This document shows, piece after piece, positions 1 to 44,371 of a DNA stretch of 44,371 bases. How positions within the stretch are numbered: position 1 is the first letter of the stretch; each line of letters begins with the position of its first letter. This DNA is from Escherichia phage 6949. Both the position numbers and the translations under genes were made by a program. Where the stretch lies: sequence record OL362273.1, one strand, 5' to 3'. Under the pieces are notes generated by a model. It did no database searches, was not told the DNA's origin, and was given only the letters and a program-made list of their open reading frames with translations.

Positions 1-195
1 ATGATTAACTCCGAACTGGTAGATAGTGGTGTGAAGCTTGCGCCACCTGCACTCGTATCAGGTGGGTACTTCCTCGGTATCAGTTGGGATAATTGGGTGT
101 TAATAGCAACATTCATTTATACCGTGTTGCAAATTGGGGACTGGTTTTATAATAAGTTCAAGATTTGGAGGGAGAAGCGTGAGCGTACACAATAA
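1..195 (+). CDS. Holin (T7 gp17.5-like, class II)
   Basis: The 64 aa translation resembles T7 gp17.5 as I recall it (ELV..APP..G..FLGIS.D.W..IA.FIYTVLQIG), with a hydrophobic core and a basic C-terminal tail. It lies just upstream of the terminase genes, and its RBS AAGGAGGT sits at 44361-44368, the last bases of the permuted window. Confidence 0.7.
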   Translation: MINSELVDSGVKLAPPALVSGGYFLGISWDNWVLIATFIYTVLQIGDWFYNKFKIWREKRERTQ

Positions 196-478
196 ACATG
201 CAGCTACAGAGGATGAGGTTGGCATTCTGCATGGTGCTATTACCAAAATCTTCAATAAGAAAGCACAGGCAATACTGGACACTATAGAAGAAGACCCTGA
301 TGCAGCATTACATTTAGTGTCTGGTAAGGATATTGGTGCGATGTGTAAGTGGGTTCTTGATAACGGCATTACCGCCACACCTGCTGCACAGCAGGAAGAG
401 TCCAAGTTATCTAAGCGCCTCAAGGCTATCCGAGAGGCATCCAGTGGTAAGATAATTCAATTCACTAAGGAGGATTGA
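179..478 (+). CDS. Terminase small subunit (T7 gp18-like)
   Basis: The ORF lies directly upstream of the large terminase and overlaps it by a TGATG junction. I prefer the GTG start at 179 because it follows RBS GGAGGG (167-172). The track start at ATG 134 overlaps the holin by 62 nt and lacks an RBS. The assignment is by position and size only. Confidence 0.55.
   Translation: MSVHNKHAATEDEVGILHGAITKIFNKKAQAILDTIEEDPDAALHLVSGKDIGAMCKWVLDNGITATPAAQQEESKLSKRLKAIREASSGKIIQFTKED
270..292 (+). promoter_or_regulatory. Candidate SP6-type promoter inside the small terminase gene
   Basis: CAATACTGGACACTATA followed by GAAGAA. The core from -13 to +6 is perfect, and there are three mismatches in the upstream AT-rich part. 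Confidence 0.45.
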
Positions 479-2376
479 TGGCTAAGGCAAGAGAATCACA
501 AGCGGAGGCTCTTGCCAGATGGGAGATGCTACAGGAGTTACAGCAGACCTTTCCTTACACAGCGGAAGGTTTGCTTCTCTTTGCAGATACAGTTATTCAT
601 AACTTAATTGCAGGCAACCCTCATCTGATTCGTATGCAGGCTGATATCTTGAAGTTCCTATTTTACGGACACAAGTACCGCCTCATCGAAGCGCCTCGTG
701 GTATCGCTAAGACAACACTATCAGCAATCTATACGGTATTCCGTATTATTCATGAACCGCATAAGCGTATCATGGTTGTGTCCCAAAACGCCAAGCGAGC
801 AGAGGAGATCGCAGGTTGGGTAGTTAAAATCTTCCGTGGCTTAGACTTTCTTGAGTTTATGCTGCCGGATATCTACGCTGGGGATCGTGCATCCGTTAAG
901 GCGTTTGAGATTCATTACACCCTACGTGGTAGTGATAAGTCTCCTTCTGTATCCTGTTACTCAATCGAAGCAGGTATGCAGGGTGCTCGTGCTGATATTA
1001 TTCTAGCGGATGACGTAGAGTCGATGCAGAACGCTCGTACGGCAGCGGGCCGTGCCTTGCTTGAGGAACTGACTAAGGAGTTTGAATCTATCAACCAGTT
1101 TGGGGATATAATTTACCTTGGTACACCTCAGAACGTAAACTCTATCTACAACAACCTACCTGCTCGTGGTTACTCTGTTCGTATCTGGACTGCGCGTTAC
1201 CCTTCAGTAGAGCAAGAGCAATGTTATGGCGACTTCCTTGCACCTATGATTGTTCAAGATATGAAGGACAACCCAGCACTTCGCTCAGGGTACGGGTTGG
1301 ATGGTAATAGTGGTGCACCTTGTGCCCCTGAAATGTATGATGATGAAGTCCTGATTGAGAAGGAAATCTCTCAGGGTGCTGCTAAGTTCCAGCTTCAGTT
1401 CATGCTTAACACTCGCATGATGGATGCTGACAGATACCCATTACGCCTGAACAATCTAATCTTCACCTCGTTTGGTACAGAGGAAGTCCCTGTGATGCCT
1501 ACGTGGAGTAATGATTCCATAAACATCATTGGTGATGCACCTAAGTATGGTAACAAGCCTACAGACTTCATGTACAGACCTGTAGCTCGCCCATACGAAT
1601 GGGGTGCTGTCTCCCGCAAGATTATGTATATTGACCCTGCGGGTGGCGGTAAGAACGGGGATGAGACGGGTGTAGCCATCGTATTCCTGCACGGCACATT
1701 CATTTATGTGTATCAGTGCTTTGGTGTACCTGGCGGATACCGAGAATCGTCCCTGAATCGCATTGTGCAGGCCGCAAAGCAGGCTGGTGTTAAAGAGGTA
1801 TTCATTGAGAAGAACTTTGGTCATGGCGCGTTTGAGGCGGTAATTAAGCCGTACTTTGAACGAGAGTGGCCTGTAACTCTGGAAGAGGATTACGCCACCG
1901 GACAGAAAGAGTTGCGTATCATTGAGACGCTGGAGCCGCTCATGGCAGCCCATAGGCTTATCTTCAATGCAGAGATGGTGAAGTCAGACTTTGAGTCGGT
2001 ACAGCACTATCCGCTTGAACTACGCATGTCCTACAGTCTTTTCAATCAAATGTCGAACATAACGATTGAGAAGAACAGCCTCCGGCACGATGACCGCCTA
2101 GACGCCCTGTATGGCGCTATACGGCAATTAACTTCTCAGATAGACTATGACGAGGTTACTCGAATTAATCGCCTCAGAGCGCAGGAGATGCGTGATTACA
2201 TCCATGCTATGAACACACCTCATCTGCGCAGGGCAATGCTATATGGAGATTACGGTACGGAGCGAAGAGTGACCAACACTTCCGTAGCGATGCAGCAGCG
2301 AGTTTACGGGCAGAACTACCGAAATAAATCGGCAAGCAGAAATGCACTTTCTGCAAGGATTTCAAGGACTTATTAA
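478..2376 (+). CDS. Terminase large subunit (T7 gp19-like)
   Basis: A roughly 632 aa ORF with the size and position of the T7-group large terminase. ATG 478 follows RBS AAGGAGG (467-473); the track start at 475 is a TTG. Confidence 0.88.
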   Translation: MAKARESQAEALARWEMLQELQQTFPYTAEGLLLFADTVIHNLIAGNPHLIRMQADILKFLFYGHKYRLIEAPRGIAKTTLSAIYTVFRIIHEPHKRIMVVSQNAKRAEEIAGWVVKIFRGLDFLEFMLPDIYAGDRASVKAFEIHYTLRGSDKSPSVSCYSIEAGMQGARADIILADDVESMQNARTAAGRALLEELTKEFESINQFGDIIYLGTPQNVNSIYNNLPARGYSVRIWTARYPSVEQEQCYGDFLAPMIVQDMKDNPALRSGYGLDGNSGAPCAPEMYDDEVLIEKEISQGAAKFQLQFMLNTRMMDADRYPLRLNNLIFTSFGTEEVPVMPTWSNDSINIIGDAPKYGNKPTDFMYRPVARPYEWGAVSRKIMYIDPAGGGKNGDETGVAIVFLHGTFIYVYQCFGVPGGYRESSLNRIVQAAKQAGVKEVFIEKNFGHGAFEAVIKPYFEREWPVTLEEDYATGQKELRIIETLEPLMAAHRLIFNAEMVKSDFESVQHYPLELRMSYSLFNQMSNITIEKNSLRHDDRLDALYGAIRQLTSQIDYDEVTRINRLRAQEMRDYIHAMNTPHLRRAMLYGDYGTERRVTNTSVAMQQRVYGQNYRNKSASRNALSARISRTY

Positions 2377-2397
2377 TTACTGGACACTATAGAAGGA
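2375..2397 (+). promoter_or_regulatory. SP6-type phage promoter downstream of the terminase genes
   Basis: AATTACTGGACACTATA followed by GAAGGA; the predicted +1 G is at 2392. Confidence 0.8.
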
Positions 2398-2530
2398 AGA
2401 CCCAGATAATAAGAGAAATAATAGGTAATATAGGTTAACCTAGGTTATATAGGTATGCCTTAGTATGGGTGTACTCCTGTACACCCTATTCCTTACTTCC
2501 TTACTATATTTACATAATAGGAGAGAGACA

Positions 2531-2809
2531 ATGGCTAATGATTATAGTAGTCAACCATTAACAGGTAAGTCTAAGCGAAAGCAGGTACAACCTGTAAGTG
2601 AAGCACTAATGCTTCCGGTAATCTCAAAAGAGGAAGCTAGTAAGAAAATCAATGTTATTAATGATGCCACCAAATCAGGTAAACAGAAAGGGGCCATGGT
2701 GTGCCTTGAAGTGGAAGGTGGTGTATTGAAGATTGCTATCGCGGTTGATGGCAAAGAAGATTCAGAGTGGAAGTTAGTAACAGTGGAACCAACTGTTAAC
2801 CCAGTTTAA
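2531..2809 (+). CDS. Hypothetical protein, tandem paralog A (SGKQKGAMV motif)
   Basis: ATG 2531 follows RBS AGGAGAG. The protein shares the block SGKQKGAMVCLEVEGG..KIAIAV with the next gene. Confidence 0.55.
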   Translation: MANDYSSQPLTGKSKRKQVQPVSEALMLPVISKEEASKKINVINDATKSGKQKGAMVCLEVEGGVLKIAIAVDGKEDSEWKLVTVEPTVNPV

Positions 2810-2827
2810 GATAAGGAGGAAGATTAC

Positions 2828-3127
2828 ATGGCTAAATATGGTACTACAGGTTCTGTTACTGGTCAGGCTTTTCGAGTAAAAGCAGTACAAACTATTGCAA
2901 CGGCAATCCCGATGCCTGTTGTTAAAGAAGCAGACCTTAAGAGTAAAGATCACCCTATCAACATCAAACATTTATCAGGTAAACAGAAAGGTGCAATGGT
3001 TGCTCTTGAGAAAGGTGACATAACCTTACATATTGCTGTTGCACGTGGTAGTGAACCCACAGACCCTTGGGATGTAACTGGTATGGAAGAGGAAGCTGTT
3101 ACTCCAGCAGGGAATAATAATGCTTAA
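2828..3127 (+). CDS. Hypothetical protein, tandem paralog B (SGKQKGAMV motif)
   Basis: RBS AAGGAGGAAG precedes the ATG. It is a paralog of the preceding ORF (SGKQKGAMVALEKGDITLHIAVA). Confidence 0.6.
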   Translation: MAKYGTTGSVTGQAFRVKAVQTIATAIPMPVVKEADLKSKDHPINIKHLSGKQKGAMVALEKGDITLHIAVARGSEPTDPWDVTGMEEEAVTPAGNNNA

Positions 3128-3464
3128 TAAATACTTCAAGCGTAAAGAGTTTGCTTGCCGTTGTGGCTGCGGTACATCCACTGTTGATGCTGAATTACTA
3201 CAGGTAGTCACAGATGTGCGTGAGCACTTTGGTTCTCCTGTAGTTATCACTTCTGGGCACCGCTGTGCTAAGCACAATGCTAATGTAGGAGGAGCTAAGA
3301 ACTCCATGCATCTTACTGGTAAGGCTGCTGACATTAAGGTGTCTGGTGTTGGCCCAATGGAGGTGCGTGCATACCTCTGCAATAAATACCATGATAAGTA
3401 TGGTATTGGTGCTTATCCTACTTTTACCCATATCGACGTTAGAGATAACAAAGCAAGATGGTAA
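3120..3464 (+). CDS. Endolysin, peptidase M15-like zinc peptidoglycan peptidase
   Basis: The 114 aa translation carries SGHRC.KHN..VGG...S.H..G.A.D and FTHIDVRD motifs, which fit the H/D/H zinc-binding pattern of M15 family peptidases. It sits in the lysis region. Confidence 0.7.
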   Translation: MLNKYFKRKEFACRCGCGTSTVDAELLQVVTDVREHFGSPVVITSGHRCAKHNANVGGAKNSMHLTGKAADIKVSGVGPMEVRAYLCNKYHDKYGIGAYPTFTHIDVRDNKARW

Positions 3465-3572
3465 GATGCATTGAATGGTGTGAACGCATGGTTGCTAAGG
3501 CTTCAGAGGAAGGTAATTATGAAGATTGGCAGAACTACTCAACTTTATTAGCACAATGGAAAGGGAGGTGCA

Positions 3573-3722
3573 ATGAAAAAGCTGTTCAAATCTAAGAAGG
3601 TTGTAGGTGCACTAGTTGCATTGGCAATTGCTCTTGTTTCTGTAGGTCTTGGTGTAGACCTTGGCTCTGGCACGGAATCCTCTGTGACAGATGTGGTCTG
3701 CCAAGTGATCACCTGTGAATAA
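3573..3722 (+). CDS. Small membrane protein (49 aa), possible lysis accessory protein
   Basis: This ORF is below the track size cutoff. RBS GGGAGGTG precedes ATG 3573. The protein has a basic N-terminus (MKKLFKSKK), one hydrophobic helix, and a short C-terminal tail with two Cys. Confidence 0.4.
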   Translation: MKKLFKSKKVVGALVALAIALVSVGLGVDLGSGTESSVTDVVCQVITCE

Positions 3723-3936
3723 GTTTCTAGAAGTTCTGGCAGGTCTTATTGGCCTGCTTATTTCTGCTAAGAAGAAACAAGAAGAGAAGGAGGCACAAAG
3801 TGAAGCGAATCATGTTAGTGACAACCCTGCTGATTGGTTCGCTGACCACTTCCGGGTGTCAGCAGGCGTTACCAGAGAAAGCAATGGTGAAACCTCTGAG
3901 GCCGACGCTGACGGAAGTTTACGAGGTAGACGATAA
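3715..3936 (+). CDS. Putative i-spanin-like ORF (weak)
   Basis: A GTG-start ORF with an N-terminal hydrophobic segment (FLEVLAGLIGLLISA) followed by a charged region. It overlaps the o-spanin candidate in another frame. Both the start codon and the membrane topology are uncertain. Confidence 0.25.
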   Translation: MNKFLEVLAGLIGLLISAKKKQEEKEAQSEANHVSDNPADWFADHFRVSAGVTRESNGETSEADADGSLRGRR

Positions 3937-4009
3937 GGTCTGCTTTAGTAAGCCTGACGCTACAAAATTAGGTTTGTATATTCTTTCGCTAGAACGAGGG
4001 TATAATTAA
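3812..4009 (+). CDS. Putative o-spanin (Rz1-like outer-membrane lipoprotein)
   Basis: ATG 3812 opens MLVTTLLIGSLTTSGC, a signal peptide with a lipobox-like TSGC, followed by a Pro-rich mature region. It overlaps the preceding ORF in another frame, as Rz/Rz1 pairs do. Confidence 0.5.
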   Translation: MLVTTLLIGSLTTSGCQQALPEKAMVKPLRPTLTEVYEVDDKVCFSKPDATKLGLYILSLERGYN

Positions 4010-4038
4010 TACATAGCTTTATGTATCAGTGTCTTACG

Positions 4039-4061
4039 ATTTACTGGACACTATAGAAGAG
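4039..4061 (+). promoter_or_regulatory. SP6-type phage promoter upstream of tailspike 1
   Basis: ATTTACTGGACACTATA followed by GAAGAG, with the predicted +1 G at 4056. A leader hairpin lies at 4072-4089. Confidence 0.8.
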
Positions 4062-4140
4062 GTAAGATAGCGCCGTTCTTTTGAGCGGCCTATTACTAGC
4101 CAATCTTCATAGGGAGGGTTGGAAAGTAATAGGAGATAGC

Positions 4141-6039
4141 ATGGCTAAATTAACCAAACCTAATACTGAAGGAATCTTGCATAAAGGACAATCTTTGTAT
4201 GAGTACCTTGATGCGAGAGTTTTAACATCAAAGCCGTTTGGTGCTGCAGGTGACGCCACTACTGATGATACGGAGGTTATAGCTGCTTCATTAAACTCTC
4301 AGAAAGCTGTCACAGTCTCAGATGGTGTATTCTCTAGCTCTGGTATTAATAGTAATTACTGTAATTTAGACGGTAGGGGCAGTGGCGTGCTAAGTCACCG
4401 TTCCAGTACAGGTAACTACTTAGTATTTAACAATCTACGTGCAGGTCGCTTAAGTAATATTACGGTAGAAAGTAATAAGGAGACTGATACAACTCAGGGA
4501 CAGCAGGTATCTCTTGCTGGTGGAAGTGATGTTACTGTAAGTGACGTTAACTTCTCAAACGTTAAAGGTACTGGTTTCAGTTTAATCGCATACCCTAATG
4601 ATGCGCCACCTGATGGACTTATGATTAAAGGCATTCGAGGTAGCTATTCAGGCTATGCTACTAATAAGGCAGCCGGATGCGTACTTGCTGACTCCTCAGT
4701 TAACTCCCTCATAGATAACGTCATTGCTAAGAACTACCCTCAGTTCGGAGCAGTAGAGTTGAAAAGTACAGCCAGTTACAACATAGTCAGTAATGTTATA
4801 GGGGCAGATTGCCAGCATGTAACTTACAACGGCACTGAAGGGCCAATAGCCCCTTCTAATAACCTTATCAAGGGGGTGATGGCTAATAACCCTAAGTATG
4901 CAGCGGTTGTTGCAGGCAAAGGAAGTACGAACTTAATCTCAGACGTGCTCGTAGATTACTCAACTTCTGATGCTAGGCAGGCTCATGGTGTTACCGTAGA
5001 AGGGTCTGATAACGTCATAAATAATGTGCTTATGTCAGGATGTGATGGTACTAACTCTTTAGGACAAGGGCAGACTTCTACAATTGCACGCTTTATAGGT
5101 ACAGCTAATAACAACTATGCGTCTGTATTTCCTAGCTACAGTGCTACAGGTGTTATTACTTTCGAATCCGGCTCTACCCGTAACTTCGTAGAGGTAAAGC
5201 ACCCTGGCAGGAGAAACGACCTTCTCAGTTCTGCTAGTACTATTGACGGTGCAGCTACTATTGACGGCACTAATAATAGTAACGTAGTGCACGCACCTGC
5301 CTTAGGGCAGTACATAGGTAGTATGTCAGGTAGGTTCGAATGGCGGATTAAGTCCATGTCACTCCCTTCAGGAGTTCTTACTTCTGCTGATAAGTACAGA
5401 ATGCTTGGGGATGGTGCTGTATCATTAGCTTTAGGTGGGGGTACTTCTTCTCAAGTTCGCCTATTTACTTCTGATGGTGCTTCTCGGACAGTGTCCCTCA
5501 CCAACGGTAACGTGCGTCTTTCTACCAGTAGCACAGGCTATTTGCAGTTAGGTGCTGATGCAATGACCCCAGATAGTACTGGTACATACGCATTAGGTTC
5601 CGCCAGTCGAGCATGGTCTGGCGGTTTTACTCAAGCAGCATTCACTGTTACCTCAGATGCTCGGTGTAAAACAGAACCTCTTACTATCTCAGATGCCTTA
5701 CTGGATGCTTGGTCTGAAGTTGACTTTGTGCAGTTTCAGTATTTGGATCGTGTTGAGGAGAAGGGTGCAGACTCAGCTAGATGGCACTTCGGTATCATCG
5801 CTCAGCGAGCTAAGGAGGCTTTCGAACGTCACGGTATAGATGCACATCGCTATGGCTTCTTGTGCTTCGACAGTTGGGATGATGTATACGAGGAAGATGC
5901 CAATGGCTCTCGTAAACTGATTACACCAGCAGGTTCCCGCTACGGTATTCGTTACGAGGAAGTACTGATATTAGAGGCTGCGTTGATGCGGAGGACTATC
6001 AAGCGTATGCAGGAAGCACTAGCTTCCCTGCCTAAGTGA
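4141..6039 (+). CDS. Tailspike 1: beta-helix depolymerase with C-terminal intramolecular chaperone (peptidase S74-like) domain
   Basis: ATG 4141 follows RBS AGGAGA; the track start at 4081 is a TTG. The C-terminus carries SDARCK and HFGIIAQRAKEAF motifs, which are typical of auto-cleaving chaperone domains of endosialidase and K5-lyase type tailspikes. A phage promoter lies upstream and a terminator downstream. Confidence 0.8.
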   Translation: MAKLTKPNTEGILHKGQSLYEYLDARVLTSKPFGAAGDATTDDTEVIAASLNSQKAVTVSDGVFSSSGINSNYCNLDGRGSGVLSHRSSTGNYLVFNNLRAGRLSNITVESNKETDTTQGQQVSLAGGSDVTVSDVNFSNVKGTGFSLIAYPNDAPPDGLMIKGIRGSYSGYATNKAAGCVLADSSVNSLIDNVIAKNYPQFGAVELKSTASYNIVSNVIGADCQHVTYNGTEGPIAPSNNLIKGVMANNPKYAAVVAGKGSTNLISDVLVDYSTSDARQAHGVTVEGSDNVINNVLMSGCDGTNSLGQGQTSTIARFIGTANNNYASVFPSYSATGVITFESGSTRNFVEVKHPGRRNDLLSSASTIDGAATIDGTNNSNVVHAPALGQYIGSMSGRFEWRIKSMSLPSGVLTSADKYRMLGDGAVSLALGGGTSSQVRLFTSDGASRTVSLTNGNVRLSTSSTGYLQLGADAMTPDSTGTYALGSASRAWSGGFTQAAFTVTSDARCKTEPLTISDALLDAWSEVDFVQFQYLDRVEEKGADSARWHFGIIAQRAKEAFERHGIDAHRYGFLCFDSWDDVYEEDANGSRKLITPAGSRYGIRYEEVLILEAALMRRTIKRMQEALASLPK

Positions 6040-6046
6040 GAGACAG

Positions 6047-6069
6047 GCAGTGCGTAAGCACTGCTTTTC
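6047..6069 (+). terminator. Intrinsic terminator between the two tailspike genes
   Basis: A 7 bp stem GCAGTGC / GCACTGC with a GTAA loop, followed by TTTTC. Confidence 0.55.
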
Positions 6070-6124
6070 ACGCAACTTTTCTTAAAGGTTATCATGGTGG
6101 TAGCCTTTCAGAAGAGGAGGTTAC

Positions 6125-7837
6125 ATGCTTCAAAGATTAAGTGCTTACTTGGTGAAGTACAAGAGTAAACTAACAGGTACTATTGAGCGCCTGCTATCTG
6201 ATAAACTATCGGATACAATAGATGTTGCGGATTTTGGAGTTACTCCATCTTCCAATGACAACAGGCAAGCACTTCAAGCTGCGTTCAATGCAGTCAGAGT
6301 GTTAGGTGGTGGCACTGTATTAGTCACTAAAGCTGGAAAATACAAACTCAGTGGTACTGTTGAGATATTTGCTAATACACACTTCAAGGTTGCTAAAGGT
6401 GTAACATTTGTACGTGACTACGAAACAGGAGATACGCTATTCAGATTATCACAAGGGCAAGCTAGTAATGTAACAGTCAGTGGAGGTATCTATGAAGGCA
6501 ATGGTCACACTAAGGGAGATACACCTTTTGTAGTATTTGCATCTACTAGTAATAATGATTTGAAGTTTGAAGGCATAACAGTTAACAATGTAGTGGACTA
6601 CCACGCCATAGATTTAGCAGATTGGAACAACGTAGTTATTCGTGATTGTAAATTCCTAGGTTTTAAGAATACAGGCAGTCGTAACTTCTCAGAGGCTATA
6701 CAGTTAGACCCAGGTCTTATTACAGTTGGTCACTATGTGCAGTCAAGTGGTATGCTGGTGGAGAATTGCTATGCTGGTCCAAACATAGAATCAGGGTTTG
6801 GAGGTTATGGTGCACTAATTGGAAATCACGCCTCAGCTTACGGTGTACAGGACAACAATATCCGTATCTTGAATTGCACTACAGATGGTGCTCTCTTTGC
6901 AGGTGTACGTGTATTTAACTGGAAAAACTGGACAGTGCGTGGTTGCACATTTAGGAACTCTAATGCAAGAGGTGTCCATGTTACACCTGTCTCATCTCAG
7001 ACTAAACCGCAGGGTACTCGACAAGGTAATATTGTAGATTGCACTTTTGATGGCGTAAGGACACCAGTGCTAATTGCTGCACCATCTTGGCCTTTTACCG
7101 ATATTAGTGACATTTGGCATGACCATATTGAAATTTCTAATAATACTATGATCCTCACAGAGGATGTATCCTATGGTGTAGATGCAAGGTGGTGTAAGAA
7201 TTTAATTGTAAAAGGTAATACAGGCTCTGGTGGCTTAGGGTTAATAGGTTTACGCTTTGGGACAAAATACCACATCGAAGGTAATACTTGGGAAAACGGA
7301 AGAGGTAGTGGGATTTGGTTAGGTGAGTCTGATGCTACTACATTCATTGGTACTGGTTTATCAGGAGAAGGTATACTTAGTCGTAATATCTTCTCTAAAT
7401 TAGGGCAATATGGTATTCATGTAAACTGCAAGGCTAGCGGTCTAGTGATTAAAGCCAATAATATGAAGGAAGTATCTACAGATGAAGCAGGTAGGCACTT
7501 CATTAGTATAAACACAGGGGCTAACAACATCCTAGTAGAAGGTAATATTGGAGTAGACGGAGAAAGCCCTAACAAGCCAAGCCTTGGTATTCGTGTTACT
7601 TCTTCTTGTTCCAATATTAAACTCATTGGCAATGATTGCTATGGCACACAGGCGCCTCAGAATAACCAAGGAGTTGGTTCTAGTACGGTGATTGTTTATG
7701 GACTAAATGGCAACCCTACAACTTTAGGCGTAGGTGCACCTGTAGGCTCTTTAGCAACTGATATCAATGGTTCTGGTGGTAGTACATTGTACGTTAAAGA
7801 ATCTGGTACATCTGCTCAAGGTTGGGTTGCAAAGTAG
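6125..7837 (+). CDS. Tailspike 2: pectate-lyase-like right-handed beta-helix depolymerase
   Basis: RBS GAGGAGG precedes ATG 6125. The 570 aa protein has repetitive beta-helix coils (NNVVIRDCKF, IRILNCTTDG, WTVRGCTF, NIVDCTFDG, IKLIGNDCYG) and no C-terminal chaperone domain. Confidence 0.75.
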   Translation: MLQRLSAYLVKYKSKLTGTIERLLSDKLSDTIDVADFGVTPSSNDNRQALQAAFNAVRVLGGGTVLVTKAGKYKLSGTVEIFANTHFKVAKGVTFVRDYETGDTLFRLSQGQASNVTVSGGIYEGNGHTKGDTPFVVFASTSNNDLKFEGITVNNVVDYHAIDLADWNNVVIRDCKFLGFKNTGSRNFSEAIQLDPGLITVGHYVQSSGMLVENCYAGPNIESGFGGYGALIGNHASAYGVQDNNIRILNCTTDGALFAGVRVFNWKNWTVRGCTFRNSNARGVHVTPVSSQTKPQGTRQGNIVDCTFDGVRTPVLIAAPSWPFTDISDIWHDHIEISNNTMILTEDVSYGVDARWCKNLIVKGNTGSGGLGLIGLRFGTKYHIEGNTWENGRGSGIWLGESDATTFIGTGLSGEGILSRNIFSKLGQYGIHVNCKASGLVIKANNMKEVSTDEAGRHFISINTGANNILVEGNIGVDGESPNKPSLGIRVTSSCSNIKLIGNDCYGTQAPQNNQGVGSSTVIVYGLNGNPTTLGVGAPVGSLATDINGSGGSTLYVKESGTSAQGWVAK

Positions 7838-7848
7838 TAGGAAGCTGA

Positions 7849-7998
7849 ATGCCATTAATCAAATCAGTTAAGCAAAGTGCTGTACGCCAGAACACAGAAG
7901 GGCTTATTCAATCAGGACGTGACCCTAAGCAAGCCTATGCCATTGCCAAGGATGTACAACGTCGTGTTATGAAGAAACCTTCTGCATCTTCTGCGTAG
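7849..7998 (+). CDS. Small basic hypothetical protein (49 aa)
   Basis: This ORF is below the track cutoff. RBS AGGAAG precedes ATG 7849. The translation is MPLIKSVKQSAVRQNTEGLIQSGRDPKQAYAIAKDVQRRVMKKPSASSA. Confidence 0.3.
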   Translation: MPLIKSVKQSAVRQNTEGLIQSGRDPKQAYAIAKDVQRRVMKKPSASSA

Positions 7999-8067
7999 CA
8001 GGTTAATATCTTAGTATAAACAAGGGCAGACTTAGGTTTGTCCTTAGTGTATTCCAAAGGAGGTAAC

Positions 8068-8196
8068 ATGCTGAAAGATGGTTGGGTTTCATATGACCCT
8101 ACAGACCCTAAGAATTGGCTACAGGTTATCGCTATAGCTTGTGCAGGTAGCCTATTGGCTGCCCTGATGTATTCATTATGGATGTACACAAAGTAA
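8068..8196 (+). CDS. Small membrane protein (42 aa)
   Basis: RBS AAGGAGGT lies 3 nt upstream of ATG 8068. The protein has one hydrophobic helix (LQVIAIACAGSLLAALMYSLWMY). It is the last ORF before the presumed genome end. Confidence 0.4.
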   Translation: MLKDGWVSYDPTDPKNWLQVIAIACAGSLLAALMYSLWMYTK

Positions 8197-8231
8197 CCAA
8201 AGTCAAAATTTTGATGTAGGCGTGTGTCAGC

Positions 8232-8420
8232 TCTCTCGCCCTCGCCCTCGCCGGGTTGTCCCCATAGGGTGGCCTGAGGGAATCCGTCTTCGACGGGCAT
8301 GGCTGATGTACTCCTTGGATAGTACAAGGGAGGCGGAGGGAACGCCTAGGGAGGCCTAGGAATGGCTTAGTGGTGGACAAGGTGATTACCTTAGTGAAGC
8401 CTCTTAGTGCATTCCTGAGG
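8232..8420. repeat. Probable genome terminus and terminal-repeat region (one collapsed copy)
   Basis: TCTCTCGCCCTCGCCCTCGCCGGGTTGTCCCCATAGGG at 8232 parallels the T7 left end as I recall it (TCTCACAGTG...CCCCCATAGGGGG). The region is non-coding and the first early genes lie downstream. The exact boundaries cannot be set from one collapsed copy. Confidence 0.4.
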
Positions 8421-8794
8421 CCATTCAGGGCTTTTATGAGGTATTGACAGGGTGGATGGGCGTGGGCTATCTGTTCGTTTCGTTCACTCCGCTTGCGCTA
8501 CGTTCACTCGCTCACGTGTACCTTATGCTATTACTTGATGGATAGCTTAGGTTATAGCTTAGTGGCCTACCTTAGTTATAACCTTAGTGCATAGCTTAGT
8601 ATCAGCTTAGTAGTGTACCTTAGTAAGTCTTAGTGTCTTCTCTTAGTGATTGCACATGCAAGCATGTAAGATGCCATTAGGTCGCGGTCGGTAGACCGCT
8701 ACAGAAGGAGAATAGTAATAAGATGCAGTAGGAGGAACACCAGAAACCTAGCCAACCTAGCCTATCCTAGCTCTGTATCTATTGCTTTTCCTTA

Positions 8795-8810
8795 GTCTAA
8801 CATGTGAGAC
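8795..8810. repeat. Palindrome family copy, degenerate (GTCTAACATGTGAGAC)
   Basis: One mismatch from a perfect 16 bp palindrome. Its flank CTAGGTTGTCTCACATG (read on the minus strand) matches the copy at 14411-14428. Confidence 0.4.
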
Positions 8811-8844
8811 AACCTAGATTTATCTTAGTGATGATATCTTAGTG

Positions 8845-8876
8845 TTGACAAGGCCATCTCAATATAATACTATTCA
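8845..8876 (+). promoter_or_regulatory. Candidate host sigma70 early promoter
   Basis: A perfect TTGACA at 8845-8850 is followed by a TATAATACTAT block. Spacing to the exact TATAAT is only 12 bp, so the working -10 is more likely TACTAT or AATACT at 15-17 bp. It sits upstream of the first early genes. Confidence 0.35.
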
Positions 8877-9016
8877 TCACGTAGGCAGCACTGAGGTGCT
8901 TAGTAGCCAGCTAGTAAGGCATACGAAGAGACTAGCGCTTACATTGCTCTTTAACAATTTGCTTAGTGTAACCTATGTATGCCGTGGTCAATTACTTATT
9001 GAATGAGGGATTAACT

Positions 9017-9196
9017 ATGACATTAAACAACCGTGAACTATCCGTTCTCTTCACTCTGTTGTGCTACATGATTCGTAAAAACGAATTGCTTACAGATGAC
9101 GAGTTAGCCTTGTATCACCGCTTTCTTAACGAAGGTTGGACCGATACAGTTAATCAATACCGTAACATGATAGATGAGTTGAGGGAGGGTAAATAA
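9017..9196 (+). CDS. Early hypothetical protein
   Basis: RBS GAGGGA precedes ATG 9017, which is in frame within track ORF 8975-9196. It is the first gene of the early region. Confidence 0.5.
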   Translation: MTLNNRELSVLFTLLCYMIRKNELLTDDELALYHRFLNEGWTDTVNQYRNMIDELREGK

Positions 9197-9420
9197 TGTA
9201 TCAGCATGAGGTTTTCTTTGAGTCAGCTAGTGAAGCTATCCGCTTCCTTGAAGATATGCTACAAGCTGGCGTAGGTGTTGATGTACATCACTTCCTACTA
9301 GATTACGACACTGAATATCACCGAGTTACCTTAGTATCTGAGTATGACAACCAAGTCATTACTGAGTACCTAGGCAGTGAAGATTACGATTACGATGAAG
9401 TAATCACGACAAATCTCTAA
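9196..9420 (+). CDS. Early acidic hypothetical protein
   Basis: RBS GAGGGAGGG precedes the ATG, which is coupled to the upstream stop through TAATG. The C-terminus is acidic and aromatic-rich. Confidence 0.55.
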   Translation: MYQHEVFFESASEAIRFLEDMLQAGVGVDVHHFLLDYDTEYHRVTLVSEYDNQVITEYLGSEDYDYDEVITTNL

Positions 9421-9549
9421 ATTAACTGATGACAGCCACGGCATACAAGGTTACATTAAGCATCAAGACGGCGACGTCTTTAAACATCCCGCTCTTTAAC
9501 AATACGGTTTGTGTCTTGATAGGCTAACTAACTAACTAAGGTAATTATC

Positions 9550-9660
9550 ATGAAAGGGTTAATTTGTGTAGAACGTATGGTCAATGGTAAACTTGAAATT
9601 TTACCACTGGAAAACCAATCTAGCTTCAAAGAGTGGTATGGCTGTTTCTCACTGATTTAA
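9550..9660 (+). CDS. Small early ORF (36 aa)
   Basis: RBS TAAGGT precedes ATG 9550, itself preceded by a CTAACTAACTAA stop-rich spacer. The ORF is below the track cutoff. Confidence 0.35.
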   Translation: MKGLICVERMVNGKLEILPLENQSSFKEWYGCFSLI

Positions 9661-9811
9661 GGTAAAGGCTGGCACTAGTCAGCCTATCAAGGCGCAAACC
9701 AAGCTCTTTAACAATTTGGATGGTAGCTTCTTAGTCTGGATAGGTTAAACCTAGGAGATTCTCTTGAGTCTCCTATAATGTAACCTAACTAACTAAATGA
9801 GGATTAACAAC

Positions 9812-10171
9812 ATGGCTATGTCTAATATGACTTACTCTCAGGTTTACAACACTGCTCATGCTGCATTAGTTGAACGTATCTGGAATGATGCTATTGATTG
9901 TATTGATAACGCACATGATGCAATCCATGATGCGGCGGATAGTGCTGTACCAATCTATTATGCTGACATCTTCTCCGTGATGGCGAGTGAAGGAATTGAT
10001 CATTTCTTCGAAGACTCCGGCCTGATGCCAGACACTAAGGATGTAACCGTAGTATTGCAAGCCCGTATCTATGAGCAACTCACAGTTGATCTATGGGAAC
10101 GTGTTCAGTATATGATTGTTGAATACGTCAACTCCGCCGAATATTTAGAAAAAGAAGAAGAGGAAGAATAA
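9812..10171 (+). CDS. ocr: Ocr (T7 gp0.3-like DNA mimic, anti-restriction)
   Basis: The translation from ATG 9812 is MAMSNMTY...[41 protein letters not shown]...[15 protein letters not shown] with an acidic tail. These blocks match my recollection of T7 Ocr. RBS AGGA lies upstream. Confidence 0.85.
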
Positions 10172-10172
10172 G

Positions 10173-10286
10173 ATGGAAAAGCTATACAACTTCATCTTTT
10201 CAGACGGTGTAACCCTGAAGTGTTCCCTACGATTCGCTCAGATTCGTGAGGAAGTGCTAGGTACTACATACAAACTATTTAGCTGA
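10173..10286 (+). CDS. Small early ORF (37 aa)
   Basis: RBS GAGGAAGA precedes ATG 10173, which is tightly coupled to the ocr stop. The ORF is below the track cutoff. Confidence 0.35.
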   Translation: MEKLYNFIFSDGVTLKCSLRFAQIREEVLGTTYKLFS

Positions 10287-10299
10287 CACTATAAGAGAA
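10277..10299 (+). promoter_or_regulatory. SP6-type promoter variant (+1 A) in the early region
   Basis: ATTTAGCTGACACTATA followed by AGAGAAG. The -17 to -1 region is near-identical to the canonical SP6 promoter, but the +1 base is A rather than G. Confidence 0.5.
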
Positions 10300-10362
10300 G
10301 GCTTAACAAGGCGTTGCTACGGTAGCGCCTGATTAAACTTTCACTTACTAGAGGTTAAAATT

Positions 10363-10488
10363 ATGAAACTATCGCCATCCGCTAAAGGCCTCATTGCAGA
10401 ACTTAAAGACTCTTTGAGGAATCCAATCATTTGGGCACTTATCTACATACCTTATGGTATCTACCTATTTCACCTCATCACTGAGTAA
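10363..10488 (+). CDS. Small early membrane protein (41 aa)
   Basis: RBS GAGGT precedes ATG 10363. The C-terminal segment IIWALIYIPYGIYLFHLI is hydrophobic. Confidence 0.35.
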   Translation: MKLSPSAKGLIAELKDSLRNPIIWALIYIPYGIYLFHLITE

Positions 10489-10521
10489 ATAGCCTATAGC
10501 CTACCTATGTGGGCTATGTGA

Positions 10522-10544
10522 TATTTACTTACACTATAAGGTGA
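10522..10544 (+). promoter_or_regulatory. Degenerate phage-promoter-like sequence
   Basis: TATTTACTTACACTATA followed by AGGTGA. The ACACTATA core is present, but the upstream half is shifted by one base. Confidence 0.25.
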
Positions 10545-11473
10545 TTGATATGACTACGGAAAACATCCTTCTGTCTGTTCGTGAAGCTGCAACCGCTGAA
10601 ATCAAGCAGCACTTAGACAATATCGGCACTTCTTACATCAAAGTTGGCGCTTGTCTGAATGAATTACGCGGTGATTTCGAAGGTCAAAAAGACTTTTTAG
10701 CTTATGTAGAATCAGAGTTCGGCATCAAGAAAGCACAATGCTACAAGCTGATGAGTGTAGCCCGTGTCTTTGAAGGAGACGAACGCTTTAAAGGTGTGGC
10801 TATGCGTGTAATGCTGGCGCTTGTTCCTTTCGCTGATGAAAATATAATCATGGAGAAGGCCGCAGAACTCGCCGCAGAGGGCAAGCTGGACACTAACGCC
10901 GTAAACGCCCTGATTGATCCTAAGAAAGAGACAAAGGCCGAGACGGTACAATCTAAGGCTGAGGCGGTAAAACCGCAGGAGAATGCGACTGAGGCCGCAG
11001 AAACTATGCAAGGACATGCAACCTTTGAGGATTTCATATTAGAGAAGGCGAAAGAGGAGCTACAAAGTGTGCCGCCAGCAAGTGAGTCTGGTAACGACGA
11101 ATCCGCACCGTGGGAAGACAAAAGCAAGCAGGAAGACACAAAGGCAGCGCCACGGGATAACACGGCTAACACCGAGAGTGCCGCTATTGCTGGCCTTCTG
11201 GCACAAATTAAAGCACTGACCGAGCAATTACAGGCAGCTAATGACCGCATTGCCTCCTTAAGCAGCGCACGCGAAAGCAAGAAAGCAGCCGCGCCTATGC
11301 TGCCGCAATTCAAATCTTCCTGCTTCTATGCTCGCTTAGGTTTAAGCGCTGAGGAGGCAACGAAGAAAACAGCAGTTAACAAGGCACGCCGCGAACTGGT
11401 TAAGCTAGGATACGGCGAAGGCCATGAAGCATGGCCCTTAATCTCTGAGGCAGTAGAAGAATTAACTAAGTAA
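10541..11473 (+). CDS. Early hypothetical protein (310 aa) immediately upstream of the RNA polymerase gene
   Basis: RBS AAGGTGA precedes the ATG. The protein has a structured N-terminal domain, a low-complexity Ala/Glu/Lys-rich middle, and a C-terminal helical domain. It occupies the slot that T7 gp0.7 holds, but I see no kinase motifs. Confidence 0.6.
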   Translation: MIDMTTENILLSVREAATAEIKQHLDNIGTSYIKVGACLNELRGDFEGQKDFLAYVESEFGIKKAQCYKLMSVARVFEGDERFKGVAMRVMLALVPFADENIIMEKAAELAAEGKLDTNAVNALIDPKKETKAETVQSKAEAVKPQENATEAAETMQGHATFEDFILEKAKEELQSVPPASESGNDESAPWEDKSKQEDTKAAPRDNTANTESAAIAGLLAQIKALTEQLQAANDRIASLSSARESKKAAAPMLPQFKSSCFYARLGLSAEEATKKTAVNKARRELVKLGYGEGHEAWPLISEAVEELTK

Positions 11474-11536
11474 CCTTATCGGTGGCATCTTCTTAGGTGT
11501 CACCTATTAAGGTTTCTTTCACTAGGAGTAAACAAG

Positions 11537-14164
11537 ATGCAAGACCTACACGCTATTCAACTTCAACTTGAAGAAGAAATGTTTAACGGCGGTATCCGTC
11601 GCTTTGAAGCGGACCAACAACGCCAGATTGCATCCGGTAATGAATCAGACACGGCATGGAATCGCCGCTTATTGTCCGAGTTAATCGCGCCAATGGCTGA
11701 AGGTATTCAGGCATACAAGGAAGAGTATGAAGGTAAAAGAGGCCGTGCACCGCGTGCATTAGCTTTCATTAACTGCGTAGAAAACGAAGTGGCAGCATAT
11801 ATCACGATGAAAATCGTTATGGATATGCTGAACACGGATGTAACCTTGCAGGCTATAGCCATGAATGTAGCTGACCGCATTGAGGACCAAGTACGTTTTA
11901 GCAAGCTGGAAGGTCACGCCGCCAAATACTTTGAGAAAGTTAAGAAGTCACTTAAGGCAAGTAAGACTAAATCATATCGCCATGCGCACAACGTAGCGGT
12001 CGTGGCTGAGAAGTCAGTAGCTGACCGTGACGCTGATTTCTCTCGCTGGGAGGCATGGCCTAAAGACACCTTGCTGCAAATTGGGATGACCTTGCTTGAA
12101 ATCTTAGAGAATAGCGTATTCTTCAACGGGCAACCTGTCTTCCTCCGCACCTTGCGCACTAATGGCGGCAAACATGGTGTTTACTACCTACAGACTAGTG
12201 AACACGTAGGTGAGTGGATAACTGCATTTAAAGAACATGTAGCGCAACTTAGTCCAGCCTATGCACCTTGCGTTATTCCTCCGCGTCCGTGGGTATCACC
12301 CTTTAACGGTGGGTTTCATACTGAGAAAGTAGCAAGCCGTATTCGTCTGGTAAAAGGCAATCGTGAGCACGTCCGCAAGCTGACCAAAAAGCAAATGCCA
12401 GCGGTTTACAAGGCTGTTAACGCTTTGCAGGCGACTAAGTGGCAGGTTAATAAAGAGGTTTTACAGGTTGTGGAGGACGTTATACGTCTAGACCTCGGCT
12501 ATGGTGTACCTTCCTTTAAACCACTCATCGACCGTGAGAACAAGCCCGCTAATCCGGTGCCGTTAGAGTTCCAGCACCTGCGAGGCCGTGAACTGAAAGA
12601 AATGCTTACGCCGGAACAATGGCAAGCCTTTATCAACTGGAAAGGTGAATGTACTAAGCTGTACACCGCTGAAACTAAGCGCGGAAGCAAATCGGCGGCA
12701 ACCGTTCGCATGGTTGGTCAGGCCCGTAAATATAGCCAGTTCGACGCAATCTACTTCGTGTATGCACTGGACAGCCGCAGCCGTGTATACGCGCAATCTA
12801 GCACGCTCTCGCCGCAATCAAACGACTTAGGCAAGGCATTGCTCCGTTTTACCGAAGGGCAGCGTCTTGATAGCGCTGAGGCGCTTAAGTGGTTTTTGGT
12901 GAACGGGGCTAATAACTGGGGTTGGGATAAGAAAACTTTTGACGTGCGCACCGCTAACGTGCTGGATAGTGAATTTCAAGACATGTGCCGCGACATTGCA
13001 GCGGATCCGCTGACCTTCACTCAATGGGTAAATGCCGACTCCCCTTACGGCTTCCTTGCATGGTGCTTTGAATATGCGCGTTATCTGGATGCACTGGATG
13101 AAGGCACGCAAGACCAATTCATGACGCACCTCCCAGTCCATCAAGATGGTAGTTGTTCTGGTATCCAGCACTACAGTGCTATGCTACGCGATGCAGTAGG
13201 TGCGAAAGCAGTAAACCTTAAGCCCTCTGACTCCCCTCAAGATATTTATGGCGCGGTTGCGCAGGTTGTTATCCAGAAGAATTACGCCTACATGAATGCA
13301 GACGACGCAGTGACTTTCACATCTGGAAGCGTCACACTTACAGGTGCAGAACTGCGTAGCATGGCTAGTGCGTGGGATATGATAGGAATCACTCGCGGAT
13401 TGACCAAAAAGCCCGTAATGACACTACCTTATGGCAGCACACGTCTAACCTGCCGTGAATCAGTGATTGATTATATCGTTGATTTAGAAGAAAAAGAGGC
13501 CCAACGGGCTATTGCGGAAGGGCGTACCGCCAATCCTGTACACCCTTTTGATAATGACCGTAAAGACAGCCTGACACCTAGCGCAGCTTATAACTATATG
13601 ACAGCTTTAATCTGGCCTTCTATTTCGGAAGTGGTTAAAGCTCCTATAGTGGCAATGAAAATGATTCGTCAGCTTGCCCGTTTCGCAGCTAAAAGGAATG
13701 AAGGCTTAGAGTATACCCTGCCTACTGGCTTCATCTTGCAACAAAAGATTATGGCTACTGATATGCTACGCGTATCTACTTGCTTGATGGGAGAAATCAA
13801 GATGAGTCTACAGATTGAAACGGACGTAGTAGATGAAACGGCAATGATGGGCGCTGCTGCTCCTAACTTTGTGCATGGTCATGATGCCAGTCACCTTATC
13901 TTAACGGTCTGCGACCTTGTTGATAAAGGGATTACATCTATCGCAGTAATTCATGATTCTTTTGGCACTCATGCAGGCCGTACAGCCGATCTACGCAACA
14001 GCTTAAGGGCAGAAATGGTGAAGATGTATCAAGGCCGTAATGCACTGCAAAGCCTGCTAGATGAGCACGAAGAACGCTGGTTAGTTGATACAGGAATACA
14101 AGTACCAGAGCAAGGGGAGTTTGACCTTAACGAAATCTTAGTTTCAGACTATTGCTTCGCATAA
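11537..14164 (+). CDS. Single-subunit DNA-directed RNA polymerase (SP6-type)
   Basis: The 875 aa protein starts [32 protein letters not shown], matching the SP6 RNA polymerase N-terminus as I remember it. The catalytic region reads [19 protein letters not shown] and VIHDSFGTH, and the C-terminus ends ..FA. Confidence 0.97.
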
Positions 14165-14172
14165 TATTAATA

Positions 14173-14202
14173 GGCCATTCCTTCGGGAGTGGCCTTTCTT
14201 TT
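14173..14202 (+). terminator. Intrinsic terminator after the RNA polymerase gene
   Basis: The stem GGCCAUUCC / GGAGUGGCC (one G-U pair) encloses a UUCG tetraloop and is followed by TTTCTTTT. Confidence 0.65.
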
Positions 14203-14237
14203 ACCTACTACCTGTAACATTTCATTAACATAAAAGT

Positions 14238-14253
14238 GTCTCACATGTGAGGC
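14238..14253. repeat. Palindrome family copy (GTCTCACATGTGAGGC)
   Basis: The core CTCACATGTGAG is a perfect palindrome. It lies 3 bp upstream of the phage promoter at 14256. Confidence 0.5.
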
Positions 14254-14255
14254 TT

Positions 14256-14278
14256 ATTTACCGGACACTATAGGATAG
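14256..14278 (+). promoter_or_regulatory. SP6-type phage promoter
   Basis: ATTTACCGGACACTATA followed by GGATAG; the predicted +1 G is at 14273. Confidence 0.8.
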
Positions 14279-14439
14279 CCGTCGGAGACGGGAAAGAAAG
14301 GGAAGATAAAGGATATAAAGGAAGTAATAGGTATTAAAGGTTATATAGGTTATCTAGGAATACCTATTACCTTCTTCCTTCCTCTTATTACCACTCAGAG
14401 GAAGGGCAGACCTAGGTTGTCTCACATGTGAGACTTCGT
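14279..14439. other. Origin-like region between twin phage promoters (possible primary replication origin)
   Basis: A purine-rich tract (GGAAAGAAAGGGAAGATAAAGGATATAAAGGAAG) and its pyrimidine-rich mirror flank a 12 bp perfect inverted repeat (GTAATAGGTATT at 14324-14335 and AATACCTATTAC at 14359-14370) around an AT-rich spacer. The position matches the T7 primary origin between gene 1 and gene 1.1. Confidence 0.4.
14419..14434. repeat. Palindrome family copy (GTCTCACATGTGAGAC, perfect)
   Basis: A 16 bp perfect palindrome, 5 bp upstream of the promoter at 14440. Confidence 0.55.
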
Positions 14440-14462
14440 ATTTACCGGACAGTATAGATAAG
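14440..14462 (+). promoter_or_regulatory. SP6-type phage promoter variant (ACAGTATAG core)
   Basis: ATTTACCGGACAGTATA followed by GATAAG. It carries a C to G change in the core relative to the other copies. Confidence 0.6.
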
Positions 14463-14487
14463 ACTAACTTACTTTGGAGATTTAACC

Positions 14488-14616
14488 ATGCGTAACTTCG
14501 AAAAGATGACCCGTAAAGCTAACCGTTTTGACATGGAAGAAGGGCAGAAGAAAGGCAAGAAGCTAAATAAACCTGTCCGTGACCGTGCATCTAAACGCGC
14601 AGCGTGGGAGTTCTAA
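14488..14616 (+). CDS. Small basic protein, T7 gp1.1-like (42 aa)
   Basis: The translation is MRNFEKMTRKANRFDMEEGQKKGKKLNKPVRDRASKRAAWEF. Its N-terminus MRNFEKMT and basic composition match my recollection of T7 gp1.1. RBS GGAG lies upstream. The ORF is below the track cutoff. Confidence 0.55.
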   Translation: MRNFEKMTRKANRFDMEEGQKKGKKLNKPVRDRASKRAAWEF

Positions 14617-14619
14617 GTT

Positions 14620-16608
14620 ATGGCTATTATTCAGAATGTACCGTGTCCTGCCTGTCAAAAGAACGGACATGATATTACTGGCAATCATTTAATGATCTTT
14701 GACGACGGGGCAGGATACTGTAACCGTGGTCACTTCCATGATAACGGTAAACCTTATTACCACAAGCCGGAAGGTGGCATCGAGATAACCGAGTTACCTA
14801 TTACTGGCAATATCAAATATACACCTTCTCAATTCAAAGAAATGGAGAAGGAAGGGAAGATAAGCGACCCTAAATTACGTGCCATCGCACTAGGTGGTAT
14901 GCGTATGAAAGACCGTTGGGAGGTCATGAATGAGCAAGAAAGGGCAGACCAAGAAGCAGAGTGGAAACTTGATGTTGAATGGTTCCTCACGCTTAAGCGT
15001 AAGAACCTTGTTTCCCGACACATTCGCGGCGACATTTGCGCATTGTATGATGTACGTGTCGGACACGATGAAGAGGGTAGAGTCTCGCGGCATTACTATC
15101 CACGCTTCGAGAAAGGTGAGCTAGTAGGAGCTAAGTGTCGTACCTTACCTAAAGATTTCAAGTTTGGACACTTAGGTAAACTCTTTGGTATGCAAGATCT
15201 TTTCGGTATGAATACTTTGTCTCACGTGTTAGACAAGGGAAGACGAAAGGATTGCTTGCTTATTGTGGGTGGGGAACTGGATGCACTAGCAGCGCAGCAG
15301 ATGCTCCTTGATTCTGCCAAGGGTACTAAGTGGGAAGGTCAACCTTACCATGTATGGTCTGTTAACAAAGGGGAGTCTTGCCTTGAAGAGATTGTGCAGA
15401 ACCGTGAACACATCGCCCAATTCAAGAAGATTATTTGGGGCTTCGATGGGGATGAGGTAGGGCAGAAGCAGAACCAGCAAGCGGCTCGCCTGTTCCCTGG
15501 CAAATCCTATATCCTTGAGTACCCTTCTGGTTGCAAAGATGCCAACAAGGCATTGATGGCTGGCAAGGCTAAAGAGTTTGTTGATGCATGGTTTAATGCC
15601 AAGTCATCTGATGAAGTCTTTGGTAGCCAGATTAAATCTATCGCATCTCAAAGGGATAAGCTCAAGGCTGCACGTCCAGAGCAAGGACTATCATGGCCTT
15701 GGCCTAAGCTGAACAAGGTAACGCTAGGTATTCGTAAGAATCAGCTTATCATTGTAGGTGCAGGGTCTGGTGTAGGTAAGACTGAGTTCCTTCGTGAAGT
15801 AGTTAAGCACCTCATTGAAGAACACGGTGAATCTGTAGGCATCATTTCTACAGAAGACCCGATGGTCAAGGTGTCCCGTGCTTTTATCGGCAAGTGGATT
15901 GATAAGCGTATTGAGTTACCGCCAACCAACGACCCGAAAGAAGACGGATACCGTGAGGTGTTCGATTACACCGAGGAAGAAGCTAACGCCGCCATTGATT
16001 ATGTAGCTGATACAGGTAAGCTGTTTGTAGTTGACCTAGAGGGTGACTATTCGATGGAAAAGGTAGAGCAAACTTGCCTAGAGTTTGAGGCTATGGGTAT
16101 TTCTAATATCATCATTGATAACTTAACGGGGATTAAATTAGATGAGCGTGCTTTTGGTGGGAAGGTTGGTGCACTTGATGAATGCGTCAAGCGGATTGGT
16201 ACTATCAAAGACCGACACCCGGTTACTATATTCCTTGTATCACACCTTACACGTCCTCCGGCAAACCGTACCCAACACGAAGAAGGTGGCGAAGTTATCC
16301 TTTCTGACTTCCGAGGCTCAGGCGCTATCGGATTCTGGGCATCTTACGCCTTGGGGATTGAGCGTAATACAAGAGCTGAAACGCTTGACGAAAGGACTAC
16401 CACGTACATCTCATGTGTCAAAGACCGCGACCAAGGTATCTGGACTGGAACCAAGGTCATGCTTAAGGGTGACATTCAAACCGGACGTTTAATGGAACCA
16501 CAAGCCCGTACTAAGTCATTTGACACCGGCGAAGCAAGGCAACAAGAAGTACCGGATTTACCGGACACTATAGAAGAGACTAACTTCGATGAAGAAAGTG
16601 AGTTCTGA
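14620..16608 (+). CDS. DNA primase/helicase (T7 gp4-like)
   Basis: The N-terminus has a zinc-binding motif (CPACQ...C.RGH), and the helicase domain has a Walker A motif (GAGSGVGKTEF). The C-terminus is acidic and ends in Phe (DEESEF), as in T7 gp4. Confidence 0.93.
   Translation: MAIIQNVPCPACQKNGHDITGNHLMIFDDGAGYCNRGHFHDNGKPYYHKPEGGIEITELPITGNIKYTPSQFKEMEKEGKISDPKLRAIALGGMRMKDRWEVMNEQERADQEAEWKLDVEWFLTLKRKNLVSRHIRGDICALYDVRVGHDEEGRVSRHYYPRFEKGELVGAKCRTLPKDFKFGHLGKLFGMQDLFGMNTLSHVLDKGRRKDCLLIVGGELDALAAQQMLLDSAKGTKWEGQPYHVWSVNKGESCLEEIVQNREHIAQFKKIIWGFDGDEVGQKQNQQAARLFPGKSYILEYPSGCKDANKALMAGKAKEFVDAWFNAKSSDEVFGSQIKSIASQRDKLKAARPEQGLSWPWPKLNKVTLGIRKNQLIIVGAGSGVGKTEFLREVVKHLIEEHGESVGIISTEDPMVKVSRAFIGKWIDKRIELPPTNDPKEDGYREVFDYTEEEANAAIDYVADTGKLFVVDLEGDYSMEKVEQTCLEFEAMGISNIIIDNLTGIKLDERAFGGKVGALDECVKRIGTIKDRHPVTIFLVSHLTRPPANRTQHEEGGEVILSDFRGSGAIGFWASYALGIERNTRAETLDERTTTYISCVKDRDQGIWTGTKVMLKGDIQTGRLMEPQARTKSFDTGEARQQEVPDLPDTIEETNFDEESEF
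16556..16578 (+). promoter_or_regulatory. SP6-type phage promoter inside the 3' end of the primase/helicase gene
   Basis: ATTTACCGGACACTATA followed by GAAGAG; the predicted +1 G is at 16573. Confidence 0.75.
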
Positions 16609-16628
16609 TTAGTGTATTTATCAGGGCT

Positions 16629-16646
16629 TGTCTCACACGTGAGACA
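16629..16646. repeat. Palindrome family copy (TGTCTCAC-AC-GTGAGACA)
   Basis: Two 8 bp inverted arms separated by 2 bp, extendable with a G-U pair to about 11 bp, followed by CTCTTATT. Confidence 0.55.
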
Positions 16647-16684
16647 GGCTCTTATTAAGTACATTAAATAACTGGAGATTGATT

Positions 16685-17368
16685 ATGTATAAATTAGTAT
16701 TGAATGTAGGTGATTATGTTCGTAACATCAATGTAACCTCACGTAGATATCGTTGCCGTGGTACTGTGACTAATGTAAGTGAAAACAGCTACTATGTAGA
16801 ATACAGTAATGGTATTAGACAGGCTTATCAAAAGGAATCAGCACATAACTACCTTGAGAAGATTGGAGAGGTAAGCAATCAATGTAAGTGCGTACACGAT
16901 GAGATTTGCGATAAGTGTGCCCGCCAGCTGCATAAAATGCTATTATACCCTCTTCGCTATGGTGCTGGTGTTCAAACATTAGCAGAGGCATATGGCAAAA
17001 GTAAGACCACACTCAAGAAAGAGCGCCGCAATGTAATCACTGGTAAGACTCAAAGTGAAATGATTAAACTATGTGGCACTGCATTAGGTGTTACGCAGTT
17101 TAATACTCGTTCATTGGGTAAATCCACAGGGCAAGCTATGGTGAAGATTGGCGAAGCCATGATGCATCCAAATGTACCTGTACGAATCATGGATGTTGAC
17201 CATGCAATCACAGAACACGGTACGCAACGACGTGTAATTAATAAGCATTTTGCCGACACTATAGAAGGTATTATTCGTAAGCAAGAGTTGAAGGGTCTTC
17301 ACATCTTAAATGGTGAAGAATTACTGTACCTACCTATCGTTACTGAAGAAACATACGTGAATATCTAA
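16685..17368 (+). CDS. Hypothetical protein with Cys cluster and a possible helix-turn-helix segment
   Basis: RBS GGAG precedes ATG 16685; the track start at 16679 is a TTG. The protein has a CKCVHDEICDKC cluster and the segment YGAGVQTLAEAYGKSKTTL. Confidence 0.6.
   Translation: MYKLVLNVGDYVRNINVTSRRYRCRGTVTNVSENSYYVEYSNGIRQAYQKESAHNYLEKIGEVSNQCKCVHDEICDKCARQLHKMLLYPLRYGAGVQTLAEAYGKSKTTLKKERRNVITGKTQSEMIKLCGTALGVTQFNTRSLGKSTGQAMVKIGEAMMHPNVPVRIMDVDHAITEHGTQRRVINKHFADTIEGIIRKQELKGLHILNGEELLYLPIVTEETYVNI
17247..17269 (+). promoter_or_regulatory. Candidate internal SP6-type promoter (degenerate upstream half)
   Basis: ATTTTGCCGACACTATA followed by GAAGGT. The core from -12 to +5 is intact, and there are three mismatches upstream. 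Confidence 0.4.
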
Positions 17369-17378
17369 GGAGTTAATC

Positions 17379-17537
17379 ATGACTAAGGTATTAATTTATA
17401 TGCGTGGACCTCATAAATGCTATGCAGTTGTAGCACCAAATGGCGTTAAACCTTATCGTACTTCAAAAAGATTGGCATTAATAGGTGCTAGTAGTAGTGC
17501 AAGTTTCCAAATGGAACTTTTTTGGTCATTGGACTGA
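17379..17537 (+). CDS. Small hypothetical protein (52 aa)
   Basis: RBS AAGGAG precedes ATG 17379. The ORF is below the track cutoff. Confidence 0.45.
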   Translation: MTKVLIYMRGPHKCYAVVAPNGVKPYRTSKRLALIGASSSASFQMELFWSLD

Positions 17538-17587
17538 AAGGCAATTCCGTGAGGATTTTAAAGTCATTGGCAGTTTCATGGTGAAAT

Positions 17588-17764
17588 ATGCAGAATAAAC
17601 ATAGTCTTAGAATGTTCGATGGTCATGAAGACCTGCAAGCCAAGATTACTAACCAAGCCTTCCTGTTCGCACAGTTAACTATGGCTGAGGCCAAGAAGAA
17701 TAGTCTCACTCGTGAACAGGTTATCAAGGAAAGTGAAGTGAAACGTAAGATTCGCAGTCGATAA
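17588..17764 (+). CDS. Small hypothetical protein (58 aa)
   Basis: An ATG-start ORF with a weak RBS, ending just before a palindrome copy. It is below the track cutoff. Confidence 0.4.
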   Translation: MQNKHSLRMFDGHEDLQAKITNQAFLFAQLTMAEAKKNSLTREQVIKESEVKRKIRSR

Positions 17765-17773
17765 GTCAAGGGT

Positions 17774-17791
17774 TGTCTCACGTGTGAGACA
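17774..17791. repeat. Palindrome family copy (TGTCTCAC-GT-GTGAGACA)
   Basis: Two 8 bp inverted arms separated by 2 bp, followed by GCCTTTAT. Confidence 0.55.
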
Positions 17792-17820
17792 GCCTTTATC
17801 ATGTTGATTGGAGGTGCATT

Positions 17821-17928
17821 ATGCCACGTGATTATGATTCTGATTGGGACTACTATGACTCAATGAATCCAAAACCAGAACGTTCAGATGATTACTACGA
17901 AACAGAGGCAATGTATGAAAACTATTAA
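17821..17928 (+). CDS. Small acidic Tyr/Asp-rich peptide (35 aa)
   Basis: RBS GGAGGTG lies 4 nt upstream of ATG 17821. The ORF is below the track cutoff. Confidence 0.4.
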   Translation: MPRDYDSDWDYYDSMNPKPERSDDYYETEAMYENY

Positions 17929-18133
17929 AGTCAGTAAGGTTTGCTCTTGCGGTAAAGGTTATCGCAGTCGTATTGATGGTAAGTGTGGACATTGTAGGTC
18001 TAAGAAAGAGGCTGCTTTGTTTGACAAGTACCACAATGAATTAGCCTATAACTACCCACATCTAACACCTAATTCTTTATTAGGGCTTGGTTATAGAGCT
18101 AAATACTTTGGAGCAATCTATGAAATCAATTGA
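17915..18133 (+). CDS. Small Cys-rich (zinc-ribbon-like) protein
   Basis: ATG 17915 follows RBS GAGG and is in frame within track ORF 17888-18133. The protein has a CSCG...CGHC motif. Confidence 0.5.
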   Translation: MKTIKVSKVCSCGKGYRSRIDGKCGHCRSKKEAALFDKYHNELAYNYPHLTPNSLLGLGYRAKYFGAIYEIN

Positions 18134-20666
18134 TTGGAAGAAGGAGGCAGAAGGTCGTATCCTCGTGATGGATGCGGAAGCTAAAGGACTCCTTGACGCT
18201 ATCCGATATGGACACCGTGAAGATGTGCATATCATTTGCTGCATGGATTTGCTTACTACCGAGGAGTTTCTCTTCTTTGACCCGTATGAGATGCGCGACC
18301 CTGAGGCAAGGGAACGCCTGAAGGAGTGGGAAGGCCACCAAGACGGAACCTTGATTGATGGTGTTAACTTCCTGAAGCATTGTGAAGCTATTGTGTCACA
18401 GAACTTCCTAGGGTATGACGGACTTCTCTTTGAGAAAGCATTCCCTGATATTTGGAAAGGCTTTAACTATACCGAGAAGCGCGGTAAGGGCAGACTCCGT
18501 GCTGACCTGTGTCCGGTGCGAGTCATGGATACGCTGGTGATGAGTCGCCTGTTAAACCCCGATAGACGCCTTCCTCCGCAAGCATATGCCAAAGGTATGG
18601 GTAACGTCGCCCCTCACTCAATTGAGGCGCACGGCATCCGTATAGGTCGCTATAAACCGGAGAACGAGGACTGGTCTAAACTAACTGACCACATGGTTCA
18701 CCGTGTACGTGAGGACGTGGCGATTGGTCGTGACTTGTTCCTCTGGCTCTTTAACGGGGAATGGATGGAGCACAAACGCCGTGGCGTGAATAAACGCACG
18801 GGCCTAGGCATTGAGACAGCCTTCCACATGGAGTCCATTGTGGCGCTGGAGATGAGCCGTCAGGCCGAGCGTGGGTTCCGTCTGGACATCGACAAGGCTT
18901 TGGCCCGATGCGAAGAATTGGACGCTAAGATTGATGAGACAGTCGCAGCGTTCCGCCCTCACATGCCTATGCGTATCAAGTCTAAACCTTTTAAACCGGA
19001 AGAAAAGAATGAAGTATGCCAACGCGCAAATGAGTATGGAGCTAGCAACAATATACCTACTGTCCTTGACCCCTCACACTTTCTTCATGCCGAGAGACGA
19101 GGAGATCGCAAGACAGTATGGAGTGTCACTACTAAGTCTGGTGATTGGTCGGCTAGTGTCAAGAAAGACTTTCCTCACCTTAGAGGAAACCGTAATGACA
19201 CGCCAAGCATCAAGTGGATTGGCGCTTACTCGCCTGTTACTTTCGAAGAGATTCCCTTGGGTAACAGGGATACAGTTAAGCAAGTGCTCTATGATTATGG
19301 ATGGAAAGGTGTTGAATTTAACGATACCGAGCAAGCGCATCTCGATGAGCACGGAGTGTTACCCAAACCTTGGAGTGGTAAGATAAATGAAAAGTCCCTT
19401 ACTTTATGGCAAGAAAGAGCCGCACGTGAAGGTAAAACAGTCCCTGATTGGTGCTTGGGTATCGCTGCATGGTACATACTCGTATCCCGTCGTGGTCAGA
19501 TACTCAACCGTGGTGACGTTGAAGCCTTCAACGAGAAGGGAACGTGGCCCTCGCAGGCTGGTGTACGAAAGTGTCGCGGCCTTGTACCTGTAGCATTCAA
19601 CAAGGAGCTAGGAATCAATGCGCAGCAATACTACGAGAGGTACGGATGTTGGCCTACGTCTGACAAAGATGACGGAGAGTGGCGTGTTCCAGCTGTTGCT
19701 ATTAGCATTGGCACTTCTACGTTCCGTATGCGTCATCGTAACGTGGTCAATATTCCTGCCCGTGGCTTGTATCCTTTACGTGATTTATTCATAGCAGGGA
19801 AAGGCAAGCTAATCCTTGGTTGTGACGGTGCAGGTCTTGAACTGCGTGTCCTGTCTCACTTCATGAATGACCCTGAGTACCAAGAGATTGTACTGCACGG
19901 TGATATTCATACGCATAACCAGATGAAGGCTGGTCTTCCTAAGCGTGATATGGCGAAGACGTTTATATACGCCTTCCTCTATGGCTCTGGTATAGCCAAC
20001 CTTGCAGCAGTATGTGGTGTTACTGAGGAAGAAATGAAGGAAGTTGTGGCAAGATTCGAGATTGAACTGCCGTCTCTTGCACGTCTTCGTGAGAATGTTA
20101 TCGCACAAGGTAACAAGTTTGGCTACCTGCAAGCACCTGATGGGCATTGGGGTCGCATCCGCATGTCTGGTGGTGAACTTAAAGAGCACACGATGCTTAA
20201 CGTATTACTCCAGATGACTGGCTCTTTGTGTATGAAATATGCATTAGTCAAGGCATTTGCAGTAATGCGCAAGGAAGGTGTAGCTTTGGATGCTATGGGA
20301 AATCCTTGTGGTGTGGCTAACGTGCATGATGAAATCCAGATGGAAGTTCCTGAAGAGGAGGTCTTGTATCTTAACTACGACCTACCTTTCACCTTAGATG
20401 GGTTCGAAACAGAGAAGGCTGCTGTGAAAGCAGTTTTCGATGCAGAGGAGAAACGTGTTCATGTGGATTCTGAAGGACGTATGTGGTCTGCTGCAAACCT
20501 CGTTAGCGTTGATGCTGATGCTGGTGTGTTGCATTGCCAGCGCCGTTATCACCGTGCAGGTCATATCATTGCCGACGCCATGACTTGGGCAGGGCAGTAT
20601 CTGAAGATGCGTTGCCCGATGGCAGGAGAATATAAGATTGGCGCAAGCTGGAAGGAAACACACTGA
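18120..20666 (+). CDS. DNA polymerase, family A (T7 gp5-like) with 3'-5' exonuclease domain
   Basis: The N-terminus has the Exo I motif (VMDAEAKG). The polymerase motifs are GCDGAGLELRVLSHF, KTFIYAFLYGSG and VHDEIQ. ATG 18120 follows RBS GGAG; the track start at 18087 is a TTG. Confidence 0.93.
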   Translation: MKSIDWKKEAEGRILVMDAEAKGLLDAIRYGHREDVHIICCMDLLTTEEFLFFDPYEMRDPEARERLKEWEGHQDGTLIDGVNFLKHCEAIVSQNFLGYDGLLFEKAFPDIWKGFNYTEKRGKGRLRADLCPVRVMDTLVMSRLLNPDRRLPPQAYAKGMGNVAPHSIEAHGIRIGRYKPENEDWSKLTDHMVHRVREDVAIGRDLFLWLFNGEWMEHKRRGVNKRTGLGIETAFHMESIVALEMSRQAERGFRLDIDKALARCEELDAKIDETVAAFRPHMPMRIKSKPFKPEEKNEVCQRANEYGASNNIPTVLDPSHFLHAERRGDRKTVWSVTTKSGDWSASVKKDFPHLRGNRNDTPSIKWIGAYSPVTFEEIPLGNRDTVKQVLYDYGWKGVEFNDTEQAHLDEHGVLPKPWSGKINEKSLTLWQERAAREGKTVPDWCLGIAAWYILVSRRGQILNRGDVEAFNEKGTWPSQAGVRKCRGLVPVAFNKELGINAQQYYERYGCWPTSDKDDGEWRVPAVAISIGTSTFRMRHRNVVNIPARGLYPLRDLFIAGKGKLILGCDGAGLELRVLSHFMNDPEYQEIVLHGDIHTHNQMKAGLPKRDMAKTFIYAFLYGSGIANLAAVCGVTEEEMKEVVARFEIELPSLARLRENVIAQGNKFGYLQAPDGHWGRIRMSGGELKEHTMLNVLLQMTGSLCMKYALVKAFAVMRKEGVALDAMGNPCGVANVHDEIQMEVPEEEVLYLNYDLPFTLDGFETEKAAVKAVFDAEEKRVHVDSEGRMWSAANLVSVDADAGVLHCQRRYHRAGHIIADAMTWAGQYLKMRCPMAGEYKIGASWKETH

Positions 20667-20782
20667 TGGATAGGCTTGACATTATTTGCCTATTCTTCAC
20701 TCTCTTTCTTACACTCCTTATGCTTGCTTGTTATGGGAGTATGAGACTAGATATACCTGATGAAGAAGAGGGTTACGACTAA
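20666..20782 (+). CDS. Tiny hydrophobic peptide (38 aa)
   Basis: The ATG overlaps the polymerase stop (TGATG). The peptide has one transmembrane-like helix and ends ..GYD. It is below the track cutoff. Confidence 0.35.
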   Translation: MDRLDIICLFFTLFLTLLMLACYGSMRLDIPDEEEGYD

Positions 20783-20880
20783 TGCAAACTGCTTTTATTA
20801 TTCTTGGTATCATATTATTTATGGTAGTATTCTGGGCTTTCTCTGGCATTGACCCAGATTGTGATGGTAACTACGACTGA
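20782..20880 (+). CDS. Tiny hydrophobic peptide (32 aa)
   Basis: The ATG is coupled to the upstream stop through TAATG. The peptide has one transmembrane-like helix and ends ..NYD. It is below the track cutoff. Confidence 0.35.
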   Translation: MQTAFIILGIILFMVVFWAFSGIDPDCDGNYD

Positions 20881-20939
20881 GTTATACTCAAGGTCACTTA
20901 CGAGTGGCCTTTATGAATAACTTAACTGGAGGAAATATA

Positions 20940-21497
20940 ATGAATGAACTGAACACTAAGATGCTCAAGAAAGTTTATAATCTTGTATATAGTATCACGG
21001 GCCTACAATTCTACCCTGTAGGCGGTGCGGTTCGTGACACCCTGTACGGATTAACACCTAAAGACTATGATATGGTGTTGCCTGTAGGGTCTATGGCAGA
21101 TTCTCAGGCGCACGAAATCATGGAAAATATCTCTGAAGAGATGGCAATTATGGGATTTAGTACCAAACTCTACCAATCATACGGTATCAATTTAGGTTAT
21201 GAAATCAACCCTACCTCTTTTCAGGCTATGTTCCTTAGCTGCATGAAAGTGCAGATGCGTAATTGCCAACTTGATTTGCTTCTTTCTAAGGCTGAAACCA
21301 TCCAAGATCATGTACGTAAGCACGATTGCAATATGAATATGGTGTGGTTCGATGGTAAAGATATCAAGTGGGAGCACGGCGGTGTTACTCCTTTCGTTCC
21401 TGTGTTAGAGTTCAACCCTGACGGATGTGATCGTCGCATTGCTTACATGGACAAGAAGCGCCATGAACTTATCCGTCACAAATTAATGCATCTTTGA
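20940..21497 (+). CDS. Minimal nucleotidyltransferase, CCA-adding enzyme / poly(A) polymerase head-domain-like
   Basis: RBS GGAGGA lies 6 nt upstream of ATG 20940. The motif FYPVGGAVRDTLYGLTPKDYDMVL matches the class II tRNA nucleotidyltransferase signature GGxVRD...D.D. At 185 aa it has no room for the usual body and tail domains. Confidence 0.65.
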   Translation: MNELNTKMLKKVYNLVYSITGLQFYPVGGAVRDTLYGLTPKDYDMVLPVGSMADSQAHEIMENISEEMAIMGFSTKLYQSYGINLGYEINPTSFQAMFLSCMKVQMRNCQLDLLLSKAETIQDHVRKHDCNMNMVWFDGKDIKWEHGGVTPFVPVLEFNPDGCDRRIAYMDKKRHELIRHKLMHL

Positions 21498-21519
21498 TTT
21501 ACCGGACACTATAGAAGGA
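21497..21519 (+). promoter_or_regulatory. SP6-type phage promoter
   Basis: ATTTACCGGACACTATA followed by GAAGGA; the predicted +1 G is at 21514. Confidence 0.8.
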
Positions 21520-21583
21520 AGTCCTAGGTAATCTAGGTTTATAAGGTAGTATAGGTAATTAAGTAAATATAGGAGATATAAAC

Positions 21584-21961
21584 ATGTCTATGGTAACTAC
21601 TCTGGTATTTGTAGCTCAATACTTTCGTGGTCTGGCTAATAAGTTCAAGTCCAAGGCTATCAAAGCTATTGAGTCTCGCATCGAGGCAGTACAGGCAGAG
21701 CAAGTTAAAGTTGAAGAGCATCGTAGTTCTCAAATGATTGACTGCCATAACCGCTACTATGCATCTCGTGATGACCTTAATGCACGCCAAGTCAAAGAGG
21801 TTGAAGAGATGCTGGCACGTCACCAGCAAGAGCGCGACAGCCTGAAAGCTGAATTTGAAGAGAACAAGGCATCCATCGCCCTTGTACATCAAGCCGCATC
21901 TGACAACCTGAAGAAGGAGATTGTTATGCTGGAAATTGAGTTAGACAACCTGACCAAATAA
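21584..21961 (+). CDS. Hypothetical protein with N-terminal hydrophobic segment and coiled-coil region
   Basis: RBS AGGAG precedes the ATG. The protein has hydrophobic MSMVTTLVFVAQYF followed by a heptad-like charged helix. Confidence 0.6.
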   Translation: MSMVTTLVFVAQYFRGLANKFKSKAIKAIESRIEAVQAEQVKVEEHRSSQMIDCHNRYYASRDDLNARQVKEVEEMLARHQQERDSLKAEFEENKASIALVHQAASDNLKKEIVMLEIELDNLTK

Positions 21962-21982
21962 TTACTGGACACTATAGAACAA
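21960..21982 (+). promoter_or_regulatory. SP6-type phage promoter
   Basis: AATTACTGGACACTATA followed by GAACAA; the predicted +1 G is at 21977. Confidence 0.8.
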
Positions 21983-22038
21983 TAGGTCGGCTTAGTTCGG
22001 CCTATGATTGTGTAGTGTAACAACAGGAGACTAAATAA

Positions 22039-22845
22039 ATGGCACGTGGTGATTTTGATTTTGGTGCTCAGGTTACTAAAGCTGAAGGTAAGGTTTTTAA
22101 GAACCCTGAAGTTGGCGATCATGAAGCAGTAATCTCTGGCATCATTCATGTGGGTTCCTTCCAAGATATCTTTAAGAAAGGTAATACCACTGAAGCTAAG
22201 AAGCCAGCAAACTTTGTTCTTGTTAAGATTGTACTGATGGGTGACGATGACAAGAACGAAGATGATTCTCGCATGGAACAGTGGATGGCTGTGCCTCTGA
22301 AGTCTGGTGACAAGGCAACCTTGACTAAGTTCCTGAATGCAGTTGACCCTAAAGAGCTGCTTGGTGGTTTCGATGACTTCATCGGTGAATGCCTGACTGC
22401 AACTATGGTTGGCTCTGGCGACAAGAAGGATGATGGTACTTTCAAGTATGTTAACTGGAAAGGCTTTGGCGGTATGCCTGATAAGTTGAAGAAGCTTGTA
22501 CTGGCTCAGGTAGAAGAGGAAGGTCTGTCTATGACAGGTCATATCACCTTCGACAAGCTGACCAAAGAAATCCTTGATGACATTCCTGCTAACTTGGTGC
22601 GTCAATACTTCCTTAATGAAACACCTCGTGGTAAGAACCTGTCTGTTGCTGGTTCTCACGTAGAAGCAATCATTAAAGCTGCTCGTGAAGAAGACCCAGA
22701 GTGGAAGAAAGCCAAGAAGAAAGATGACGAGGATGCTACTCCAGCTAATCGTAAATCTCTGGATACTGGAGAGTCTGTTCCACAGGAAGTACCTGAAGCA
22801 GAAGATACTCCTGCACCGGAGATGGATGAGGACGCGGAATATTAA
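22039..22845 (+). CDS. Putative single-stranded DNA-binding protein (T7 gp2.5-like)
   Basis: A 268 aa protein with a strongly acidic C-terminal tail ending in an aromatic residue (..EMDEDAEY), which is the gp2.5 hallmark. It sits in the replication module. The assignment is by architecture only. Confidence 0.5.
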   Translation: MARGDFDFGAQVTKAEGKVFKNPEVGDHEAVISGIIHVGSFQDIFKKGNTTEAKKPANFVLVKIVLMGDDDKNEDDSRMEQWMAVPLKSGDKATLTKFLNAVDPKELLGGFDDFIGECLTATMVGSGDKKDDGTFKYVNWKGFGGMPDKLKKLVLAQVEEEGLSMTGHITFDKLTKEILDDIPANLVRQYFLNETPRGKNLSVAGSHVEAIIKAAREEDPEWKKAKKKDDEDATPANRKSLDTGESVPQEVPEAEDTPAPEMDEDAEY

Positions 22846-22854
22846 GGAGAAAGG

Positions 22855-23073
22855 ATGAAAGTACAAATCGTAACCCTGCACTGCAAGAAAGGTATCACAA
22901 CGCTAGTAGGTGGCACTTTTCACTCCTTCTCTGAAGGGGACACATATGCTGACCTGCACTACATCTGGCGCGACGGACAGCACGTGGTGAACTACAGCGA
23001 CCCAGCTACGGGGAAACGCCACGGCGTATCGCTTCCGGCGCATGACATTGCTCAGGTGAACACAGTTTTATAA
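22855..23073 (+). CDS. Hypothetical protein (72 aa)
   Basis: RBS AAGGAG precedes the ATG. No motif was recognised. Confidence 0.5.
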   Translation: MKVQIVTLHCKKGITTLVGGTFHSFSEGDTYADLHYIWRDGQHVVNYSDPATGKRHGVSLPAHDIAQVNTVL

Positions 23074-23074
23074 A

Positions 23075-23090
23075 GTCTCACGTGTGAGAC
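23075..23090. repeat. Palindrome family copy (GTCTCAC-GT-GTGAGAC)
   Basis: Two 7 bp inverted arms separated by 2 bp, lying between the stop at 23073 and the promoter at 23106. Confidence 0.5.
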
Positions 23091-23105
23091 AAATCGGTGT
23101 CCGGT

Positions 23106-23128
23106 ATTTACTGGACACTATAGAAGAG
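23106..23128 (+). promoter_or_regulatory. SP6-type phage promoter
   Basis: ATTTACTGGACACTATA followed by GAAGAG; the predicted +1 G is at 23123. Confidence 0.85.
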
Positions 23129-23178
23129 AAGAATTTTAATCGGCGATAATGCCATAACCAACAAAAGGAGAATTTAAT

Positions 23179-23553
23179 ATGTTCAAGATTGAAACTATCG
23201 TAAACCGTGTTGTTAAAGGTGCTGCTCTGGTATCCGTTGAGTCTTTCATTATCGTCGATGAAGCTGATCAACTGGTAGCTGGTACTAAGGCTTATGATAC
23301 TCGTGAAGAAGCTCAGGCTAAGATTGACAGCATGGGTAACTTCGCTGCGGGTCTGGAGTTCGCTCGTGCTTGCTTCCCTGAGCAGGCTGACAAAGCTCAG
23401 ATTGGTAAGGCTAATATCGTAGCTGAATATCTGGATTGGATTGCTGCTGGTAAGCCGGTGAAAGAAGTTAAAGCTGCGGAAGAAGTTGAAGCTCCGGCAG
23501 TAGAAGAAGTAGCTGCACCGGAAGTTCCGGTAAGCGAAGAAGAAGAGTTTTAA
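23179..23553 (+). CDS. Acidic hypothetical protein (124 aa) in a stand-alone promoter-gene-terminator unit
   Basis: RBS AAGGAG precedes the ATG. The C-terminal tail is acidic and ends SEEEEF. A terminator follows directly. Confidence 0.6.
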   Translation: MFKIETIVNRVVKGAALVSVESFIIVDEADQLVAGTKAYDTREEAQAKIDSMGNFAAGLEFARACFPEQADKAQIGKANIVAEYLDWIAAGKPVKEVKAAEEVEAPAVEEVAAPEVPVSEEEEF

Positions 23554-23559
23554 TTGATG

Positions 23560-23592
23560 CCCTGTCTGCCTTAGTGTAGGCAGGGTCTTTTG
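23560..23592 (+). terminator. Intrinsic terminator
   Basis: The stem CCCUGUCUG / UAGGCAGGG (two G-U pairs) encloses an 8 nt loop and is followed by TCTTTTG. It is a homolog of the terminator after the capsid gene. Confidence 0.55.
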
Positions 23593-23617
23593 CGTAATAG
23601 TTATTGGAGAATGAATT

Positions 23618-23908
23618 ATGCCGACTATTGAAGAACGTTTCCTGATTCACGTGAGCTTCTCATCCATACATCTTGGTTATCTTATCACTATTCTCTTAGG
23701 TGAAGAGATTTATCTGCATAACCACTTAATACCAGAGTATGTATGTCACCGAGATAAGATACACCCTGCTAATTGGGCGAAAGAGTGGCTGCGTGAACAT
23801 GTGCTGAAGGAGTGGCCTACATGCGACCAAACTTCGACTTCGGAGCTACAGTATCGGAAGACAATAACCTGTTGCTGTGGCCGACTGAAGGTAATCGAAT
23901 CGCTTTAA
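23618..23908 (+). CDS. Hypothetical ORF overlapping the exonuclease start (uncertain)
   Basis: RBS GGAG precedes ATG 23618. Its 3' end overlaps the exonuclease gene by about 88 nt in another frame, so it may be shorter than drawn or not expressed. Confidence 0.3.
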   Translation: MPTIEERFLIHVSFSSIHLGYLITILLGEEIYLHNHLIPEYVCHRDKIHPANWAKEWLREHVLKEWPTCDQTSTSELQYRKTITCCCGRLKVIESL

Positions 23909-24849
23909 TAGATGCTGATATGTTACCTTACATCGTCGGGTATACAATCAGTGACATGACTTATGTACGAGCCACAACTCGTGTTAAGTCAGGACAAGTC
24001 CTATCAATCAAAGATACCCCTGAGTGTAAGCAAGCGTGTGACCGTGTGAACTCCTTGCTTAACTCTTGGGTGTATGCAGCAGAGTGTGATGCTGCTAAGT
24101 TATTCATGACGAAATCAGAAGCTAACTTCCGAGTTCGCCTAGCCTTCACCAAACCTTATAAGGGTCAACGTAAGACCGAGAAGCCTCCGTTCTTCTATGA
24201 ATTGCGAGAGCATCTCTTAGAGGTTCATGGTGCAATATTGGCAGATGGAGAAGAGGCTGATGACCTCATGAGCATTGCACAATGGGACAGCCACCGCCGC
24301 TTCCAGCAAGATACAGGTAACGAGTTCCCTATCGGTAGTCCAGAGCATAAAGCATTCTCTGATACTTGCATCGTTTCCTTAGATAAGGATTTGATGATTG
24401 TTCCCGGTTGGCATCTTCAGCCGGGTCAAGAGAAGAAATGGGTAGAGCCTATGGGTTGGCTTGAGTTACGCCGTAAGGCTAATGGTCAGGTTAAAGACCT
24501 TAAAGGTGCTGGCCTCATGTTTCATTATGCACAGATGATTATCGGTGATGATATTGATAACTATGCTGGCATACCTGGACGTGGTGCTAAATACGCCTAT
24601 GATCTTCTCAAAGATTGTAAGACAGAGAAAGAGTTGTACATGGCAGTGCTTGGTGCTTACAAGGCTAAGTTCGGACATGGGCAAGTTAAGATTAAGAATT
24701 ACCGAGGTGGTTATCGTATCGGCAAGGCTTTTGACCTGATGCTCGAATGTGGTCGCCTAGCTCACATGGCAAGATTCAAAGGTGATATATGGCGAGCCGA
24801 TAAGAACCCAATCTTGTGGGGAGATGATGCGGAATGGTTAGCAAATTAA
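23821..24849 (+). CDS. 5'-3' exonuclease (T7 gp6-like, FEN family)
   Basis: The N-terminal acidic cluster IALIDADMLPY, plus EEADD, IVSLDKDL and GIPG motifs, are as in T7 gp6. ATG 23821 follows RBS AAGGAG; the track start is a GTG. Confidence 0.85.
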   Translation: MRPNFDFGATVSEDNNLLLWPTEGNRIALIDADMLPYIVGYTISDMTYVRATTRVKSGQVLSIKDTPECKQACDRVNSLLNSWVYAAECDAAKLFMTKSEANFRVRLAFTKPYKGQRKTEKPPFFYELREHLLEVHGAILADGEEADDLMSIAQWDSHRRFQQDTGNEFPIGSPEHKAFSDTCIVSLDKDLMIVPGWHLQPGQEKKWVEPMGWLELRRKANGQVKDLKGAGLMFHYAQMIIGDDIDNYAGIPGRGAKYAYDLLKDCKTEKELYMAVLGAYKAKFGHGQVKIKNYRGGYRIGKAFDLMLECGRLAHMARFKGDIWRADKNPILWGDDAEWLAN

Positions 24850-25244
24850 AATCATCGGAGGTAGCAGCTTATAAGAGGGAATTGCTAGAGAAGCAAGGAT
24901 GGAAGTGCCCCCTATGTGGCGGCAGTCTCAAGGCTGTTACTCCTATAAACCGTGTACTTGACCATGACCATGAGACAGGATTCTGCCGTGCTGTTGTATG
25001 CCGAGGCTGCAATGGTGCAGAAGGAAAGATTAAGGGTGTTATCTCTGGTTATGGTAAGGCTGGTAACAACCGTTACTTCCAGCTTCAATGGTTAGAGCGA
25101 CTATATGAATACTGGAAGTTACATAGTACGCCTCAGACAGATAAGTTATATCACAAACACCAAACGGAGGCAGAGAAGCGCGAGGCTAAGAACCGTAAGG
25201 CACGCCTTGCTTATGCAAGAAAGAAGGAGGTTAAAGTTGGGTAA
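24834..25244 (+). CDS. Endonuclease VII-like Holliday junction resolvase
   Basis: The motif CPLCGG...LDHDHETG...RAVVCRGCNGAEG matches the T4 endonuclease VII zinc/HNH-like core (C.IC...LDHDHE...RGLLC.LCN.AEG). Confidence 0.8.
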   Translation: MVSKLKSSEVAAYKRELLEKQGWKCPLCGGSLKAVTPINRVLDHDHETGFCRAVVCRGCNGAEGKIKGVISGYGKAGNNRYFQLQWLERLYEYWKLHSTPQTDKLYHKHQTEAEKREAKNRKARLAYARKKEVKVG

Positions 25245-26244
25245 GCTTCGCAGCTTGTACAAAGACTCCGAGGTACTTGATGCAATCGAGCAAGCTACCG
25301 ACGAGAAAGGTAATGTTAATTACAATGAGATGGCACGTGTATTATCGTGTCACCCTGTGGGTAAGAAGATTACCCGCCAGTTGGCTCGATACTGGCATGG
25401 TCAATTCAAGAAGACCAAGAAGAATGGTGATTATTACCAGACCCTTCTGCAAGAAGATAAGCGTATCAAAGAAGAGCGTAAGCTCAGGACTCCTGACCGC
25501 TACGAGGATTTGGCTATTGTGCCATTGCCTGACTCGCCTCATCGAAGTGTACTGGTGATCCCTGATACTCATGCACCTTATGAGCACCCAGATACCCTAG
25601 AGTTCCTTGCAGCCGTGGCAGCACGTTACCGTCCAGACACAGTGGTACACCTAGGAGATGAGGCAGACAAACATGCCTTGTCATTCCACGATTCGGACCC
25701 AAATCTGGATAGTGCTGGAATGGAGTTAGAGAAGGCTCGTATCTTCATGCACAAATTGCACAAGATGTTCCCTGTGATGCGCCTATGTCACTCCAACCAC
25801 GGCTCTATGCACTTCCGTAAGGCAAGCGCCAAGGGTATTCCAGTGCAATATCTTCGCACCTACCGTGAAGTCTTCTTCCCAAATGGAGGTGGCGACCAGT
25901 GGGATTGGCAGCATACACATGTTCTTGAGTTGCCGAATGGCGAACAGGTGGCATTCAAGCATCAACCTGCTGGCTCTGTCCTAGCAGATGCAGCGCATGA
26001 GCGTATGAACCTTGTGTGTGGTCACTTGCACGGTAAGATGTCTGTGGAGTACGCACGTAATACACATGAACAGTATTGGGCTGTGCAAGGTGGCTGCTTA
26101 ATTGATGAGTCATCCCGTGCATTTGCCTATGGGCGTGAGTCTAAATACAAGCCAGCATTAGGTTGTGTGGTTATTCTGGAGGGTGTACCTCATATTGTCC
26201 CGATGCAAACCAATAGCGACAACCGTTGGATTGGCAAGATTTAG
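25237..26244 (+). CDS. Calcineurin-like metallophosphoesterase
   Basis: The ordered motifs are PDTH (DxH), HLGDEAD (GDxxD), SNHG (GNH-like) and GHLHG (GHxH). I prefer the TTG start at 25237 because it follows RBS AAGGAGGT; the longer track ORF from 25105 overlaps the endonuclease VII gene. Confidence 0.7.
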   Translation: MGKLRSLYKDSEVLDAIEQATDEKGNVNYNEMARVLSCHPVGKKITRQLARYWHGQFKKTKKNGDYYQTLLQEDKRIKEERKLRTPDRYEDLAIVPLPDSPHRSVLVIPDTHAPYEHPDTLEFLAAVAARYRPDTVVHLGDEADKHALSFHDSDPNLDSAGMELEKARIFMHKLHKMFPVMRLCHSNHGSMHFRKASAKGIPVQYLRTYREVFFPNGGGDQWDWQHTHVLELPNGEQVAFKHQPAGSVLADAAHERMNLVCGHLHGKMSVEYARNTHEQYWAVQGGCLIDESSRAFAYGRESKYKPALGCVVILEGVPHIVPMQTNSDNRWIGKI

Positions 26245-26261
26245 TTGACACTATAGAACAA
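26239..26261 (+). promoter_or_regulatory. SP6-type phage promoter
   Basis: ATTTAGTTGACACTATA followed by GAACAA, which is very close to the canonical SP6 promoter. Confidence 0.8.
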
Positions 26262-26344
26262 AGGGCTAGATAAGACTTTATCGGCTGGCGTATCCAAATG
26301 ATATTGCACTAGCCCTTGATTGTATAGTGAATGGAGGATTCAAT

Positions 26345-26848
26345 ATGTCACACTATGAATGTAAGAAGTGTCATAAGCGTTATGATTACTGTACTTGTGG
26401 TCAAGAGAAAACATCTTTTAAAGTTGGAGACAAGGTATTTCGTAATGAAAAAGATTCTATTCCTTGGAATCAATTCTGCAAAGAAGCTGGTATTGACCCT
26501 GATAGCCCTGTAACCATAGATGATATTGATGGCATTAACTTGTGCTTTCGTGAGGTGAGGGGTACAGGTTGGGATTCCAAAAAATTCAAACTTGCATCTG
26601 ATAAGTTAGACAACAATATGGTAACTCAGCCTAAGCACTACGAGTTCTTTGATGGTGTAGAGGCAATCACTATCATTGCCCGCAGTATGACTGAAAAGCA
26701 ATTCGCTGGGTACTGCATGGGTAATACCCTTAAGTATCGCCTGCGTGCAGGTAAGAAGTTCAATACTGAAGAAGACTTGAAGAAGGCAGACTATTATAAA
26801 GAGTTATTCCAGAAGCATCGTCACGAATGTATTGATGAGGATATTTAA
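26345..26848 (+). CDS. Hypothetical protein with N-terminal Cys cluster and a conserved phage domain of unknown function
   Basis: ATG 26345 follows RBS GGAGGA; the track start is a GTG. The N-terminus has CKKCHKRYDYCTC, and the C-terminal block reads PKHYEFFDGVEAITII....F..YCMGNTLKYRLRAGKK. Confidence 0.6.
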   Translation: MSHYECKKCHKRYDYCTCGQEKTSFKVGDKVFRNEKDSIPWNQFCKEAGIDPDSPVTIDDIDGINLCFREVRGTGWDSKKFKLASDKLDNNMVTQPKHYEFFDGVEAITIIARSMTEKQFAGYCMGNTLKYRLRAGKKFNTEEDLKKADYYKELFQKHRHECIDEDI

Positions 26849-26849
26849 T

Positions 26850-27023
26850 ATGGAAGGTAAACTGTATAGAGGGTACTTCGGTAACTTATATAAAGTAAGC
26901 TCTCGCGGTTTTGTATTGACCTCTGATGATGAAGGTGCAATGTGGCACCTAAGTGCATATGGTTCTAACTTAGCACACTTTAAAGAGGCAATAGTCAAAG
27001 GTGTGATGAAGGAGGTGAAATGA
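26850..27023 (+). CDS. Small hypothetical protein (57 aa)
   Basis: ATG 26850 is coupled to the upstream stop and is in frame within track ORF 26832-27023. Confidence 0.45.
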   Translation: MEGKLYRGYFGNLYKVSSRGFVLTSDDEGAMWHLSAYGSNLAHFKEAIVKGVMKEVK

Positions 27024-27967
27024 ACATCTTCCAATTCCTAGGTCTTCCAGAAGACCACCGCAATCATCCATTCATGCTGGTGAAGCATCGCGGTGAAGTT
27101 CCTGAGAAGAAATTAACTTTTCCATGTTATGCACAGGTGAAACGAGATGGAATATTCAGTGCTGTTGTGGTGCGTAATGATGGTGTTGTTGCCATCTTTG
27201 GTCGTACTGGTAAGAAGCTCGCAAATGTTGAAGCCTTGGAAAAGACATTTAGTGTATTTCCTGTCGGGTTGTATCTTGGTGAGTTGCAATCTATGGCTGT
27301 TGATGTTTATCTTGAAGCTCTGTCAGGAGTGGTAAACCCTAATCGTACAGAGCCACTTGATTTCATAGGGCAGCAGATTAAAGACAACCTATATATCGAC
27401 TTCTTCGATATGTTAACCATTAAGGCATTCCATGATGGATTCACTGATGTTTCTTATCTCAAACGTTACGATGCTTTACATCGTCGCATCGGCACTCATC
27501 TTAGCGGGTACAACGCTATTCTTCCTATTACTCCTTGCCATAATGAGCGAGAGGTTGAAGCGTTTGCTCAAGAGCAAATAGATGCAGGCAGAGAAGGTGC
27601 GGTATTTAAACTTGACGTGGAGTACGAAAGTGGGCACAAGGGCTATCGTCAAACGAAGATTGTTCGTATGGTATCTTATGACCTCACCTGCATTGGGTGG
27701 GAGGAAGGAAAAGGTAAGTATAAAGGTAAAGTAGCTAATTTAATCTTTAAATGGAAAGGTGGTAAGTCCGTTAAGGCTATGCTGGGGCGTGGCTGGTCAC
27801 ATGAGGATGCAGCACAGATGTATCACGATATTAAGCACGGTGGCGAACTAAACGTCATTGGGAAAATCTTCGCTGTTAAGGCGTTACAGGAATCTAGTAA
27901 GGGAGTCCTGAGACTCCCCAAGGTTTCTGAACTTAGGTTTGATAAGGAAGTCCCTGATGTCTTCTAA
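27020..27967 (+). CDS. ATP-dependent DNA ligase (T7 gp1.3-like)
   Basis: RBS AAGGAGGTG precedes the ATG. The adenylation motif I is present as KRDG (AQVKRDGIFSAV), together with EGAVFK. The size fits phage ligases. Confidence 0.9.
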   Translation: MNIFQFLGLPEDHRNHPFMLVKHRGEVPEKKLTFPCYAQVKRDGIFSAVVVRNDGVVAIFGRTGKKLANVEALEKTFSVFPVGLYLGELQSMAVDVYLEALSGVVNPNRTEPLDFIGQQIKDNLYIDFFDMLTIKAFHDGFTDVSYLKRYDALHRRIGTHLSGYNAILPITPCHNEREVEAFAQEQIDAGREGAVFKLDVEYESGHKGYRQTKIVRMVSYDLTCIGWEEGKGKYKGKVANLIFKWKGGKSVKAMLGRGWSHEDAAQMYHDIKHGGELNVIGKIFAVKALQESSKGVLRLPKVSELRFDKEVPDVF

Positions 27968-28442
27968 TCCAAATTATCGAAAACCACCTCGTACACCGCC
28001 AAGACCACTTGCCTACTGTCCTTTTACTGGAAAGCTTTTCCGTAAGTTCAAAGATGGCTGGAGAGAAACAGGACTTAGCAGAAAGAGTGATGGATATTTA
28101 CAGTATAAAGTCGATGGTAAGACTGTAAGTGTTCATGTTTTAGCAATGAATATGATGGGTTATGACACTACCGGCTTTACAGTAGATCACATAAATCATA
28201 TACGCTGGGATAATAGGTTTATTAATCTACGTCTACTATCTCATAAAGATAATTGTTTAAATAGAGAGGCGATACATACAAGTAAGCTGCCGAGTGGTAA
28301 CTACAGAGCGCGATGTGGAAATGTTCATCTTGGCGTATTTGAGGATAAGTTACTTGCTCGTGGTGCTATCCTATGGTATCGCCATAGGAGATTTAATAAT
28401 GTTAAATTCAATGAAGGCAACGCGTGCCGTAGAAGTAGCTGA
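27957..28442 (+). CDS. HNH homing endonuclease
   Basis: The motif SVHVLAMNMMGYDTTGFTVDHINHIRWDNRFINLRLLSHKDN is an HNH signature. The ORF overlaps both neighbours, as a compact insertion would. Confidence 0.8.
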   Translation: MSSNPNYRKPPRTPPRPLAYCPFTGKLFRKFKDGWRETGLSRKSDGYLQYKVDGKTVSVHVLAMNMMGYDTTGFTVDHINHIRWDNRFINLRLLSHKDNCLNREAIHTSKLPSGNYRARCGNVHLGVFEDKLLARGAILWYRHRRFNNVKFNEGNACRRSS

Positions 28443-28593
28443 AGCTATATTTGAAACTTTATCCTGTGGCATGGAAGTGCCATATACTTTACTGGCTGAT
28501 GCAGAAGAACTTGGTCTTTCTGTAGAAGCTATCCAAGAGAAGGTTGACGAATTATATGGTACAGACGAAGAAGAAACCGACGATTTCATTTGA
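28399..28593 (+). CDS. Small acidic hypothetical protein (64 aa)
   Basis: RBS AGGAG lies 8 nt upstream of ATG 28399. The C-terminus is acidic (EEETDDFI). The 5' end overlaps the HNH gene. Confidence 0.45.
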   Translation: MLNSMKATRAVEVAEAIFETLSCGMEVPYTLLADAEELGLSVEAIQEKVDELYGTDEEETDDFI

Positions 28594-28597
28594 AGGA

Positions 28598-28726
28598 ATG
28601 GAGATGCTTGAGATGATTCTCAAGCCTTCTTCTCCTAAGGTGACTAAGACTCATGAAGAGTTAATCGTTGATGAGGTTAAGCGTTACATCATGGATTGTG
28701 TCAGAGCACAACTGGTGATCCAATGA
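28598..28726 (+). CDS. Small hypothetical ORF (start uncertain)
   Basis: Several in-frame ATGs (28598, 28604, 28613) lie near a GAAGGA/GGAG RBS. The stop overlaps the GNAT start (ATGA). Confidence 0.3.
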   Translation: MEMLEMILKPSSPKVTKTHEELIVDEVKRYIMDCVRAQLVIQ

Positions 28727-29184
28727 TACGTCCAGCTTCCTTCCTAGATATTCCTGAGATTATAAACCTTGGGAATAAATATGTGGAAGAGGAAGTCAAG
28801 GTTGTAGCCCACCACTCAGCCTCATGGAATGCAGAACAAAGTGCACATAACCTTTGTGCATCTCTTAGTAGAGAAGATTTATTCCTATGGGTTGCTGTAG
28901 ATGAAGGGCAGATTGTAGGGTTCCTGTGGGCTGGCTATCACGAGTTGGCCCCTTGGACACCTGTAAGAGTTGCCTCTGACATTCTCTTTTATATTATACC
29001 AGAGAGGCGAGGAACACTTCTTGGTATGCGTCTCATCAAAGCCCTAAAGCAATGGGCTAGTGATAATGAATGCTCTGAGGTTCGCCTGTCTATCGCCTCT
29101 GGTATTAATGAAGAACGTGTCGGACGTATGTATAAGCGACTTGGCTTTGAACCGTTTGGCACTGTGTATAACATGAAGTTCTAA
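28723..29184 (+). CDS. GNAT family N-acetyltransferase
   Basis: The acetyl-CoA binding motif A is present (QIVGFLWAG ... RRGTLLGMRLIKALKQWA), followed by the RLGFEP motif. ATG 28723 is coupled to the upstream stop. Confidence 0.72.
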   Translation: MIRPASFLDIPEIINLGNKYVEEEVKVVAHHSASWNAEQSAHNLCASLSREDLFLWVAVDEGQIVGFLWAGYHELAPWTPVRVASDILFYIIPERRGTLLGMRLIKALKQWASDNECSEVRLSIASGINEERVGRMYKRLGFEPFGTVYNMKF

Positions 29185-29193
29185 GGAGATAAC

Positions 29194-29403
29194 ATGGGTG
29201 TTGTAAAGAAAGCATTTAAGGCTATCGGTCTTGCTCAAGATGCACCACGTATTGAAGCCAAAGTACCAGCACAGCAGCTTGAGCGTAAGCCTGAGACTGA
29301 AGCTGAAGATATTCAAATTGGTGCAGGTGGTGATGATGCGACTGCATCTGCAAAAGGTAAGCGCGGCCTTGTCCGTCCGGTAGCTTCTAGCTTGAAGGTG
29401 TAA
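29194..29403 (+). CDS. Small Gly/Ala-rich protein upstream of portal (possible minor virion protein)
   Basis: RBS AAGGAG precedes the ATG. It is position-equivalent to the small head proteins of T7 (the 6.7/7.3 region). The assignment is by position only. Confidence 0.45.
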   Translation: MGVVKKAFKAIGLAQDAPRIEAKVPAQQLERKPETEAEDIQIGAGGDDATASAKGKRGLVRPVASSLKV

Positions 29404-29404
29404 T

Positions 29405-30955
29405 ATGAAACAGAGCACAGATTTGGAGTATGGAGGTAAGCGGTCTAAGATACCTAAGCTATGGGAGAAATTCTCCACTAAACGTAGCTCTTTCCTTGAT
29501 AGGGCGAAGCATTACTCCAAATTAACCTTGCCCTATCTGATGAATGACAAAGGTGATAACGAGACTTCGCAGAATGGATGGCAAGGTGTAGGTGCTCAGG
29601 CAACCAACCATCTAGCCAACAAGCTAGCGCAAGTACTATTCCCTGCACAGCGTTCCTTCTTCCGTGTAGACTTAACTGCACAAGGTGAGAAGGTTCTTAA
29701 TCAGCGTGGCCTGAAGAAGACAGAGCTAGCTACCATCTTCGCTCAAGTGGAAACACGGGCAATGAAAGAGTTAGAGCAACGTCAATTCCGACCTGCTGTA
29801 GTAGAAGCATTTAAGCATCTTATTGTTGCTGGCAGCTGTATGCTATACAAGCCGAGCAAAGGTGCAATCAGTGCTATCCCAATGCATCACTACGTAGTTA
29901 ACCGTGATACCAATGGCGACCTGTTAGACATTATCTTGCTACAAGAGAAAGCCTTACGTACCTTTGACCCAGCTACACGTGCTGTAGTAGAGGTTGGCCT
30001 GAAAGGTAAGAAGTGCAAAGAAGATGACAGCGTTAAGCTGTACACACATGCTAAGTATCTTGGTGATGGATTTTGGGAACTCAAGCAATCTGCTGATGAT
30101 ATCCCTGTGGGTAAGGTGAGTAAAATCAAATCAGAAAAGCTACCTTTCATCCCATTAACTTGGAAGCGAAGCTATGGTGAGGATTGGGGTCGCCCTCTTG
30201 CAGAGGATTACTCCGGTGATTTATTCGTTATCCAATTCTTATCTGAAGCGGTTGCCCGTGGTGCTGCGCTGATGGCAGATATCAAGTACCTGATTCGTCC
30301 GGGTGCTCAAACTGATGTTGACCACTTTGTTAACTCTGGCACTGGTGAGGTTATCACTGGTGTAGAAGAAGACATCCATATTGTACAGTTAGGTAAGTAT
30401 GCAGATCTCACACCCATTAGCGCGGTTCTAGAGGTATACACTCGCCGTATCGGTGTTGTCTTCATGATGGAGACAATGACACGCCGTGACGCCGAACGTG
30501 TTACTGCTGTAGAAATCCAGCGAGATGCGTTAGAGATTGAGCAGAACATGGGTGGTGTATACTCCCTCTTTGCTACTACTATGCAATCGCCAGTAGCGAT
30601 GTGGGGTCTGCTGGAGGCAGGGGAGTCCTTCACTAGTGACCTAGTGGACCCTGTGATTATCACAGGTATTGAAGCTTTAGGACGCATGGCTGAGTTGGAT
30701 AAACTGGCTAACTTTGCTCAGTATATGTCACTGCCATTACAATGGCCTGAGCCTGTCCTAGCTGCTGTGAAATGGCCTGACTATATGGATTGGGTGCGTG
30801 GTCAAATCTCTGCTGAACTGCCGTTCCTTAAATCAGCTGAAGAGATGGCACAAGAACAGGAAGCACAGATGCAAGCACAGCAAGCACAGATGCTTGAAGA
30901 AGGTGTGGCTAAGGCCGTGCCGGGTGTAATTCAACAAGAACTTAAGGAGGCGTAA
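29405..30955 (+). CDS. Head-tail connector (portal) protein (T7 gp8-like)
   Basis: A 516 aa ORF in the gp8 position, immediately upstream of scaffold and capsid. Its C-terminus is acidic and Gln-rich. Confidence 0.88.
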   Translation: MKQSTDLEYGGKRSKIPKLWEKFSTKRSSFLDRAKHYSKLTLPYLMNDKGDNETSQNGWQGVGAQATNHLANKLAQVLFPAQRSFFRVDLTAQGEKVLNQRGLKKTELATIFAQVETRAMKELEQRQFRPAVVEAFKHLIVAGSCMLYKPSKGAISAIPMHHYVVNRDTNGDLLDIILLQEKALRTFDPATRAVVEVGLKGKKCKEDDSVKLYTHAKYLGDGFWELKQSADDIPVGKVSKIKSEKLPFIPLTWKRSYGEDWGRPLAEDYSGDLFVIQFLSEAVARGAALMADIKYLIRPGAQTDVDHFVNSGTGEVITGVEEDIHIVQLGKYADLTPISAVLEVYTRRIGVVFMMETMTRRDAERVTAVEIQRDALEIEQNMGGVYSLFATTMQSPVAMWGLLEAGESFTSDLVDPVIITGIEALGRMAELDKLANFAQYMSLPLQWPEPVLAAVKWPDYMDWVRGQISAELPFLKSAEEMAQEQEAQMQAQQAQMLEEGVAKAVPGVIQQELKEA

Positions 30956-31875
30956 TGTCTTTCTCATTTACTGAACCGTCAACCACTCACCCTACTACTG
31001 AAGAGGGTCCGGTAGAAACCAAGGAGGTAACAACTGATGCTGCTACTACTGATGCTACTGCTGACGCTGGCACTGCTGTACAAGATGACAATGCTGGTGC
31101 ACAACCTACTGAAGACACCGGAGGAGAAGCTTCTGGACAGCCTTCAGAAAAAGGAGACAATGGCGGAGAGAATGGTGAATCTAAGCCAGATGATACCGCG
31201 ACCGACACTGAGGAAGTGCAATACTTCTTCGGAGAACATGAAGTAACAATAGACATCCCACAGGATGTAACTGACAGCCTTAAAGAGAAAGGCATTGATG
31301 CCAAGCAGGTTGCCAAGGAACTATATTCCAAAGGTGGCAAGTTTGAACTGTCAGATGCAACCAAGCAGAAATTGTATGATGCTTTTGGCAAGTTTGCGGT
31401 AGATGCTTACCTGTCAGGTCTTAAGGCTCAAAATGAAGCCTTCTTCCTGAAAGAAGCCAACGCAGCTAAAGAGTTGGAAGCAGCTAACACCCAACGCTTC
31501 TCTGATGTTTCTAAGGAAATTGGTGGCGAAGAAGGTTGGTCCCGTCTTGAGGAGTGGGCGCTTGAAACGCTATCCGATGACGAACTCACGGCATTCAATG
31601 CTGTGATGGAGTCTGGCAACCAGTACCTCCAGCAGTACGCTGTGCGTGAACTGGAGAGCCGCCGTAAGGCTGCACAGGGTGATGATAGGCCATCCCTGAT
31701 TGAGCCATCAGCACCTGCTAAGGCTAATGAAGAGAATGGCCCACTGACGCGAGATCAGTACGTTCAAGCAATCGCAACTCTTAGCCAGAAGTACGGCAAT
31801 GACCGTAAAGCTATGGCAGAAGCTCAGGCTAAACTGGACGCCCGTCGCCGTGCTGGCATGGCTCGCGGTATCTAA
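30955..31875 (+). CDS. Capsid assembly scaffolding protein (T7 gp9-like)
   Basis: A highly acidic, low-complexity N-terminal half and a helical C-terminal half, lying between portal and capsid. RBS AAGGAGG precedes the ATG. Confidence 0.75.
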   Translation: MSFSFTEPSTTHPTTEEGPVETKEVTTDAATTDATADAGTAVQDDNAGAQPTEDTGGEASGQPSEKGDNGGENGESKPDDTATDTEEVQYFFGEHEVTIDIPQDVTDSLKEKGIDAKQVAKELYSKGGKFELSDATKQKLYDAFGKFAVDAYLSGLKAQNEAFFLKEANAAKELEAANTQRFSDVSKEIGGEEGWSRLEEWALETLSDDELTAFNAVMESGNQYLQQYAVRELESRRKAAQGDDRPSLIEPSAPAKANEENGPLTRDQYVQAIATLSQKYGNDRKAMAEAQAKLDARRRAGMARGI

Positions 31876-31882
31876 TTCAGTA

Positions 31883-31905
31883 TTTACTGGACACTATAGA
31901 AGGGA
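31883..31905 (+). promoter_or_regulatory. SP6-type phage promoter for the capsid gene (phi10 analog)
   Basis: ATTTACTGGACACTATA followed by GAAGGG, with the predicted +1 G at 31900. A leader stem-loop GGGAGAA-AAG-TTCTCCC follows at 31902-31918. Confidence 0.85.
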
Positions 31906-31954
31906 GAAAAGTTCTCCCTAGTTATCAATTTGATTTATAAGGAGATTATAATAC

Positions 31955-33163
31955 ATGTCTACACCGAATACTCTGACTAACGTTGCTGTATCTGCATCCG
32001 GTGAGGTTGACAGCCTTCTCATTGAGAAGTTTAATGGTAAGGTCAATGAGCAGTACCTGAAAGGTGAGAACATTCTGTCCTACTTTGATGTACAAACTGT
32101 TACTGGCACTAACACAGTGAGCAACAAATATTTGGGCGAAACTGAGTTGCAGGTGCTAGCACCGGGTCAGTCTCCTAATGCCACCCCTACTCAGGCGGAT
32201 AAAAACCAGTTGGTAATTGATACCACTGTCATTGCTCGTAACACTGTGGCTCACATCCACGATGTACAAGGTGACATCGATAGCCTGAAACCAAAATTGG
32301 CTATGAACCAAGCCAAGCAACTGAAACGTCTGGAAGACCAGATGGCAATTCAGCAGATGCTGTTAGGCGGTATTGCTAACACCAAGGCCAAACGTAACAA
32401 GCCGCGTGTTAAAGGGCATGGCTTCTCTATCAACGTTAACGTAACTGAGAGTGAAGCACTGGCTAACCCTCAGTATGTTATGGCTGCGGTAGAGTATGCT
32501 CTGGAGCAACAGCTTGAGCAGGAAGTGGACATCTCTGATGTAGCTATCATGATGCCGTGGAAGTTCTTCAATGCTCTGCGTGATGCAGACCGAATTGTAG
32601 ATAAGACTTACACTATCAGCCAGTCTGGTGCAACCATTAATGGCTTCGTTCTCTCTTCTTATAACTGCCCTGTGATCCCGTCTAACCGATTCCCTACCTT
32701 CGCTCAGAATCAGGCTCACCACCTGTTGTCTAATGAAGATAACGGCTATCGTTATGACCCTATCGCAGAGATGAATGGTGCAGTTGCTGTTCTGTTCACT
32801 GCCGACGCACTGCTGGTGGGTCGTACCATTGAAGTGACTGGTGACATCTTCTATGAGAAGAAAGAGAAGACTTATTACATTGACACCTTCATGGCTGAGG
32901 GTGCAATCCCTGACCGTTGGGAAGCAGTGTCTGTAGTTACCACTAAACGTAATGCAACTACTGGTGCTGCTGAAGTTTCTGGTGATGATCACGCAACCGT
33001 ACTGGCTCGTGCACAGCGTAAGGCTGTATATGTCAAAACCGAAGGTGCTGCGGCTGCATTCTCTGCTGCCCCAGCAGGTATCCAAGCGGAAGACCTTGTA
33101 GCGGCGGTACGTGCTGTAATGGCAAATGACATTAAGCCGACTGCAATGAAACCTACTGAGTAA
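31955..33163 (+). CDS. Major capsid protein (T7 gp10-like)
   Basis: A 402 aa ORF with RBS AAGGAG, bracketed by a strong promoter with a stabilising leader hairpin and a strong terminator. Confidence 0.9.
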   Translation: MSTPNTLTNVAVSASGEVDSLLIEKFNGKVNEQYLKGENILSYFDVQTVTGTNTVSNKYLGETELQVLAPGQSPNATPTQADKNQLVIDTTVIARNTVAHIHDVQGDIDSLKPKLAMNQAKQLKRLEDQMAIQQMLLGGIANTKAKRNKPRVKGHGFSINVNVTESEALANPQYVMAAVEYALEQQLEQEVDISDVAIMMPWKFFNALRDADRIVDKTYTISQSGATINGFVLSSYNCPVIPSNRFPTFAQNQAHHLLSNEDNGYRYDPIAEMNGAVAVLFTADALLVGRTIEVTGDIFYEKKEKTYYIDTFMAEGAIPDRWEAVSVVTTKRNATTGAAEVSGDDHATVLARAQRKAVYVKTEGAAAAFSAAPAGIQAEDLVAAVRAVMANDIKPTAMKPTE

Positions 33164-33171
33164 CACCTATG

Positions 33172-33207
33172 CCCTATCTACCTTGCGTAGGTAGGGTTCT
33201 TTTTGTT
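33172..33207 (+). terminator. Intrinsic terminator after the capsid gene (T-phi analog)
   Basis: The 9 bp stem CCCUAUCUA / UAGGUAGGG (one G-U pair) encloses a 7 nt loop and is followed by TTCTTTTTGTT. Confidence 0.7.
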
Positions 33208-33217
33208 AGGAGGATTC

Positions 33218-33955
33218 ATGCCTGTAATTAGACAAACCAGTAAATTAGGACATATGATGGAAGATGTGGCCTTCCAGATTATTGATAGTAAGCTGGAAGC
33301 GGTAAACTTGTGTATGCGAGCTATTGGTCGTGAGGGTGTGGATTCCCTCGACTCAGGGGACTTGGACGCAGAAGATGCAAGCAAAATGATCGACATCGTA
33401 TCCCAGCGGTTCCAGTACAACAAAGGAGGTGGCTGGTGGTTCAATCGTGAACCAAACTGGCAACTTGCACCAGACACTAACGGTGAAGTTAATTTACCTA
33501 ACAACTGCCTAGCAGTATTGCAGTGTTATGCTTTAGGTGAAAAGAAAGTACCTATGACTATGCGAGCAGGTAAGCTCTACTCTACTTGGAGTCACACCTT
33601 TGATATGCGTAAGCATGTTAATGCTAATGGTATGATTCGTCTTACCTTACTCACCTTACTACCCTACGAGCATCTACCTACAAGTGTAATGCAGGCTATT
33701 GCCTATCAAGCTGCTGTAGAGTTTATTGTGTCTAAGGATGCAGATCAGACTAAGCTAGCCACTGCGCAGCAGATAGCCACTCAGCTTCTTATGGATGTAC
33801 AATCTGAGCAAATGTCACAGAAGCGATTAAACATGCTGGTACATAACCCTACTCAGCGTCAGTTTGGTATCATGGCTGGTGGCTCTCAGAATGTACCTGC
33901 TTACTCTCATTCACCTTATGAGAGTTGGGCGCTCCGTCCGTGGGAGGATCGTTAA
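33218..33955 (+). CDS. Tail tubular protein A (T7 gp11-like)
   Basis: ATG 33218 follows RBS AGGAGG. It is coupled to the next gene through TAATG. Confidence 0.8.
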   Translation: MPVIRQTSKLGHMMEDVAFQIIDSKLEAVNLCMRAIGREGVDSLDSGDLDAEDASKMIDIVSQRFQYNKGGGWWFNREPNWQLAPDTNGEVNLPNNCLAVLQCYALGEKKVPMTMRAGKLYSTWSHTFDMRKHVNANGMIRLTLLTLLPYEHLPTSVMQAIAYQAAVEFIVSKDADQTKLATAQQIATQLLMDVQSEQMSQKRLNMLVHNPTQRQFGIMAGGSQNVPAYSHSPYESWALRPWEDR

Positions 33956-36357
33956 TGGAAGTACAAGGTTCATTAGGTAGACAAATCCAAGGGATTAGCC
34001 AGCAGCCGCCAGCGGTACGCTTGGATGGTCAGTGCACAGCTATGGTTAATATGATACCTGATGTAGTGAATGGTACTCAATCACGCATGGGTACAACTCA
34101 TATTGCAAAGATACTTGATGCGGGGACTGATGACATGGCTACCCATCATTATCGCAGAGGTGATGGTGATGAAGAGTATTTCTTCACGTTGAAGAAAGGA
34201 CAAGTTCCTGAGATATTTGATAAGTATGGGCGCAAATGTAATGTGACTTCACAAGATGCACCTATGACCTACCTCTCTGAGGTTGTTAATCCAAGGGAAG
34301 ATGTGCAATTCATGACGATAGCTGATGTTACTTTCATGCTTAATCGTAGGAAAGTAGTTAAAGCTAGTAGCAGTAAGTCACCTAAAGTTGGAAACAAAGC
34401 CATTGTGTTTTGTGCGTATGGTCAATATGGTACATCTTATTCCATTGTAATTAATGGGGCCAACGCTGCTAGTTTTAAAACACCGGATGGTGGAAGTGCA
34501 GACCATGTTGAACAAATTCGAACTGAACGTATCACTTCTGAATTGTACTCTAAGTTGCAGCAATGGAGCGGTGTGAGTGACTATGAAATACAAAGAGACG
34601 GTACTAGTATATTTATCGAGAGACGGGATGGTGCTAGCTTTACAATAACAACCACCGATGGTGCAAAAGGTAAGGACTTAGTGGCTATCAAGAATAAAGT
34701 TAGCTCTACTGACCTACTCCCTTCTCGTGCGCCTGCTGGTTATAAAGTACAAGTGTGGCCTACTGGCAGCAAACCTGAGTCTCGTTACTGGCTGCAAGCT
34801 GAGCCTAAAGAGGGAAACCTTGTGTCTTGGAAAGAAACAATAGCTGCTGATGTATTACTTGGGTTTGATAAAGGCACAATGCCTTACATTATTGAACGTA
34901 CAGATATCATCAACGGCATAGCTCAATTCAAGATAAGACAAGGTGATTGGGAAGATCGTAAAGTAGGGGATGACTTGACTAACCCTATGCCCTCTTTTAT
35001 TGATGAGGAAGTACCCCAGACAATAGGTGGAATGTTCATGGTGCAGAACCGCCTATGCTTTACAGCAGGTGAAGCGGTTATTGCTTCTCGTACATCCTAC
35101 TTCTTCGATTTCTTTCGTTATACGGTTATCTCTGCATTGGCAACTGACTCCTTTGATATTTTCTCAGATGCTAGTGAAGTCTACCAGCTAAAACATGCAG
35201 TGACCTTAGATGGCGCTACCGTGTTGTTCTCTGATAAGTCACAATTCATACTGCCAGGCGATAAGCCTTTAGAGAAGTCAAATGCACTGCTTAAGCCTGT
35301 TACAACATTTGAAGTGAACAATAAAGTGAAGCCAGTAGTAACTGGTGAATCGGTAATGTTTGCCACTAATGATGGTTCTTACTCTGGTGTACGAGAGTTC
35401 TATACAGACTCTTATAGTGACACTAAGAAGGCACAAGCAATCACAAGTCATGTGAATAAACTCATCGAAGGTAACATTACCAACATGGCAGCAAGCACCA
35501 ATGTCAACAGGTTACTTGTCACTACCGATAAGTATCGTAACATAATCTACTGCTACGATTGGTTATGGCAAGGAACAGACCGTGTACAATCAGCATGGCA
35601 TGTATGGAAGTGGCCTATAGGTACAAAGGTGCGAGGTATGTTTTATTCTGGTGAATTACTTTACCTGCTCCTTGAGCGAGGAGATGGCGTGTATCTGGAG
35701 AAGATGGACATGGGTGATGCACTAACCTATGGTTTGAATGGCCGCATCAGAATGGATAGGCAAGCAGAGTTAGTCTTCAAGCATTTCAAAGCAGAAGATG
35801 AATGGGTATCTGAGCCGCTCCCTTGGGTTCCTACTAACCCAGAACTTTTAGATTGCATCTTAATCGAGGGTTGGGATTCATATATTGGCGGCTCTTTCTT
35901 ATTCAAGTACAACCCTAGTGACAATACTTTGTCTACAACCTTTGATATATATGATGACAGCCATGTAAAAGCGAAGGTTATTGTTGGTCAGATTTACCCT
36001 CAAGAGTTTGAACCTACGCCTGTGGTTATCAGAGACAATCAAGACCGTGTATCCTACATTGATGTACCAGTTGTAGGATTGGTTCACCTTAATCTTGACA
36101 TGTACCCCGATTTCTCCGTAGAAGTTAAGAATGTGAAGAGTGGTAAAGTACGTAGAGTATTAGCGTCAAACCGTATAGGTGGTGCTCTCAATAATACAGT
36201 AGGCTATGTTGAACCGAGAGAAGGTGTCTTCAGATTTCCACTGAGAGCTAAGAGCATGGATGTTGTTTATCGTATTATTGTAGAGTCACCTCACACATTC
36301 CAGCTTCGTGATATTGAGTGGGAAGGGAGCTACAATCCAACCAAAAGGAGGGTCTAA
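33955..36357 (+). CDS. Tail tubular protein B (T7 gp12-like)
   Basis: The N-terminus LGRQIQGISQQPPAVRLDGQ carries the GISQQP motif seen in T7 gp12. The size is about 800 aa. Confidence 0.85.
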   Translation: MEVQGSLGRQIQGISQQPPAVRLDGQCTAMVNMIPDVVNGTQSRMGTTHIAKILDAGTDDMATHHYRRGDGDEEYFFTLKKGQVPEIFDKYGRKCNVTSQDAPMTYLSEVVNPREDVQFMTIADVTFMLNRRKVVKASSSKSPKVGNKAIVFCAYGQYGTSYSIVINGANAASFKTPDGGSADHVEQIRTERITSELYSKLQQWSGVSDYEIQRDGTSIFIERRDGASFTITTTDGAKGKDLVAIKNKVSSTDLLPSRAPAGYKVQVWPTGSKPESRYWLQAEPKEGNLVSWKETIAADVLLGFDKGTMPYIIERTDIINGIAQFKIRQGDWEDRKVGDDLTNPMPSFIDEEVPQTIGGMFMVQNRLCFTAGEAVIASRTSYFFDFFRYTVISALATDSFDIFSDASEVYQLKHAVTLDGATVLFSDKSQFILPGDKPLEKSNALLKPVTTFEVNNKVKPVVTGESVMFATNDGSYSGVREFYTDSYSDTKKAQAITSHVNKLIEGNITNMAASTNVNRLLVTTDKYRNIIYCYDWLWQGTDRVQSAWHVWKWPIGTKVRGMFYSGELLYLLLERGDGVYLEKMDMGDALTYGLNGRIRMDRQAELVFKHFKAEDEWVSEPLPWVPTNPELLDCILIEGWDSYIGGSFLFKYNPSDNTLSTTFDIYDDSHVKAKVIVGQIYPQEFEPTPVVIRDNQDRVSYIDVPVVGLVHLNLDMYPDFSVEVKNVKSGKVRRVLASNRIGGALNNTVGYVEPREGVFRFPLRAKSMDVVYRIIVESPHTFQLRDIEWEGSYNPTKRRV

Positions 36358-37079
36358 TGGCTATAGGTTCAGCCGTTATGGCTGGTATGTCTTCTATTGG
36401 TAGCATGTTTGCAGGCAGTGGTGCAGCAGCCGCTGCTGGAGGTGCTGCCGCAGGTGGCGGAGGTTTGCTAGGTTCACTAGGTGGATTCCTAAGTGGCTCT
36501 ACTGCTGGTTTCTCTAATGCTGGCCTTCTTGGTGCTGGCCTTCAAGGGTTAGGCTTGATTGGTGATCTATTTGGTGGAAGTGATGAAGCCAAGGCGATGA
36601 AGAAAGCACAAGAAGAGCAATGGCGGCAGCAGCTTATTGCTACACAAGAGGCGTACAAGACAGTGGCAGACGCAGAACGTTCTGCTGCTAAACAATATCA
36701 TGCAGATGCAATCAGTAATCAGGCTTCACTGCTACAGCAGCGAGCACAGGTTGCATTACTTGCTGGGGCTACTGGTACTGGTGGTAATTCTGTGTCCTCT
36801 ATGCTTAATGACTTAGCAGCAGATGGCGGCAGGAACCAGAGTACTATCATTGATAACTATGAGAATCAGAAGATTAATTTCACCAACCAGCTTAAGTCTA
36901 TCCAACGTGGTGGTCAGATGCAGATGCGTGAGTTTAAGAAGCCTTCTGCTATGAATACCTTGGTTAAAGGTATTCCAAGTCTGGCATCTGCCTATGTAAC
37001 TGGTAGTAAGTCTGGCAAGGCATTGGGTAAAGTCTTAACTGATTCTCGCACATATTCATCTGGAACAAGAGGTATTTAA
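36357..37079 (+). CDS. Internal virion protein (small, Gly-rich N-terminus)
   Basis: RBS AAGGAGGG precedes the ATG, which is coupled through TAATG. The protein has a Gly/Ala-rich N-terminus and a helical C-terminal half. Confidence 0.65.
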   Translation: MAIGSAVMAGMSSIGSMFAGSGAAAAAGGAAAGGGGLLGSLGGFLSGSTAGFSNAGLLGAGLQGLGLIGDLFGGSDEAKAMKKAQEEQWRQQLIATQEAYKTVADAERSAAKQYHADAISNQASLLQQRAQVALLAGATGTGGNSVSSMLNDLAADGGRNQSTIIDNYENQKINFTNQLKSIQRGGQMQMREFKKPSAMNTLVKGIPSLASAYVTGSKSGKALGKVLTDSRTYSSGTRGI

Positions 37080-40027
37080 TGGCAATTGAGCGACAAGCAG
37101 TACAAGGTCTGCCACAAGTGCAGGCCACTTCTCCTAATGTCATGACCTTTGCACCTCAACAAGTGGGAGGTGTGGAGGCTGGCGTGGCTTCTACCTCCGG
37201 TAGTAGGTTTATCGAAGACCTTATTCGTGCAGCAAGCAGCGTGGCTGATGTTACCACTGGTATCCTTAATCAGAAGATTGAGGAAGATAAGGTTGTTCAA
37301 ATGGAACGGGCATATAACGGATTAATGCCTTCTGAGGATGCAACTCGTGGTGGCGCTCGTGCTAACATGCTTGTCAAAGCTCAACTGCTAGCTAATGATG
37401 AAGCAGCACGAATGAAAGACATGGCTACTCGTTTCCAAGGAACGGATGACGAATGGACACAACTTATGGTTGACTCTCGTAATGAGATGCAGAATAAGCT
37501 GTTCCAGCAATACCCTGAGTTGCAAGGTGACAAAGATACTATGCGTATGGTCACTAATGTCTTCCAAGAACAGCAGCCTCAGATTTGGGCTACACGAACC
37601 CAGCATAAACTTGACCGTGAACAAGCAGACCGTGAGGATACCTTTGACGGGCGAGTGGCTTCTACTTGGGATTCTAATATTGACCCTGAAGCCTCTGGCT
37701 ATGCTTTACAGGAACGAATCCGCGAAGGTCTTACTCAAGGATTACTACCTGAACAGATGCACAAGAAGTTAGTCCAGCGAGCAATTTCACTTGCACAAGG
37801 CGGTGATGTTAGCATGGCTGAAGCCCTGAAGTATGTGAAGGACGATAAGGGTGTTTCTGTTTATGCTAAGAATCCACAGCTTATCACAGCCATCACTAGT
37901 GGTAATGCAGTTTGGGCTAGGAATAATGTAGCTGATGTAACTCGTATGTCTTTCGAAGTTAAAGAATCCTACCTTGCAGGTGATTTAACTGATGAAGAAC
38001 TGTTGGAACGAGCACAGCACATTAATAATCTGACAGGTAACTCTGTCTTCTCTAATCCAGAGCTAGAGGCACTGATGCGCCAACGGGCTAAGCAGAATGC
38101 AGAGCTAGGTGCAATGCAGGATATGCGACGTGAGCTTTACTCTGACCGCCTGACTGGCTTCCAAGGTAAGACTGATAAAGAGAAGAAGGCTTACATTGAT
38201 GTTATCAAACAGGATAGCCAACTTTATGCAGACCAGCAAATCAAACAACGTGGCTTGGACCCTTACAGTCAAGAGGCTGAAGCTATTCGTGGTGCAGTGG
38301 AAGTGCAGCGCCTGCAATTCATGAACTCCAAAGGCTTAGTGGATGATACCTTTGAGTCTCGTATCAAAGCCATGGAATCTATGCTATCGCCTGAGCACTT
38401 TGCCAAGGGCGAACCACAGGAGTTGATGACTATTCGCCAGTTGTGGGAACAGTTGCCAGAAGAGAGCCGAGGTGTCTTTGGTGACACGGTGAATGGCTAC
38501 ATGGATAACTACAACACTGCACTACAAATGGGAGAGACACCTTTGCAGGCTGCAAGGTTTGCGCGTGAAGCACAGCAGAAATTCTCTCGTACTGAGAAGG
38601 AAACCAAGAAGTTCAACTCAGCTATTGGAGATGCACTGGATGAGGTATCTGGTGCTGGCTGGTTTGATGGTAAAACCGAAGTGTCAGACTTAGGTAAAGC
38701 TATTGCGGAAGAAGAGTTACGAGCTAAGGCCAATATGTTGTGGTCTAGTGGTATGCGTAACATGGATTCTATCAAGAGGGCTTTAATTACTTGGGGCAAT
38801 AAACGCTACACTCAAACAGAGGATGCAAAGACTTCCGGTGGCTATTTCATTAAAGGTGATTACACTTCTGCATCTGATATGCTTATGTCAGTTGGGAAAG
38901 GCGTAAACCCTACCGATGTACCTCTTGCGCTTGGTAGGTATGTAGAAACACAGATGCCAGAATTGAAGAAGGAGCTTCAAGAGTGGGAAACTAAAGATGA
39001 TATATACATTGATTACAATGAACAGAAAGGTACTTTCGTGATTCGTGCTGGTGCAGCAGGTCGCCCTCTTTCTGGAGTAATCCCTGTAACCTCTTTAGAT
39101 ACCACTTCACTACTAGATTCTGCCTATCAGAAGAAAGTAGAGGAACGAGATAAAGGCGAGTATGTTCACCCTTATCGTACAGATATTGGTGCACAAGAGC
39201 CTATGCCAGCTAAACCAACTGCCAAAGATATTGGTAAATTTGGACTAGCTAACTTCCTCATGTCTTCTGCTTTTGCTTCTGGTGAGAATCTGCCTTCTAA
39301 CTTCGAGATTAACTATCGAGGTAATATGCAACAATTCTATGACAAGCTAGCTATGGATGAGAATAAAGATAAAGTTGGCTTTAATAAGGCAACTGGAACC
39401 TTTACTCCATATAAAGATGCTCACGGTGAGTCTATCGGTTACGGTCATTTCTTAACGGAAGAAGAGAAGCGAAACGGGTATATTAAGATTGGTGATGAAC
39501 TAGTTCCCTATCGAGGGTCTATGTCTCAGCTTACAGAGAGCAAGGCTCGCGCTCTTATGGAGCAAGATGCCAAGAAGCATGTGCCTCCTACTCGTGACTG
39601 GAAGATTCCGTTTGACCAGATGCATCCTGCACAGCAACGTGGCTTGATGGATTTAACCTACAATTTAGGTAAAGGTGGAATCCAGAACTCACCGCGTGCT
39701 CTTGCTGCATTCAAAGCTGGTAAGCTTACGGAAGGCTTTATCGAAATGCTGGGCACTGCATCAAGTGAAGGTAAGCGTATCCATGGTTTACTGAAGCGAC
39801 GCGCTGAGGCATACAATATGGCATCTGCTGGTGGTGTGCCTAAGATTACCGAAGTGGAGACTCGTGAAGATGGCTCCATGTGGGTTAGGTTTGGTGGACC
39901 TATGCCAGCAGGTTCTGTCTCGGCATGGACTCATAAACGTATTGGCGCGGATGGTTGGTATCAGGTTTATGAGGCTGCACCTACCAAGTTAGCTAAAGGT
40001 TCTAAGGTGGGTAAATTTAAGTTGTAG
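37079..40027 (+). CDS. Internal virion (ejection) protein with C-terminal lysozyme-like peptidoglycan hydrolase domain
   Basis: A 982 aa ORF in the internal-protein block. The C-terminal region has YKDAHGESIGYGHFLTEEE, which resembles the T4 lysozyme core (YKDTEGYYTIGIGHLLT). Confidence 0.75.
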   Translation: MAIERQAVQGLPQVQATSPNVMTFAPQQVGGVEAGVASTSGSRFIEDLIRAASSVADVTTGILNQKIEEDKVVQMERAYNGLMPSEDATRGGARANMLVKAQLLANDEAARMKDMATRFQGTDDEWTQLMVDSRNEMQNKLFQQYPELQGDKDTMRMVTNVFQEQQPQIWATRTQHKLDREQADREDTFDGRVASTWDSNIDPEASGYALQERIREGLTQGLLPEQMHKKLVQRAISLAQGGDVSMAEALKYVKDDKGVSVYAKNPQLITAITSGNAVWARNNVADVTRMSFEVKESYLAGDLTDEELLERAQHINNLTGNSVFSNPELEALMRQRAKQNAELGAMQDMRRELYSDRLTGFQGKTDKEKKAYIDVIKQDSQLYADQQIKQRGLDPYSQEAEAIRGAVEVQRLQFMNSKGLVDDTFESRIKAMESMLSPEHFAKGEPQELMTIRQLWEQLPEESRGVFGDTVNGYMDNYNTALQMGETPLQAARFAREAQQKFSRTEKETKKFNSAIGDALDEVSGAGWFDGKTEVSDLGKAIAEEELRAKANMLWSSGMRNMDSIKRALITWGNKRYTQTEDAKTSGGYFIKGDYTSASDMLMSVGKGVNPTDVPLALGRYVETQMPELKKELQEWETKDDIYIDYNEQKGTFVIRAGAAGRPLSGVIPVTSLDTTSLLDSAYQKKVEERDKGEYVHPYRTDIGAQEPMPAKPTAKDIGKFGLANFLMSSAFASGENLPSNFEINYRGNMQQFYDKLAMDENKDKVGFNKATGTFTPYKDAHGESIGYGHFLTEEEKRNGYIKIGDELVPYRGSMSQLTESKARALMEQDAKKHVPPTRDWKIPFDQMHPAQQRGLMDLTYNLGKGGIQNSPRALAAFKAGKLTEGFIEMLGTASSEGKRIHGLLKRRAEAYNMASAGGVPKITEVETREDGSMWVRFGGPMPAGSVSAWTHKRIGADGWYQVYEAAPTKLAKGSKVGKFKL

Positions 40028-40043
40028 TATCTAACTCAAGGCT

Positions 40044-40061
40044 TGTCTCACATGTGAGACA
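40044..40061. repeat. Palindrome family copy (TGTCTCACATGTGAGACA, perfect 18 bp)
   Basis: A perfect 18 bp palindrome between the two large internal virion protein genes, followed by GGTCTTTAT. Confidence 0.55.
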
Positions 40062-40091
40062 GGTCTTTATGATAGGCACTATGGAGGAATT

Positions 40092-43000
40092 ATGGAACAA
40101 GACATTAAGACTAATTGGGCTGGATATGTCCAGTCTACTCCTGAGCCGTTTTCTATTGAGGCGGCTCCGGTATCGGCTCCTACGATACGCCAGCGTAATG
40201 AGTTACAAGAGCAAGTTCTTGAAGCTAAAGCTGATGCTGATATCTTAGGTGCTGTAGGTGCTGCCTTCCAGAATGAGTGGTTGGCATTCGGAGGCAAGCG
40301 GTGGTATGACCGTGCCACTGCTGATTTCACACCTCAACCAGACTTCGAGATACAACCTGAGCAACGTGAAGCACTACGTTTCAAATATGGTACAGATATG
40401 ATGCAGACAATCACTGAGGGTGTTCGTTCTGAGGATGAATTGAACTTCCGTATTCAGAATGCTGATGAAGACCTTGAGCGCAATAAGCGCATTGCTCGGG
40501 CTGGCTGGGTTGGCTCTGTGGCGACGATTGGCGCTGCTGTGCTTGACCCTGTGGGATGGGTTGCCTCTATTCCAACCGGTGGTGCCGCTAAAGTTGGACT
40601 CGTAGGCCGTGCTGTGCGTGGCGCTATCGCCGCTGGCGTAAGTAATGCCGCTATTGAATCCGTATTGGTCCAAGGTGACATGACTCGTGATTTAGATGAC
40701 ATTATGGTAGCACTAGGCGCCGGTATGGCTATGGGTGGCGTTATTGGAGCTGTAGCGCGTGGTAGGGCCACTAAGCTCAGTGAGCAAGGAGATGACAGGG
40801 CTGCGAGCATTGTGCGCAGTGCAGACGCAGGGGACCGCTATGTGCGTGCTGTTGCTGATGATAGTATCGGTGCGATGCGTGTTAAGGGTGAAGAGGTACT
40901 CACTGAGGGTGCATTTGATATCTCTAGCAAAGGTGAAGATTTGCTGAAAACCCTACAGCGGGAAGGTAATGCAATTGATATGACCCCTCGCCGCTGGGCC
41001 GGAACTCTGTCTGCCCTTGGTACTGTCGTACATTCCTCTCAGGATGCAAGTGTACGCGGCCTTGGTGCTCGCCTGTTTGAGTCCCCCCAAGGCTTAGGTA
41101 TGCAGAAGGCATCTGCTAGTCTCATGCAGAATACTAACTTGAACCGTCTGAAATCTGCTGATATGAATCGTTTCAACGATGGGTTCGATTTATGGCTCAA
41201 AGAGAATAATATCAATCCGGTTGCAGGTCATACTAACTCTCACTATGTGCAGCAATATAATGAGAAGGTATGGGAAGCTGTACGCATCGGTATGGATGAG
41301 TCTACGCCTAAGTCTATCCGTATGGCAGCAGAGGGGCAGCAAGCTATGTATCGTGAAGCATTAGCATTACGTCAACGCTCTGGTGAATCTGGGTTTGAAA
41401 AGGTTAAAGCAGATGATAAGTACATGCCTGATATTTTTGACAGTATGAAGGCTCGTCGTCAATTCAGTATGCACGATAAAGAGGACATCATTGAGTTATT
41501 CTCTCGTGCATACCAGAATGGTTCTCGTAAGGTTCCAAAGGAAGTGGCTGATGATATTGCACGAGCACAAGTAAACCGCGTTGCTGATGCCACCTTGACC
41601 GGACAGCTTAGCTTTGAAAAGGCTATGTCTGGTCAAACCAAAGCAGAATATGAAGCACTAATGCGCAAAGCAGGCTTTAGTGATGAAGAGATTGAAAAGA
41701 TGGTAGAAGCTCTGGATAATAAAGAAACCAGAGATAATATCTCTAACCGAGCTAAGATGAGTTTAGGCTTAGATGTTACTCAAGAGTACAATGGCATTCG
41801 TATGCGTGACTTTATGAACACTAACGTGGAAGAGTTAACAGATAACTACATGAAGGAAGCGGCAGGTGGTGCTGCCTTGGCTCGTCAAGGCTTCTCTACC
41901 TATCAGGCTGCACTTAATGCAATTGATCTTGTAGAGCGAAATGCACGAAATGCAGCTAAAGATACAAAAGCACACGCACAATTTGAAGCGGAGTCGGCTA
42001 AGATCCGTCAATCAGAGCCTGATTACAAGAAGGCACAAGAGAAGATTGAAGAGTTAAAGAAGCGACTTAAATTGAAAGAGAAAGATGAAGCAGCTGGTCT
42101 GGCTATTGATGAAGAAATCCGTCAGATGCGAGAAGGGCTTCGCTTGATTATGGGTAAATCTATCGATTCAAACCCACAAGATTTGTCTACTAAAATGCTG
42201 CGTCGTGGGCGTGACATTACAGGTGTACTTCGCTTAGGTCAGATGGGCTTCGCACAGCTAGGTGAACTTGCTAACTTCATGGGTGAGTTTGGTATTGCTG
42301 CCACCACTATGGCTTTAGGTAAGCAATTCCGCTTCACCTCTAAGGCGTTGCGTAATGGCGATGGCTTCTTTCGAGATAAGAATTTAGCTGAGGTTGAGCG
42401 AATGGTAGGTTACATTGGTGAAGACAACTGGCTGACAACTAAGGGTGCGCGTCCCGATGAGTTTGGTGATGTAACCACAGTGCGAGGTATGATGGCCCAT
42501 TTTGACCAGTCCATGAACTCTATACGACGTGCTCAGACAAACCTATCCCTCTTCCGCATGGCACAGGGTTCTCTGGAGCGAATGACCAATAGGCAAATAG
42601 CTTTGTCTTTCATTGACCACCTTGAAGGCAAGAAGATTATTCCTCAGAAGAAACTGGAGGAACTTGGTCTTACTCAGGAGTTCATGACTAACCTACAGAA
42701 GCACTATGATGCTAACTCTAAAGGTTCTGGCTTGCTTGGCTTTGATACAATGCCTTATGCCATGGGTGAAACTTTAGCTAATGCTATTCGTCGTAAGTCA
42801 GGTCTAATTATCCAACGTAACTTCATTGGTGATGAAGGTATCTGGATGAACAAAGCACTAGGTAAGACATTTGCACAGCTTAAGTCATTCTCTCTTGTAT
42901 CTGGTGAGAAGCAATTTGGTCGAGGGATTCGCCACGATAAAATTGGTCTTGCTAAGAAGACAGCTTATGGTTTTGCTTTGGGTTCAATAGTGTATGCGGC

Positions 43001-43400
43001 AAAAGCCTATGTTAACTCTATTGGTCGAGAAGACCAAGATGAATATTTGGAAGAGAAGTTATCGCCTAAAGGGTTGGCCTTTGGTGCAATGGGTATGATG
43101 AGTACAACTGCTGTATTTAGTCTAGGTGGAGATTTCTTAGGTGGCCTAGGTGTTCTACCTTCTGAGTTAGTACAATCCCGTTATGAGGCTGGCTTTCAGA
43201 CTAAGGGTTTGATAGACCAAATACCACTAGTAGGTGTTGGTCAAGATGCATATCGTTTAGCAGATTCTATAACTAAATACGCAGAGGGCGATACAGAAGG
43301 TGTAGATGTGGCACGTAGGGCTTTACGCTTAGTGCCTCTAGCTAATGTAATAGGAATCCAGAACGCATTGCGTTATGGCTTAGATGAACTGGAGGATTAA
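40092..43400 (+). CDS. Internal virion (ejection) protein, largest core protein (T7 gp16 position)
   Basis: A 1102 aa ORF with RBS GGAGGA, last of the internal-protein block before the tail adaptor. Confidence 0.75.
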   Translation: MEQDIKTNWAGYVQSTPEPFSIEAAPVSAPTIRQRNELQEQVLEAKADADILGAVGAAFQNEWLAFGGKRWYDRATADFTPQPDFEIQPEQREALRFKYGTDMMQTITEGVRSEDELNFRIQNADEDLERNKRIARAGWVGSVATIGAAVLDPVGWVASIPTGGAAKVGLVGRAVRGAIAAGVSNAAIESVLVQGDMTRDLDDIMVALGAGMAMGGVIGAVARGRATKLSEQGDDRAASIVRSADAGDRYVRAVADDSIGAMRVKGEEVLTEGAFDISSKGEDLLKTLQREGNAIDMTPRRWAGTLSALGTVVHSSQDASVRGLGARLFESPQGLGMQKASASLMQNTNLNRLKSADMNRFNDGFDLWLKENNINPVAGHTNSHYVQQYNEKVWEAVRIGMDESTPKSIRMAAEGQQAMYREALALRQRSGESGFEKVKADDKYMPDIFDSMKARRQFSMHDKEDIIELFSRAYQNGSRKVPKEVADDIARAQVNRVADATLTGQLSFEKAMSGQTKAEYEALMRKAGFSDEEIEKMVEALDNKETRDNISNRAKMSLGLDVTQEYNGIRMRDFMNTNVEELTDNYMKEAAGGAALARQGFSTYQAALNAIDLVERNARNAAKDTKAHAQFEAESAKIRQSEPDYKKAQEKIEELKKRLKLKEKDEAAGLAIDEEIRQMREGLRLIMGKSIDSNPQDLSTKMLRRGRDITGVLRLGQMGFAQLGELANFMGEFGIAATTMALGKQFRFTSKALRNGDGFFRDKNLAEVERMVGYIGEDNWLTTKGARPDEFGDVTTVRGMMAHFDQSMNSIRRAQTNLSLFRMAQGSLERMTNRQIALSFIDHLEGKKIIPQKKLEELGLTQEFMTNLQKHYDANSKGSGLLGFDTMPYAMGETLANAIRRKSGLIIQRNFIGDEGIWMNKALGKTFAQLKSFSLVSGEKQFGRGIRHDKIGLAKKTAYGFALGSIVYAAKAYVNSIGREDQDEYLEEKLSPKGLAFGAMGMMSTTAVFSLGGDFLGGLGVLPSELVQSRYEAGFQTKGLIDQIPLVGVGQDAYRLADSITKYAEGDTEGVDVARRALRLVPLANVIGIQNALRYGLDELED

Positions 43401-44362
43401 TGAGTTATACTTTCACAGAACATATAGCCAACGGTACGCAAGTAACCTATCCCTTTAGCTTTGCTGGTAGGGATAAAGGTTATCTTCGTGCCTCAGATGT
43501 GATAGTGGAGTCTCTTCAAGGTAACACTTGGATTGAGGTTACATCTGGCTGGCAACTAACTGGCACGCACCAGATTACTTTTGATGTAGCACCAGTTGCA
43601 GGTTTGAAGTTCCGTATTAGAAGGGAAGTACAAAAGGAGTATCCATACGCTGAGTTTGACCGTGGTGTTACCTTGGATATGAAGTCTTTAAATGGTTCTT
43701 TCATTCATATACTGGAGATTACACAGGAGTTACTTGACGGGTTTTATCCAGAAGGATACTTCATTAAACAGAATGTAAGCTGGGGCGGCAATAAGATTAC
43801 TGATTTGGCTGATGGCACAAATCCGGGAGATGCAGTAAATAAAGGGCAGCTTGATGCCATCGACAAGAAGCATACAGATTGGAACGCCAAACAGGACATT
43901 GAGATTGCTGGCCTTAAGGCTGGTATGACTTCTGGTATTGCGCACAGAACTGTTCCTTGGTACACGATAGCCCAAGGTGGTGAGATTTCCGTAAAACCAC
44001 CTTATGAATTTCAAGATGCACTAGTTTTCCTTAATGGGGTGTTGCAGCACCAAATTGTAGGCGCATACTCTATAAGCAACAACACTATCACTTTCGCAGA
44101 GCCGCTTGTGGCTGGTACAGAGGTGTATGTGCTGATTGGTAGTCGTGTGGCTACATCTGAACCTAATATTCAGTTAGAGTTGAACTTTGACTTAGTAGAA
44201 GGCCAACAAGTAGTACAGATTGGCTCTGCATTTAAGTACATTGAGGTCTACCTTGATGGATTATTACAACCTAAACTTGCTTATCAGGTAGACGGTGACA
44301 TTGTTACTTTCTCAGAAAGAGTACCAGAATGCCGGATGACTGCTAAGATTATCACAGCATAA
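43400..44362 (+). CDS. Tailspike adaptor protein (T7 gp17 N-terminal domain-like)
   Basis: The N-terminus (VTYPFSFAGRDKGYLRASDVIV ... GNKITDLADGTNPGDAVNKGQLDA) resembles the tail-attachment domain of the T7 fibre. It has no receptor-binding domain, and the tailspikes are encoded separately. Confidence 0.7.
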   Translation: MSYTFTEHIANGTQVTYPFSFAGRDKGYLRASDVIVESLQGNTWIEVTSGWQLTGTHQITFDVAPVAGLKFRIRREVQKEYPYAEFDRGVTLDMKSLNGSFIHILEITQELLDGFYPEGYFIKQNVSWGGNKITDLADGTNPGDAVNKGQLDAIDKKHTDWNAKQDIEIAGLKAGMTSGIAHRTVPWYTIAQGGEISVKPPYEFQDALVFLNGVLQHQIVGAYSISNNTITFAEPLVAGTEVYVLIGSRVATSEPNIQLELNFDLVEGQQVVQIGSAFKYIEVYLDGLLQPKLAYQVDGDIVTFSERVPECRMTAKIITA

Positions 44363-44371
44363 GGAGGTGGG

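Follow-up and report, generated by a model that had tools for sequence, protein, structure and literature searches.

The locus described here is an open reading frame (ORF) at positions 9812 to 10171, on the plus strand, of the window, by which we mean the whole stretch of 44,371 nucleotides of Escherichia phage 6949 that was analyzed (sequence record OL362273.1). The ORF is intact and comprises 119 codons, with its ATG at 9812 to 9814 and its TAA at 10169 to 10171, and was present where a sequence-only reading of this DNA had placed it, with the correct start. An in-frame ATG at 9797 would lengthen the mechanically called ORF by five codons. This start was rejected because it overlaps the Shine-Dalgarno sequence and because the Ocr proteins of T7, SP6, and phage EC120 begin with MAMSNMTY, both of which identify 9812 as the correct start; the GenBank protein is also 119 amino acids long. 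The product matches exactly the GenBank entry URY99308.1, "protein Ocr [Escherichia phage 6949]," an accession cited as an Ocr protein in a 2026 paper on the Vectrevirus phages Sem1-4 (PMC13005862). The ocr gene of phage 6949 has an existing annotation and a name in the published literature, and a gene of this kind is typical for its phage group. The features of the region, all on the plus strand, are as follows.

8845 to 8873, plus strand: candidate host sigma-70 early promoter, TTGACA-17 nt-TACTAT, from a consensus scan (10 of 12 positions matching)
8946 to 8961 and 9491 to 9503, plus strand: further boxA-like copies, with the same motif as the element at 9703
9703 to 9717, plus strand: boxA-like element GCTCTTTAACAATTT, identical to the boxA stretch of the E. 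coli rrn leader
9731 to 9796, plus strand: long interrupted leader hairpin of ocr, between the third boxA-like copy and ocr, from folding and alignment
9799 to 9803, plus strand: Shine-Dalgarno sequence of ocr, GAGGA, seen in the sequence itself, 8 nt 5' of the ATG at 9812
9812 to 10171, plus strand: ocr coding sequence (CDS), the Vectrevirus class-A allele of the DNA mimic T7 gp0.3, 119 amino acids plus stop
10173 to 10286, plus strand: 37-amino-acid ORF directly after ocr, with stop and start in TAAGATG (PHROG 11746, E = 1.5e-29)
10279 to 10298, plus strand: first SP6-type promoter, TTAGCTGACACTATAAGAGA, downstream of ocr, from a pattern search

Genome backbone and early region

The genome surrounding ocr had been described in the sequence-only reading as SP6-like, and the polymerase, the promoters, and the nearest genomes all agreed with this. 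The RNA polymerase gene (11537 to 14164) encodes a product that is 85% identical to the SP6 RNA polymerase and 32% identical to that of T7. When the window was searched with the SP6-type promoter pattern TTAGSTGACACTATAGAAGA, with up to 3 mismatches allowed, 8 matches were found versus 0 expected. Seven of these were on the plus strand and carried the core GACACTATAGAAG. The match on the minus strand (9769 to 9788, 3 mismatches) lies inside the leader hairpin and on the wrong strand and was treated as coincidental. The T7 promoter consensus was also searched and had no match in the window. With positions 8400 to 33000 of the window (24.6 kb) used as the query for genome similarity, phage 6948 was 97.9% identical over 97% of the query and EC120, which is classified in the Autographiviridae, Molineuxvirinae, Vectrevirus, was 97.1% identical. 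Genes for a primase-helicase, a DNA polymerase, a portal protein, and a terminase were present as expected. The window is the genome of a Vectrevirus that resembles K1-5 and K1E and belongs to the SP6 group.

Compared with the canonical map of Vectrevirus, this record is circularly permuted. Position 1 of EC120 corresponds to approximately position 8470 of the window, which is the biological left end, and the ocr start lies approximately 1.3 kb from this end (1,343 bp in EC120). No direct repeats of at least 40 bp were found in the window, indicating that the terminal repeat is present once in the permuted record. At the biological left end, the non-coding DNA from 8380 to 8990 contains a dense CTTAGT(G) array with 15 copies in 611 bp, or approximately 25 per kb versus 0.4 per kb elsewhere, which recalls the short repeat arrays near the T7 genome ends. 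At the right end of the map are two adjacent tailspike-like genes, at 4081 to 6039 and 6125 to 7837; of the two products, the one of 652 amino acids has a C-terminal Peptidase_S74 "chaperone of endosialidase" domain and the one of 570 amino acids has a right-handed beta-helix. This layout resembles the dual-tailspike arrangement of K1-5.

The location of the first SP6-type promoter downstream of ocr would place ocr in the part of the genome that is read by the host RNA polymerase. A candidate sigma-70 promoter at 8845 to 8873 lies upstream of both the first boxA-like copy and the first early ORF; the number of matches in the sigma-70 scan of the early region was not above the shuffled-sequence expectation, and the 8845 site alone was kept as a candidate. 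The string CTCTTTAACAAT has three exact copies in the window (at 8947, 9492, and 9704, versus 0.38 expected), all of them in the early region. With its flanks the motif reads (T/C/A)GCTCTTTAACAAT(TTG), and two of the three copies equal TGCTCTTTAACAATTT or GCTCTTTAACAATTT. Each copy precedes a hairpin and an ORF. All 5,426 complete E. coli genomes carry the boxA string approximately 70 nt 5' of 16S rRNA (median, 7 copies), and the early regions of T7, SP6, K1-5, and K1E hold 1 (just upstream of gene 0.3), 2, 3, and 3 copies, respectively. The rrn boxA is an antitermination element bound by NusB/S10. The early copies suggest that antitermination of the NusB/S10 type may be borrowed for the early transcript made by the host polymerase. 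A literature search on boxA in SP6 or K1-5, which missed the original SP6/K1-5 genome paper, returned nothing usable.

Between the third boxA-like copy and ocr, the 146-nt ocr leader had a predicted folding energy of -47.1 kcal/mol (z = -3.96), and none of 200 shuffled sequences folded as well. The hairpin at 9731 to 9796 aligns with the regions 5' of T7 gene 0.3, SP6 gp5, and K1E gp3; compensatory changes were found in 5 of its 26 predicted pairs, with a covariation term that was slightly unfavorable, and no curated RNA family covered it in an Rfam scan of 8300 to 11600. The RNase III cleavage at T7 R0.3 lies near nt 890, and by position we take the leader hairpin to be its equivalent, which makes the hairpin a candidate for processing by RNase III. 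All three of these assignments, to a host promoter, to boxA, and to an RNase III site, are candidates drawn purely from resemblance in motif and structure. The GAGG element of the ocr Shine-Dalgarno sequence aligns in T7, K1-5, and K1E.

Downstream of ocr, the 37-amino-acid ORF is the equivalent of K1-5 gp4 (93.9% identical at the DNA level) and is a conserved neighbor. It was also considered as a relative of T7 gp0.4, to which no similarity was found. The promoter at 10279, upstream of the polymerase gene at 11537, would put a 41-amino-acid ORF, a 310-amino-acid gene, and the polymerase gene under both phage and host transcription. Within 10279 to 10360, this promoter is followed by a GC-rich hairpin, ggcgttgctacggtagcgcc, which was the source of a palindromic match to an Rfam miRNA family (10286 to 10356, both strands); at 25 bits versus a cutoff of 97, the match was below threshold and was discarded. 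The gene immediately 5' of that for the RNA polymerase encodes the 310-amino-acid protein (10541 to 11473), which lacks any Pfam domain. This protein matches PHROG 4571 strongly and has conserved counterparts in SP6 (gp7) and K1-5 (gp6). Its gene occupies roughly the same slot as that of the gp0.7 kinase of T7.

Comparison of the product with T7 Ocr

The sequence-only reading had called the product a homolog of T7 Ocr from blocks shared with that protein and had named an alignment to T7 gp0.3 as the check. The alignment gave 75 identical residues of 117 (64%), far beyond chance, and every one of these blocks as well as the acidic tail was seen in the HMMER alignment. HMMER matched residues 1 to 117 of the product to residues 1 to 117 of T7 Ocr (1s7z_A, PDB 1S7Z) without internal gaps (E = 2.1e-40). 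The Pfam family PF08684, "DNA mimic ocr," was matched at 141 bits (E = 2e-41; gathering cutoff, 25 bits), with profile positions 1 to 97 of 101 covered, and PHROG 2568, "ocr-like anti-restriction," was matched with an E value of 5.9e-46. On the strength of these comparisons, the product of 9812 to 10171 is an Ocr homolog and the original observation is confirmed.

The two proteins are colinear over their full length, share the N terminus MAMSNMTY and an acidic C-terminal tail, and are most alike in the central block of amino acids (aa) 36 to 91, where 47 of 56 residues are identical. Their genes also agree in position: each is, near the left end, the first early gene of appreciable length. The phage 6949 protein differs from that of T7 in its length (119 versus 117 amino acids) and in its helices at aa 12 to 35 and aa 92 to 116, which are largely rewritten, and its gene sits in a genome with SP6-type polymerase and promoters. 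Local identity was 33 to 44% in the helices at aa 12 to 35 (5 of 15 and 4 of 9 residues) and 35% in the C-terminal tail (6 of 17). The protein is also less extreme in charge, with 25 Asp plus Glu residues versus 5 Lys plus Arg (net -20), compared to 34 acidic residues versus 6 Lys plus Arg (net -28) in T7 Ocr. Its 25 acidic residues are well above the approximately 15 that are conserved among Ocr homologs (PMC3439906).

The positions of the lost charges were compared to the results of mutagenesis of T7 Ocr, in which the charge block at aa 59 to 91, including D73, was crucial for activity, whereas the acidic residues of aa 12 to 26, aa 25 to 35, aa 92 to 99, and the tail after aa 99 could be removed with wild-type or near-wild-type activity (Roberts 2012, PMC3439906). 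Within aa 59 to 91, 27 of 33 residues were identical to those of T7 Ocr and 7 of 8 acidic residues, including D73, were kept, the sole acidic loss being E64 to F. All of the other losses (D12N, E16A, D26A, D29C, D32N, D96R, E98Q, D99Y, E106N, E107S, E110Y, and E113K) fell in the regions that are dispensable in T7 Ocr, namely aa 12 to 35, aa 92 to 99, and the C-terminal tail. In the same alignment F54 and L82 were unchanged. These are dimer-interface and PARIS-contact residues of T7 Ocr, and mutation of F54 or L82 lets T7 escape PARIS (PMC10802264, PMC9122126). These results demonstrate the homology of the product to T7 Ocr and the conservation of its key residues, in a gene at the corresponding genomic position.

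A single-sequence AlphaFold2 model of the protein was all-helical but poor (pLDDT 58), and a Foldseek search of this model against the PDB gave no match with an E value of 0.001 or less, with 1S7Z not among the best 50. From the 64% identity to a protein of solved structure, we infer an all-helical fold like that of T7 Ocr.

Occurrence of ocr and its two Vectrevirus alleles

The sequence-only reading had implied that a T7 gene in an SP6-like genome is an oddity, a view that was not supported by comparison with other phages of the SP6 group. SP6 gp5, K1-5 gp3, and K1E gp3 are Ocr homologs, annotated in RefSeq as "ocr-like anti-restriction," and the gene for each lies upstream of the RNA polymerase gene, with a few small genes in between. 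The ocr slot of phage 6949, early, at the left end, and upstream of the phage RNA polymerase gene, is syntenic with these and with T7 gene 0.3. Since SP6, K1-5, and K1E all carry ocr in this slot, ocr is a standard early gene of the SP6 group. SP6 gp5 is 77% identical to T7 Ocr and is closer to it than is the phage 6949 protein. The proteins of SP6 (Zindervirus SP6) and phage 6949 share the MAMSNMTY start, a length of 119 amino acids, membership of their phages in the Molineuxvirinae, and a gene position upstream of gp6, gp7, and the gene for the RNA polymerase, but they are only 60% identical and SP6 gp5 keeps the full 34 acidic residues. Homologs were found in 567 records of the phage collection. 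Among these, 45 records of 43.6 to 45.9 kb carry the class-A allele, at 87 to 99% protein identity, and most are annotated as Ocr. To our knowledge, type I restriction-modification is near-universal in E. coli. The further claim that the presence of ocr predicts a particular host-defense context carries little information when so many phage records hold a homolog.

A second allele was found when positions 9400 to 10370 of the window were compared to positions 1170 to 2105 of K1-5. Identity was 99 to 100% over approximately 400 bp upstream, up to the start codon, and 94% in the next gene, whereas the ocr CDS was only 59% identical to K1-5 gp3 at the DNA level and 48% at the protein level, with breakpoints at the start codon and at the stop. 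The class-B allele of K1-5 and K1E, with the N terminus MERNANAYY, shares 83% identity with gp0.3 of the T7-like phage K1F, and the nearest relatives of the class-A allele outside the genus are those of T7 and SP6, at 60 to 67%. Each of the two Vectrevirus classes therefore has closer relatives outside the genus than the other class. Both classes occur under a single phage name: records of Vectrevirus T147P1 carry class A (OZ035788) and class B (OZ035797), and records of K1E carry class A (KY435490) and class B (NC_007637). K1-5 gp3 and K1E gp3, from the same genus and locus, and K1F gp0.3 share with the phage 6949 protein the core VP.YY..IF.VMA..GID..FED.GL.PDTKDV..ILQARIYE but differ from it in the N terminus and are 9 residues shorter before the tail. 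The 77% identity of Ocr between the SP6 and T7 lineages, set beside the 32% identity of the SP6-type polymerase of the window to that of T7, indicates that the ocr locus swaps alleles across the Autographiviridae. Such exchange fits an arms-race gene and is not a new kind of thing.

These comparisons bear on other accounts of the gene. That the ORF arose by chance, or is a decaying pseudogene that is not expressed, is scarcely conceivable for a frame that is intact and preceded by a good Shine-Dalgarno sequence, whose product is 87 to 99% identical across 45 phage genomes and homologous to T7 Ocr over its full length without a frameshift; no evidence for either origin was found at 9812 to 10171. 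Recent import of ocr from a T7-like phage into an SP6-like genome would agree with an N terminus identical to that of T7, with a product that resembles T7 Ocr (64%) slightly more than SP6 gp5 (60%), and with a CDS that is a swapped cassette relative to K1-5. However, the DNA identity to T7 gene 0.3 was only 70% and stopped at the gene borders, the 5' leader is the one common to K1-5 at 99 to 100%, the same slot holds ocr in each of SP6, K1-5, and K1E, and class A forms a clade of its own, of 45 records at 87% identity or more, beyond which identity falls abruptly to 67% for T7 and its relatives. Recent transfer from T7 was rejected on the low DNA identity confined to the CDS; it is largely refuted, and we consider it very improbable.

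The loss of charge and the rewritten outer helices could instead have altered what the protein binds, giving a functionally shifted Ocr with, for example, weaker inhibition of type I restriction-modification, other defense targets, or reduced recognition by Ocr sensors. The count of 25 acidic residues versus 34 in T7, the concentration of divergence in aa 12 to 35 and aa 92 to 116, and the finding that charge is a chief factor in how PARIS AriA recognizes Ocr (PMC10802264) all point in this direction, as do two very different alleles between near-identical flanks in sister phages, which would be expected under arms-race selection. Conversely, the changed regions coincide exactly with those that T7 Ocr can do without in anti-restriction, homologs as a group conserve only about 15 acidic residues (PMC3439906), and F54 and L82 are unchanged. 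With the changes falling in dispensable regions and the PARIS-contact residues intact, a large functional difference of class A is disfavored, and we regard a shifted Ocr as quite improbable. A related idea, that the class A/class B dimorphism is kept in Vectrevirus by differing host defense repertoires, with class A having shed 9 acidic residues from its outer helices, appears unlikely but may deserve mention; under it, class A might, for example, keep its inhibition of type I restriction-modification and BREX while being less sensed by detectors that read the charge of Ocr, such as PARIS AriA. The reading that we prefer is that ocr of phage 6949 is an anti-restriction gene of the SP6 group working much as that of T7 would.

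Predicted function of Ocr in phage 6949

T7 Ocr, an acidic homodimer, imitates a bent 24-bp stretch of DNA and acts as a competitive inhibitor of type I restriction-modification enzymes (PMC2806950, PMC3439906). It also inhibits BREX by binding BrxX/PglX (PMC7261183) and triggers the PARIS abortive-infection system (PMC9122126, PMC10802264). The ocr gene of phage 6949 is very probably the anti-restriction DNA-mimic gene of a Vectrevirus, with its fold, dimerization, targets, and timing of expression predicted from sequence and position. Lying approximately 1.3 kb from the left end and upstream of both the first phage promoter and the polymerase gene, ocr would be expected to be among the first genes transcribed, and the host RNA polymerase would transcribe it. 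The early transcript would contain boxA elements of the rrn type and, immediately ahead of ocr, a hairpin of the processing type. The product would fold as T7 Ocr does, into an all-helical, strongly acidic homodimer mimicking bent B-form DNA, and this dimer would block type I restriction-modification and BREX enzymes. As with T7 Ocr, abortive-infection systems that sense Ocr, such as PARIS, should also respond to it. Since the crucial block is kept and both F54 and L82 are intact, the protein is expected to work as a DNA mimic against restriction and BREX that systems of the PARIS type can still detect. With 9 fewer acidic residues and a diverged aa 12 to 35 and tail, the affinity or target range of the protein could differ from that of T7 Ocr.

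A comparable strategy is known from conjugative elements, whose ArdA protein is likewise a dimeric, acidic mimic of DNA that inhibits type I restriction-modification enzymes (PMC2731889). ArdA belongs to an unrelated sequence family, found on plasmids and transposons, and no similarity between it and the phage 6949 Ocr was detected.

For users of phage therapy, these results suggest resistance of phage 6949 to type I restriction-modification, probable resistance to BREX, and possible vulnerability to PARIS-type systems. Hundreds of T7- and SP6-like phages share this defense profile, and it adds little weight beyond correct annotation. The two-allele ocr cassette polymorphism of Vectrevirus would provide a natural variant pair with bearing on which parts of Ocr set the inhibition of host defenses and which set its detection by them.

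What the first reader, a model, noticed from the sequence alone, without database searches (positions are those of the whole stretch)
14256..14462. Origin-like structured region between twin phage promoters, downstream of the RNA polymerase gene
Two SP6-type promoters (14256 and 14440) flank about 160 bp that is strongly strand-asymmetric (a purine-rich tract mirrored by a pyrimidine-rich tract). It contains a perfect 12 bp inverted repeat, GTAATAGGTATT and AATACCTATTAC, around a 23 bp AT-rich spacer. A T7 gp1.1-like gene follows. In T7 the primary replication origin lies in the equivalent position between genes 1 and 1.1, with promoters 1.1A and 1.1B. The motif GGTTATATAGGT inside the spacer recurs at 2437-2448, and related TAGGTAAT / GTATAGGTAATT repeats occur at 21525-21570, each time just downstream of a phage promoter.
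Basis: partly seen in the sequence, partly recalled or inferred. Interest (0 to 1): 0.55.

Follow-up and report, generated by a model that had tools for sequence, protein, structure and literature searches.

The report
Conserved noncoding unit between twin promoters
Between the RNA polymerase gene and the replication genes of this K1-5-like phage lies a strongly conserved, non-coding, promoter-driven stretch with a 9-10-base repeat and a long hairpin; it sits where phage T7 has its main replication origin, so it probably helps start DNA replication or shapes the replication-gene transcript, but neither has been tested.

Summary
The window is a permuted genome of a K1-5-like Vectrevirus. Two phage promoters (14256, 14440) flank 161 non-coding bases. 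These hold the most purine-rich stretch of the genome, a mirrored pyrimidine tract, and the only perfect inverted repeat of 12 bp or more in 44 kb. The next gene is a true T7 gene 1.1 homologue, so the position matches T7 phi1.1A/phi1.1B.

New points:
- Each promoter follows a 16-bp palindrome.
- The first transcript starts with a stem-loop supported by covariation.
- The purine tract is an array of AGG motifs spaced 9-10 nt. Such arrays occur at only three places, each just after a phage promoter. One is the positional counterpart of T7 phiOR.
- The layout persists in Zindervirus, Klebsiella, Proteus and Erwinia relatives.
- Within Vectrevirus the spacer is 97% identical, against 71-77% at neighbouring third codon positions.

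Origin function is plausible but unproven. The region is only mildly AT-rich, GC skew says nothing, and the hairpin corresponds in position to T7's RNase III site R1.1, not to T7's AT-rich core. The constraint is far stronger than a simple T7-type origin needs. My best guess (0.4) is a promoter-primed origin with added specific structure. The main rival (0.3) is an RNA leader or processing element.

The parts
14172..14203 (+). Intrinsic terminator after the RNA polymerase gene: a 10-bp stem, a 4-nt loop and a T-rich tail. It probably ends early host-polymerase transcription.
   Evidence: Terminator scan. The stem keeps pairing through different sequences in relatives, for example GGGAGGCTCCGGCCTCCC in GRNsp03. 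It is annotated as a terminator in MK373773 and PM93.
14210..14230 (.). Invariant box ACCTGTAACATTTCATTAACA, upstream of the first promoter. Function unknown.
   Evidence: Unique in the window. The 20-mer CCTGTWACATTTCATTAACA is exact in 23 loci from three genera, although the intergenic region as a whole is only about 70% identical between those genera.
14238..14253 (.). Palindrome 1 (GTCTCACATGTGAGGC), a member of an 8-copy family.
   Evidence: Relatives have the genus-specific GTCCAACGTGTTGGAC at the same place.
14256..14278 (+). Phage promoter phiA, with +1 at G 14273. It matches the consensus fully from -17 to +1 and has an atypical +2..+6 (GATAG).
   Evidence: Present in all relatives examined, including lineages with other promoter specificities.
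14279..14291 (+). Stem-loop at the 5' end of the phiA transcript: CCGUC-GGA-GACGG, at +7 to +19.
   Evidence: 100% paired in 14 distinct sequences. The middle pair occurs as G-C, A-U, C-G and U-A; the other four pairs and the loop are nearly invariant.
14292..14358 (+). Purine-rich array of seven AGG motifs (14299, 14310, 14319, 14329, 14338, 14347, 14356) spaced 9-11 nt. Unit consensus is about tATAGGTAAt.
   Evidence: The GG doublets are invariant in 26 sequences from three genera. Whole-unit 10-nt insertions occur in KAW1A4500 and T205P4. 97% identical within Vectrevirus.
14324..14370 (.). Perfect 12-bp inverted repeat GTAATAGGTATT / AATACCTATTAC with a 23-nt spacer. Extended arms are 14318-14335 and 14359-14376.
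14359..14395 (+). Pyrimidine tract complementary to part of the array. The stretch ATACCTATTACCTTCTTCCTTCCTCTT is invariant in 13 distinct Vectrevirus sequences.
14377..14405 (+). Small hairpin CCTTCCTCT ... AGAGGAAGG.
   Evidence: (I12). Changes seen within Vectrevirus are not cleanly compensated.
14419..14434 (.). Palindrome 2 (GTCTCACATGTGAGAC), a perfect 16-mer, possibly a terminator or processing hairpin for phiA transcripts.
   Evidence: Invariant within Vectrevirus. Two stem pairs switch between genera, U-A to C-G and C-G to A-U, with pairing kept.
14440..14462 (+). Phage promoter phiB, with +1 at 14457. It is non-consensus: G at -5 and +2..+6 ATAAG.
   Evidence: Its counterpart is also non-consensus in relatives: CAGTATAG in Proteus PM93, CACTATTG in SP6 and the Klebsiella phages.
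14463..14487 (+). Leader of gene 8, with its ribosome-binding site (GGAG).
   Evidence: Sequence. Conserved in the alignment.
14488..14616 (+). Gene 8, a 42-aa homologue of T7 gene 1.1.
   Evidence: Pfam PF08200 at 58.6 bits and PHROG 2490. The T7 gene 1.1 sequence is.
2375..2530 (+). Related unit A: a phage promoter at the end of the large terminase gene, an AGG array (2421-2455), a hairpin (2467-2486), a pyrimidine tract, then a gene starting at 2531. This is the position of T7 phiOR.
   Evidence: Conserved in SP6, Kpp-61 and PM93.
21497..21583 (+). Related unit C: a phage promoter and an AGG array (21525-21573) running in phase into the ribosome-binding site of the gene at 21584.
   Evidence: The 5' UTR is nearly identical in SP6 and Kpp-61. 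The array is absent from PM93.

Best explanation
The stretch 14238-14487 is the SP6/K1-5-group counterpart of the T7 module phi1.1A - R1.1 - phi1.1B - gene 1.1. I propose it acts in cis as a promoter-primed origin of DNA replication.

Proposed mechanism:
1. The phage RNA polymerase starts at phiA (G 14273).
2. It makes a purine-rich RNA that begins with a conserved stem-loop and runs through an array of AGG motifs spaced 9-10 nt.
3. This RNA stays associated with the template, or is handed to the phage DNA polymerase as a primer.
4. The displaced non-template strand can fold on itself through the purine/pyrimidine inverted repeat. It then offers a loading site for the primase-helicase, whose gene lies just downstream.
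5. phiB, 184 bp further on, mainly expresses gene 8 and the primase-helicase gene.
6. The similar array after the promoter at 2375 (the phiOR position) would be a secondary origin.

Shown: the anatomy, the synteny, the conservation, and the covariation of the 5' stem-loop.

Inferred: that phiA transcripts prime DNA synthesis, that the array and inverted repeat serve this, and every step involving proteins.
For: - Synteny with the T7 primary origin: RNA polymerase gene, twin promoters, gene 1.1 homologue. PMC8373140 states that T7 replication starts at phi1.1A/phi1.1B, that phiOR and phi6.5 are secondary origins, and that a phage promoter is the essential element.
- phiA has a perfect core but no gene of its own. 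No ORF of 30 aa or more lies between 14164 and 14488. phiB serves the next gene.
- The non-coding 323 nt are 96.6% identical within Vectrevirus, against 77% and 71% at third codon positions of the flanking genes.
- The order of elements is kept in Zindervirus, Klebsiella, Proteus (Acadevirus) and Erwinia relatives, and with other promoter specificities.
- Arrays of the same motif on the + strand occur only after promoters 2375, 14256 and 21497.
- In Proteus phage PM93 they occur only after the RNA polymerase gene and after the large terminase gene, the two positions equivalent to T7 phi1.1A/B and phiOR.
- The start of the phiA transcript is the most purine-rich stretch of the genome.
- A long purine/pyrimidine inverted repeat of 31-43 predicted pairs is found in each of 8 lineages despite different sequences. 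It is equally strong on both strands, so it is a property of the DNA as well as of the RNA.
Against: - There is no experimental or computational signal of initiation. Cumulative GC skew rises monotonically.
- By the one sequence criterion that marks T7 origins, AT-rich DNA after the promoter, this region is unremarkable: 0.62 against 0.55 here, compared with 0.71-0.76 against 0.52 in T7.
- A nearest-neighbour index for RNA-DNA hybrid versus duplex stability puts the phiA region in the top 0.13% of the window. However, the known T7 primary origin does not stand out on the same index (67-75th percentile), so the index is not diagnostic. Its parameters were also recalled from memory.
- The sequence constraint (invariant GG phasing, invariant pyrimidine tract, sequence-conserved stem-loop) is much stronger than a T7-type origin is known to need. 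It points to specific recognition of RNA or DNA by something unknown.
- Array C runs in phase into a ribosome-binding site, which suggests an mRNA-level role for the arrays.
- Changes in the left arm of the inverted repeat within Vectrevirus are not compensated.
- A secondary source says Dobbins et al. 2004 suggested an SP6 origin at the DNA polymerase gene.
Confidence: 0.4

Rival explanations
1. It is an RNA-level leader or processing element. The phiA transcript is a structured 5' leader for the gene 8 / primase-helicase mRNA. The 5' stem-loop and the Shine-Dalgarno-like AGG array would stabilise the RNA or recruit ribosomes. The long purine/pyrimidine hairpin would be cut by a double-strand-specific nuclease such as RNase III, as R1.1 is in T7. 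Replication would start elsewhere or at any promoter.
For: - In T7 the element between phi1.1A and phi1.1B is a hairpin (fold; its identity as RNase III site R1.1 is from my own knowledge of Dunn and Studier 1983). T7 transcripts are processed by RNase III (PMC6938266).
- The predicted RNA folds in three genera share a 5' hairpin, a long irregular hairpin of about 17-30 bp and a terminal hairpin, with z from -1.9 to -2.4.
- The 5' stem-loop covaries.
- Arrays A and C lie in the 5' UTRs of genes, and the ribosome-binding site of the gene at 21584 is in phase with array C.
- The array unit ATAGGTAAT resembles this phage's ribosome-binding sites, ATAGGAGAT.
Against: - The most highly expressed late gene (major capsid, promoter 31882) has no array, so the arrays are not general translation enhancers.
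- The long hairpin shows no compensatory change within Vectrevirus, and RNAalifold does not recover it across genera.
- Both strands fold equally well, so there is no RNA-strand-specific signal.
- Only one perfect inverted repeat of this quality (12 bp or more, loop 3-60) exists in the genome, whereas T7 has about ten RNase III sites (own knowledge).
- In unit B, a palindromic hairpin and a second promoter separate the array from the gene, so phiB transcripts lack the array.
- No Rfam family matches.
Confidence: 0.3
2. It encodes a discrete non-coding RNA of about 165 nt, running from phiA to palindrome 2, that acts in trans. One possibility is a decoy that binds many copies of a host or phage RNA-binding protein, or 30S subunits, through the phased AGG motifs.
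For: - A consensus promoter with no ORF.
- A protective 5' stem-loop with a conserved GGA loop.
- A terminator-like hairpin 146-161 nt downstream.
- Six to twelve phased short motifs, as in known protein-sponge RNAs.
- Very high conservation.
Against: - Palindrome 2 is not followed by a U run (UUCGUAUUU), so efficient termination is doubtful.
- The conserved core is AGG followed by U, A or G, not the GGA that CsrA needs. SP6 and the Klebsiella phages have few GGA motifs.
- Much of the array is predicted to be paired with the pyrimidine tract.
- Arrays A and C are parts of mRNAs.
- No Rfam match.
Confidence: 0.12
3. It is a DNA-level protein-binding array. A phage or host DNA-binding protein would coat the phased motifs and/or the palindromes to regulate phiA/phiB, as a switch or roadblock for middle-gene transcription.
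For: - The palindromes are perfect 16-mers centred 27-31 bp upstream of +1 of phiA and phiB, and 40 bp upstream of promoter 23106.
- All copies in a genome share a genus-specific sequence, even the copy inside the primase gene, where the switch changes an amino acid.
- The invariant 20-bp box lies in DNA that phiA does not transcribe.
- The inverted repeat is symmetric at the DNA level.
Against: - A spacing of 9-10 bp does not keep sites on one face of B-DNA.
- Downstream of phage promoters the arrays always lie on the non-template strand; the only minus-strand clusters sit near the genome left end. This fits a role in RNA or displaced single strands.
- Palindrome copies after genes have stems extended by G-U pairs on the + strand and U-rich tails, which fits RNA hairpins.
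- No candidate binding protein was identified.
Confidence: 0.1

Closest known systems
Primary origin of replication of phage T7 (phi1.1A, phi1.1B and the AT-rich region before gene 1.1)
   Same: - Same place in the gene order: after the RNA polymerase gene and before a gene 1.1 homologue.
- Two tandem rightward phage promoters with non-standard initially transcribed sequences.
- A non-coding, structured spacer.
- Replication genes of the T7 type (PMC8373140).
   Different: - The spacer between the promoters is 161 bp instead of about 50 bp.
- The distinctive DNA lies between the promoters, not after the second one.
- It is only mildly AT-rich.
- It carries a phased AGG array, a long inverted repeat, flanking palindromes and a covarying 5' stem-loop, and it is far more constrained than a promoter plus AT-rich DNA would require.
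- No initiation has been mapped.
T7 RNase III processing site R1.1
   Same: - A hairpin placed between the two promoters upstream of gene 1.1.
- An irregular stem with an internal loop in the predicted RNA.
   Different: - No sequence similarity.
- The stem is built from repeat units and their complement.
- No covariation within the genus.
- Cleavage is untested.
- It is the only inverted repeat of that quality in this genome.
Transcript-primed origins with purine/G-rich non-template strands: mitochondrial LSP-CSB primer formation and ColE1 RNA II (own knowledge)
   Same: - A dedicated promoter with no gene.
- A structured, purine-rich nascent RNA with regularly spaced G clusters.
- A T7-like single-subunit RNA polymerase and a T7-like replisome, as in the mitochondrial case.
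   Different: - Only GG doublets are present, not long G runs.
- No evidence of persistent hybrids.
- The hybrid-stability index I computed is not validated by the T7 control.
5' leaders that bind a protein or ribosome cooperatively: the T4 gene 32 leader, and polypurine 'STAB-SD' 5' stabilisers of Bacillus and phage SP82 (own knowledge)
   Same: - A structured element at the 5' end followed by short repeated motifs that run up to the ribosome-binding site (unit C).
- Shine-Dalgarno-like purine motifs near the 5' end of a phage transcript.
   Different: - The genes after the arrays are not known nucleic-acid-binding proteins.
- In unit B the array is separated from the gene by hairpins and a second promoter.
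- No binding partner is known.

Membership tests
T7-type promoter-dependent replication origin | Lies between the RNA polymerase gene and the gene 1.1 homologue (position of the T7 primary origin) | tested here: met
   RNA polymerase gene 11537-14164. Gene 8 matches Pfam Phage_1_1 at 58.6 bits. T7 layout.
T7-type promoter-dependent replication origin | One or two phage RNA polymerase promoters directed towards the region where synthesis starts | tested here: met
   phiA at 14256 and phiB at 14440, both on the + strand. Kept in all relatives examined.
T7-type promoter-dependent replication origin | Markedly AT-rich DNA just downstream of the promoter | tested here: inconclusive
   T7 origin promoters are followed by 0.71-0.76 AT against a genome at 0.52. 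phiA is followed by 0.62 and phiB by 0.61 against 0.55, and other promoters of this genome are followed by more AT-rich DNA. The sub-stretch 14307-14365 is 73% AT.
T7-type promoter-dependent replication origin | Primase recognition site on the displaced strand | tested here: inconclusive
   The SP6 primase site 5'-GCA-3' is recalled from Tseng et al. 2000 and was not checked. One GCA lies on the + strand at 14406 and none on the - strand, against about 4.4 expected per strand. The site is not conserved in the Klebsiella clade.
T7-type promoter-dependent replication origin | RNA-to-DNA transitions or replication bubbles mapped to the site; the origin supports replication of a plasmid | not testable with these tools
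   Needs experiments. GC skew gives no signal.
RNase III processing site of the T7 R1.1 type | Irregular double-stranded RNA hairpin of about two helical turns in a phage transcript | tested here: met
   The predicted fold has 5 + 12 pairs plus an apical helix. Comparable folds in SP6 and Kpp-61 and in 8 lineages.
RNase III processing site of the T7 R1.1 type | Pairing maintained by compensatory change | tested here: inconclusive
   Each genus keeps an inverted repeat with different arm sequences. Within Vectrevirus, however, left-arm changes are uncompensated, and RNAalifold does not recover the stem.
RNase III processing site of the T7 R1.1 type | Cleavage by RNase III | not testable with these tools
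   Needs an in-vitro or in-vivo assay.
Any curated RNA family (Rfam 15) | Match at the family's gathering score | tested here: not met
   No match in the whole window. Only weak hits shaped like miRNA precursors at permissive thresholds.
CsrA-type protein-sponge RNA | Many GGA motifs, conserved, mostly in hairpin loops | tested here: not met
   The conserved core is AGG followed mostly by U. SP6 and the Klebsiella phages have few GGA motifs in the array, and much of the array is predicted to be paired.

The most novel reading that the evidence does not exclude
The phased AGG arrays (GG doublets every 9-10 nt, 6-12 units, always on the non-template strand just after certain phage promoters, and conserved across Molineuxvirinae), together with the sequence-conserved 5' stem-loop, may be an undescribed kind of cis element. 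They would form a platform on the nascent RNA or on the displaced DNA strand, on which a phage protein assembles cooperatively. Candidates are the small basic gene 1.1-like protein, the primase-helicase or the single-strand-binding protein. Such a platform would couple phage transcription to replisome loading or to translational control.
Probability: 0.2. Interest if true: 0.75.

Novelty: new variant of a known kind. Interest (0 to 1): 0.5.

Why it matters
As far as I could find, no replication origin has been mapped in the SP6/K1-5 group. These phages are used for phage therapy, and SP6 RNA polymerase is a standard laboratory tool.

This finding gives a precise and cheaply testable candidate of 161 bp, plus a second one after the terminase gene.

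It also shows that the region is constrained far more than the T7 model of a promoter plus AT-rich DNA would predict. Either the origin needs specific structure, or an unknown RNA or protein interaction is at work.

A defined SP6-type origin would also be useful for orthogonal replication systems like those built on T7 (PMC8373140; bioRxiv 10.1101/2024.07.25.605042).

Tried and rejected
- Rfam search: no family at gathering scores. Permissive hits are only hairpin-shaped noise.
- Cumulative GC and purine skew: monotonic, because all genes are on one strand. No origin signal.
- RNA-DNA hybrid versus duplex stability index: the phiA region ranks in the top 0.13%. The T7 primary origin does not stand out, so I do not use the index as evidence. 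Its parameters were recalled from memory.
- AT-richness as an origin marker: works for T7 but does not single out this region.
- Consensus RNA structure across genera: only the 5' stem-loop, a small apical pairing and palindrome 2 survive. The repeat region cannot be aligned reliably.
- Strand comparison of folding: no asymmetry that would prove an RNA-level hairpin.
- Sigma-70 promoter scan of 13800-14800: none on either strand, so there is no obvious antisense or host-polymerase unit.
- Small ORFs: none of 30 aa or more in the spacer, so the 'hypothetical proteins' annotated there in some records are not supported.
- CsrA sponge, G-quadruplex and H-DNA readings: rejected on sequence grounds. 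The core is AGG rather than GGA. There are only GG doublets, separated by 7-8-nt loops. The symmetry is inverted, not mirror.
- A second copy of the 5' stem-loop motif at 8284-8296 on the - strand is probably chance: 5 of 100 shuffles give two or more matches, and it is absent from SP6.
- Literature: the two SP6/K1-5 genome papers (Scholl 2004, Dobbins 2004) and Saito 1980 are not held. Sequence-string and keyword searches found no description of the arrays or palindromes. One paper mentions seven SP6 RNA polymerase terminators, one only 14 bp from a start site, which may include these palindromes. The tested SP6 t5 terminator is a different hairpin.
Full report
**What the window is.** The 1-kb stretch around the finding is 96% identical to Escherichia phage K1-5 and to many Vectrevirus genomes (Autographiviridae, Molineuxvirinae). 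The assembly is circularly permuted, and the K1-5/SP6-type left end lies near 8232. The RNA polymerase gene is 11537-14164. A 42-aa ORF follows at 14488-14616 and the primase-helicase gene at 14620-16608.

**Check of the observation.** The description holds.
- A core promoter search finds 12 phage promoters, all on the + strand, including 14256 and 14440.
- In a leave-one-out matrix, phiA has the full consensus from -17 to +1 but an atypical +2..+6. phiB has G at -5 and also an atypical start.
- The purine fraction is 0.79 at 14285-14350 and 0.22 at 14359-14395. The 60-mer starting at 14272 is the most purine-rich of the genome.
- The perfect 12-bp inverted repeat (14324-14335 / 14359-14370, 23-nt spacer) is the only perfect repeat of 12 bp or more with a loop of 3-60 nt in 44 kb. 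Genome shuffles give 0.2 on average, and 8 of 5000 shuffles of the region contain one.
- The ORF at 14488 is a member of Pfam Phage_1_1, at 58.6 bits against a cut-off of 21. Its first eight residues are those of T7 gp1.1.
- Two corrections. GGTTATATAGGT recurs at 2443-2454, not 2437-2448. The inter-promoter DNA is only 60% AT against 55% for the genome, although the 23-nt spacer is 70% AT.

**Anatomy, in order**:
- An intrinsic terminator at 14172-14203.
- A 21-bp box at 14210-14230.
- A 16-bp palindrome at 14238-14253.
- phiA, with +1 at 14273.
- A stem-loop CCGUC-GGA-GACGG at +7 to +19.
- Seven AGG motifs at 14299-14356.
- A pyrimidine tract at 14359-14395, part of which is the right arm of the inverted repeat.
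- A small hairpin at 14377-14405.
- A perfect 16-bp palindrome at 14419-14434.
- phiB, with +1 at 14457.
- A 25-nt leader, then gene 8.

The direct repeat that contains the two promoters therefore also includes the palindromes (families D3 and D4).

**The repeat array.**
- Within the purine tract the AGG motifs are 9-11 nt apart.
- Over nine arrays (three sites in this window, SP6 and Klebsiella phage Kpp-61), 40 of 53 spacings are 9 or 10 nt. The unit consensus is about tATAGGTAAt.
- Tandem Repeats Finder independently reports period-9 arrays at 2421-2455, 14306-14358 and 21525-21573.
- A genome-wide scan for [AT]AGG[AT][AT] clusters on the + strand returns exactly these three places. Each begins 10-30 nt after the start site of a phage promoter (2375, 14256, 21497).
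- The GG doublets are invariant in 26 sequences from three genera, while the bases between them vary.
- Relatives differ by whole 10-nt units: KAW1A4500 and T205P4 each have one extra unit, and PST_H2 has about twelve units.
- In unit C the true ribosome-binding site is in phase with the array.

**Conservation.**
- Among nine Vectrevirus sequences, the 323-nt intergenic region is 96.6% identical to the window. Third codon positions are 77% identical in the RNA polymerase gene and 71% in the primase gene. First and second positions are 98% identical. The array is 97% and the pyrimidine tract 96% identical, and palindrome 2 is invariant.
- The region aligns at about 70% identity with SP6-like Salmonella phages and with Klebsiella Molineuxvirinae.
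- The same order of elements is seen in Proteus phage PM93, Klebsiella phage H01, an IMG/VR contig (L034) and, more loosely, Erwinia phage Era103.
- Vibrio phage Vc1 has purine repeats of another motif followed by a pyrimidine tract.
- Twin promoters persist even where the promoter specificity differs (L029, H01, L034, PM93).

**Structure tests.**
- The 5' stem-loop is paired in all 14 distinct sequences. Its middle pair occurs as G-C, A-U, C-G and U-A, while the other pairs and the GGA/GAA loop barely change. Slid controls collapse to 33-61% pairing. Both structure and sequence seem to matter, and phiA transcripts are evidently under selection as RNA.
- Palindrome 2 keeps pairing while two stem positions switch between genera.
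- The long hairpin is less clear. RNAalifold does not recover it across genera.
- Within Vectrevirus the right arm is invariant, and four left-arm changes are not compensated.
- Yet each of eight lineages folds into a purine/pyrimidine hairpin of 31-43 pairs, with z from -1.4 to -5.3, built from different sequences.
- The two strands fold about equally well. The inverted symmetry is therefore conserved, but the data do not say whether it acts in RNA, in single-stranded DNA or in duplex DNA.
- No Rfam family matches.

**Comparison with T7.**
- In T7 the RNA polymerase gene ends at 5822. phi1.1A starts at 5848, phi1.1B at 5923 and gene 1.1 at 6007.
- T7 replication starts at these promoters. phiOR and phi6.5 are secondary origins, and a phage promoter is the essential element of each origin (PMC8373140).
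- The position of the finding is thus truly equivalent.
- The promoter at 2375 lies at the very end of the large terminase gene (475-2376), which is where T7 has phiOR.
- In Proteus phage PM93 the + strand AGG clusters occur only after the RNA polymerase gene and after the terminase gene. Two of the three arrays thus mark the positions of T7 origins.
- Against it, T7 origin promoters are followed by 71-76% AT DNA (genome 52%), whereas phiA is followed by 62% (genome 55%), less than several other promoters here.
- What lies between the two T7 promoters is a hairpin, known as RNase III site R1.1 (own knowledge). The T7 AT-rich core lies after phi1.1B.
- GC skew is uninformative.
- A hybrid-stability index favours the phiA region but fails the T7 control.
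- A secondary source says Dobbins et al. 2004 proposed an SP6 origin at the DNA polymerase gene.

**Interpretation.** The element is a conserved non-coding transcription unit. I rank a promoter-primed origin first (0.4), for these reasons:
- SP6-group phages have a T7-type replisome and, from what is known of T7, need a polymerase transcript to start.
- phiA is a perfect promoter without a gene.
- The unit and its sister array sit at the two T7 origin positions.

The constraint is too specific for a plain T7-type origin. If it is an origin, the phased GG array, the inverted repeat and the stem-loop must be recognised by something.

The main rival (0.3) is an RNA leader or processing element for the replication-gene mRNA, by analogy with R1.1 and because arrays A and C are 5' UTRs. 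The two are not exclusive, since in T7 both functions share one intergenic region. A trans-acting RNA (0.12) and a DNA-bound regulatory array (0.1) remain possible.

**Novelty.** The analogy with the T7 origin is a known kind of system and may already be noted in the 2004 genome papers, which I could not read. I found no description of the phased AGG arrays, the covarying 5' stem-loop, the degree of constraint or the link to the phiOR position. I rate the finding a new variant of a known kind, with moderate interest, because it turns an open question (where SP6-group phages start replication) into a small set of direct experiments.

Noticed in passing
window 8795-8810, 14238-14253, 14419-14434, 15219-15234, 16630-16645, 17775-17790, 23075-23090, 40045-40060: A family of 16-bp palindromes, GTCTCAC(R)(Y)GTGAGAC: 17 strand hits against 1.4 expected. 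Copies are syntenic in SP6 and Kpp-61 but there read GTC(C/T)AAC..GTTGGAC, so all copies in a genome share one type. The copy inside the primase gene switches type too, changing His to Asn. Copies after genes have stems extended by G-U pairs on the + strand and U-rich tails, like RNA hairpins or terminators. Salmonella phage PST_H2 carries one of each type.
   Followed up: partly
window 14210-14230: The box ACCTGTAACATTTCATTAACA lies between the early terminator and palindrome 1. It is unique in the genome and exact in 23 loci from three genera. It sits upstream of phiA and no sigma-70-like promoter is nearby, so it may act as DNA. Its function is unknown.
   Followed up: partly
window 8232-8900: The genome left end lies inside the window, so the assembly is permuted. 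It is followed by CTTAGT(G) repeats (8516-8624, periods 12/24/48), CCTAG repeats on the other strand (8745-8771), a palindrome copy, and a TTGACA-17-TATAAT early promoter. SP6 and PM93 have the same minus-strand clusters near their left ends.
   Followed up: no
window 2467-2486; L015 (SP6) about 37860-37880: The hairpin GGGTGTAC-TCCT-GTACACCC in the 5' UTR after promoter 2375 reads GGGAGGTA-TCC-TACCTCCC in SP6. The arms are fully different but still complementary.
   Followed up: no
window 14488-14616: Third codon positions of gene 8 are 90% conserved among Vectrevirus, against 71-77% in the neighbouring genes. The nucleic-acid-level constraint, or a recombination block, may extend into the gene.
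   Followed up: no
L012 (PST_H2) 534-1044; L010 (UAB_Phi78) 693-; L026, L027 after gene 8: HNH or homing endonuclease genes are inserted in or right next to this intergenic region in several relatives. In PST_H2 the insertion separates the array from palindrome 2 and phiB.
   Followed up: no
window 20904-21497: The ORF just upstream of promoter 21497 has a nucleotidyltransferase (PolyA_pol head) domain: Pfam 23.3 bits against a cut-off of 23, and PHROG 1614 at E = 2e-39.
   Followed up: no
L037 (T7) 5891-6041: In T7, clusters of CTTAAG/CTTTAAG-type motifs (4 or more per 100 nt, spacings 10-12 nt) occur only in the AT-rich part of the primary origin. I chose the motif after looking at that region, so this is only a hint that T7 also has phased short repeats there.
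   Followed up: partly
window 8284-8296 (- strand): There is a second near-copy of the 5' stem-loop motif (CCGTCGAAGACGG) near the genome left end. It is probably chance: 5 of 100 shuffles give two or more matches, and it is absent from the SP6 terminal repeat.
   Followed up: partly

What the first reader, a model, noticed from the sequence alone, without database searches (positions are those of the whole stretch)
16556..17368. Cys-cluster protein with a possible helix-turn-helix and an internal promoter
The 227 aa protein after the primase/helicase has a zinc-binding-like cluster CKCVHDEICDKC and an HTH-like segment YGAGVQTLAEAYGKSKTTL. Its gene is preceded by a promoter inside the primase 3' end and a palindrome copy, and it contains a degenerate SP6-type promoter internally (17247-17269). 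It is a speculative candidate for a protein that binds the palindrome family.
Basis: inference. Interest (0 to 1): 0.4.

Follow-up and report, generated by a model that had tools for sequence, protein, structure and literature searches.

The report
Conserved SP6-group phage accessory protein gp10
This is the K1-5 gp10 / SP6 gp11 gene, a conserved protein of unknown function next to the primase/helicase of SP6-like phages; it is predicted to have a Tudor-like barrel and a winged-helix-like domain, and nothing links it to the palindromes, so it is ordinary.

Summary
The sequence features are real. They are a 227-aa ORF (ATG 16685 to stop 17368), a CxCxH-x3-CxxC cluster, an exact phage promoter in the primase 3' end, a 13-bp hairpin, and an internal promoter-like site with an exact 13-nt core. 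The window is a Vectrevirus (K1-5/K1E group). The ORF is the orthologue of K1-5 gp10 / SP6 gp11 and is annotated as hypothetical in every record seen.

It lies, with the Cys cluster, in a low-confidence linker that varies by insertions and deletions and is missing in some homologues. Close relatives have lost individual cysteines.

The palindromes behave as sense-strand RNA hairpins. Their type does not track gp10 divergence, so specific palindrome binding is unlikely. The SP6 reference strain has a 29-aa in-frame deletion in the conserved domain, so the gene is probably accessory.

Best guess: a dispensable nucleic-acid- or protein-binding accessory factor. Interest is low to moderate.

The parts
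16556..16578 (+). Phage (SP6-type) promoter inside the 3' end of the primase/helicase gene. The predicted start is G16573. It drives gp10 and the downstream genes.
   Evidence: It matches the window's own promoter consensus exactly. It is conserved at the same place in all Vectrevirus relatives and in SP6. Promoter function is inferred from consensus and conservation, not shown.
16609..16667 (+). Intergenic hairpin. The inner 13-bp stem at 16623-16652 has the core GTCTCAC-ACGT-GAGAC, and an outer 12-bp stem surrounds it. It is one member of the genome-wide hairpin family and is followed by CUUAUU.
   Evidence: RNA fold -30.2 kcal/mol, z = -4.9, with 0 of 200 shuffles as stable. Family copies are listed. 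G.U wobbles and compensatory outer-stem changes against the copies at 17775 and 40045 were read.
16674..16677 (+). Shine-Dalgarno GGAG, 7 nt upstream of ATG 16685.
   Evidence: Read directly from the sequence. The LL11 record annotates the equivalent RBS.
16685..17368 (+). gp10 coding sequence (227 aa plus stop). It is the orthologue of K1-5 gp10, K1E gp10 and SP6 gp11, and belongs to PHROG 6703.
16685..16864 (+). N-terminal Tudor/SH3/KOW-like beta-barrel (residues 1-60). It is basic, with a mean net charge of +4.6 across the family.
16883..16918 (+). Cys cluster C67-x-C69-x-H71-x3-C75-x2-C78, a possible small metal-binding knuckle. The CxxC lies at the N-terminus of helix 76-91.
   Evidence: Present in 146 of 208 full-length members. 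It is lost or eroded in close relatives and absent in short-linker members. Model confidence here is low. Metal binding was not tested.
16958..17014 (+). It is part of the variable linker and is not a helix-turn-helix.
   Evidence: pLDDT 53-67, with only one 4-residue helix. The region varies by insertions and deletions and is missing in several homologues.
17018..17365 (+). Conserved C-terminal domain (residues 112-227). It has winged-helix-like topology with an N-terminal two-helix extension. Invariant residues in the 45-sequence SP6-group alignment include R114 R115 N116, D172 H173 and P217-V225 (PIVTEETYV). R142, G145, A158 and P162 are conserved in at least 90% of the wider family.
17204..17281 (+). 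Putative helix 2 to helix 3 (the HTH) of the winged-helix-like fold, residues 174-199.
   Evidence: The secondary-structure order in the model is H39-53, E59-60, H67-70, H75-92, E98-101, E105-108 in domain numbering. The mapping to winged-helix elements is my inference.
17247..17269 (+). Internal secondary SP6-type promoter-like site, with predicted start G17264. It lies in the codons for F189-G195 and would feed gp10.5 through to the DNA polymerase.
   Evidence: Exact 13-nt core. The core 17255-17267 is invariant in 12 in-frame relatives, including four consecutive synonymous third positions and the ATA codon, while 67% of third positions in the gene vary. Present in 13 of 15 distinct Vectrevirus genomes and absent in SP6. 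Activity was not tested.

Best explanation
The ORF is the Vectrevirus orthologue of K1-5 gp10 / SP6 gp11. It is a middle (DNA-metabolism module) gene that sits directly after the primase/helicase in every SP6-group (Molineuxvirinae) genome examined.

It encodes a basic two-domain protein:
- a Tudor/SH3-like barrel (residues 1-60);
- a variable linker (61-111), which in this lineage carries a CxCxH...CxxC knuckle;
- a conserved ~115-aa domain with winged-helix topology.

The most likely mode of action is as a dispensable accessory factor that works by binding. The preferred partner is nucleic acid, held without specificity for the palindrome core through the basic barrel and the winged-helix-like domain. 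It would act alongside the phage replication and transcription machinery.

The gene is transcribed from the phage promoter in the primase 3' end, through the hairpin. It also contains a conserved weaker internal promoter that adds transcription of the downstream genes up to the DNA polymerase.

Shown here: orthology, synteny, domain architecture, fold class, conservation pattern and promoter matches. Inferred: nucleic-acid binding, accessory status and promoter activity.
For: - Orthology and synteny. Distant homologues (about 25-30% identity) also lie between the primase/helicase and DNA polymerase A. Stand-alone C-domains lie next to ligase, or near ligase, PC4, DnaB and primase.
- The two domains are functionally coupled. 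One phage splits them into adjacent ORFs.
- The protein is basic in all 45 aligned members.
- The linker is dispensable.
- Accessory status: the SP6 reference gp11 has an in-frame 29-aa deletion that removes the most conserved C-domain motif, while a near-identical full-length allele exists. Two relatives carry truncated ORFs.
- Promoters.
Against: - Winged helices also mediate protein-protein contacts. UFL1 and ScpB are among the hits.
- The putative recognition helix is poorly conserved across genera. The invariant residues (RRN, the R-x-x-G-x-S/T-T helix cap, DH, PIVTEETYV) lie mostly outside it. This could instead indicate a protein interface or a catalytic or phosphate-binding site.
- One stand-alone homologue sits between capsid and tail genes, not in a replication module.
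- No experimental data on this family were found in the held literature.
Confidence: 0.38

Rival explanations
1. Protein-protein adaptor or host-takeover factor. The Tudor-like barrel and the winged-helix-like domain would bind a host or phage protein, for example host RNA polymerase in the way the Tudor-like domains of CarD, UvrD and PcrA do, or a defence or housekeeping protein. This would resemble the many dispensable T7 class II proteins that inhibit host factors.
Against: No partner can be named from the sequence. The protein is uniformly basic, which fits nucleic acid better. Barrel similarity is generic to the whole SH3/Tudor/KOW fold class; the top hit is NdhS.
Confidence: 0.3
2. gp10 would be a sequence-specific DNA-binding regulator that recognises the GTCTCAC-RYGT-GAGAC palindrome family as double-stranded operators, using a Zn cluster and an HTH.
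For: The palindrome family is real and intergenic, and three copies lie 2-17 nt upstream of phage promoters. Both gp10 and a palindrome family are found throughout the SP6 group. A winged-helix-like fold exists in the protein.
Against: The proposed HTH and Zn cluster lie in a dispensable, poorly modelled linker. Long copies pair through G.U wobbles and compensatory changes on the sense strand only, and 6 of 9 SP6 copies are imperfect as DNA palindromes but pair as RNA. The palindrome type does not co-vary with gp10: gp10 at 71% and 68% identity sits with the GTCCAAC type, and gp10 at ~25% identity sits with the GTCTCAC type. The putative recognition helix differs among phages that share the same palindrome.
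Confidence: 0.06
3. The C-terminal domain is a small enzyme or nucleotide/phosphate-binding module. The R-x-x-G-x-S/T-T helix cap would hold a phosphate, and D172/H173 with R114/R115/N116 would form a catalytic site.
Confidence: 0.1

Closest known systems
K1-5 gp10 / K1E gp10 / SP6 gp11 (PHROG 6703; related PHROGs 25669, 18700, 32156, 5437)
   Same: Direct orthologues with 82% (K1-5, K1E) and about 40% (SP6) identity. They have the same length class and the same position after the primase/helicase.
   Different: Nothing functional is known for any of them. All are annotated as hypothetical or unknown function. SP6 gp11 has a 29-aa internal deletion, and SP6 lacks the internal promoter.
Winged-helix (wHTH) DNA-binding domains, e.g. 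OmpR/PhoB effector domains (8hml, 7cx5, 5x5l), PurR N-terminal domain, SSV1 F-112
   Same: The C-domain has the secondary-structure order alpha1-beta1-alpha2-alpha3-beta-hairpin. About 60-70 residues superpose at 2.6-3.0 A.
Tudor/SH3/KOW-like small barrels (NdhS, CarD RID, UvrD/PcrA C-terminal Tudor, NusG/Spt5 KOW, PsaE)
   Different: No Pfam membership above threshold; HAS-barrel scores 17 bits against a cut-off of 25.2. The binding partner is unknown. The conserved V-R-N-I motif is specific to this family.
Secondary class II promoters embedded in coding sequence of T7-group phages (my own knowledge: T7 phi4c, phi4.3 and phi4.7 between genes 4 and 5)
   Same: A phage-RNAP promoter in the helicase 3' end and another inside the next gene, both upstream of the DNA polymerase.
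   Different: These have SP6-type consensus. The internal site deviates at -13, -12 and -10, and its activity is untested.
Small Cys4/Cys3His zinc knuckles
   Same: Four Cys and one His within 12 residues, with the CxxC at a helix N-terminus.
   Different: It is not conserved through the family and is eroded in close relatives. There is no profile match, and the local model is low-confidence.

Membership tests
   The AlphaFold model shows coil with one 4-residue helix at pLDDT 53-67. The segment varies by insertions and deletions and is absent in several homologues.
Winged-helix (wHTH) fold, C-terminal domain | Topology alpha1-beta1-alpha2-alpha3-beta2-beta3 | tested here: met
   DSSP order H39-53, E59-60, H67-70, H75-92, E98-101, E105-108 in a model at pLDDT 95.6.
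Winged-helix (wHTH) fold, C-terminal domain | Significant structural similarity to solved winged-helix domains | tested here: inconclusive
Winged-helix (wHTH) fold, C-terminal domain | DNA binding through helix 3 and the wing | not testable with these tools
   This needs EMSA or a structure with DNA. Helix 3 is poorly conserved across genera.
Zinc finger / zinc knuckle | Four Cys/His ligands with fixed spacing, conserved in the family | tested here: inconclusive
   The motif is present here and in 146 of 208 members. Close relatives carry C67Y or C78Y/R or have lost all four, and short-linker members lack it.
Zinc finger / zinc knuckle | Bound metal ion | not testable with these tools
   This needs metal analysis of purified protein.
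Tudor/SH3-like beta-barrel | Five-stranded small barrel with structural similarity to family members | tested here: met
P-loop NTPase (considered because of LGKSTG) | Walker A GxxxxGK[ST] after a beta-strand, with an invariant Lys | tested here: not met
   The residue at the first-G position is Asn. The Lys is replaced by R, Q, H, T, L or E in homologues. The loop follows a helix, not a strand.
T7 gp2.5-type single-stranded-DNA-binding protein (considered because none is annotated) | Acidic C-terminal tail ending in an aromatic residue | tested here: not met
   gp10 ends ...TEETYVNI, and this segment is well ordered in the model. Another ORF (22039-22845) ends ...EMDEDAEY and is the better candidate.
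SP6-type phage promoter (16556-16578 and 17247-17269) | Match to the 23-nt consensus of the genome's own promoters | tested here: met
   The 16556 site matches the modal consensus 23/23. The 17247 site has an exact -9 to +4 core with mismatches at -13, -12 and -10.
SP6-type phage promoter (16556-16578 and 17247-17269) | Transcription initiation by the phage RNA polymerase | not testable with these tools
   This needs 5'-end mapping or in vitro transcription. Conservation of synonymous sites is suggestive only.

The most novel reading that the evidence does not exclude
gp10 is the trans-acting factor for the conserved hairpin family, acting on RNA rather than DNA. The basic Tudor/KOW-like barrel and the winged-helix-like domain would bind the GUCUCAC/GUCYAAC hairpins in phage transcripts, or the polymerase paused at them. 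This would control termination, processing or stability between gene blocks, and would be a phage-encoded RNA-hairpin-dependent regulator specific to SP6-like phages.
Probability: 0.06. Interest if true: 0.6.

Novelty: new member of a known kind. Interest (0 to 1): 0.25.

Why it matters
gp10/gp11 is one of the few genes conserved and syntenic across all the SP6-like therapeutic and model phages examined (K1-5, K1E, SP6, and Klebsiella, Proteus and Pectobacterium relatives), yet it has no annotation. The domain-level description gives a concrete starting point for experiments. It consists of a Tudor-like barrel plus a Pfam-less winged-helix-like domain that also circulates as a stand-alone ~100-aa protein in phage replication modules. 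It also corrects where a DNA-binding element would lie. The result separates the protein from the hairpin family, which looks like an RNA-level element in its own right. None of this overturns current understanding. It is incremental annotation of a conserved hypothetical protein.

Tried and rejected
Searches that found nothing:
- Pfam, NCBIfam and PDB-sequence searches gave no significant hits for the whole protein, the stand-alone homologues or the larger homologues.
- All PHROG hits are to families of unknown function.
- Rfam gave no match in the window.
- The AFDB50 fold library was not available.
- The two 2004 SP6/K1-5 genome papers, which might describe the promoters and hairpins, are not held. 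Literature searches found no functional study of this gene.

Ideas rejected:
- P-loop NTPase, from 'LGKSTG'. The motif and topology do not fit.
- Missing SSB. Other ORFs carry the acidic aromatic tails.
- Co-variation of gp10 with hairpin type. None was found.

A limitation: an all-relatives variability window test for the internal promoter was uninformative. One divergent relative (L015) has a replaced segment there. The test was repeated without it.
Full report
**Identity of the window and the gene.** Region 16500-17400 is 99.8% identical to Escherichia phage 6948. It matches 79 phage records, nearly all Vectrevirus (K1-5/K1E group, Molineuxvirinae, the SP6 supergroup). The ORF from ATG 16685 to the stop at 17368 encodes 227 aa and has GGAG at 16674-16677. 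It corresponds to K1-5 gene 10, K1E gp10 and SP6 gene 11, all annotated only as hypothetical. It matches PHROG 6703, unknown function, at E = 3e-116. It has no Pfam, NCBIfam or PDB-sequence match above threshold.

**Synteny.** tblastn finds the gene in 160 phage records from Escherichia, Klebsiella, Salmonella, Proteus, Pectobacterium, Erwinia, Citrobacter and Lelliottia phages. In SP6, PM85, K1-ULIP33 and PP1 it is always the first gene after the primase/helicase.

**The observation.**
- The Cys cluster CKCVHDEICDKC covers residues 67-78 (16883-16918).
- The promoter at 16556-16578 (ATTTACCGGACACTATAGAAGAG, +1 at G16573) lies in the last codons of the primase/helicase gene. It equals the genome's own consensus. 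The 13-nt core matches 13 sites at up to 2 mismatches (8 exact), against 1.4 expected by chance.
- The hairpin has a 13-bp inner stem at 16623-16652 and an outer stem spanning 16609-16667. The RNA folds at -30.2 kcal/mol with z = -4.9.
- The internal site at 17247-17269 (ATTTTGCCGACACTATAGAAGGT, +1 at G17264) has the exact -9 to +4 core. It differs from the consensus at -13, -12 and -10.

All of these are real and well beyond chance.

**Conservation of the promoters.** The primase-3' promoter is conserved in every relative examined and in SP6. K1-5 has one mismatch. The internal site is present in 13 of 15 distinct Vectrevirus genomes. It is lost where the segment has been replaced (L015) or disrupted (L016), and it is absent from SP6.

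Among 12 in-frame relatives the core 17255-17267 is invariant. This includes four consecutive synonymous third positions and the ATA codon, although 67% of third positions in the gene vary. The encoded residues (ADTIEG) are not conserved in other genera. This suggests selection on the DNA sequence. It is not proof of promoter activity.

I aligned 45 diverse homologues and ran an exhaustive profile search, which gave 102 hits at E < 1e-3. They show three parts.
- Residues 1-60 are conserved (V12 R13 N14 I15, Y48, H54).
- Residues 61-111 are a linker that differs in length by tens of residues. It is reduced to about 20 residues in the Proteus-phage and some other members.
- Residues 112-227 are the most conserved part (R114 R115 N116, R142, G145, T148, D172 H173, and PIVTEETYV at 217-225).

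The four-Cys motif occurs in 146 of 208 full-length members. Close relatives at 83-85% identity carry C67Y, C78Y or C78R, and one has lost all four cysteines. In the full-length AlphaFold model the linker has pLDDT 53-67. Residues 92-110 are coil with a single 4-residue helix. The proposed HTH is therefore not supported. The Cys knuckle, if it binds metal, is a lineage-specific and dispensable embellishment.

I modelled the C-terminal domain separately with a 78-sequence alignment that included the stand-alone homologues. The model reached pLDDT 95.6 and pTM 0.82. Its secondary-structure order, after an N-terminal strand and two helices, is helix, strand, short helix, long helix, beta-hairpin. 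This is the winged-helix topology.

**Wider family and context.** The C-terminal domain occurs alone as ~100-aa proteins (P0211, P0216, P0217, P0225, P0232 and others). The barrel also occurs alone. None has a Pfam match, and the PHROGs they hit are all of unknown function.
- In one SP6-like contig the gene is split into adjacent ORFs. A 137-aa barrel ORF (35% identity over 65 aa, E = 3e-10) is followed by the 105-aa C-domain ORF. This links the two domains functionally.
- Distant full-length and stand-alone homologues again lie between the primase/helicase and DNA polymerase A.
- Others lie after DNA ligase, or near ligase, PC4, DnaB and primase in a 59-kb phage.
- One exception lies between capsid and tail genes.

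The protein is basic in all 45 aligned members, with pI about 8.5-10. The barrel has a mean net charge of +4.6.

**Is it essential?** The SP6 reference gp11 carries an in-frame 29-residue deletion that removes the conserved KTQ...FNTRALGRSTG segment. An 83%-identical allele, differing mainly by that deletion, is full length. Two relatives have truncated ORFs, which could be assembly errors. The gene is strongly conserved in nature but is probably dispensable for growth in the laboratory.

**The palindrome hypothesis.** The family is real: GTCTCAC-RYGT-GAGAC, with seven good copies and one degenerate copy inside the primase gene. Other genera carry an equivalent family at syntenic intergenic sites with a different core. 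PM85, K1-ULIP33 and PP1 have TGTCCAAC..GTTGGACA, and SP6 has GTC[TC]AAC..GTTGGAC.

Three results argue for sense-strand RNA hairpins rather than double-stranded operators.
- The copies at 16630, 17775 and 40045 extend to 13-14 bp through G.U wobbles, which would be C.A mismatches on the other strand.
- The outer stems of those copies show a compensatory C:G to G:C change, and they are followed by CUUUAU-like tracts.
- Six of nine SP6 copies have a T that makes the DNA palindrome imperfect but gives a G.U pair in RNA.

The hairpin type does not follow gp10. A gp10 at 71% identity (L015) and one at 68% (SE29) sit with GTCCAAC hairpins. gp10 homologues at about 25-30% identity (L023, L024) sit with GTCTCAC hairpins. 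The putative recognition helix also differs among phages that share the same hairpin. Specific recognition of the palindrome core by gp10 is therefore unlikely. It is not excluded, because binding to invariant stem positions or to shape remains possible.

**Alternatives examined.**
- P-loop NTPase (suggested by LGKSTG). The Walker A pattern is not met, the Lys is not conserved, and the loop follows a helix.
- The missing SSB of this phage group. Acidic C-terminal tails ending in an aromatic residue are found on the primase/helicase (DEESEF), on the 268-aa ORF 22039-22845 (EMDEDAEY) and on the 124-aa ORF 23179-23553 (SEEEEF), but not on gp10.
- An enzyme. The many invariant polar residues within the SP6 group keep this possible. 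However, D172/H173 are not conserved in the wider family, and no enzyme fold matches.

**Verdict.** The sequence features are confirmed. It is wrong about where that fold lies, about the role of the Cys cluster, and probably about the target.

The best-supported description is a conserved, probably dispensable, basic two-domain accessory protein of the DNA-metabolism module. It most likely acts by binding nucleic acid, with a protein partner as the main alternative. The gene is expressed from the promoter in the primase 3' end and carries a conserved secondary promoter for the downstream genes. The gene is already known as a hypothetical protein. The new information is domain-level annotation, so interest is low to moderate.

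Noticed in passing
window 8804, 14238, 14419, 15219, 16630, 17775, 23075, 40045; SP6 (L019) 493, 6093, 6264, 7071, 8547, 9383, 14255, 17752, 30569; PM85 (L020), K1-ULIP33 (L021), PP1 (L022): A hairpin family occupies syntenic intergenic sites in all the SP6-like genomes examined. It has two core types, GUCUCAC..GUGAGAC and GUCYAAC..GUUGGAC, that differ by compensatory stem changes, and each genome examined carries only one core type. Long copies look like sense-strand RNA hairpins followed by CUUUAU. Short copies sit 2-17 nt upstream of phage promoters. There is no Rfam match. The hairpin type seems to go with the promoter type (ATTTACCGG... versus ATTTAGGGG...) rather than with gp10.
   Followed up: partly
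SP6 gene 11 (L019 8601-9212) compared with P0122: The SP6 reference genome has an in-frame 29-codon deletion between two 'TG' repeats. It removes the most conserved motif of the gp11 C-terminal domain. A near-identical full-length allele exists in a Salmonella Heidelberg assembly.
   Followed up: yes
window 22039-22845, 23179-23553 and the primase/helicase end at 16608: Three replication-module proteins end in acidic tails with a terminal aromatic residue (…EMDEDAEY, …SEEEEF, …DEESEF). This is the hallmark of T7 gp2.5 and gp4 polymerase-binding tails. The 268-aa ORF (PHROG 862, unknown function) is a candidate for the unannotated SSB.
   Followed up: partly
L005 (Salmonella phage SE29) 877-1947: An exact 1000-bp tandem duplication repeats the primase/helicase 3' part, its promoter and the hairpin. 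It creates an extra 246-aa ORF that is a helicase C-terminal fragment. It may be real or an assembly artefact.
   Followed up: partly
L002 (Sem3) 1609-1770; K1E gp9.5 (L033 3395-3556): Some Vectreviruses carry an extra 53-aa ORF (PHROG 15806, unknown function) inserted between the primase/helicase and the hairpin. The window lacks it.
   Followed up: no
L024 5585-6318: An SP6-like metagenomic phage encodes the gp10 barrel and the C-terminal domain as two adjacent ORFs. HNH endonuclease genes lie on both sides of the region.
   Followed up: yes
L006 (Klebsiella phage RothI) 2998-3330: A stand-alone homologue of the gp10 C-terminal domain lies between the major capsid and tail tubular protein genes. 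This context differs from all the other homologues examined.
   Followed up: no
window 14440-14462: A second promoter-like site, ATTTACCGGACAGTATAGATAAG (3 mismatches), follows the hairpin at 14419, about 180 nt after the promoter at 14256. The pair is conserved in K1-5 and K1E. Its position downstream of the RNA polymerase gene recalls the T7 primary origin region with its paired promoters (my own knowledge).
   Followed up: no
L016 and L017 (IMG/VR contigs): The gp10 ORF is truncated to 192 aa and 144 aa by frameshifts in two relatives. These may be pseudogenes or sequencing errors.
   Followed up: no

Follow-up and report, generated by a model that had tools for sequence, protein, structure and literature searches.

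Directly behind the DNA polymerase gene of Escherichia phage 6949 (OL362273.1) lie two ORFs of 38 and 32 codons, which raise the question of whether such small frames are genes at all and, if so, what their products might do. A first-pass annotation of the window (i.e., the whole stretch of 44,371 nucleotides that was analyzed) had described them as tandem peptides that overlap the upstream stop codons, each made up of one hydrophobic helix and an acidic C-terminal stretch that closes with YD. Both parts of this description were confirmed, the overlaps by reading of the sequence (TGATG and TAATG) and the architecture by hydropathy, AlphaFold2 predictions, and invariant alignment columns. The locus contains the following elements:

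18120 to 20666, plus strand: DNA polymerase gene, the upstream cistron; orthologue of K1E gene 13 (the K1E and phage 6948 records label it DNA polymerase).
20650 to 20656, plus strand: Shine-Dalgarno (SD)-like sequence GGAAGGA (core AAGGA, 20652 to 20656), in the last polymerase codons, 9 nt 5' of the ORF1 ATG.
20666 to 20782, plus strand: ORF1, 38 aa, MDRLDIICLFFTLFLTLLMLACYGSMRLDIPDEEEGYD; orthologue of K1E/K1-5 gp13.5, phrog_15860.
20766 to 20772, plus strand: SD-like sequence AAGAGGG (core GAGG, 20768 to 20771), in the EEEG codons of ORF1, 10 nt 5' of the ORF2 ATG.
20782 to 20880, plus strand: ORF2, 32 aa, MQTAFIILGIILFMVVFWAFSGIDPDCDGNYD; orthologue of K1E/K1-5 gp14, which is SP6 gene 14/gp15, phrog_4539.

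The polymerase stop codon (TGA, 20664 to 20666) shares its last letter with the ORF1 ATG (20666 to 20668), the ORF1 stop codon (TAA, 20780 to 20782) does the same with the ORF2 ATG (20782 to 20784), and ORF2 ends with a TGA at 20878 to 20880. Sequence comparison with relatives revealed that a GGAA/GACACAC-TRATG context precedes whichever ORF stands first. The window represents a Vectrevirus and is 99% identical to Escherichia phage 6948 in the ORF1/ORF2 region; both ORFs are annotated in phage 6948 and in K1E, with ORF1 overlapping the polymerase stop codon as in the window. PHROG profile searches matched ORF1 to phrog_15860 (E = 9.8e-28; residues 1 to 38 on profile positions 1 to 38 of 38) and ORF2 to phrog_4539 (E = 2.9e-17; residues 1 to 28 on profile positions 4 to 32 of 32). 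With tblastn, ORF1 was detected in 67 phage records (71 to 100% identity) and ORF2 in 68 (75 to 100% identity), the latter including SP6 and Salmonella SP6-like phages.

ORF1 and ORF2 are real protein-coding micro-genes that are conserved in SP6/K1E-type phages, and both are already known (i.e., as gp13.5 and gp14 in K1-5 and K1E and as gene 14/gp15 in SP6). They have not been overlooked, since these genes were annotated before and each has a PHROG family; all the family entries (gp13.5, gp14, and SP6 gp15) carry the label "hypothetical." The related claim that ORF tracks miss them holds for some records (CrRp3, ULINTec6, and vB_EcoP_D annotate one or neither), but many others annotate both. 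Genome papers give no role for the ORF2 orthologue; orf21 of UAB_Phi78, for instance, was entered as "Unknown" (PMC4837284).

Conservation of the frames among related phages had been proposed as a check, and both frames proved to be conserved. The in-frame pN/pS was 0.22 for ORF1 and 0.24 for ORF2, and no intact copy contained a stop codon. The two alternative frames gave values of 0.87 to 1.33 and 17 to 45 stop codons; the polymerase gene, for comparison, gave 0.087 over its last 150 codons. The lowest values were found in the tails (0.16 for ORF1 and 0.10 for ORF2). Tails and interface residues are the most constrained parts of both peptides, and the helix cores swap hydrophobic residues freely. 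Phages with ORF1 alone retain the PDEEEGYD tail with synonymous changes, which indicates that this tail is conserved at the protein level.

The peak 17-residue Kyte-Doolittle hydropathy was 2.79 for ORF1 and 2.91 for ORF2, and the only other hydrophobic ORF among the ATG-started plus-strand ORFs of 25 to 70 aa outside larger genes was one of 49 aa (3573 to 3722). AlphaFold2 predicted one helix apiece (residues 3 to 28 in ORF1 and 2 to 20 in ORF2), followed by a tail of low-confidence coil. The layout of ORF1 comprises an N-terminal MDRLD, the helix (approximately residues 3 to 28), an invariant ACYGS junction, and an invariant acidic tail, DEEEGYD; a basic residue at position 3 (R/K3) is kept in the N-terminal flank of 15 of the 16 variants, and position 27 is variable (R/Q/H). 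ORF2 consists of the helix (residues 2 to 20) and the invariant tail D24-P-D-x-D-G-N-Y-D32, in which position 27 varies (C27 here, Y in SP6). Its invariant columns are W18, F20, S21, G22, D24, P25, D26, D28, G29, N30, Y31, and D32, and each of its 10 variants has no basic and four acidic residues.

Two further elements define the transcriptional setting:

20878 to 20924, plus strand: conserved imperfect hairpin (outer stem, 20878 to 20885/20917 to 20924; inner stem, 20890 to 20898/20903 to 20911), beginning at the ORF2 stop codon.
21505 to 21517, plus strand: SP6-type phage promoter core GACACTATAGAAG, found by pattern search.

The SP6-type promoter pattern had 13 matches in the search (1.4 expected), and the promoters at 17255 to 17267 and 21505 to 21517 flank the polymerase gene, ORF1, ORF2, the hairpin, and a nucleotidyltransferase gene. 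Since the pattern search found no phage promoter between 17255 and 21505, the predicted co-transcription of ORF1 and ORF2 with the polymerase gene is supported. As its final cistrons, the two ORFs belong to the middle transcription unit, which serves DNA metabolism. The overlapping stop and start codons, together with the SD-like sequences that lie within the polymerase gene and ORF1, support a placement suited to translational coupling. The hairpin sequence, GTTATACTCAAGGTCACTTACGAGTGGCC, lies directly 3' of the last stop codon in relatives with both, one, or neither of the ORFs; its predicted fold (dG = -18 kcal/mol; z = -3.5) has no U-tract, and its probable role is to process or stabilize RNA at the end of the polymerase transcription unit. 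A rho-independent terminator 3' of ORF2 was rejected on the basis of the missing U-tract and a terminator scan that made no call. We also rejected a -1 frameshift that would anchor the polymerase in the membrane by fusing it to ORF1: the ORF1 frame does not extend as an open frame any farther 5' than 20636, and no slippery heptamer of the form X XXY YYZ occurs among the final ten codons of the polymerase gene.

At least one of the two ORFs occurs in 80 phage records, 55 of which contain both. For comparison, 88 records have a polymerase C terminus that is at least 90% identical. Close relatives exhibited four states (both ORFs, ORF1 alone, ORF2 alone, or neither), and some copies have decayed:

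ORF1 only: CrRp3, R4596, KMB14, LF31P3, NTNC80A, and Raoultella P3a.
ORF2 only: SP6, UAB_Phi78, Kenya-K30, GRNsp51, and mutPK1A2.
Neither ORF: L008, L010 to L012, L014, and L025.
Decayed copies: L005, L046, L050, and P0007.

Both ORFs are accessory, and each is independently dispensable. The polymerase gene is followed by a hypervariable slot, which in other phages holds HNH endonucleases, a nucleotidyltransferase, or other small ORFs or is empty, and in NTNC80A ORF1 sits behind an inserted homing endonuclease rather than behind the polymerase. Because of this hypervariability and of the independent presence or absence of the ORFs among near-identical polymerases, their coupling to the polymerase is likely to be incidental. 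The proposal of translational coupling to the polymerase gene stands with respect to the stop/start overlap and the SD-like sequence in the upstream cistron, but a meaningful link with the polymerase is unlikely. Given the frequent loss and decay of the ORFs, any benefit that they provide is conditional and could be small. Each ORF is confined to SP6-like phages of Enterobacteriaceae.

Searches of Pfam, NCBIfam, the PDB, a collection of 5.8 billion proteins, 1.84 billion cluster representatives, and E. coli genomes recovered no homologue of known function; E. coli genomes and NCBIfam gave no hit at all, ORF1 had no match in the PDB, and ORF2 matched no Pfam family at E ≤ 1. Among the 1.84 billion cluster representatives, a single cluster matched ORF2 (phmmer), and a concatenated ORF1 and ORF2 query retrieved only seven ORF1 clusters, all on phage contigs of approximately 44 kb. 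No homologues beyond SP6-like enterobacterial phages were found in these searches. A match of ORF2 to phrog_1625 (bacteriocin production or immunity; E = 0.38) covered the helix only and was taken as hydrophobic-helix noise. Common ancestry of the two ORFs, as their ...PD....YD or (G/N)YD ends might suggest, was not established by a profile-profile comparison (hhalign probability, 1%; E = 0.054; 9 columns). The two ORFs also share a 9-nt end, TACGACTRA, which could equally be a recombination junction. In the literature searched, we found no mention of gp13.5 and no expression, localization, phenotype, or functional data on either family.

What, then, might these peptides do? We favor, at a probability of roughly 0.5, a model in which ORF1 and ORF2 encode two independent inner-membrane micro-proteins in the N-in/C-out orientation, whose periplasmic acidic tails would act on the host envelope. 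Each product would insert post-translationally with its one helix, as it is too short for co-translational targeting. The positive-inside rule is a guide to membrane protein topology, and the orientation proposed here follows from charge rules only: R/K3 is the sole conserved basic residue in ORF1, ORF2 has none, and a short acidic tail could be translocated by the membrane potential. Kiefer and Kuhn reportedly found that the membrane potential drives such translocation of short acidic tails in Sec-independent small proteins like the Pf3 coat. A cleavable Sec signal peptide that would free an acidic peptide was rejected from the sequence, because the n-region is not basic and position -3 is F or Y at FSG|I and YGS|M, the sole possible cleavage sites. 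The functional end would be the acidic tail (10 to 14 residues) plus the interface residues (ACYGS in ORF1 and W-x-F-S-G in ORF2), since these are invariant and most constrained, unlike the helix, in which one hydrophobic residue can replace another. Probable ligands of the tail are a host envelope component that faces the periplasm, a divalent cation, or both, the ORF2 sequence DPDxDGNYD being a match to positions 1 to 9 of an EF-hand loop. The role of the peptides, which would act independently and not as an obligate pair, may be accessory and host directed (i.e., envelope remodeling, exclusion of competitor phages, or progeny protection) rather than part of DNA replication.

Several other explanations were weighed against this periplasm-facing model. 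In the reverse orientation (N-out/C-in), a cytoplasmic tail could mimic the acidic, aromatic-ended C termini of the phage's replication proteins and tether or titrate the polymerase, or another tail-binding protein, at the membrane, with an outcome similar to that of phi29 p1 and p16.7, which are membrane organizers of replication. T7 gp4 and gp2.5 bind T7 DNA polymerase via acidic Phe-ended tails, and in the window the helicase-primase ends in ...FDEESEF, a 268-aa protein (22039 to 22845) in ...DEDAEY, and a 124-aa protein (23179 to 23553) in ...SEEEEF. The ORFs moreover adjoin the polymerase gene in a position for translational coupling, and R27 often stands directly after the ORF1 helix. 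However, the aromatic residue of ORF1 and ORF2 is penultimate and Asp is final, whereas in the T7 gp2.5/gp4 type the aromatic residue is last; R27 is not conserved (6 of the 16 variants have Q/H), and ORF2 is without a basic residue that could keep its tail inside. We consider this explanation unlikely, also because the slot is hypervariable, with the ORFs absent from phages whose polymerases are at least 95% identical and with ORF1 of NTNC80A coupled to a homing endonuclease instead. A very improbable alternative is that the products have no function, the ORFs being hitchhiking filler or acting at the RNA or translation level (e.g., as a spacer between the polymerase stop codon and the hairpin). 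Complete loss, frameshifts, and premature stops are indeed frequent in otherwise intact phages, the short-repeat borders (ACACAC-TRA/TACGAC-TRA) imply that whole ORF modules can drop out precisely, and the placement of the hairpin with respect to the final stop codon does not depend on the presence of the ORFs. Yet purifying selection acts at the amino acid level in the annotated frames only (0.22 to 0.24 versus approximately 1), the invariant tail residues show synonymous variation, Escherichia and Salmonella phages share ORF2 at 75 to 90% identity, and the start codons, SD-like sequences, and ORF lengths have been preserved.

We considered two more explanations and regard both as unlikely. 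ORF1 could be a lipoprotein precursor that signal peptidase II cuts before C22, which would release a 17-residue acidic lipopeptide, C-YGSMRLDIPDEEEGYD, to the outer membrane, where, like T5 Llp or Cor, it would cover a receptor or an envelope protein. Receptor blocking by small phage lipoproteins is an established exclusion mechanism (e.g., T5 Llp), and A21-C22 is invariant and followed by a G/S-rich stretch. A permissive PROSITE-type rule (K/R within the first 7 residues, Cys at 15 to 35, and [AGS]-C after an uncharged hydrophobic stretch) was passed by 15 of the 16 ORF1 variants but also by 12% of shuffled hydrophobic cores, and the strict lipobox [LVI][ASTVI][GAS]C occurs in none of the 16, which have M-L/I-A-C instead. 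The n-region MDRLD is net negative, that of NTNC80A has no basic residue, the AlphaFold helix runs continuously across the putative cleavage site, and ORF2 has no lipobox. Alternatively, the helices themselves might act, in the manner of type I toxins or pinholins, by lowering the membrane potential in mid-infection, with host shutdown, a block to incoming DNA, or lysis timing as the result. Such a role would suit the very hydrophobic helices of 17 to 25 residues, the accessory distribution, and the promoter-based prediction of expression with the middle genes. At the same place, distant uncultured relatives (L029 to L034) hold two unrelated tandem hydrophobic ORFs (30 and 32 aa) without acidic tails, which suggests that hydrophobic micro-peptides as such are favored in the slot. 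The strongest selection on ORF1 and ORF2, however, is on the tails and the interface, while the helix cores swap freely, and the C-terminal tails of holins are typically basic, not acidic. In addition, the lysis-type genes lie some 17 kb off (approximately 2465 to 3722), no holin PHROG was matched, and early depolarization would harm a phage that needs an energized cell.

The ORF2 tail led to a bolder version of the periplasmic model, which we rate as improbable. D24-P-D-x-D-G-N-Y-D32 fits positions 1 to 9 of an EF-hand loop in 10 of 10 variants; loop positions 1, 3, 5, and 9 have the acidic or polar ligand residues and position 8 a hydrophobic one (Y31), the ligand positions are invariant, and the variable position 27 is an "x" of the motif, while the ORF1 tail does not fit the DxDxDG motif. 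The only PDB sequence matches of ORF2 at E ≤ 10 were lanmodulin (6mi5) and an EF-hand protein (8fns), with nonsignificant E values of 0.8 to 1.1. Residues 19 to 32 align to all four loops DPD(K/N)DGT(I/L)D: DPDCDGNYD shares with lanmodulin the unusual Pro at loop position 2 and Asp at position 9, and the preceding A-F-x-x-(I/L) aligns as well. ORF2 might be a membrane-anchored "half EF-hand," with the transmembrane helix as entering helix and the tail as a metal loop cut at position 9. EF loops function pairwise, so a metal site would arise only on tail pairing, by a second ORF2 or by the degenerate ORF1 tail xPDxExGYD. The outcome would be a cation-dependent dimer at the periplasmic face of the inner membrane, with the host envelope as its target. 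Unlike EF-hand proteins, ORF2 lacks Glu12, the exiting helix, and a Pfam EF-hand match; with the chain ending at loop position 9, the bidentate Glu/Asp of position 12 is absent, and AlphaFold predicts coil past residue 20. Lanmodulin is described as periplasmic (PMC9260416), and no Ca(II) affinity could be measured for single lanmodulin loops of 12 residues that have Pro2 (PMC9362731). If true, the half EF-hand would set a new lower size limit for known EF-type metal sites with a membrane tether and would represent a novel type of phage effector.

For annotation, ORF1 and ORF2 should be called as gp13.5 and gp14 orthologues, one or both of which are omitted from several public Vectrevirus records. 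They join a growing list of conserved phage micro-proteins and, with no bearing on any long-standing open question, offer a convenient system for studying the effects of single-helix phage peptides on the cell envelope, given their strictly conserved acidic tails of 9 to 14 residues, the natural knockouts among near-identical phages, the independence of the two genes, and the EF-loop-like motif in one of them. K1E, K1-5, and SP6 are tractable and have been used in phage therapy work.

Compared with known systems, ORF1 has the same length (38 aa), slot, and TGATG overlap as gp13.5 of K1E/K1-5, with 79 to 100% identity across Vectrevirus records and no substantive difference, and ORF2 has the same length (32 aa) as K1E/K1-5 gp14 (SP6 gp15, UAB_Phi78 orf21) and is likewise the last cistron before the hairpin. 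The SP6-type Salmonella phages, unlike the window, have gp14 directly behind the polymerase and no gp13.5. The superinfection-exclusion proteins Imm and Sp of T4, Llp of T5, Cor, and SieA of P22 are also accessory, envelope located (as predicted for ORF1 and ORF2), and expressed before lysis. These proteins are larger than ORF1 and ORF2 (approximately 60 to 160 aa and more), and no similarity between ORF1 or ORF2 and their families was found in PHROGs, Pfam, or NCBIfam. SieA is an inner-membrane exclusion protein (PMC10883804). Superinfection exclusion, or action on a host membrane protein, is a plausible role for an accessory membrane peptide, as the first-pass annotation had suggested. A further parallel comes from MgrB, AcrZ, and MgtS, which are small single-pass regulators, and from LysM of the single-stranded RNA phage M, a single-helix inhibitor. 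ORF1 and ORF2 have no sequence relationship to these proteins, so that membership cannot be claimed, but they share with them a length of approximately 30 to 50 aa, one helix, and a short conserved extramembrane segment of the kind that docks on a larger membrane protein. The small single-pass regulator is the type on which we would model, by analogy, how ORF1 and ORF2 may work.

The DNA polymerase gene of Escherichia phage 6949 is followed by two very short ORFs (ORF1 and ORF2), each overlapping the stop codon of the gene upstream. Positions 20640 to 20890 read ...GGAAGGAAACACAC TGATG GAT...GGTTACGAC TAATG CAA...AACTACGAC TGA GTTATACTC, and the features discussed here are as follows.

End at 20666: DNA polymerase ORF, 848 to 859 codons
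20666-20782 (+): ORF1, 38 amino acids, product MDRLDIICLFFTLFLTLLMLACYGSMRLDIPDEEEGYD
20782-20880 (+): ORF2, 32 amino acids, product MQTAFIILGIILFMVVFWAFSGIDPDCDGNYD
20652-20656: AAGGA, SD-like purine run of ORF1 inside the polymerase cistron, ATG 9 to 10 nt downstream
20768-20771: GAGG, SD-like purine run of ORF2 inside the ORF1 cistron, ATG 9 to 10 nt downstream
20878-20924: conserved imperfect hairpin (dG, -18 kcal/mol; z, -3.5) without a U-tract
20940-21497: nucleotidyltransferase-like gene (phrog_1614, E = 3e-39; weak matches to tRNA nucleotidyltransferase PHROGs)
14620-16608, 22039-22845, and 23179-23553: proteins with an acidic tail and a terminal aromatic residue, in the DNA-metabolism region

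Read directly from the sequence, the coordinates, lengths, TGATG and TAATG overlaps, and (G/N)YD ends described in the first-pass annotation were all exact. The single hydrophobic helix that it assigned to each ORF was borne out by hydropathy and AlphaFold2, both of which show a single helix in each peptide (residues 3 to 28 of ORF1 and 2 to 20 of ORF2); beyond the helix, each acidic C-terminal tail was modeled by AlphaFold2 as a low-confidence coil.

The region is 99.4% identical to that of Escherichia phage 6948, whose record lists both ORFs as hypothetical proteins, and shares 91 to 98% identity with the genomes of many Vectrevirus phages (SP6-like Autographiviridae, Molineuxvirinae). The K1E record names ORF1 and ORF2 gp13.5 and gp14 and places them downstream of gene 13 (DNA polymerase); the labels 13.5 and 14 are also used in K1-5, and the SP6 orthologue of ORF2 is named gene 14 or gp15. 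The two products match phrog_15860 (E = 1e-27) and phrog_4539 (E = 3e-17), respectively, both PHROG families without an assigned function. Thus, ORF1 and ORF2 were already known as annotated hypothetical genes. The UAB_Phi78 genome paper gives the ORF2 orthologue as "Unknown" (PMC4837284), and no mention of gp13.5 was found in the literature searched. The K1E record also annotates gp13.1 and gp13.2 in other frames within the polymerase gene (1010-1594 of the K1E locus, L001); their equivalents in the window (18934-19386, 150 amino acids; 19387-19593, 68 amino acids) are likewise alternative-frame ORFs and are probably spurious. Relative to the usual SP6/K1E map, the window (1-44371) is circularly permuted, with late-region and lysis-type genes first (the latter at about 2465-3722, approximately 17 kb from ORF1 and ORF2) and the polymerase gene at 18 to 20.7 kb versus approximately 11 to 13.6 kb; the phage 6948 record has the same arrangement.

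Conservation of both reading frames in related phages, proposed as a check in the first-pass annotation, was assessed using 13 different nucleotide sequences per ORF, taken from phages in GenBank and contigs in IMG/VR. The pooled pairwise pN/pS values were 0.22 (ORF1) and 0.24 (ORF2), while the two other frames of the same alignments gave values of 0.87 to 1.33 and contained 17 to 45 stop codons; in the same genomes, the value for the final 150 codons of the polymerase gene was 0.087. This frame specificity contradicts the reading that the ORFs have no protein function. The tails were the most strongly constrained segments (pN/pS = 0.16 for ORF1 residues 25 to 38 and 0.10 for ORF2 residues 23 to 32). 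The invariant columns lie at the membrane interface and in the tail (A21, C22, Y23, G24, S25, and D32 to D38 in ORF1; W18, F20, S21, G22, D24, P25, D26, D28, G29, N30, Y31, and D32 in ORF2), while I, V, L, and F swap freely within both helix cores. The SD-like sequence of ORF2 overlaps the ORF1 tail codons; since phages without ORF2 still encode PDEEEGYD, with synonymously changed codons, the ORF1 tail is conserved at the protein level. Our analysis adds evidence that both ORFs are under purifying selection concentrated on the acidic tails.

A related polymerase C terminus was present in 215 phage records (at least 90% identical in 88 of them). At least one of the two ORFs occurred in 80 records and both occurred in 55; ORF1 matched 67 records (phages of Escherichia, Citrobacter, Raoultella, and Klebsiella), and ORF2 matched 68, including Salmonella SP6-like phages. 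Near-identical polymerases accompany all four states, i.e., both ORFs (K1E, K1-5, 6948, LL11, and others), ORF1 only (CrRp3, R4596, Raoultella P3a, KMB14, LF31P3, and NTNC80A; the start codon in R4596 and Raoultella P3a is a GTG overlapping TAG), ORF2 only (SP6, UAB_Phi78, Kenya-K30, GRNsp51, mutPK1A2, and locus L009), and neither (loci L008, L010 to L012, L014, and L025). BP12B-like phages are further natural relatives that lack the ORFs. Natural loss-of-function alleles include a frameshifted ORF1 in ULINTec6 (L046), an ORF1 ending four codons early (DEE*) in Mt1B1_P10 (L050), a 61-amino-acid frameshift fusion (P0007), and an ORF2 with a GTG start and multiple frameshifts in the metagenome-derived locus L005, although the decay in L005 may reflect assembly errors instead. 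The borders consist of short repeats (ACACAC-TRA[TG], TACGAC-TRA[TG], and TACGAC-TGA-GTTAT), so that whole modules are precisely present or absent. These data provide evidence that each ORF is an accessory module in its own right, frequently lost, and that the slot they occupy is hypervariable. Both ORFs also appear to be limited to one phage clade: a collection of 5.8 billion proteins yielded only seven clusters, which all represent ORF1 and come from phage contigs of approximately 44 kb, and ORF2 found a single 50%-identity cluster among 1.84 billion representatives, with nothing outside the clade in either search. No match was found in E. coli chromosomes, and Pfam and NCBIfam searches returned no family for either ORF.

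SP6-type promoter cores lie upstream of the polymerase gene at 16564 and 17255, and the next one is at 21505; the polymerase gene, ORF1, and ORF2 thus form one middle-class transcription unit. The hairpin begins at the ORF2 stop codon. Relatives without the ORFs keep an identical hairpin, always abutted by the last stop codon, and we infer that it is a processing or stabilizing element rather than a terminator. Salmonella Zindervirus relatives carry a different sequence at this position, running into an SP6 promoter. The nucleotidyltransferase-like gene, absent from K1E and K1-5, is inserted downstream of the hairpin, ahead of the next promoter; in loci lacking the micro-ORFs (L011, L012, L014, L018, L019, and L027) it directly follows the polymerase gene. 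Elsewhere the slot is empty or contains HNH/homing endonucleases (HNH-type ORFs in L017 and L023) or unrelated ORFs of 73 to 86 amino acids. In NTNC80A (L044, 286-817; OP018999.1), a homing endonuclease gene separates the polymerase gene from gp13.5. This gp13.5 copy overlaps the end of the endonuclease gene, and its N terminus has been replaced (MSTSD...) by one that lacks basic residues. Uncultured SP6-like contigs with a 53% identical polymerase C terminus (L029 to L034) carry in the same slot (approximately 3073-3270 per locus) a tandem of two hydrophobic ORFs, 30 and 32 amino acids long (e.g., MTLYGITGGLLLGLLNLALIWTIGSCIFKE and MSIWFYVQATVLISVTLFIWGFILFASFKDSN), unrelated to ORF1 and ORF2, each with its own SD and with a ThyX-like gene downstream; both C termini are altered in L031 to L033. 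This recurrence suggests that micro-membrane peptides were repeatedly acquired there. Because the slot is an accessory-gene hot spot, any functional reading of polymerase adjacency is weakened. The stop/start overlaps and the SD-like runs within the upstream cistrons place both ORFs for the proposed translational coupling; the link to the polymerase gene is probably incidental.

ORF1 and ORF2 are two small conserved genes, independently dispensable, each encoding a single hydrophobic helix with an invariant acidic tail. Membrane insertion would be post-translational, because peptides of 32 to 38 residues leave the ribosome before co-translational targeting is possible. Position 3 of ORF1 is basic in 15 of the 16 variants, and in six variants Q or H takes the place of R27, after the helix; all 10 ORF2 variants have no basic residue and four Asp. 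The positive-inside rule is established, and in Sec-independent proteins the membrane potential is known to help short acidic tails across the membrane; together with this charge pattern, they favor an N-in/C-out orientation in which the tail would face the periplasm. Since selection concentrates on the interface and tail, the tail may be the effector and the helix its anchor. Viable phages carry either gene without the other, so the pairing is not obligate, and the frequent loss of both genes suggests an accessory role directed at the host or a competitor. This is the most likely working model. It fits the spirit of the first-pass suggestion of action on host membrane proteins or superinfection exclusion but does not speak for exclusion specifically. 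Overall, the first-pass observation holds, and its reading finds partial support.

Perturbation of the membrane by the helices has only analogy in its favor, plus the pair of unrelated hydrophobic ORFs in the distant uncultured relatives, and is contradicted by the centering of selection on the tails. ORF1 could instead be a lipoprotein precursor (LMLAC, with invariant C22): 15 of 16 variants satisfy a permissive rule, but so do 12% of shuffled sequences, the strict lipobox is never satisfied, and the n-region is acidic. An attractive reading, given the gene order, is that a cytoplasmic tail mimics acidic, aromatic-ended phage C termini and tethers or titrates the polymerase. The acidic, aromatic-ended tails of T7 gp4 and gp2.5 bind polymerase, and the helicase-primase of the window (...FDEESEF) and two other proteins (...DEDAEY and ...SEEEEF) recall them. 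Three features weaken this reading: the aromatic residue is penultimate in both tails, the slot is hypervariable, and the charge pattern is unfavorable.

The ORF2 tail provides a lead. The ORF1 tail (IPDEEEGYD) shares with that of ORF2 only P, D, one acidic residue, Y, and D, and homology between the two families was unsupported by hhalign. At E values of ≤10, the only PDB sequences matched by ORF2 were lanmodulin (6mi5) and a related EF-hand protein (8fns), a nonsignificant match (E = 0.8 to 1.1) in which residues 19 to 32 (AFSGIDPDCDGNYD) align with all four EF loops (e.g., AFDKLDPDKDGTLD). D.D.DG arises in 2.3% of shuffled ORF2 tails of the same composition, and C27 (replaced by Y in SP6), the only residue of the tail that varies, occupies a non-ligand position. 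Isolated Pro2 loops have no measurable Ca(II) affinity (PMC9362731). The ORF2 tail looks like a truncated EF-type loop, a resemblance added by our analysis but subject to serious caveats. It parallels positions 1 to 9 of the lanmodulin loop (D-P-D-x-D-G-N-Y-D), including the unusual Pro2 and Asp9 (PMC9362731), but, unlike an EF-hand, it stops short of the ligand Glu12 and lacks an exiting helix.

What the first reader, a model, noticed from the sequence alone, without database searches (positions are those of the whole stretch)
20940..21497. Minimal CCA-adding / poly(A)-polymerase-like nucleotidyltransferase in the anti-host slot after the DNA polymerase
The 185 aa protein carries FYPVGGAVRDTLYGLTPKDYDMVL, which matches the class II tRNA nucleotidyltransferase head-domain signature (GGxVRD followed by the two catalytic Asp, here DYD). 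It has no room for the body and tail domains of a cellular CCA enzyme. It sits with two tiny membrane peptides and a coiled-coil membrane protein between the DNA polymerase and SSB-like genes, the region where T7 keeps host-takeover genes. It could repair or modify the 3' ends of tRNA or other RNA, for example to counter host nucleases that clip tRNA, or it could act on host RNA in the manner of nucleotidyltransferase toxins. The genome also encodes a metallophosphoesterase (25237-26244) and an ATP-dependent ligase (27020-27967), which together would supply end-healing and sealing activities, but that link is speculative.
Basis: partly seen in the sequence, partly recalled or inferred. Interest (0 to 1): 0.75.

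Follow-up and report, generated by a model that had tools for sequence, protein, structure and literature searches.

The report
Head-only tRNA-nucleotidyltransferase-like phage enzyme
This E. coli phage carries an optional 185-residue gene that is just the catalytic "head" of the enzyme family that builds the CCA tail of tRNAs; it belongs to a phage-only protein family that has been catalogued before, but nobody has shown what it does.

Summary

It belongs to a phage-only family of stand-alone 165-230-aa proteins (PHROG 1614; 231 phage records). Evseev et al. 2020 described this family as the "tRNA nucleotidyltransferase" of Autographiviridae, so the kind is known. Its function is untested.

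The catalytic carboxylates, motif A and the Asp/Asn of motif B are near-invariant. Everything that makes a CCA-adding enzyme specific is missing: the EDxxR base template (0/70), the flexible loop (17 residues versus 35-43), and the neck, body and tail. The family is acidic (median pI 5.1).

In Vectrevirus the gene is a single-gene cassette between a conserved hairpin and a phage promoter, present in about 6-8 of 90 relatives. The proposed link to the phosphoesterase and ligase is unsupported, because these are core DNA-replication genes.

Best reading: an active, stripped-down terminal nucleotidyltransferase that needs a partner. The acceptor is unknown; an RNA/tRNA 3' end is most likely.

The parts
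20940..21497 (+). CDS, 185 aa: stand-alone class II nucleotidyltransferase head domain (PHROG 1614 family)
20928..20933 (+). Shine-Dalgarno GGAGGA, 6 nt before the ATG
   Evidence: Read directly from the sequence. The same RBS region precedes the alternative 86-aa gene in ULINTec7.
21021..21071 (+). Motif A: G28 G29 x V R32 D33 ... K41 D42 Y D44 (NTP/metal binding, two catalytic Asp)
   Evidence: G28, G29, D42, D44 in 70/70; D33 68/70; R32 63/70; K41 62/70 in the divergent alignment A2. Aligns to GGAVRD...DxD of CCA enzymes and PAP I.
21273..21275 (+). D112, inferred third catalytic carboxylate, on strand 110-116 (LDLLLSK, compare class II EVTTFR / EYALAR)
   Evidence: D in 68/70 plus E in 2/70. 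It lies on the third strand after helix B of the model, the position of the third carboxylate in class II heads (PMC3925840). The assignment is inferred from topology and conservation, not from a superposition.
21321..21338 (+). Motif B remnant H128 D129 C N M N133 (class II RRDxTIN)
   Evidence: D129 68/70 and N133 68/70. Position 128 is F 47, H 20, Y 3 and never Arg. Aligned to RRDFTINA / RRDLTINA by hmmsearch and hhalign.
21429..21491 (+). C-terminal helix (residues 164-184) with R166, M170, K173; aligns to the first neck helix (motif D helix) of class II enzymes but lacks the ED of EDxxR
   Evidence: Helix 164-184 in the model. R166 69/70, K173 55/70. ED at -4/-3 of R166 in 0/70 and D at -3 in 4/70. 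hhalign places N159-P160 on the E-D of E. coli Cca EDPLRVLRVARF.
20878..20924 (+). Conserved RNA hairpin forming the left border of the variable cassette (core stem 20890-20911 with UACG loop)
   Evidence: MFE -17.3 kcal/mol, z = -3.6. Identical in relatives with an empty slot or a different gene. Its function (processing site?) was not tested.
21497..21519 (+). SP6-type phage promoter ATTTACCGGACACTATAGAAGGA, overlapping the stop codon; right border of the cassette
   Evidence: One of 10 matches to GACACTATAGAAG in the window against 0.03 expected. Conserved in all compared relatives.
18120..20666 (+). Context: family A DNA polymerase, co-transcribed upstream gene (no phage promoter between it and the transferase)
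   Evidence: ORF. Annotation of the 99.7% identical phage 6948. Promoter positions.
20666..20880 (+). Context: two tiny hydrophobic peptides (38 and 32 aa), conserved whether or not the transferase is present
   Evidence: PHROG 15860 and 4539. KD 2.8-2.9. Present in VEc3 and ULINTec7.

Best explanation
The gene encodes a catalytically active, stripped-down terminal nucleotidyltransferase. It is the head domain of a class II (CCA-adding / PAP I type) enzyme plus one helix of the neck.

Shown: the fold, and the near-invariance of the metal-binding Asp triad, motif A and the Asp/Asn of motif B.

Inferred: it binds an NTP and transfers NMP to a 3'-OH by the usual two-metal mechanism. Because it has lost the protein template for C/A, the flexible loop that switches C to A, and every tRNA-measuring domain, it cannot be a self-sufficient CCA-adding enzyme. 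It probably adds one kind of nucleotide, or has relaxed specificity.

Because the family is acidic and has no nucleic-acid-binding module, the acceptor must be presented by something else, either a host or phage protein or a pre-formed complex. I commit to an RNA 3' end as the most likely acceptor, in particular damaged or uncharged host tRNA ends. On this view the gene is an optional, host-dependent fitness or counter-defence factor expressed together with the replication genes.
For: Fold and family:
- PHROG 1614 E=2.7e-39 and Pfam PolyA_pol head at threshold.
- AF2 pLDDT 91.
- hhalign 96% to PcnB and 92% to Cca.

Active-site conservation across 70 sequences at 17-76% identity:
- D42 and D44 70/70, D112 68/70 (+2 Glu), G28 and G29 70/70, D33 68, R32 63, D129 68, N133 68, R166 69.
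- Purifying selection, dN/dS 0.13-0.18.
- A coherent stand-alone family: 211 representatives, nearly all 165-230 aa, and 231 phage records.

Loss of CCA-specific parts:
- ED of EDxxR in 0/70.
- Third carboxylate to motif B distance is 17 residues, versus 35 in Cca and 43 in PcnB.
- The protein ends 14-39 residues after R166.
- D and R of EDxxR are irreplaceable for CCA/A repair (PMC11784652). Body and tail bind the acceptor/T-psi-C helices, and the loop is needed for A76 (PMC3925840).

Accessory status:
- The cassette is present in 6 of 90 relatives by DNA. The slot is empty or otherwise filled in the others.
- Host-biased distribution (PMC7693777).

tRNA-tail cleavage is now a demonstrated immune strategy with no known viral answer (PMC12851939).
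Against: - No biochemical or genetic data exist for any member.
- The family is acidic: median pI 5.1, and 69/70 are below 7. The PAP I head has pI 9.8. There is no RNA-binding module.
- No partner gene is conserved next to it across lineages, and no gp5.5 (tRNA-binding) homologue is detectable in this window.
- All hosts already have a full Cca, and the phage has no tRNA genes.
- The Arg residues of motif B (RRD) are not conserved, so even ribo- versus deoxy-nucleotide preference cannot be inferred.
- The persistent position next to the DNA polymerase, with 4-nt overlaps in three genera, would fit a replication-linked role equally well.
Confidence: 0.4

Rival explanations
1. It is a genuine, self-sufficient tRNA CCA-adding (or A-adding) repair enzyme, as many GenBank annotations say ('tRNA nucleotidyltransferase').
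For: Closest sequence and fold relatives are CCA-, CC- and A-adding enzymes. Public annotation and Evseev et al. use this name.
Against: - The EDxxR template is absent (0/70), the flexible loop is deleted, and there is no neck, body or tail. D and R of EDxxR are irreplaceable in selection experiments.
- The protein is acidic.
- The phage has no tRNA genes, and the host encodes Cca.
Confidence: 0.08
2. It is a poly(A)-polymerase-like enzyme that tails host (or phage) RNAs to change their stability, as a host-shutoff or nucleotide-recycling device.
Confidence: 0.1
3. It works with the replisome. It extends or mends the 3' ends of RNA primers (for example tRNA ...ACCA-3' ends, which can prime T7 DNA synthesis), or it tails DNA 3' ends.
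For: - The gene is always in the replication module. It is adjacent to the DNA polymerase, or separated from it only by tiny ORFs, in 10 of 12 sampled lineages and on either side of it.
- It has 4-nt overlaps with the polymerase gene in Drulisvirus (two phages) and Pektosvirus, and a 20-nt overlap in Wanjuvirus.
- tRNA can prime T7 lagging-strand synthesis, and T7 gp5.5 sequesters tRNA (Zhu et al. 2012, as summarised in PMC11506809).
Against: - The genes flanking gene 5 in T7-like phages are the classic slots for non-essential host-interaction genes (established T7 knowledge), so adjacency may only reflect where insertions are tolerated.
- Gene order is strongly inherited in this family, so the 12 lineages are not independent.
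- The gene is dispensable: most Vectrevirus lack it.
- No interaction was tested.
Confidence: 0.12
4. The acceptor is not a polynucleotide. The enzyme nucleotidylates a host protein (as MNT antitoxins AMPylate HEPN toxins) or makes or modifies a small nucleotide, acting as an anti-defence enzyme.
Confidence: 0.18
5. It is a MenT/AbiEii-like toxin that blocks host translation by extending tRNA acceptor ends.
Against: The match is far weaker than to class II enzymes. There is no PADLOC hit and no antitoxin-like neighbour in the single-gene cassette. A lytic phage needs translation.
Confidence: 0.04
6. It is an inactive remnant or a non-catalytic binding protein.
For: It has lost most domains of its ancestors. 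R32 of GGxVRD is Val in some close relatives.
Against: The carboxylates and Gly-Gly are invariant across 70 divergent sequences, and dN/dS is about 0.15.
Confidence: 0.03

Closest known systems
Short 'tRNA nucleotidyltransferase' family of Autographiviridae (PHROG 1614; Evseev et al. 2020, PMC7693777)
   Same: This is the family the protein belongs to: full-length profile match (E=2.7e-39), same length, and the same place in the replication module. BFVD models of members from Providencia, Pectobacterium, Yersinia, Dickeya, Aeromonas, Vibrio and Pseudomonas phages superpose over the whole chain (TM 0.6-0.85).
   Different: It is rare in Escherichia phages (4 of 231 records). In Vectrevirus it is an optional cassette and is annotated only as 'hypothetical protein'. 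No member has a tested function.
Class II CCA-adding enzymes (E. coli Cca; G. stearothermophilus 1MIV; human 1OU5)
   Different: - No EDxxR base template and no flexible loop (17 versus 35 residues).
- No remaining neck, no body, no tail.
- 185 versus about 400 aa.
- An extra insertion of about 30 residues with conserved Y81 between DxD and the third carboxylate.
Bacterial poly(A) polymerase I (PcnB, 3AQL)
   Different: PAP I keeps EDPVR, the neck/body and a basic RNA-binding C-terminus. Its head is basic (pI 9.8), whereas the phage family is acidic (pI about 5).
Class II CC-adding enzymes (A. aeolicus AaS, 3WFO)
   Different: CC-adding enzymes retain the Asp/Arg template and the full neck, body and tail.
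Stand-alone 'CCA-adding enzyme head domain' protein NP_344798.1 of S. pneumoniae (PDB 2LA3, 191 aa)
   Different: It is bacterial, and it shows no detectable sequence similarity to the phage family (absent). It is a weaker structural match than the full-length enzymes.
MenT nucleotidyltransferase toxins
   Same: Small stand-alone NTases that act on tRNA 3' ends.

Membership tests
Class II nucleotidyltransferase head domain (Pfam PF01743 PolyA_pol) | Motif A: GGxVRD followed by the DxD metal-binding pair | tested here: met
   GGAVRD...KDYD at residues 28-44. G28, G29, D42, D44 are invariant in 70 divergent relatives. Pfam 23.5 bits against a cut-off of 23. Profile versus PDB CCA enzymes E=1e-7.
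Class II nucleotidyltransferase head domain (Pfam PF01743 PolyA_pol) | Third catalytic carboxylate on the beta-sheet | tested here: met
   D112 (68/70 D, 2/70 E) lies on strand 110-116 of the model, in the LDLLLSK context that resembles EVTTFR. The position is inferred from topology; there was no coordinate superposition.
Class II nucleotidyltransferase head domain (Pfam PF01743 PolyA_pol) | Head-domain fold (five-stranded sheet with two helices) closest to class II enzymes | tested here: met
Class II nucleotidyltransferase head domain (Pfam PF01743 PolyA_pol) | Motif B RRD(x)TxN | tested here: inconclusive
   D129 and N133 are conserved in 68/70 and align to the D and N of RRDxTIN. The two Arg are not conserved; position 128 is F, H or Y and never R.
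CCA-adding / A-adding enzyme (tRNA nucleotidyltransferase) | Motif D EDxxR amino-acid template in the neck | tested here: not met
   hhalign puts N159-P160 on the E-D of Cca. ED at -4/-3 of the conserved R166 occurs in 0/70 and D at -3 in 4/70. D and R are irreplaceable in class II enzymes (PMC11784652).
CCA-adding / A-adding enzyme (tRNA nucleotidyltransferase) | Flexible loop between the third carboxylate and motif B (needed for A76 addition) | tested here: not met
   Spacing is 17 residues (16-19 across the family), versus 35 in E. coli Cca and 43 in PcnB. The role of the loop is from PMC3925840.
CCA-adding / A-adding enzyme (tRNA nucleotidyltransferase) | Body and tail domains that bind the acceptor/T-psi-C helices and the tRNA elbow | tested here: not met
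   The protein ends 19 residues after R166, and the family is 170-226 aa. The model ends with a single helix, 164-184.
CCA-adding / A-adding enzyme (tRNA nucleotidyltransferase) | Adds C, C, A (or A) to tRNA 3' ends | not testable with these tools
   This needs an in vitro assay or the RNase T / LCCR4 complementation system.
Bacterial poly(A) polymerase I | Neck/body plus basic C-terminal RNA-binding region; basic catalytic head | tested here: not met
   No such region exists in the 185-aa protein. The family median pI is 5.1, versus 9.8 for PcnB residues 40-230.
Autographiviridae short NTase family (PHROG 1614) | Full-length profile match and stand-alone length of about 165-230 aa | tested here: met
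   E=2.7e-39 over residues 19-174. 211 representatives of that length. BFVD full-length matches with TM up to 0.85.
Autographiviridae short NTase family (PHROG 1614) | Located in the DNA-replication module near the DNA polymerase | tested here: met
   274 nt downstream of the polymerase stop in the window. The same module in 12 sampled lineages.
MenT / AbiEii nucleotidyltransferase toxins | MenT/DUF1814-type NTase paired with an antitoxin; defence-system profile match | tested here: not met
CD-NTases (CBASS cyclases) | cGAS/DncV-like fold with its C-terminal helical domain; CBASS profile match | tested here: not met

The most novel reading that the evidence does not exclude
The head-only enzyme is the missing viral answer to immunity that clips tRNA 3' tails (Cas12a3-type or other tail-cutting nucleases). 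Having shed the C/A template and the tRNA ruler, it would re-extend tRNA ends that the host Cca cannot accept, for example by restoring the discriminator position. Alternatively it would work as a catalytic subunit borrowed by a host or phage tRNA-binding protein, after which host Cca completes the tail. A more radical variant that the synteny does not exclude: the same chemistry supplies ...ACCA-3' RNA ends as primers for the adjacent DNA polymerase.
Probability: 0.15. Interest if true: 0.8.

Novelty: new member of a known kind. Interest (0 to 1): 0.45.

Why it matters
tRNAs are now recognised as a main battlefield between bacteria and phages, and cleavage of the universal CCA tail has just been shown to be an immune mechanism for which no viral countermeasure is known (PMC12851939). 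A widespread phage-only family derived from the very enzyme that rebuilds that tail is an obvious candidate, yet it has never been assayed.

This window offers a convenient test bed. It is a K1E/K1-5-like E. coli phage in which the gene is a clean single-gene cassette, and natural near-isogenic relatives lack it.

Whatever the acceptor turns out to be, the protein is also of enzymological interest. It is a natural minimal class II nucleotidyltransferase that keeps the catalytic core but has discarded the template, the specificity-switch loop and the tRNA ruler.

If it proves to be a simple redundant repair enzyme, the finding is ordinary.

Tried and rejected
1. Link to the phosphoesterase and ligase as an RNA heal-and-seal pathway. 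Rejected: the block 25237-27967 occurs in 94 related records, including those without the transferase. The ligase has DNA-ligase domains, and the phosphoesterase weakly resembles the DNA-damage enzyme PdeM.

3. Informative domain fusions among longer relatives. None: the longer hits are ordinary class II enzymes with the PolyA_pol_RNAbd domain, or have no Pfam match at all.

4. A conserved partner gene. The small ORFs next to the gene in Drulisvirus, Eracentumvirus and Maculvirus are unrelated to each other and absent from the window. No gp5.5 homologue is detectable in the window by tblastn.

5. A systematic synteny test through the viral contig collection. The alignment A2 was too divergent to scan. 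With A1, only 6 of 80 loci were the short family, and the rest were long canonical enzymes of larger phages. Synteny therefore rests on 12 hand-checked lineages.

7. Literature. Ten searches found no experimental study of any family member. Zhu et al. 2012 and Betat et al. 2010 are not held and are cited only through papers that summarise them.

8. The phage encodes no tRNAs, so maturation of phage tRNAs is excluded.

9. Base composition gives no strong sign of recent foreign origin (GC 42.1% versus 45.0%).

Full report
**Observation.** A GGAGGA Shine-Dalgarno lies 6 nt upstream, and all homologues begin at the equivalent Met. The ATG at 20940 is therefore the start, not the GTG at 20904. Pairwise dN/dS against relatives at 91% and 74% identity is 0.18 and 0.13, so this is a functional gene.

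**Which genome, and what kind of slot.** The window is a Vectrevirus (K1E/K1-5-like, SP6 group, Autographiviridae), 99.7% identical here to Escherichia phage 6948, where the gene is annotated 'hypothetical protein'.
- Of 90 related records that match the flanks, only 6 cover the gene. tblastn finds 8 records with at least 90% identity.
- In VEc3 the slot holds about 30 nt. In ULINTec7 it holds an unrelated 86-aa gene of unknown function.
- The variable segment is bounded on the left by a conserved, stable RNA hairpin (20878-20924; -17.3 kcal/mol, z -3.6).
- It is bounded on the right by an SP6-type promoter (21497-21519) that overlaps the stop codon. This is one of 10 such promoters in the window.
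- There is no promoter between the DNA polymerase and this gene, so it is co-transcribed with the polymerase (inference).
- The closest relative over the phosphoesterase-ligase block (LI10P3, 98%) lacks the gene, whereas the gene-bearing T205P5 is only 95.8% identical there. This indicates mosaic exchange.
- The phage has no tRNA genes.

**Fold and family.**
- Pfam PolyA_pol head domain matches at its threshold (23.5 bits against 23) and only over the first half. NCBIfam and PDB sequence searches see only motif A.
- PHROG 1614 'nucleotidyltransferase' matches over residues 19-174 at E=2.7e-39.
- An AlphaFold2 model built on 24 homologues is confident (pLDDT 91, pTM 0.86).
- Profile-sequence comparison with genuine E. 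coli sequences gives 96% probability for PcnB and 92% for Cca.
- PADLOC has no match.

**The family is already known.**
- A search of 1.84 billion cluster representatives finds 211 relatives, almost all 165-230 aa.
- tblastn finds the gene in 231 phage records: Pectobacterium 59, Klebsiella 57, Vibrio 44, Aeromonas 24, Proteus 16 and only 4 Escherichia. Nearly all are 40-46 kb Autographiviridae, and many are annotated 'putative nucleotidyl transferase', 'tRNA nucleotidyltransferase' or 'poly A polymerase'.
- BFVD models of members superpose over the full length.
- Evseev et al. 2020 (PMC7693777) reported the gene in 37 of 46 Pectobacterium Autographiviridae and in 60 of more than 500 others. 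They noted HMM and model similarity to CCA enzymes, found no bacterial homologues, and left the function open. A 2021 review repeats this.
- Ten literature searches found no experimental work on the family.

**Anatomy compared with class II enzymes.** The comparison uses 70 relatives at 17-76% identity to the window protein.

Conserved positions:
- G28, G29, D42 and D44: 70/70.
- D33: 68/70. R32: 63/70. K41: 62/70.
- D112: 68/70, plus 2 Glu.
- D129 and N133: 68/70 each.
- Y81: 65/70. R166: 69/70. K173: 55/70.

D42, D44 and D112 are read as the metal-binding triad. D112 lies on the third strand after helix B, as the third carboxylate does in class II heads. This assignment is inferred, since no coordinates could be superposed. 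D129 and N133 align with the D and N of motif B RRDxTIN. However, the residue before D129 is F, H or Y and never Arg.

The C-terminal helix (164-184) aligns with the first neck helix of Cca, which carries motif D. The E-D of EDPLR falls on N159-P160, and no register gives a conserved acidic residue three positions before R166 (ED 0/70, D 4/70).

Spacing:
- Third carboxylate to the motif B Asp: 17 residues (16-19) in the family, against 35 in Cca and 43 in PcnB. The flexible loop is therefore deleted.
- DxD to the third carboxylate: 70 residues against 36-39. This is an insertion of about 30 residues that carries Y81.
- The chain ends 14-39 residues after R166.

According to PMC3925840, the neck Asp/Arg pair reads the base, the loop is needed for A76 addition (and is shorter in CC-adding enzymes), and the body and tail bind the acceptor/T-psi-C helices and the elbow. 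According to PMC11784652, the D and R of EDxxR cannot be replaced. The phage protein therefore keeps the chemistry but none of the devices that give CCA specificity.

**Charge.** The family is acidic: median pI 5.14, 69 of 70 below 7, median net charge -7. This resembles the Cca head (pI 5.5), which relies on other domains for tRNA binding. It is unlike the PAP I head (pI 9.8). An autonomous RNA- or DNA-binding enzyme is therefore unlikely, so a partner or a non-polynucleotide acceptor is needed (inference).

**Synteny.** In 12 sampled lineages the gene is always in the replication module.
- Just downstream of the polymerase: Vectrevirus and six SP6-like metagenomic contigs, Eracentumvirus, Drulisvirus (4-nt overlap in two phages), Novosibovirus and Maculvirus.
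- Just upstream of the polymerase: Aerosvirus, Wanjuvirus (20-nt overlap), Pektosvirus (4-nt overlap) and Cyclitvirus (neighbour confirmed as family A polymerase).
- Two to three genes away: Ningirsuvirus and Kotilavirus.

These rest. The pattern fits either a functional tie to replication or simply the known tolerance of the gene-5 flanks for accessory genes. In T7 these flanks hold genes 4.3-4.7 and 5.3-5.9, which are host-interaction genes (established knowledge). Because gene order is inherited, the lineages are not independent. No partner gene is shared across lineages, and no gp5.5 homologue is detectable in the window.

The phosphoesterase and ligase are core genes. They are present in 94 records, including those without the transferase. 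The ligase has DNA-ligase domains, and the phosphoesterase weakly resembles the DNA-damage enzyme PdeM. Co-occurrence gives no support to a heal-and-seal pathway with the transferase. MenT-like and CBASS-like readings are poorly supported.

**Mechanism.** It is shown that this is a conserved, selected class II head domain with an intact catalytic centre. It is inferred that it transfers NMP from NTP to a 3'-OH by two-metal catalysis, without the C/A template and without a tRNA ruler, and that it needs a partner to hold its substrate.

I commit to RNA, and above all host tRNA 3' ends, as the most likely acceptor. I commit to an optional host-dependent (counter-defence or fitness) role, with confidence 0.4. 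The rivals and their confidences are:
- a non-polynucleotide acceptor: 0.18
- a replisome-linked role: 0.12
- PAP-like tailing: 0.10
- true CCA addition: 0.08
- a MenT-like toxin: 0.04
- an inactive remnant: 0.03

The demonstration in 2026 that Cas12a3 stops phage by cutting tRNA tails, with viral resistance 'yet unknown' (PMC12851939), makes the tRNA reading timely but does not prove it. tRNA ...ACCA ends can also prime T7 DNA synthesis (Zhu et al. 2012, via PMC11506809). This keeps the replication variant alive.

**Verdict.** It is a new (Escherichia/Vectrevirus) member of a known but functionally uncharacterised phage family. Interest is moderate. The family is not a surprise to specialists, but its function is an open and now topical question, and this phage offers natural near-isogenic controls.

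Noticed in passing
window 20878-20924 (+): Stable, conserved RNA hairpin (9-bp core stem with UACG loop inside a longer interrupted stem; -17.3 kcal/mol, z -3.6). It starts at the stop codon of the 32-aa peptide gene and is identical in relatives with or without the transferase. It may be an RNase III-type processing or stabilising element that also serves as a recombination border.
   Followed up: partly
window 278, 2383, 4047, 16564, 17255, 21505, 21968, 23114, 26247, 31890 (+): Ten copies of the SP6-type promoter core GACACTATAGAAG/C (0.03 expected by chance). The one at 21497-21519 overlaps the stop codon of the transferase gene.
   Followed up: partly
It has no Pfam or PDB sequence match and only a weak sub-threshold NCBIfam hit to a phage replication-initiation family (E 7.7e-4). 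Its C-terminus is very acidic and ends in an aromatic residue (...DEDAEY). Its identity remains unverified.
   Followed up: partly
window 25105-26244 (+): The metallophosphoesterase shows weak, sub-threshold similarity to PdeM, the 'ligase-associated DNA damage response' phosphoesterase (E 1.4e-4). It lies two genes upstream of the DNA ligase, which hints at a DNA-end rather than an RNA-end function.
   Followed up: no
window 27939-28442 (+): An HNH_3 endonuclease ORF (Pfam E 8e-9) whose start overlaps the last 29 nt of the DNA ligase gene. It is probably a homing endonuclease.
   Followed up: no
window 28696-29184 (+): A 162-aa GNAT acetyltransferase (Pfam Acetyltransf_1, E 4e-10) in the replication/early-middle region. 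Its target is unknown.
   Followed up: no
window 25237-27967 compared with 20600-22000: Mosaicism: the closest relative over the phosphoesterase-ligase block (Vectrevirus LI10P3, 98%) lacks the transferase, while the transferase-bearing T205P5 is only 95.8% identical there.
   Followed up: partly
L023, L027, L030, L035, L036, L044 (IMG/VR contigs); P0084, P0089, P0122: Very long ORFs (about 1,300-1,980 aa) in viral contigs carry a class II nucleotidyltransferase head. Some proteins match the family profile in up to 4 separate stretches. Their architecture and function were not examined.
   Followed up: no
P0002, P0003 (76% and 74% identical homologues): Their precomputed annotation lists Pfam PF26128.2, an accession absent from the local Pfam copy, so what that family is called could not be established.
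   Followed up: partly
L091 3001-3462 (Proteus phage PM 75, NC_027363.1 9989-10450): The transferase homologue lies directly after the DNA polymerase and is not annotated at all in this RefSeq record.
   Followed up: no

Follow-up and report, generated by a model that had tools for sequence, protein, structure and literature searches.

Phages of the SP6 and K1-5 type are candidates for therapy and the source of a standard in vitro transcription enzyme, and what is likely their most highly expressed nonstructural gene stands without a name or function in more than 200 genome records. The 44,371-base stretch of DNA analyzed here, which we call the window, presents this gene in a conspicuous setting, with a phage promoter in front of it and a hairpin terminator directly behind it (23106-23592). 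For what purpose would a small protein, encoded in the midst of the replication module and ending in an acidic tail with a terminal phenylalanine, be produced in large amounts?

A promoter-gene-terminator cassette within the replication module

The window comprises an entire genome, circularly permuted, of a Vectrevirus, a member of the SP6/K1-5 group (Autographiviridae, Molineuxvirinae). Its gene order is that of the annotated relative LL11, and many Escherichia phage records match the region from 22800 to 24000 at 95-99% identity. The 124-aa gene (23179-23553, + strand; stop codon at 23551-23553) is the homolog of SP6 gp20 and falls into PHROG 4429; its product is referred to as gp20 below. 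This SP6 numbering is also used in PMC4837284, which further describes the positions of promoters and terminators in SP6-type genomes (citing Dobbins 2004). The promoter, ribosome-binding site, 124-aa gene, hairpin terminator, and ...SEEEEF end named in the initial annotation were all found where it had placed them.

Promoters of the SP6/K1-5-type phage RNA polymerase were recognized as a conserved sequence of ~23 nt, ATTTA(C/G)..GACACTATAGAAG, that is found repeatedly on the coding strand, 5′ of genes. Eight sites in the window matched with at most 3 mismatches, versus 0 expected, and the core of the motif was matched 12 times. The copy at 23106-23128 (+ strand, ATTTACTGGACACTATAGAAGAG) fits the window consensus exactly; the copy at 4039 has the same sequence, and the capsid gene promoter at 31882 differs from it at a single position. 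By analogy with the SP6 promoter, its predicted +1 is the G at 23123. A Shine-Dalgarno sequence, AAGGAG (23165-23170, + strand), precedes the ATG at 23179 by 8 nt.

On the 3′ side, intrinsic (Tphi-like) terminators were predicted as GC-rich hairpins located 3′ of a stop codon and followed at once by a run of U, and such a structure occupies 23559-23592 (+ strand). Its 11-bp GC-rich stem (23559-23586), which includes six GC pairs and starts 5 bases past the stop codon of the 124-aa gene, encloses a 6-nt loop and is followed by CUUUUG. The hairpin has a folding energy of -18.3 kcal/mol (z of -3.6), a value attained by none of 200 shuffled sequences, and a terminator at this place is annotated in one GenBank relative (MK373771). 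It is also similar to the terminator behind the capsid gene, as seen from GCCCTGTCTGCC..GGCAGGGT at 23559-23586 and GCCCTATCTACC..GGTAGGGT at 33171-33197, which suggests a shared termination signal or a duplication. The promoter scan of the window found no promoter-like site between 23128 and 26246. Because the next such site lies only at 26246, the terminator at 23559-23592 must be leaky, and the genes for the 96-aa protein, exonuclease, endonuclease VII, and phosphoesterase would therefore be transcribed by read-through. The terminator would thus keep the dose high for genes located 5′ of it and low for those located 3′ of it.

Two families of short repeats were noted in the window. A palindrome or hairpin, GTCTCACGTGTGAGAC, is located just 5′ of the gp20 promoter (23075-23090, + strand). 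This element, GTCTCAC(N2-3)GTGAGAC, occurs in five intergenic copies in the window (14419-14434, 16630-16645, 17775-17790, 23075-23090, and 40045-40060), versus 0.02 expected. It was also found in the genomes L001, L002, L003 (Vibrio phage AS51), and L005, and relatives from Erwinia, Vibrio, and Pseudomonas have it as well, in many cases immediately 5′ of a phage promoter; in L003 and L005, that promoter is the one of the gp20 homolog. The palindrome could be an RNA-processing site or the binding site of a dimeric protein. The other repeat, CTTAGTG, is present in 10 + strand copies within ~600 noncoding bases (8366-8968) beside the presumed genome end and in 21 copies in the whole window, versus 7.6 expected; the array recalls the short repeats beside the terminal repeats of T7-type genomes.

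Conservation of the cassette and codon usage of its gene

The locus was compared with those of six distant relatives, namely, Erwinia phage Era103, Vibrio phage AS51, Ralstonia phage Reminis, Pseudomonas phage Nerthus, Marinomonas phage CB5A, and Aeromonas phage Aer_P220. Together with the window, these seven genomes span Molineuxvirinae, Colwellvirinae, and unclassified Autographiviridae, and the gp20 homologs of the six relatives share 36-54% protein identity with the window gene. All six keep the order DNA polymerase, gp18-like gene, sometimes a small gene, gp20-like gene, exonuclease, and endonuclease VII. A phage promoter stands 5′ of the gp20 homolog in six of the seven genomes (the window and five of the six relatives), and in five distant genomes, it is an exact 16-mer match to the promoter of the phage's own major capsid gene. 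On its 3′ side, the gp20 homolog is bordered by a GC-rich hairpin and U-tract in 7/7 genomes (the window and L002-L007). The hairpin of AS51 (L003) is strong and likewise ends in a U-tract (10307-10381, GCCCTGCCGCACTAGATGCGGTGGGGCTTATTTTTG); the AS51 genome paper gives three terminators, none of which is this hairpin (PMC4099482).

Codon usage was first scored with E. coli weights, by which the gp20 homolog reaches a codon adaptation index (CAI) of 0.662, the maximum of the genome, followed by 0.504 for the gp18-like gene and 0.489 for the capsid gene. These weights were applied to the window and to T7. A second, reference-free analysis, in which the capsid gene of each phage supplied the weights, had the same outcome. 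By the capsid-derived weights, the gp20 homolog ranked first in all seven genomes, and gp18 ranked second in four of them. The compact high-expression unit that the initial annotation had read from one genome is therefore a recurrent arrangement of promoter, terminator, and favored codons as far as sequence can tell, and the gp20 homolog looks like the most highly expressed nonstructural gene of SP6/K1-5-type phages. In addition, gp18 was found in 215 phage records and gp20 in 212, two sets that nearly coincide and have a matching host breakdown.

Another small gene of the cluster, which encodes the 125-aa homolog of SP6 gp17 (21497-21961), is preceded by a phage promoter of its own at 21497 and ranks fourth in codon adaptation (0.476). 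PHROGs label it "polysaccharide chain length determinant protein," which seems to be spurious, and its Pfam matches are weak and mostly to coiled-coil or DUF families.

The 124-aa protein joins a non-OB core to a Phe-tipped acidic tail

The gp20 homolog is labeled "hypothetical protein" in all records and "unknown function" in PHROGs, where the 124-aa protein and the 268-aa gp18-like protein matched only families of this kind. Pfam gave no match for either protein, and sequence and profile searches of the PDB with A1, A2, A3, and gp18 returned nothing significant. A search of 5.8 billion proteins with the A3 profile yielded no relatives beyond the family, no fusions, and no informative names. 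The family is small, a search of 1.84 billion representatives having found only 25 clusters (50% identity), and is confined to Autographiviridae of ~42-47 kb, where it is found in the 212 phage records mentioned above.

We modeled the protein with AlphaFold2 from an alignment of 24 sequences, obtaining a mean pLDDT of 85.9 and values above 90 in the core. Strands are predicted at residues 3-13 and 16-26 and helices at residues 42-51, 53-65, and 71-89; residues from ~96 on are without predicted secondary structure, and the pLDDT is ~61 from about residue 101. The initial annotation had asked for a comparison with SSB and other OB folds. Both the model and a structure search spoke against such a fold, since the predicted core of ~95 aa is alpha/beta and not OB, and an OB fold was rejected. 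Structure comparison of the core gave no convincing structural relative and matched no known replication factor.

The gene can be divided into a core (aa 1-95; 23179-23463, + strand), an acidic linker rich in E, A, P, and V (aa 96-116; 23464-23526, + strand), and the tip PVSEEEEF (23527-23550, + strand). Close relatives differ little in the core and not at all in the tip, whereas the linker drifts in both sequence and length. Phe is the last residue in 137 of the 145 family sequences, and the residue at position -1 is Glu in 127 of the 137 aromatic-ended members and otherwise T, D, A, S, Q, or N, never Pro. Of 25 distant representatives, 17 end in F, 2 carry F one residue from the end, and 6 have no terminal aromatic residue, some of the latter looking truncated. 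The net charge of gp20 is approximately -13 (core, -4; tail, -9). Family-wide, the core carries between -5 and 0 (mean of -2.3), so the negative charge sits in the disordered tail; such a slightly acidic core is unusual for a nucleic acid binder.

Two identities fit these data poorly. An Ocr-like DNA mimic does not agree with a folded core that is only mildly acidic and with acidic charge placed in a disordered tail; the true Ocr homolog of the window is encoded at 9812-10171 and ends in EKEEEEE. A mimic of the bacterial SSB C-terminal tip (D-D-D-[IL]-P-F) is at odds with a -1 residue that is never Pro.

Acidic, aromatic-ended tails recur on replication proteins

The initial annotation had also reported tails of this type on the primase/helicase, an SSB-like protein, and the ligase. 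We searched the window for products that have a terminal aromatic residue and, among the 7 residues before it, three or more acidic ones. This rule selected 4 of 55 gene products, all of which are replication proteins, against a background of 0.54% per position (binomial P of ~2e-4). In addition to gp20, they are the primase/helicase (14620-16608, + strand), which ends in ...NFDEESEF (tip at 16582-16605); the 268-aa gp18-like protein (22039-22845, + strand; own promoter at 21960-21982), which ends in ...EMDEDAEY; and the ATP-dependent DNA ligase (27020-27967, + strand), which ends in ...LRFDKEVPDVF. The helicase-primase ends in F or Y in all six distant relatives, the acidic, [FY]-ended tail of gp18 is conserved in all of them, and the terminal aromatic residue is kept down to ~30% identity in three families (helicase-primase, gp18, and gp20). 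The tails on these three proteins are thus present, nonrandom, and conserved, in agreement with the earlier report.

The ligase stands apart. Its ...KEVPDVF end is there as described, but it is not a long acidic tail: in 6/6 distant relatives, the protein ends in D-[YF], 5-6 residues past a conserved R-x-D-K and with no acidic linker. We presume that the R-x-D-K motif is ligase motif VI. From this pattern, the D-[YF] end may be a minimal docking motif or just part of the fold.

The 268-aa gp18-like protein is predicted, from a modest fold match, to have an OB-like beta core and a disordered tail, which makes it a candidate for the phage SSB. Its N-terminus (aa 1-18; 22039-22095) carries a MAR-x-FDFGA sequence that is nearly invariant family-wide, with F6, G9, and A10 invariant, and that is predicted to be disordered (pLDDT of 36-40); it may be a second short linear motif. 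Two small open reading frames (ORFs) have very acidic ends with a near-terminal aromatic residue and may, on sequence, encode further tail-bearing proteins. One of 64 aa (28399-28593) ends in ..EEETDDFI, its Era103 homolog ends in ..DEDEQDY, and its family (PHROG 5860) is found in 153 phage records. The other, of 38 aa (20666-20782), ends in ..DEEEGYD.

The T7 precedent and a candidate acceptor on the polymerase

The proteins of T7 offer a precedent, as had been pointed out in the initial annotation. T7 gp2.5 ends in ..EADEDGDF and gp4 in ..SNDTDF, and our tail rule, applied to 52 T7 proteins, picks exactly these two, whose tails dock on the T7 DNA polymerase (PMC12339929). According to the same source, the gp2.5 tail sits on the front basic patch of the polymerase, formed by K587, K589, R590, and R591, and a DTDF peptide is bound on gp5 in PDB 6P7E (PMC12339929).

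The family A DNA polymerase of the window (18120-20666, + strand) is 35% identical to gp5 over the palm and fingers. The residues of the T7 front basic patch are not conserved one for one. A conserved basic loop, WGRIR(K)xxGK, is nevertheless present at the aligned position in 7/7 SP6-like polymerases, although the window copy (WGRIR.., aa 677-688) has only R679, R681, and K688 as basic residues; by analogy with T7, the polymerase is the candidate acceptor of the tails. The polymerases of this clade also have a much larger insertion than gp5 at the site of the thioredoxin-binding domain (aa ~255-390), with several conserved basic residues; in T7, the loops of this domain also belong to the basic acceptor.

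Comparison of the gp20 and gp18 families with 39 T7 proteins by hhalign found nothing; A3 and A2 reached a probability of at most 1.8% with gp2.5 and all other small T7 proteins, and homology to gp2.5, gp5.5, gp5.9, and gp2 was therefore rejected. Membership of the 124-aa protein in the T7 gp2.5-like SSB family was likewise rejected, as it has neither gp2.5 homology (hhalign, <2%) nor an OB fold.

A suggestive link to DUF1508

Several independent signals weakly connect residues 1-52 of gp20 to the DUF1508/UPF0339 (YegP-like) domain. Foldseek aligned gp20 with phage DUF1508 proteins at probabilities of 0.82-0.84; one of 24 gp20 members was matched by PF07411 (DUF1508) at an E value of 0.16, short of the Pfam threshold; the family member P0192 bears a third-party label of the DUF1508 type; and hhalign against a self-built profile of nine DUF1508 units gave a P of 0.012 in the register expected from a shared motif, Y-x-[ST]-[KR]-x-x-A-x-x-x-I-x-S. 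In contrast, hhalign against YegP alone gave a probability of 0.2%. Unlike DUF1508/UPF0339, which is characterized by a hairpin-strand-helix fold, gp20 has two extra helices and the acidic tail. Drawn from sequence and model comparisons, the connection is suggestive only.

Single DUF1508 domains reportedly form homodimers (bioRxiv 10.1101/2024.11.21.623966), and paired units have been likened to the sPC4/Whirly superfamily, whose members bind single-stranded nucleic acids (PMC12065111). The 124-aa protein might accordingly be a non-OB single-stranded DNA (ssDNA)-binding protein, built as a dimer of DUF1508-like hairpin-helix units with a PC4/Whirly-like surface. It would then serve as the stoichiometric SSB of SP6-like phages or, paired with the OB-fold gp18, make up half of a two-component SSB, and the -[DE]-[FY]-COOH tip would define a hub on the replisome of this clade at which four clients dock (helicase-primase, gp18, gp20, and ligase). 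We consider this elaboration unlikely. The DUF1508 lead underlies only this reading and not our main conclusion.

Proposed role at the replication fork

Our main conclusion, which we hold tentatively and at somewhat less than an even chance, is that the 124-aa protein is specific to this clade, is produced in amounts like those of an SSB, and works on or near ssDNA at the replication fork. By analogy with T7, its Phe-tipped tail would share an acceptor, probably on the polymerase, with the tails of the helicase-primase and the OB-fold gp18. Transcription from three close phage promoters (21497, 21960, and 23106) would add up over the gp17-gp20 cluster and mostly end at 23559-23592, only read-through reaching the exonuclease and endonuclease genes. 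The expected outcome is a short, hairpin-stabilized, and strongly translated gp20 mRNA, with presumably high amounts of the protein in vivo, and a lower dose of the nucleases. The product would present a ~95-aa folded core (a beta-hairpin and three helices) and a flexible acidic linker ending in the invariant -E-E-F-COOH tip, which would act as a docking motif of the T7 type. Aided by the nearby acidic residues, the side chain and carboxylate of the terminal Phe would plug into a basic/hydrophobic acceptor on one of the phage replication proteins, the DNA polymerase being the likeliest, and the helicase-primase and the gp18-like SSB candidate would use the same acceptor. Working at the fork with gp18, gp20 would help to fill the place that gp2.5 has in T7, any contact with nucleic acid being presumptive. 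A gp20 far above the polymerase in abundance would swamp a single site, which implies several acceptors or a regulatory role.

If this network of tails is real, the T7 replisome model, with its acidic, Phe-tipped tails on the polymerase, would extend to a clade without gp2.5 and would gain at least one new client protein of orphan fold. It would also provide a testable handle on ssDNA coating and fork coordination in these phages and explain a terminator in the middle of the replication module as a means to a high gp17-gp20 dose and a low dose of the downstream nucleases.

Alternative explanations

The very high predicted expression of gp20 would also suit a host takeover factor, i.e., a stoichiometric inhibitor of an abundant host protein (H-NS, HU, or RNA polymerase) or a DNA mimic, comparable to T7 gp5.5, gp5.9, and gp2 at similar map positions, with the acidic tail as part of the mimicry and unconnected with the replisome. 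The net charge of the whole protein (~-13), its orphan fold, and the location of its gene directly 5′ of the exonuclease gene, where T7 carries gp5.5, 5.7, and 5.9, are in keeping with this idea. However, the core is only mildly acidic (-5 to 0), unlike that of Ocr-type mimics, hhalign found no homology of gp20 to any T7 protein, and the most strongly constrained feature is the terminal Phe, which is common to other replication proteins of the same phages. The family moreover spans hosts as unlike as Vibrio, Ralstonia, and Pseudomonas, which favors a phage-encoded or universal partner, and we regard host takeover as rather unlikely. A different target on the host side would be the partners of its SSB: core, disordered acidic linker, and terminal Phe reproduce the architecture of bacterial SSB, and an -EEF end imitating DDDIPF could saturate ExoI, RecQ, PriA, and the chi subunit, thereby disabling host DNA transactions. 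The predicted abundance would suit such a competitor. The decoy is nevertheless weakened by the lack of Pro at -1 and of any gp20 member with an I/L-P-F tip; the tips instead resemble those of T7 gp2.5 and gp4 (GDF and TDF) and of the phage's own helicase and gp18, leaving this explanation very unlikely.

Closer to our main conclusion, gp20 could be a regulator or chaperone of the phage SSB, placing its Phe-tipped tail in the ssDNA cleft of the gp18-like OB protein just as the gp2.5 tail lies in its own cleft. An abundant gp20 would then keep free SSB off RNA and double-stranded DNA or hand it over at the fork. T7 gp2.5 is a fitting parallel, as its tail competes with ssDNA for the same surface; furthermore, the gp18 and gp20 genes are adjacent, occur in almost the same phages, and are both top ranked for codon adaptation in several genomes, and the modeled fold of gp18 is OB-like. 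Because gp18 already carries such a tail itself, it would seem to have no need of one supplied by another protein, and the regulator is improbable in our estimation. Lastly, the shared tails could be a coincidence of compositional bias, with the cassette a convenient transcription boundary around a dispensable gene. Acidic low-complexity C-termini are indeed common in phage proteins, the EKEEEEE end of the window Ocr being an example, and two small ORFs of the window have acidic ends without a terminal aromatic residue. The enrichment of the tails (P of ~2e-4), a tip that stays invariant while the linker drifts, a terminal aromatic residue kept to ~30% identity in three families, and first rank in codon usage in 7/7 genomes all argue against chance, which we find hard to credit.

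Comparison with known systems

Literature searches on SSBs and acidic tails of SP6-like phages yielded neither the shared tails nor a function for gp20, and none of these genes is mentioned in a paper on Salmonella phage resistance. The closest counterpart of gp20 is T7 gp2.5. Both have a phage promoter of their own directly 5′ (phi2.5 in T7), the top codon adaptation of their genome by the same E. coli metric, a folded core followed by a disordered acidic tail ending in Phe, and a gene within the replication module. In contrast, gp20 is half the size of gp2.5, its core is not OB, and gene 2.5 has no dedicated terminator 3′. Similarly, the tail of T7 gp4 (..NDTDF) resembles that of the window helicase-primase (..DEESEF) in being acidic and aromatic-ended, whereas the acceptor residues of the gp4 tail (K587, K589, R590, and R591) correspond to only a basic loop in the window polymerase.

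The layout of the cassette has its parallel in T7 gene 10 and Tphi, where a promoter, the major capsid gene, and a terminator follow one another, as they also do around the capsid gene of the window (31882, 31955-33163, and 33171-33197, respectively). Unlike in T7, the same layout is here found on a nonstructural gene amid the replication module, and essential genes downstream of the gp20 terminator depend on read-through. The C-terminal tip of bacterial SSB, DDDIPF, is an interaction hub, and like the tails described here, it organizes clients via a short, acidic, Phe-ended peptide on a disordered linker. The gp20 tip differs from it in having E or D at -1 rather than Pro and no Ile or Leu at -2. 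Moreover, one protein carries the tip and many partners bind it in bacteria, while the tails in these phages are found on several different proteins. Taken together, the principle is one known from T7, and what appears to be new is that, in a clade lacking gp2.5, it would also cover an orphan protein of apparently very high abundance and perhaps the ligase.
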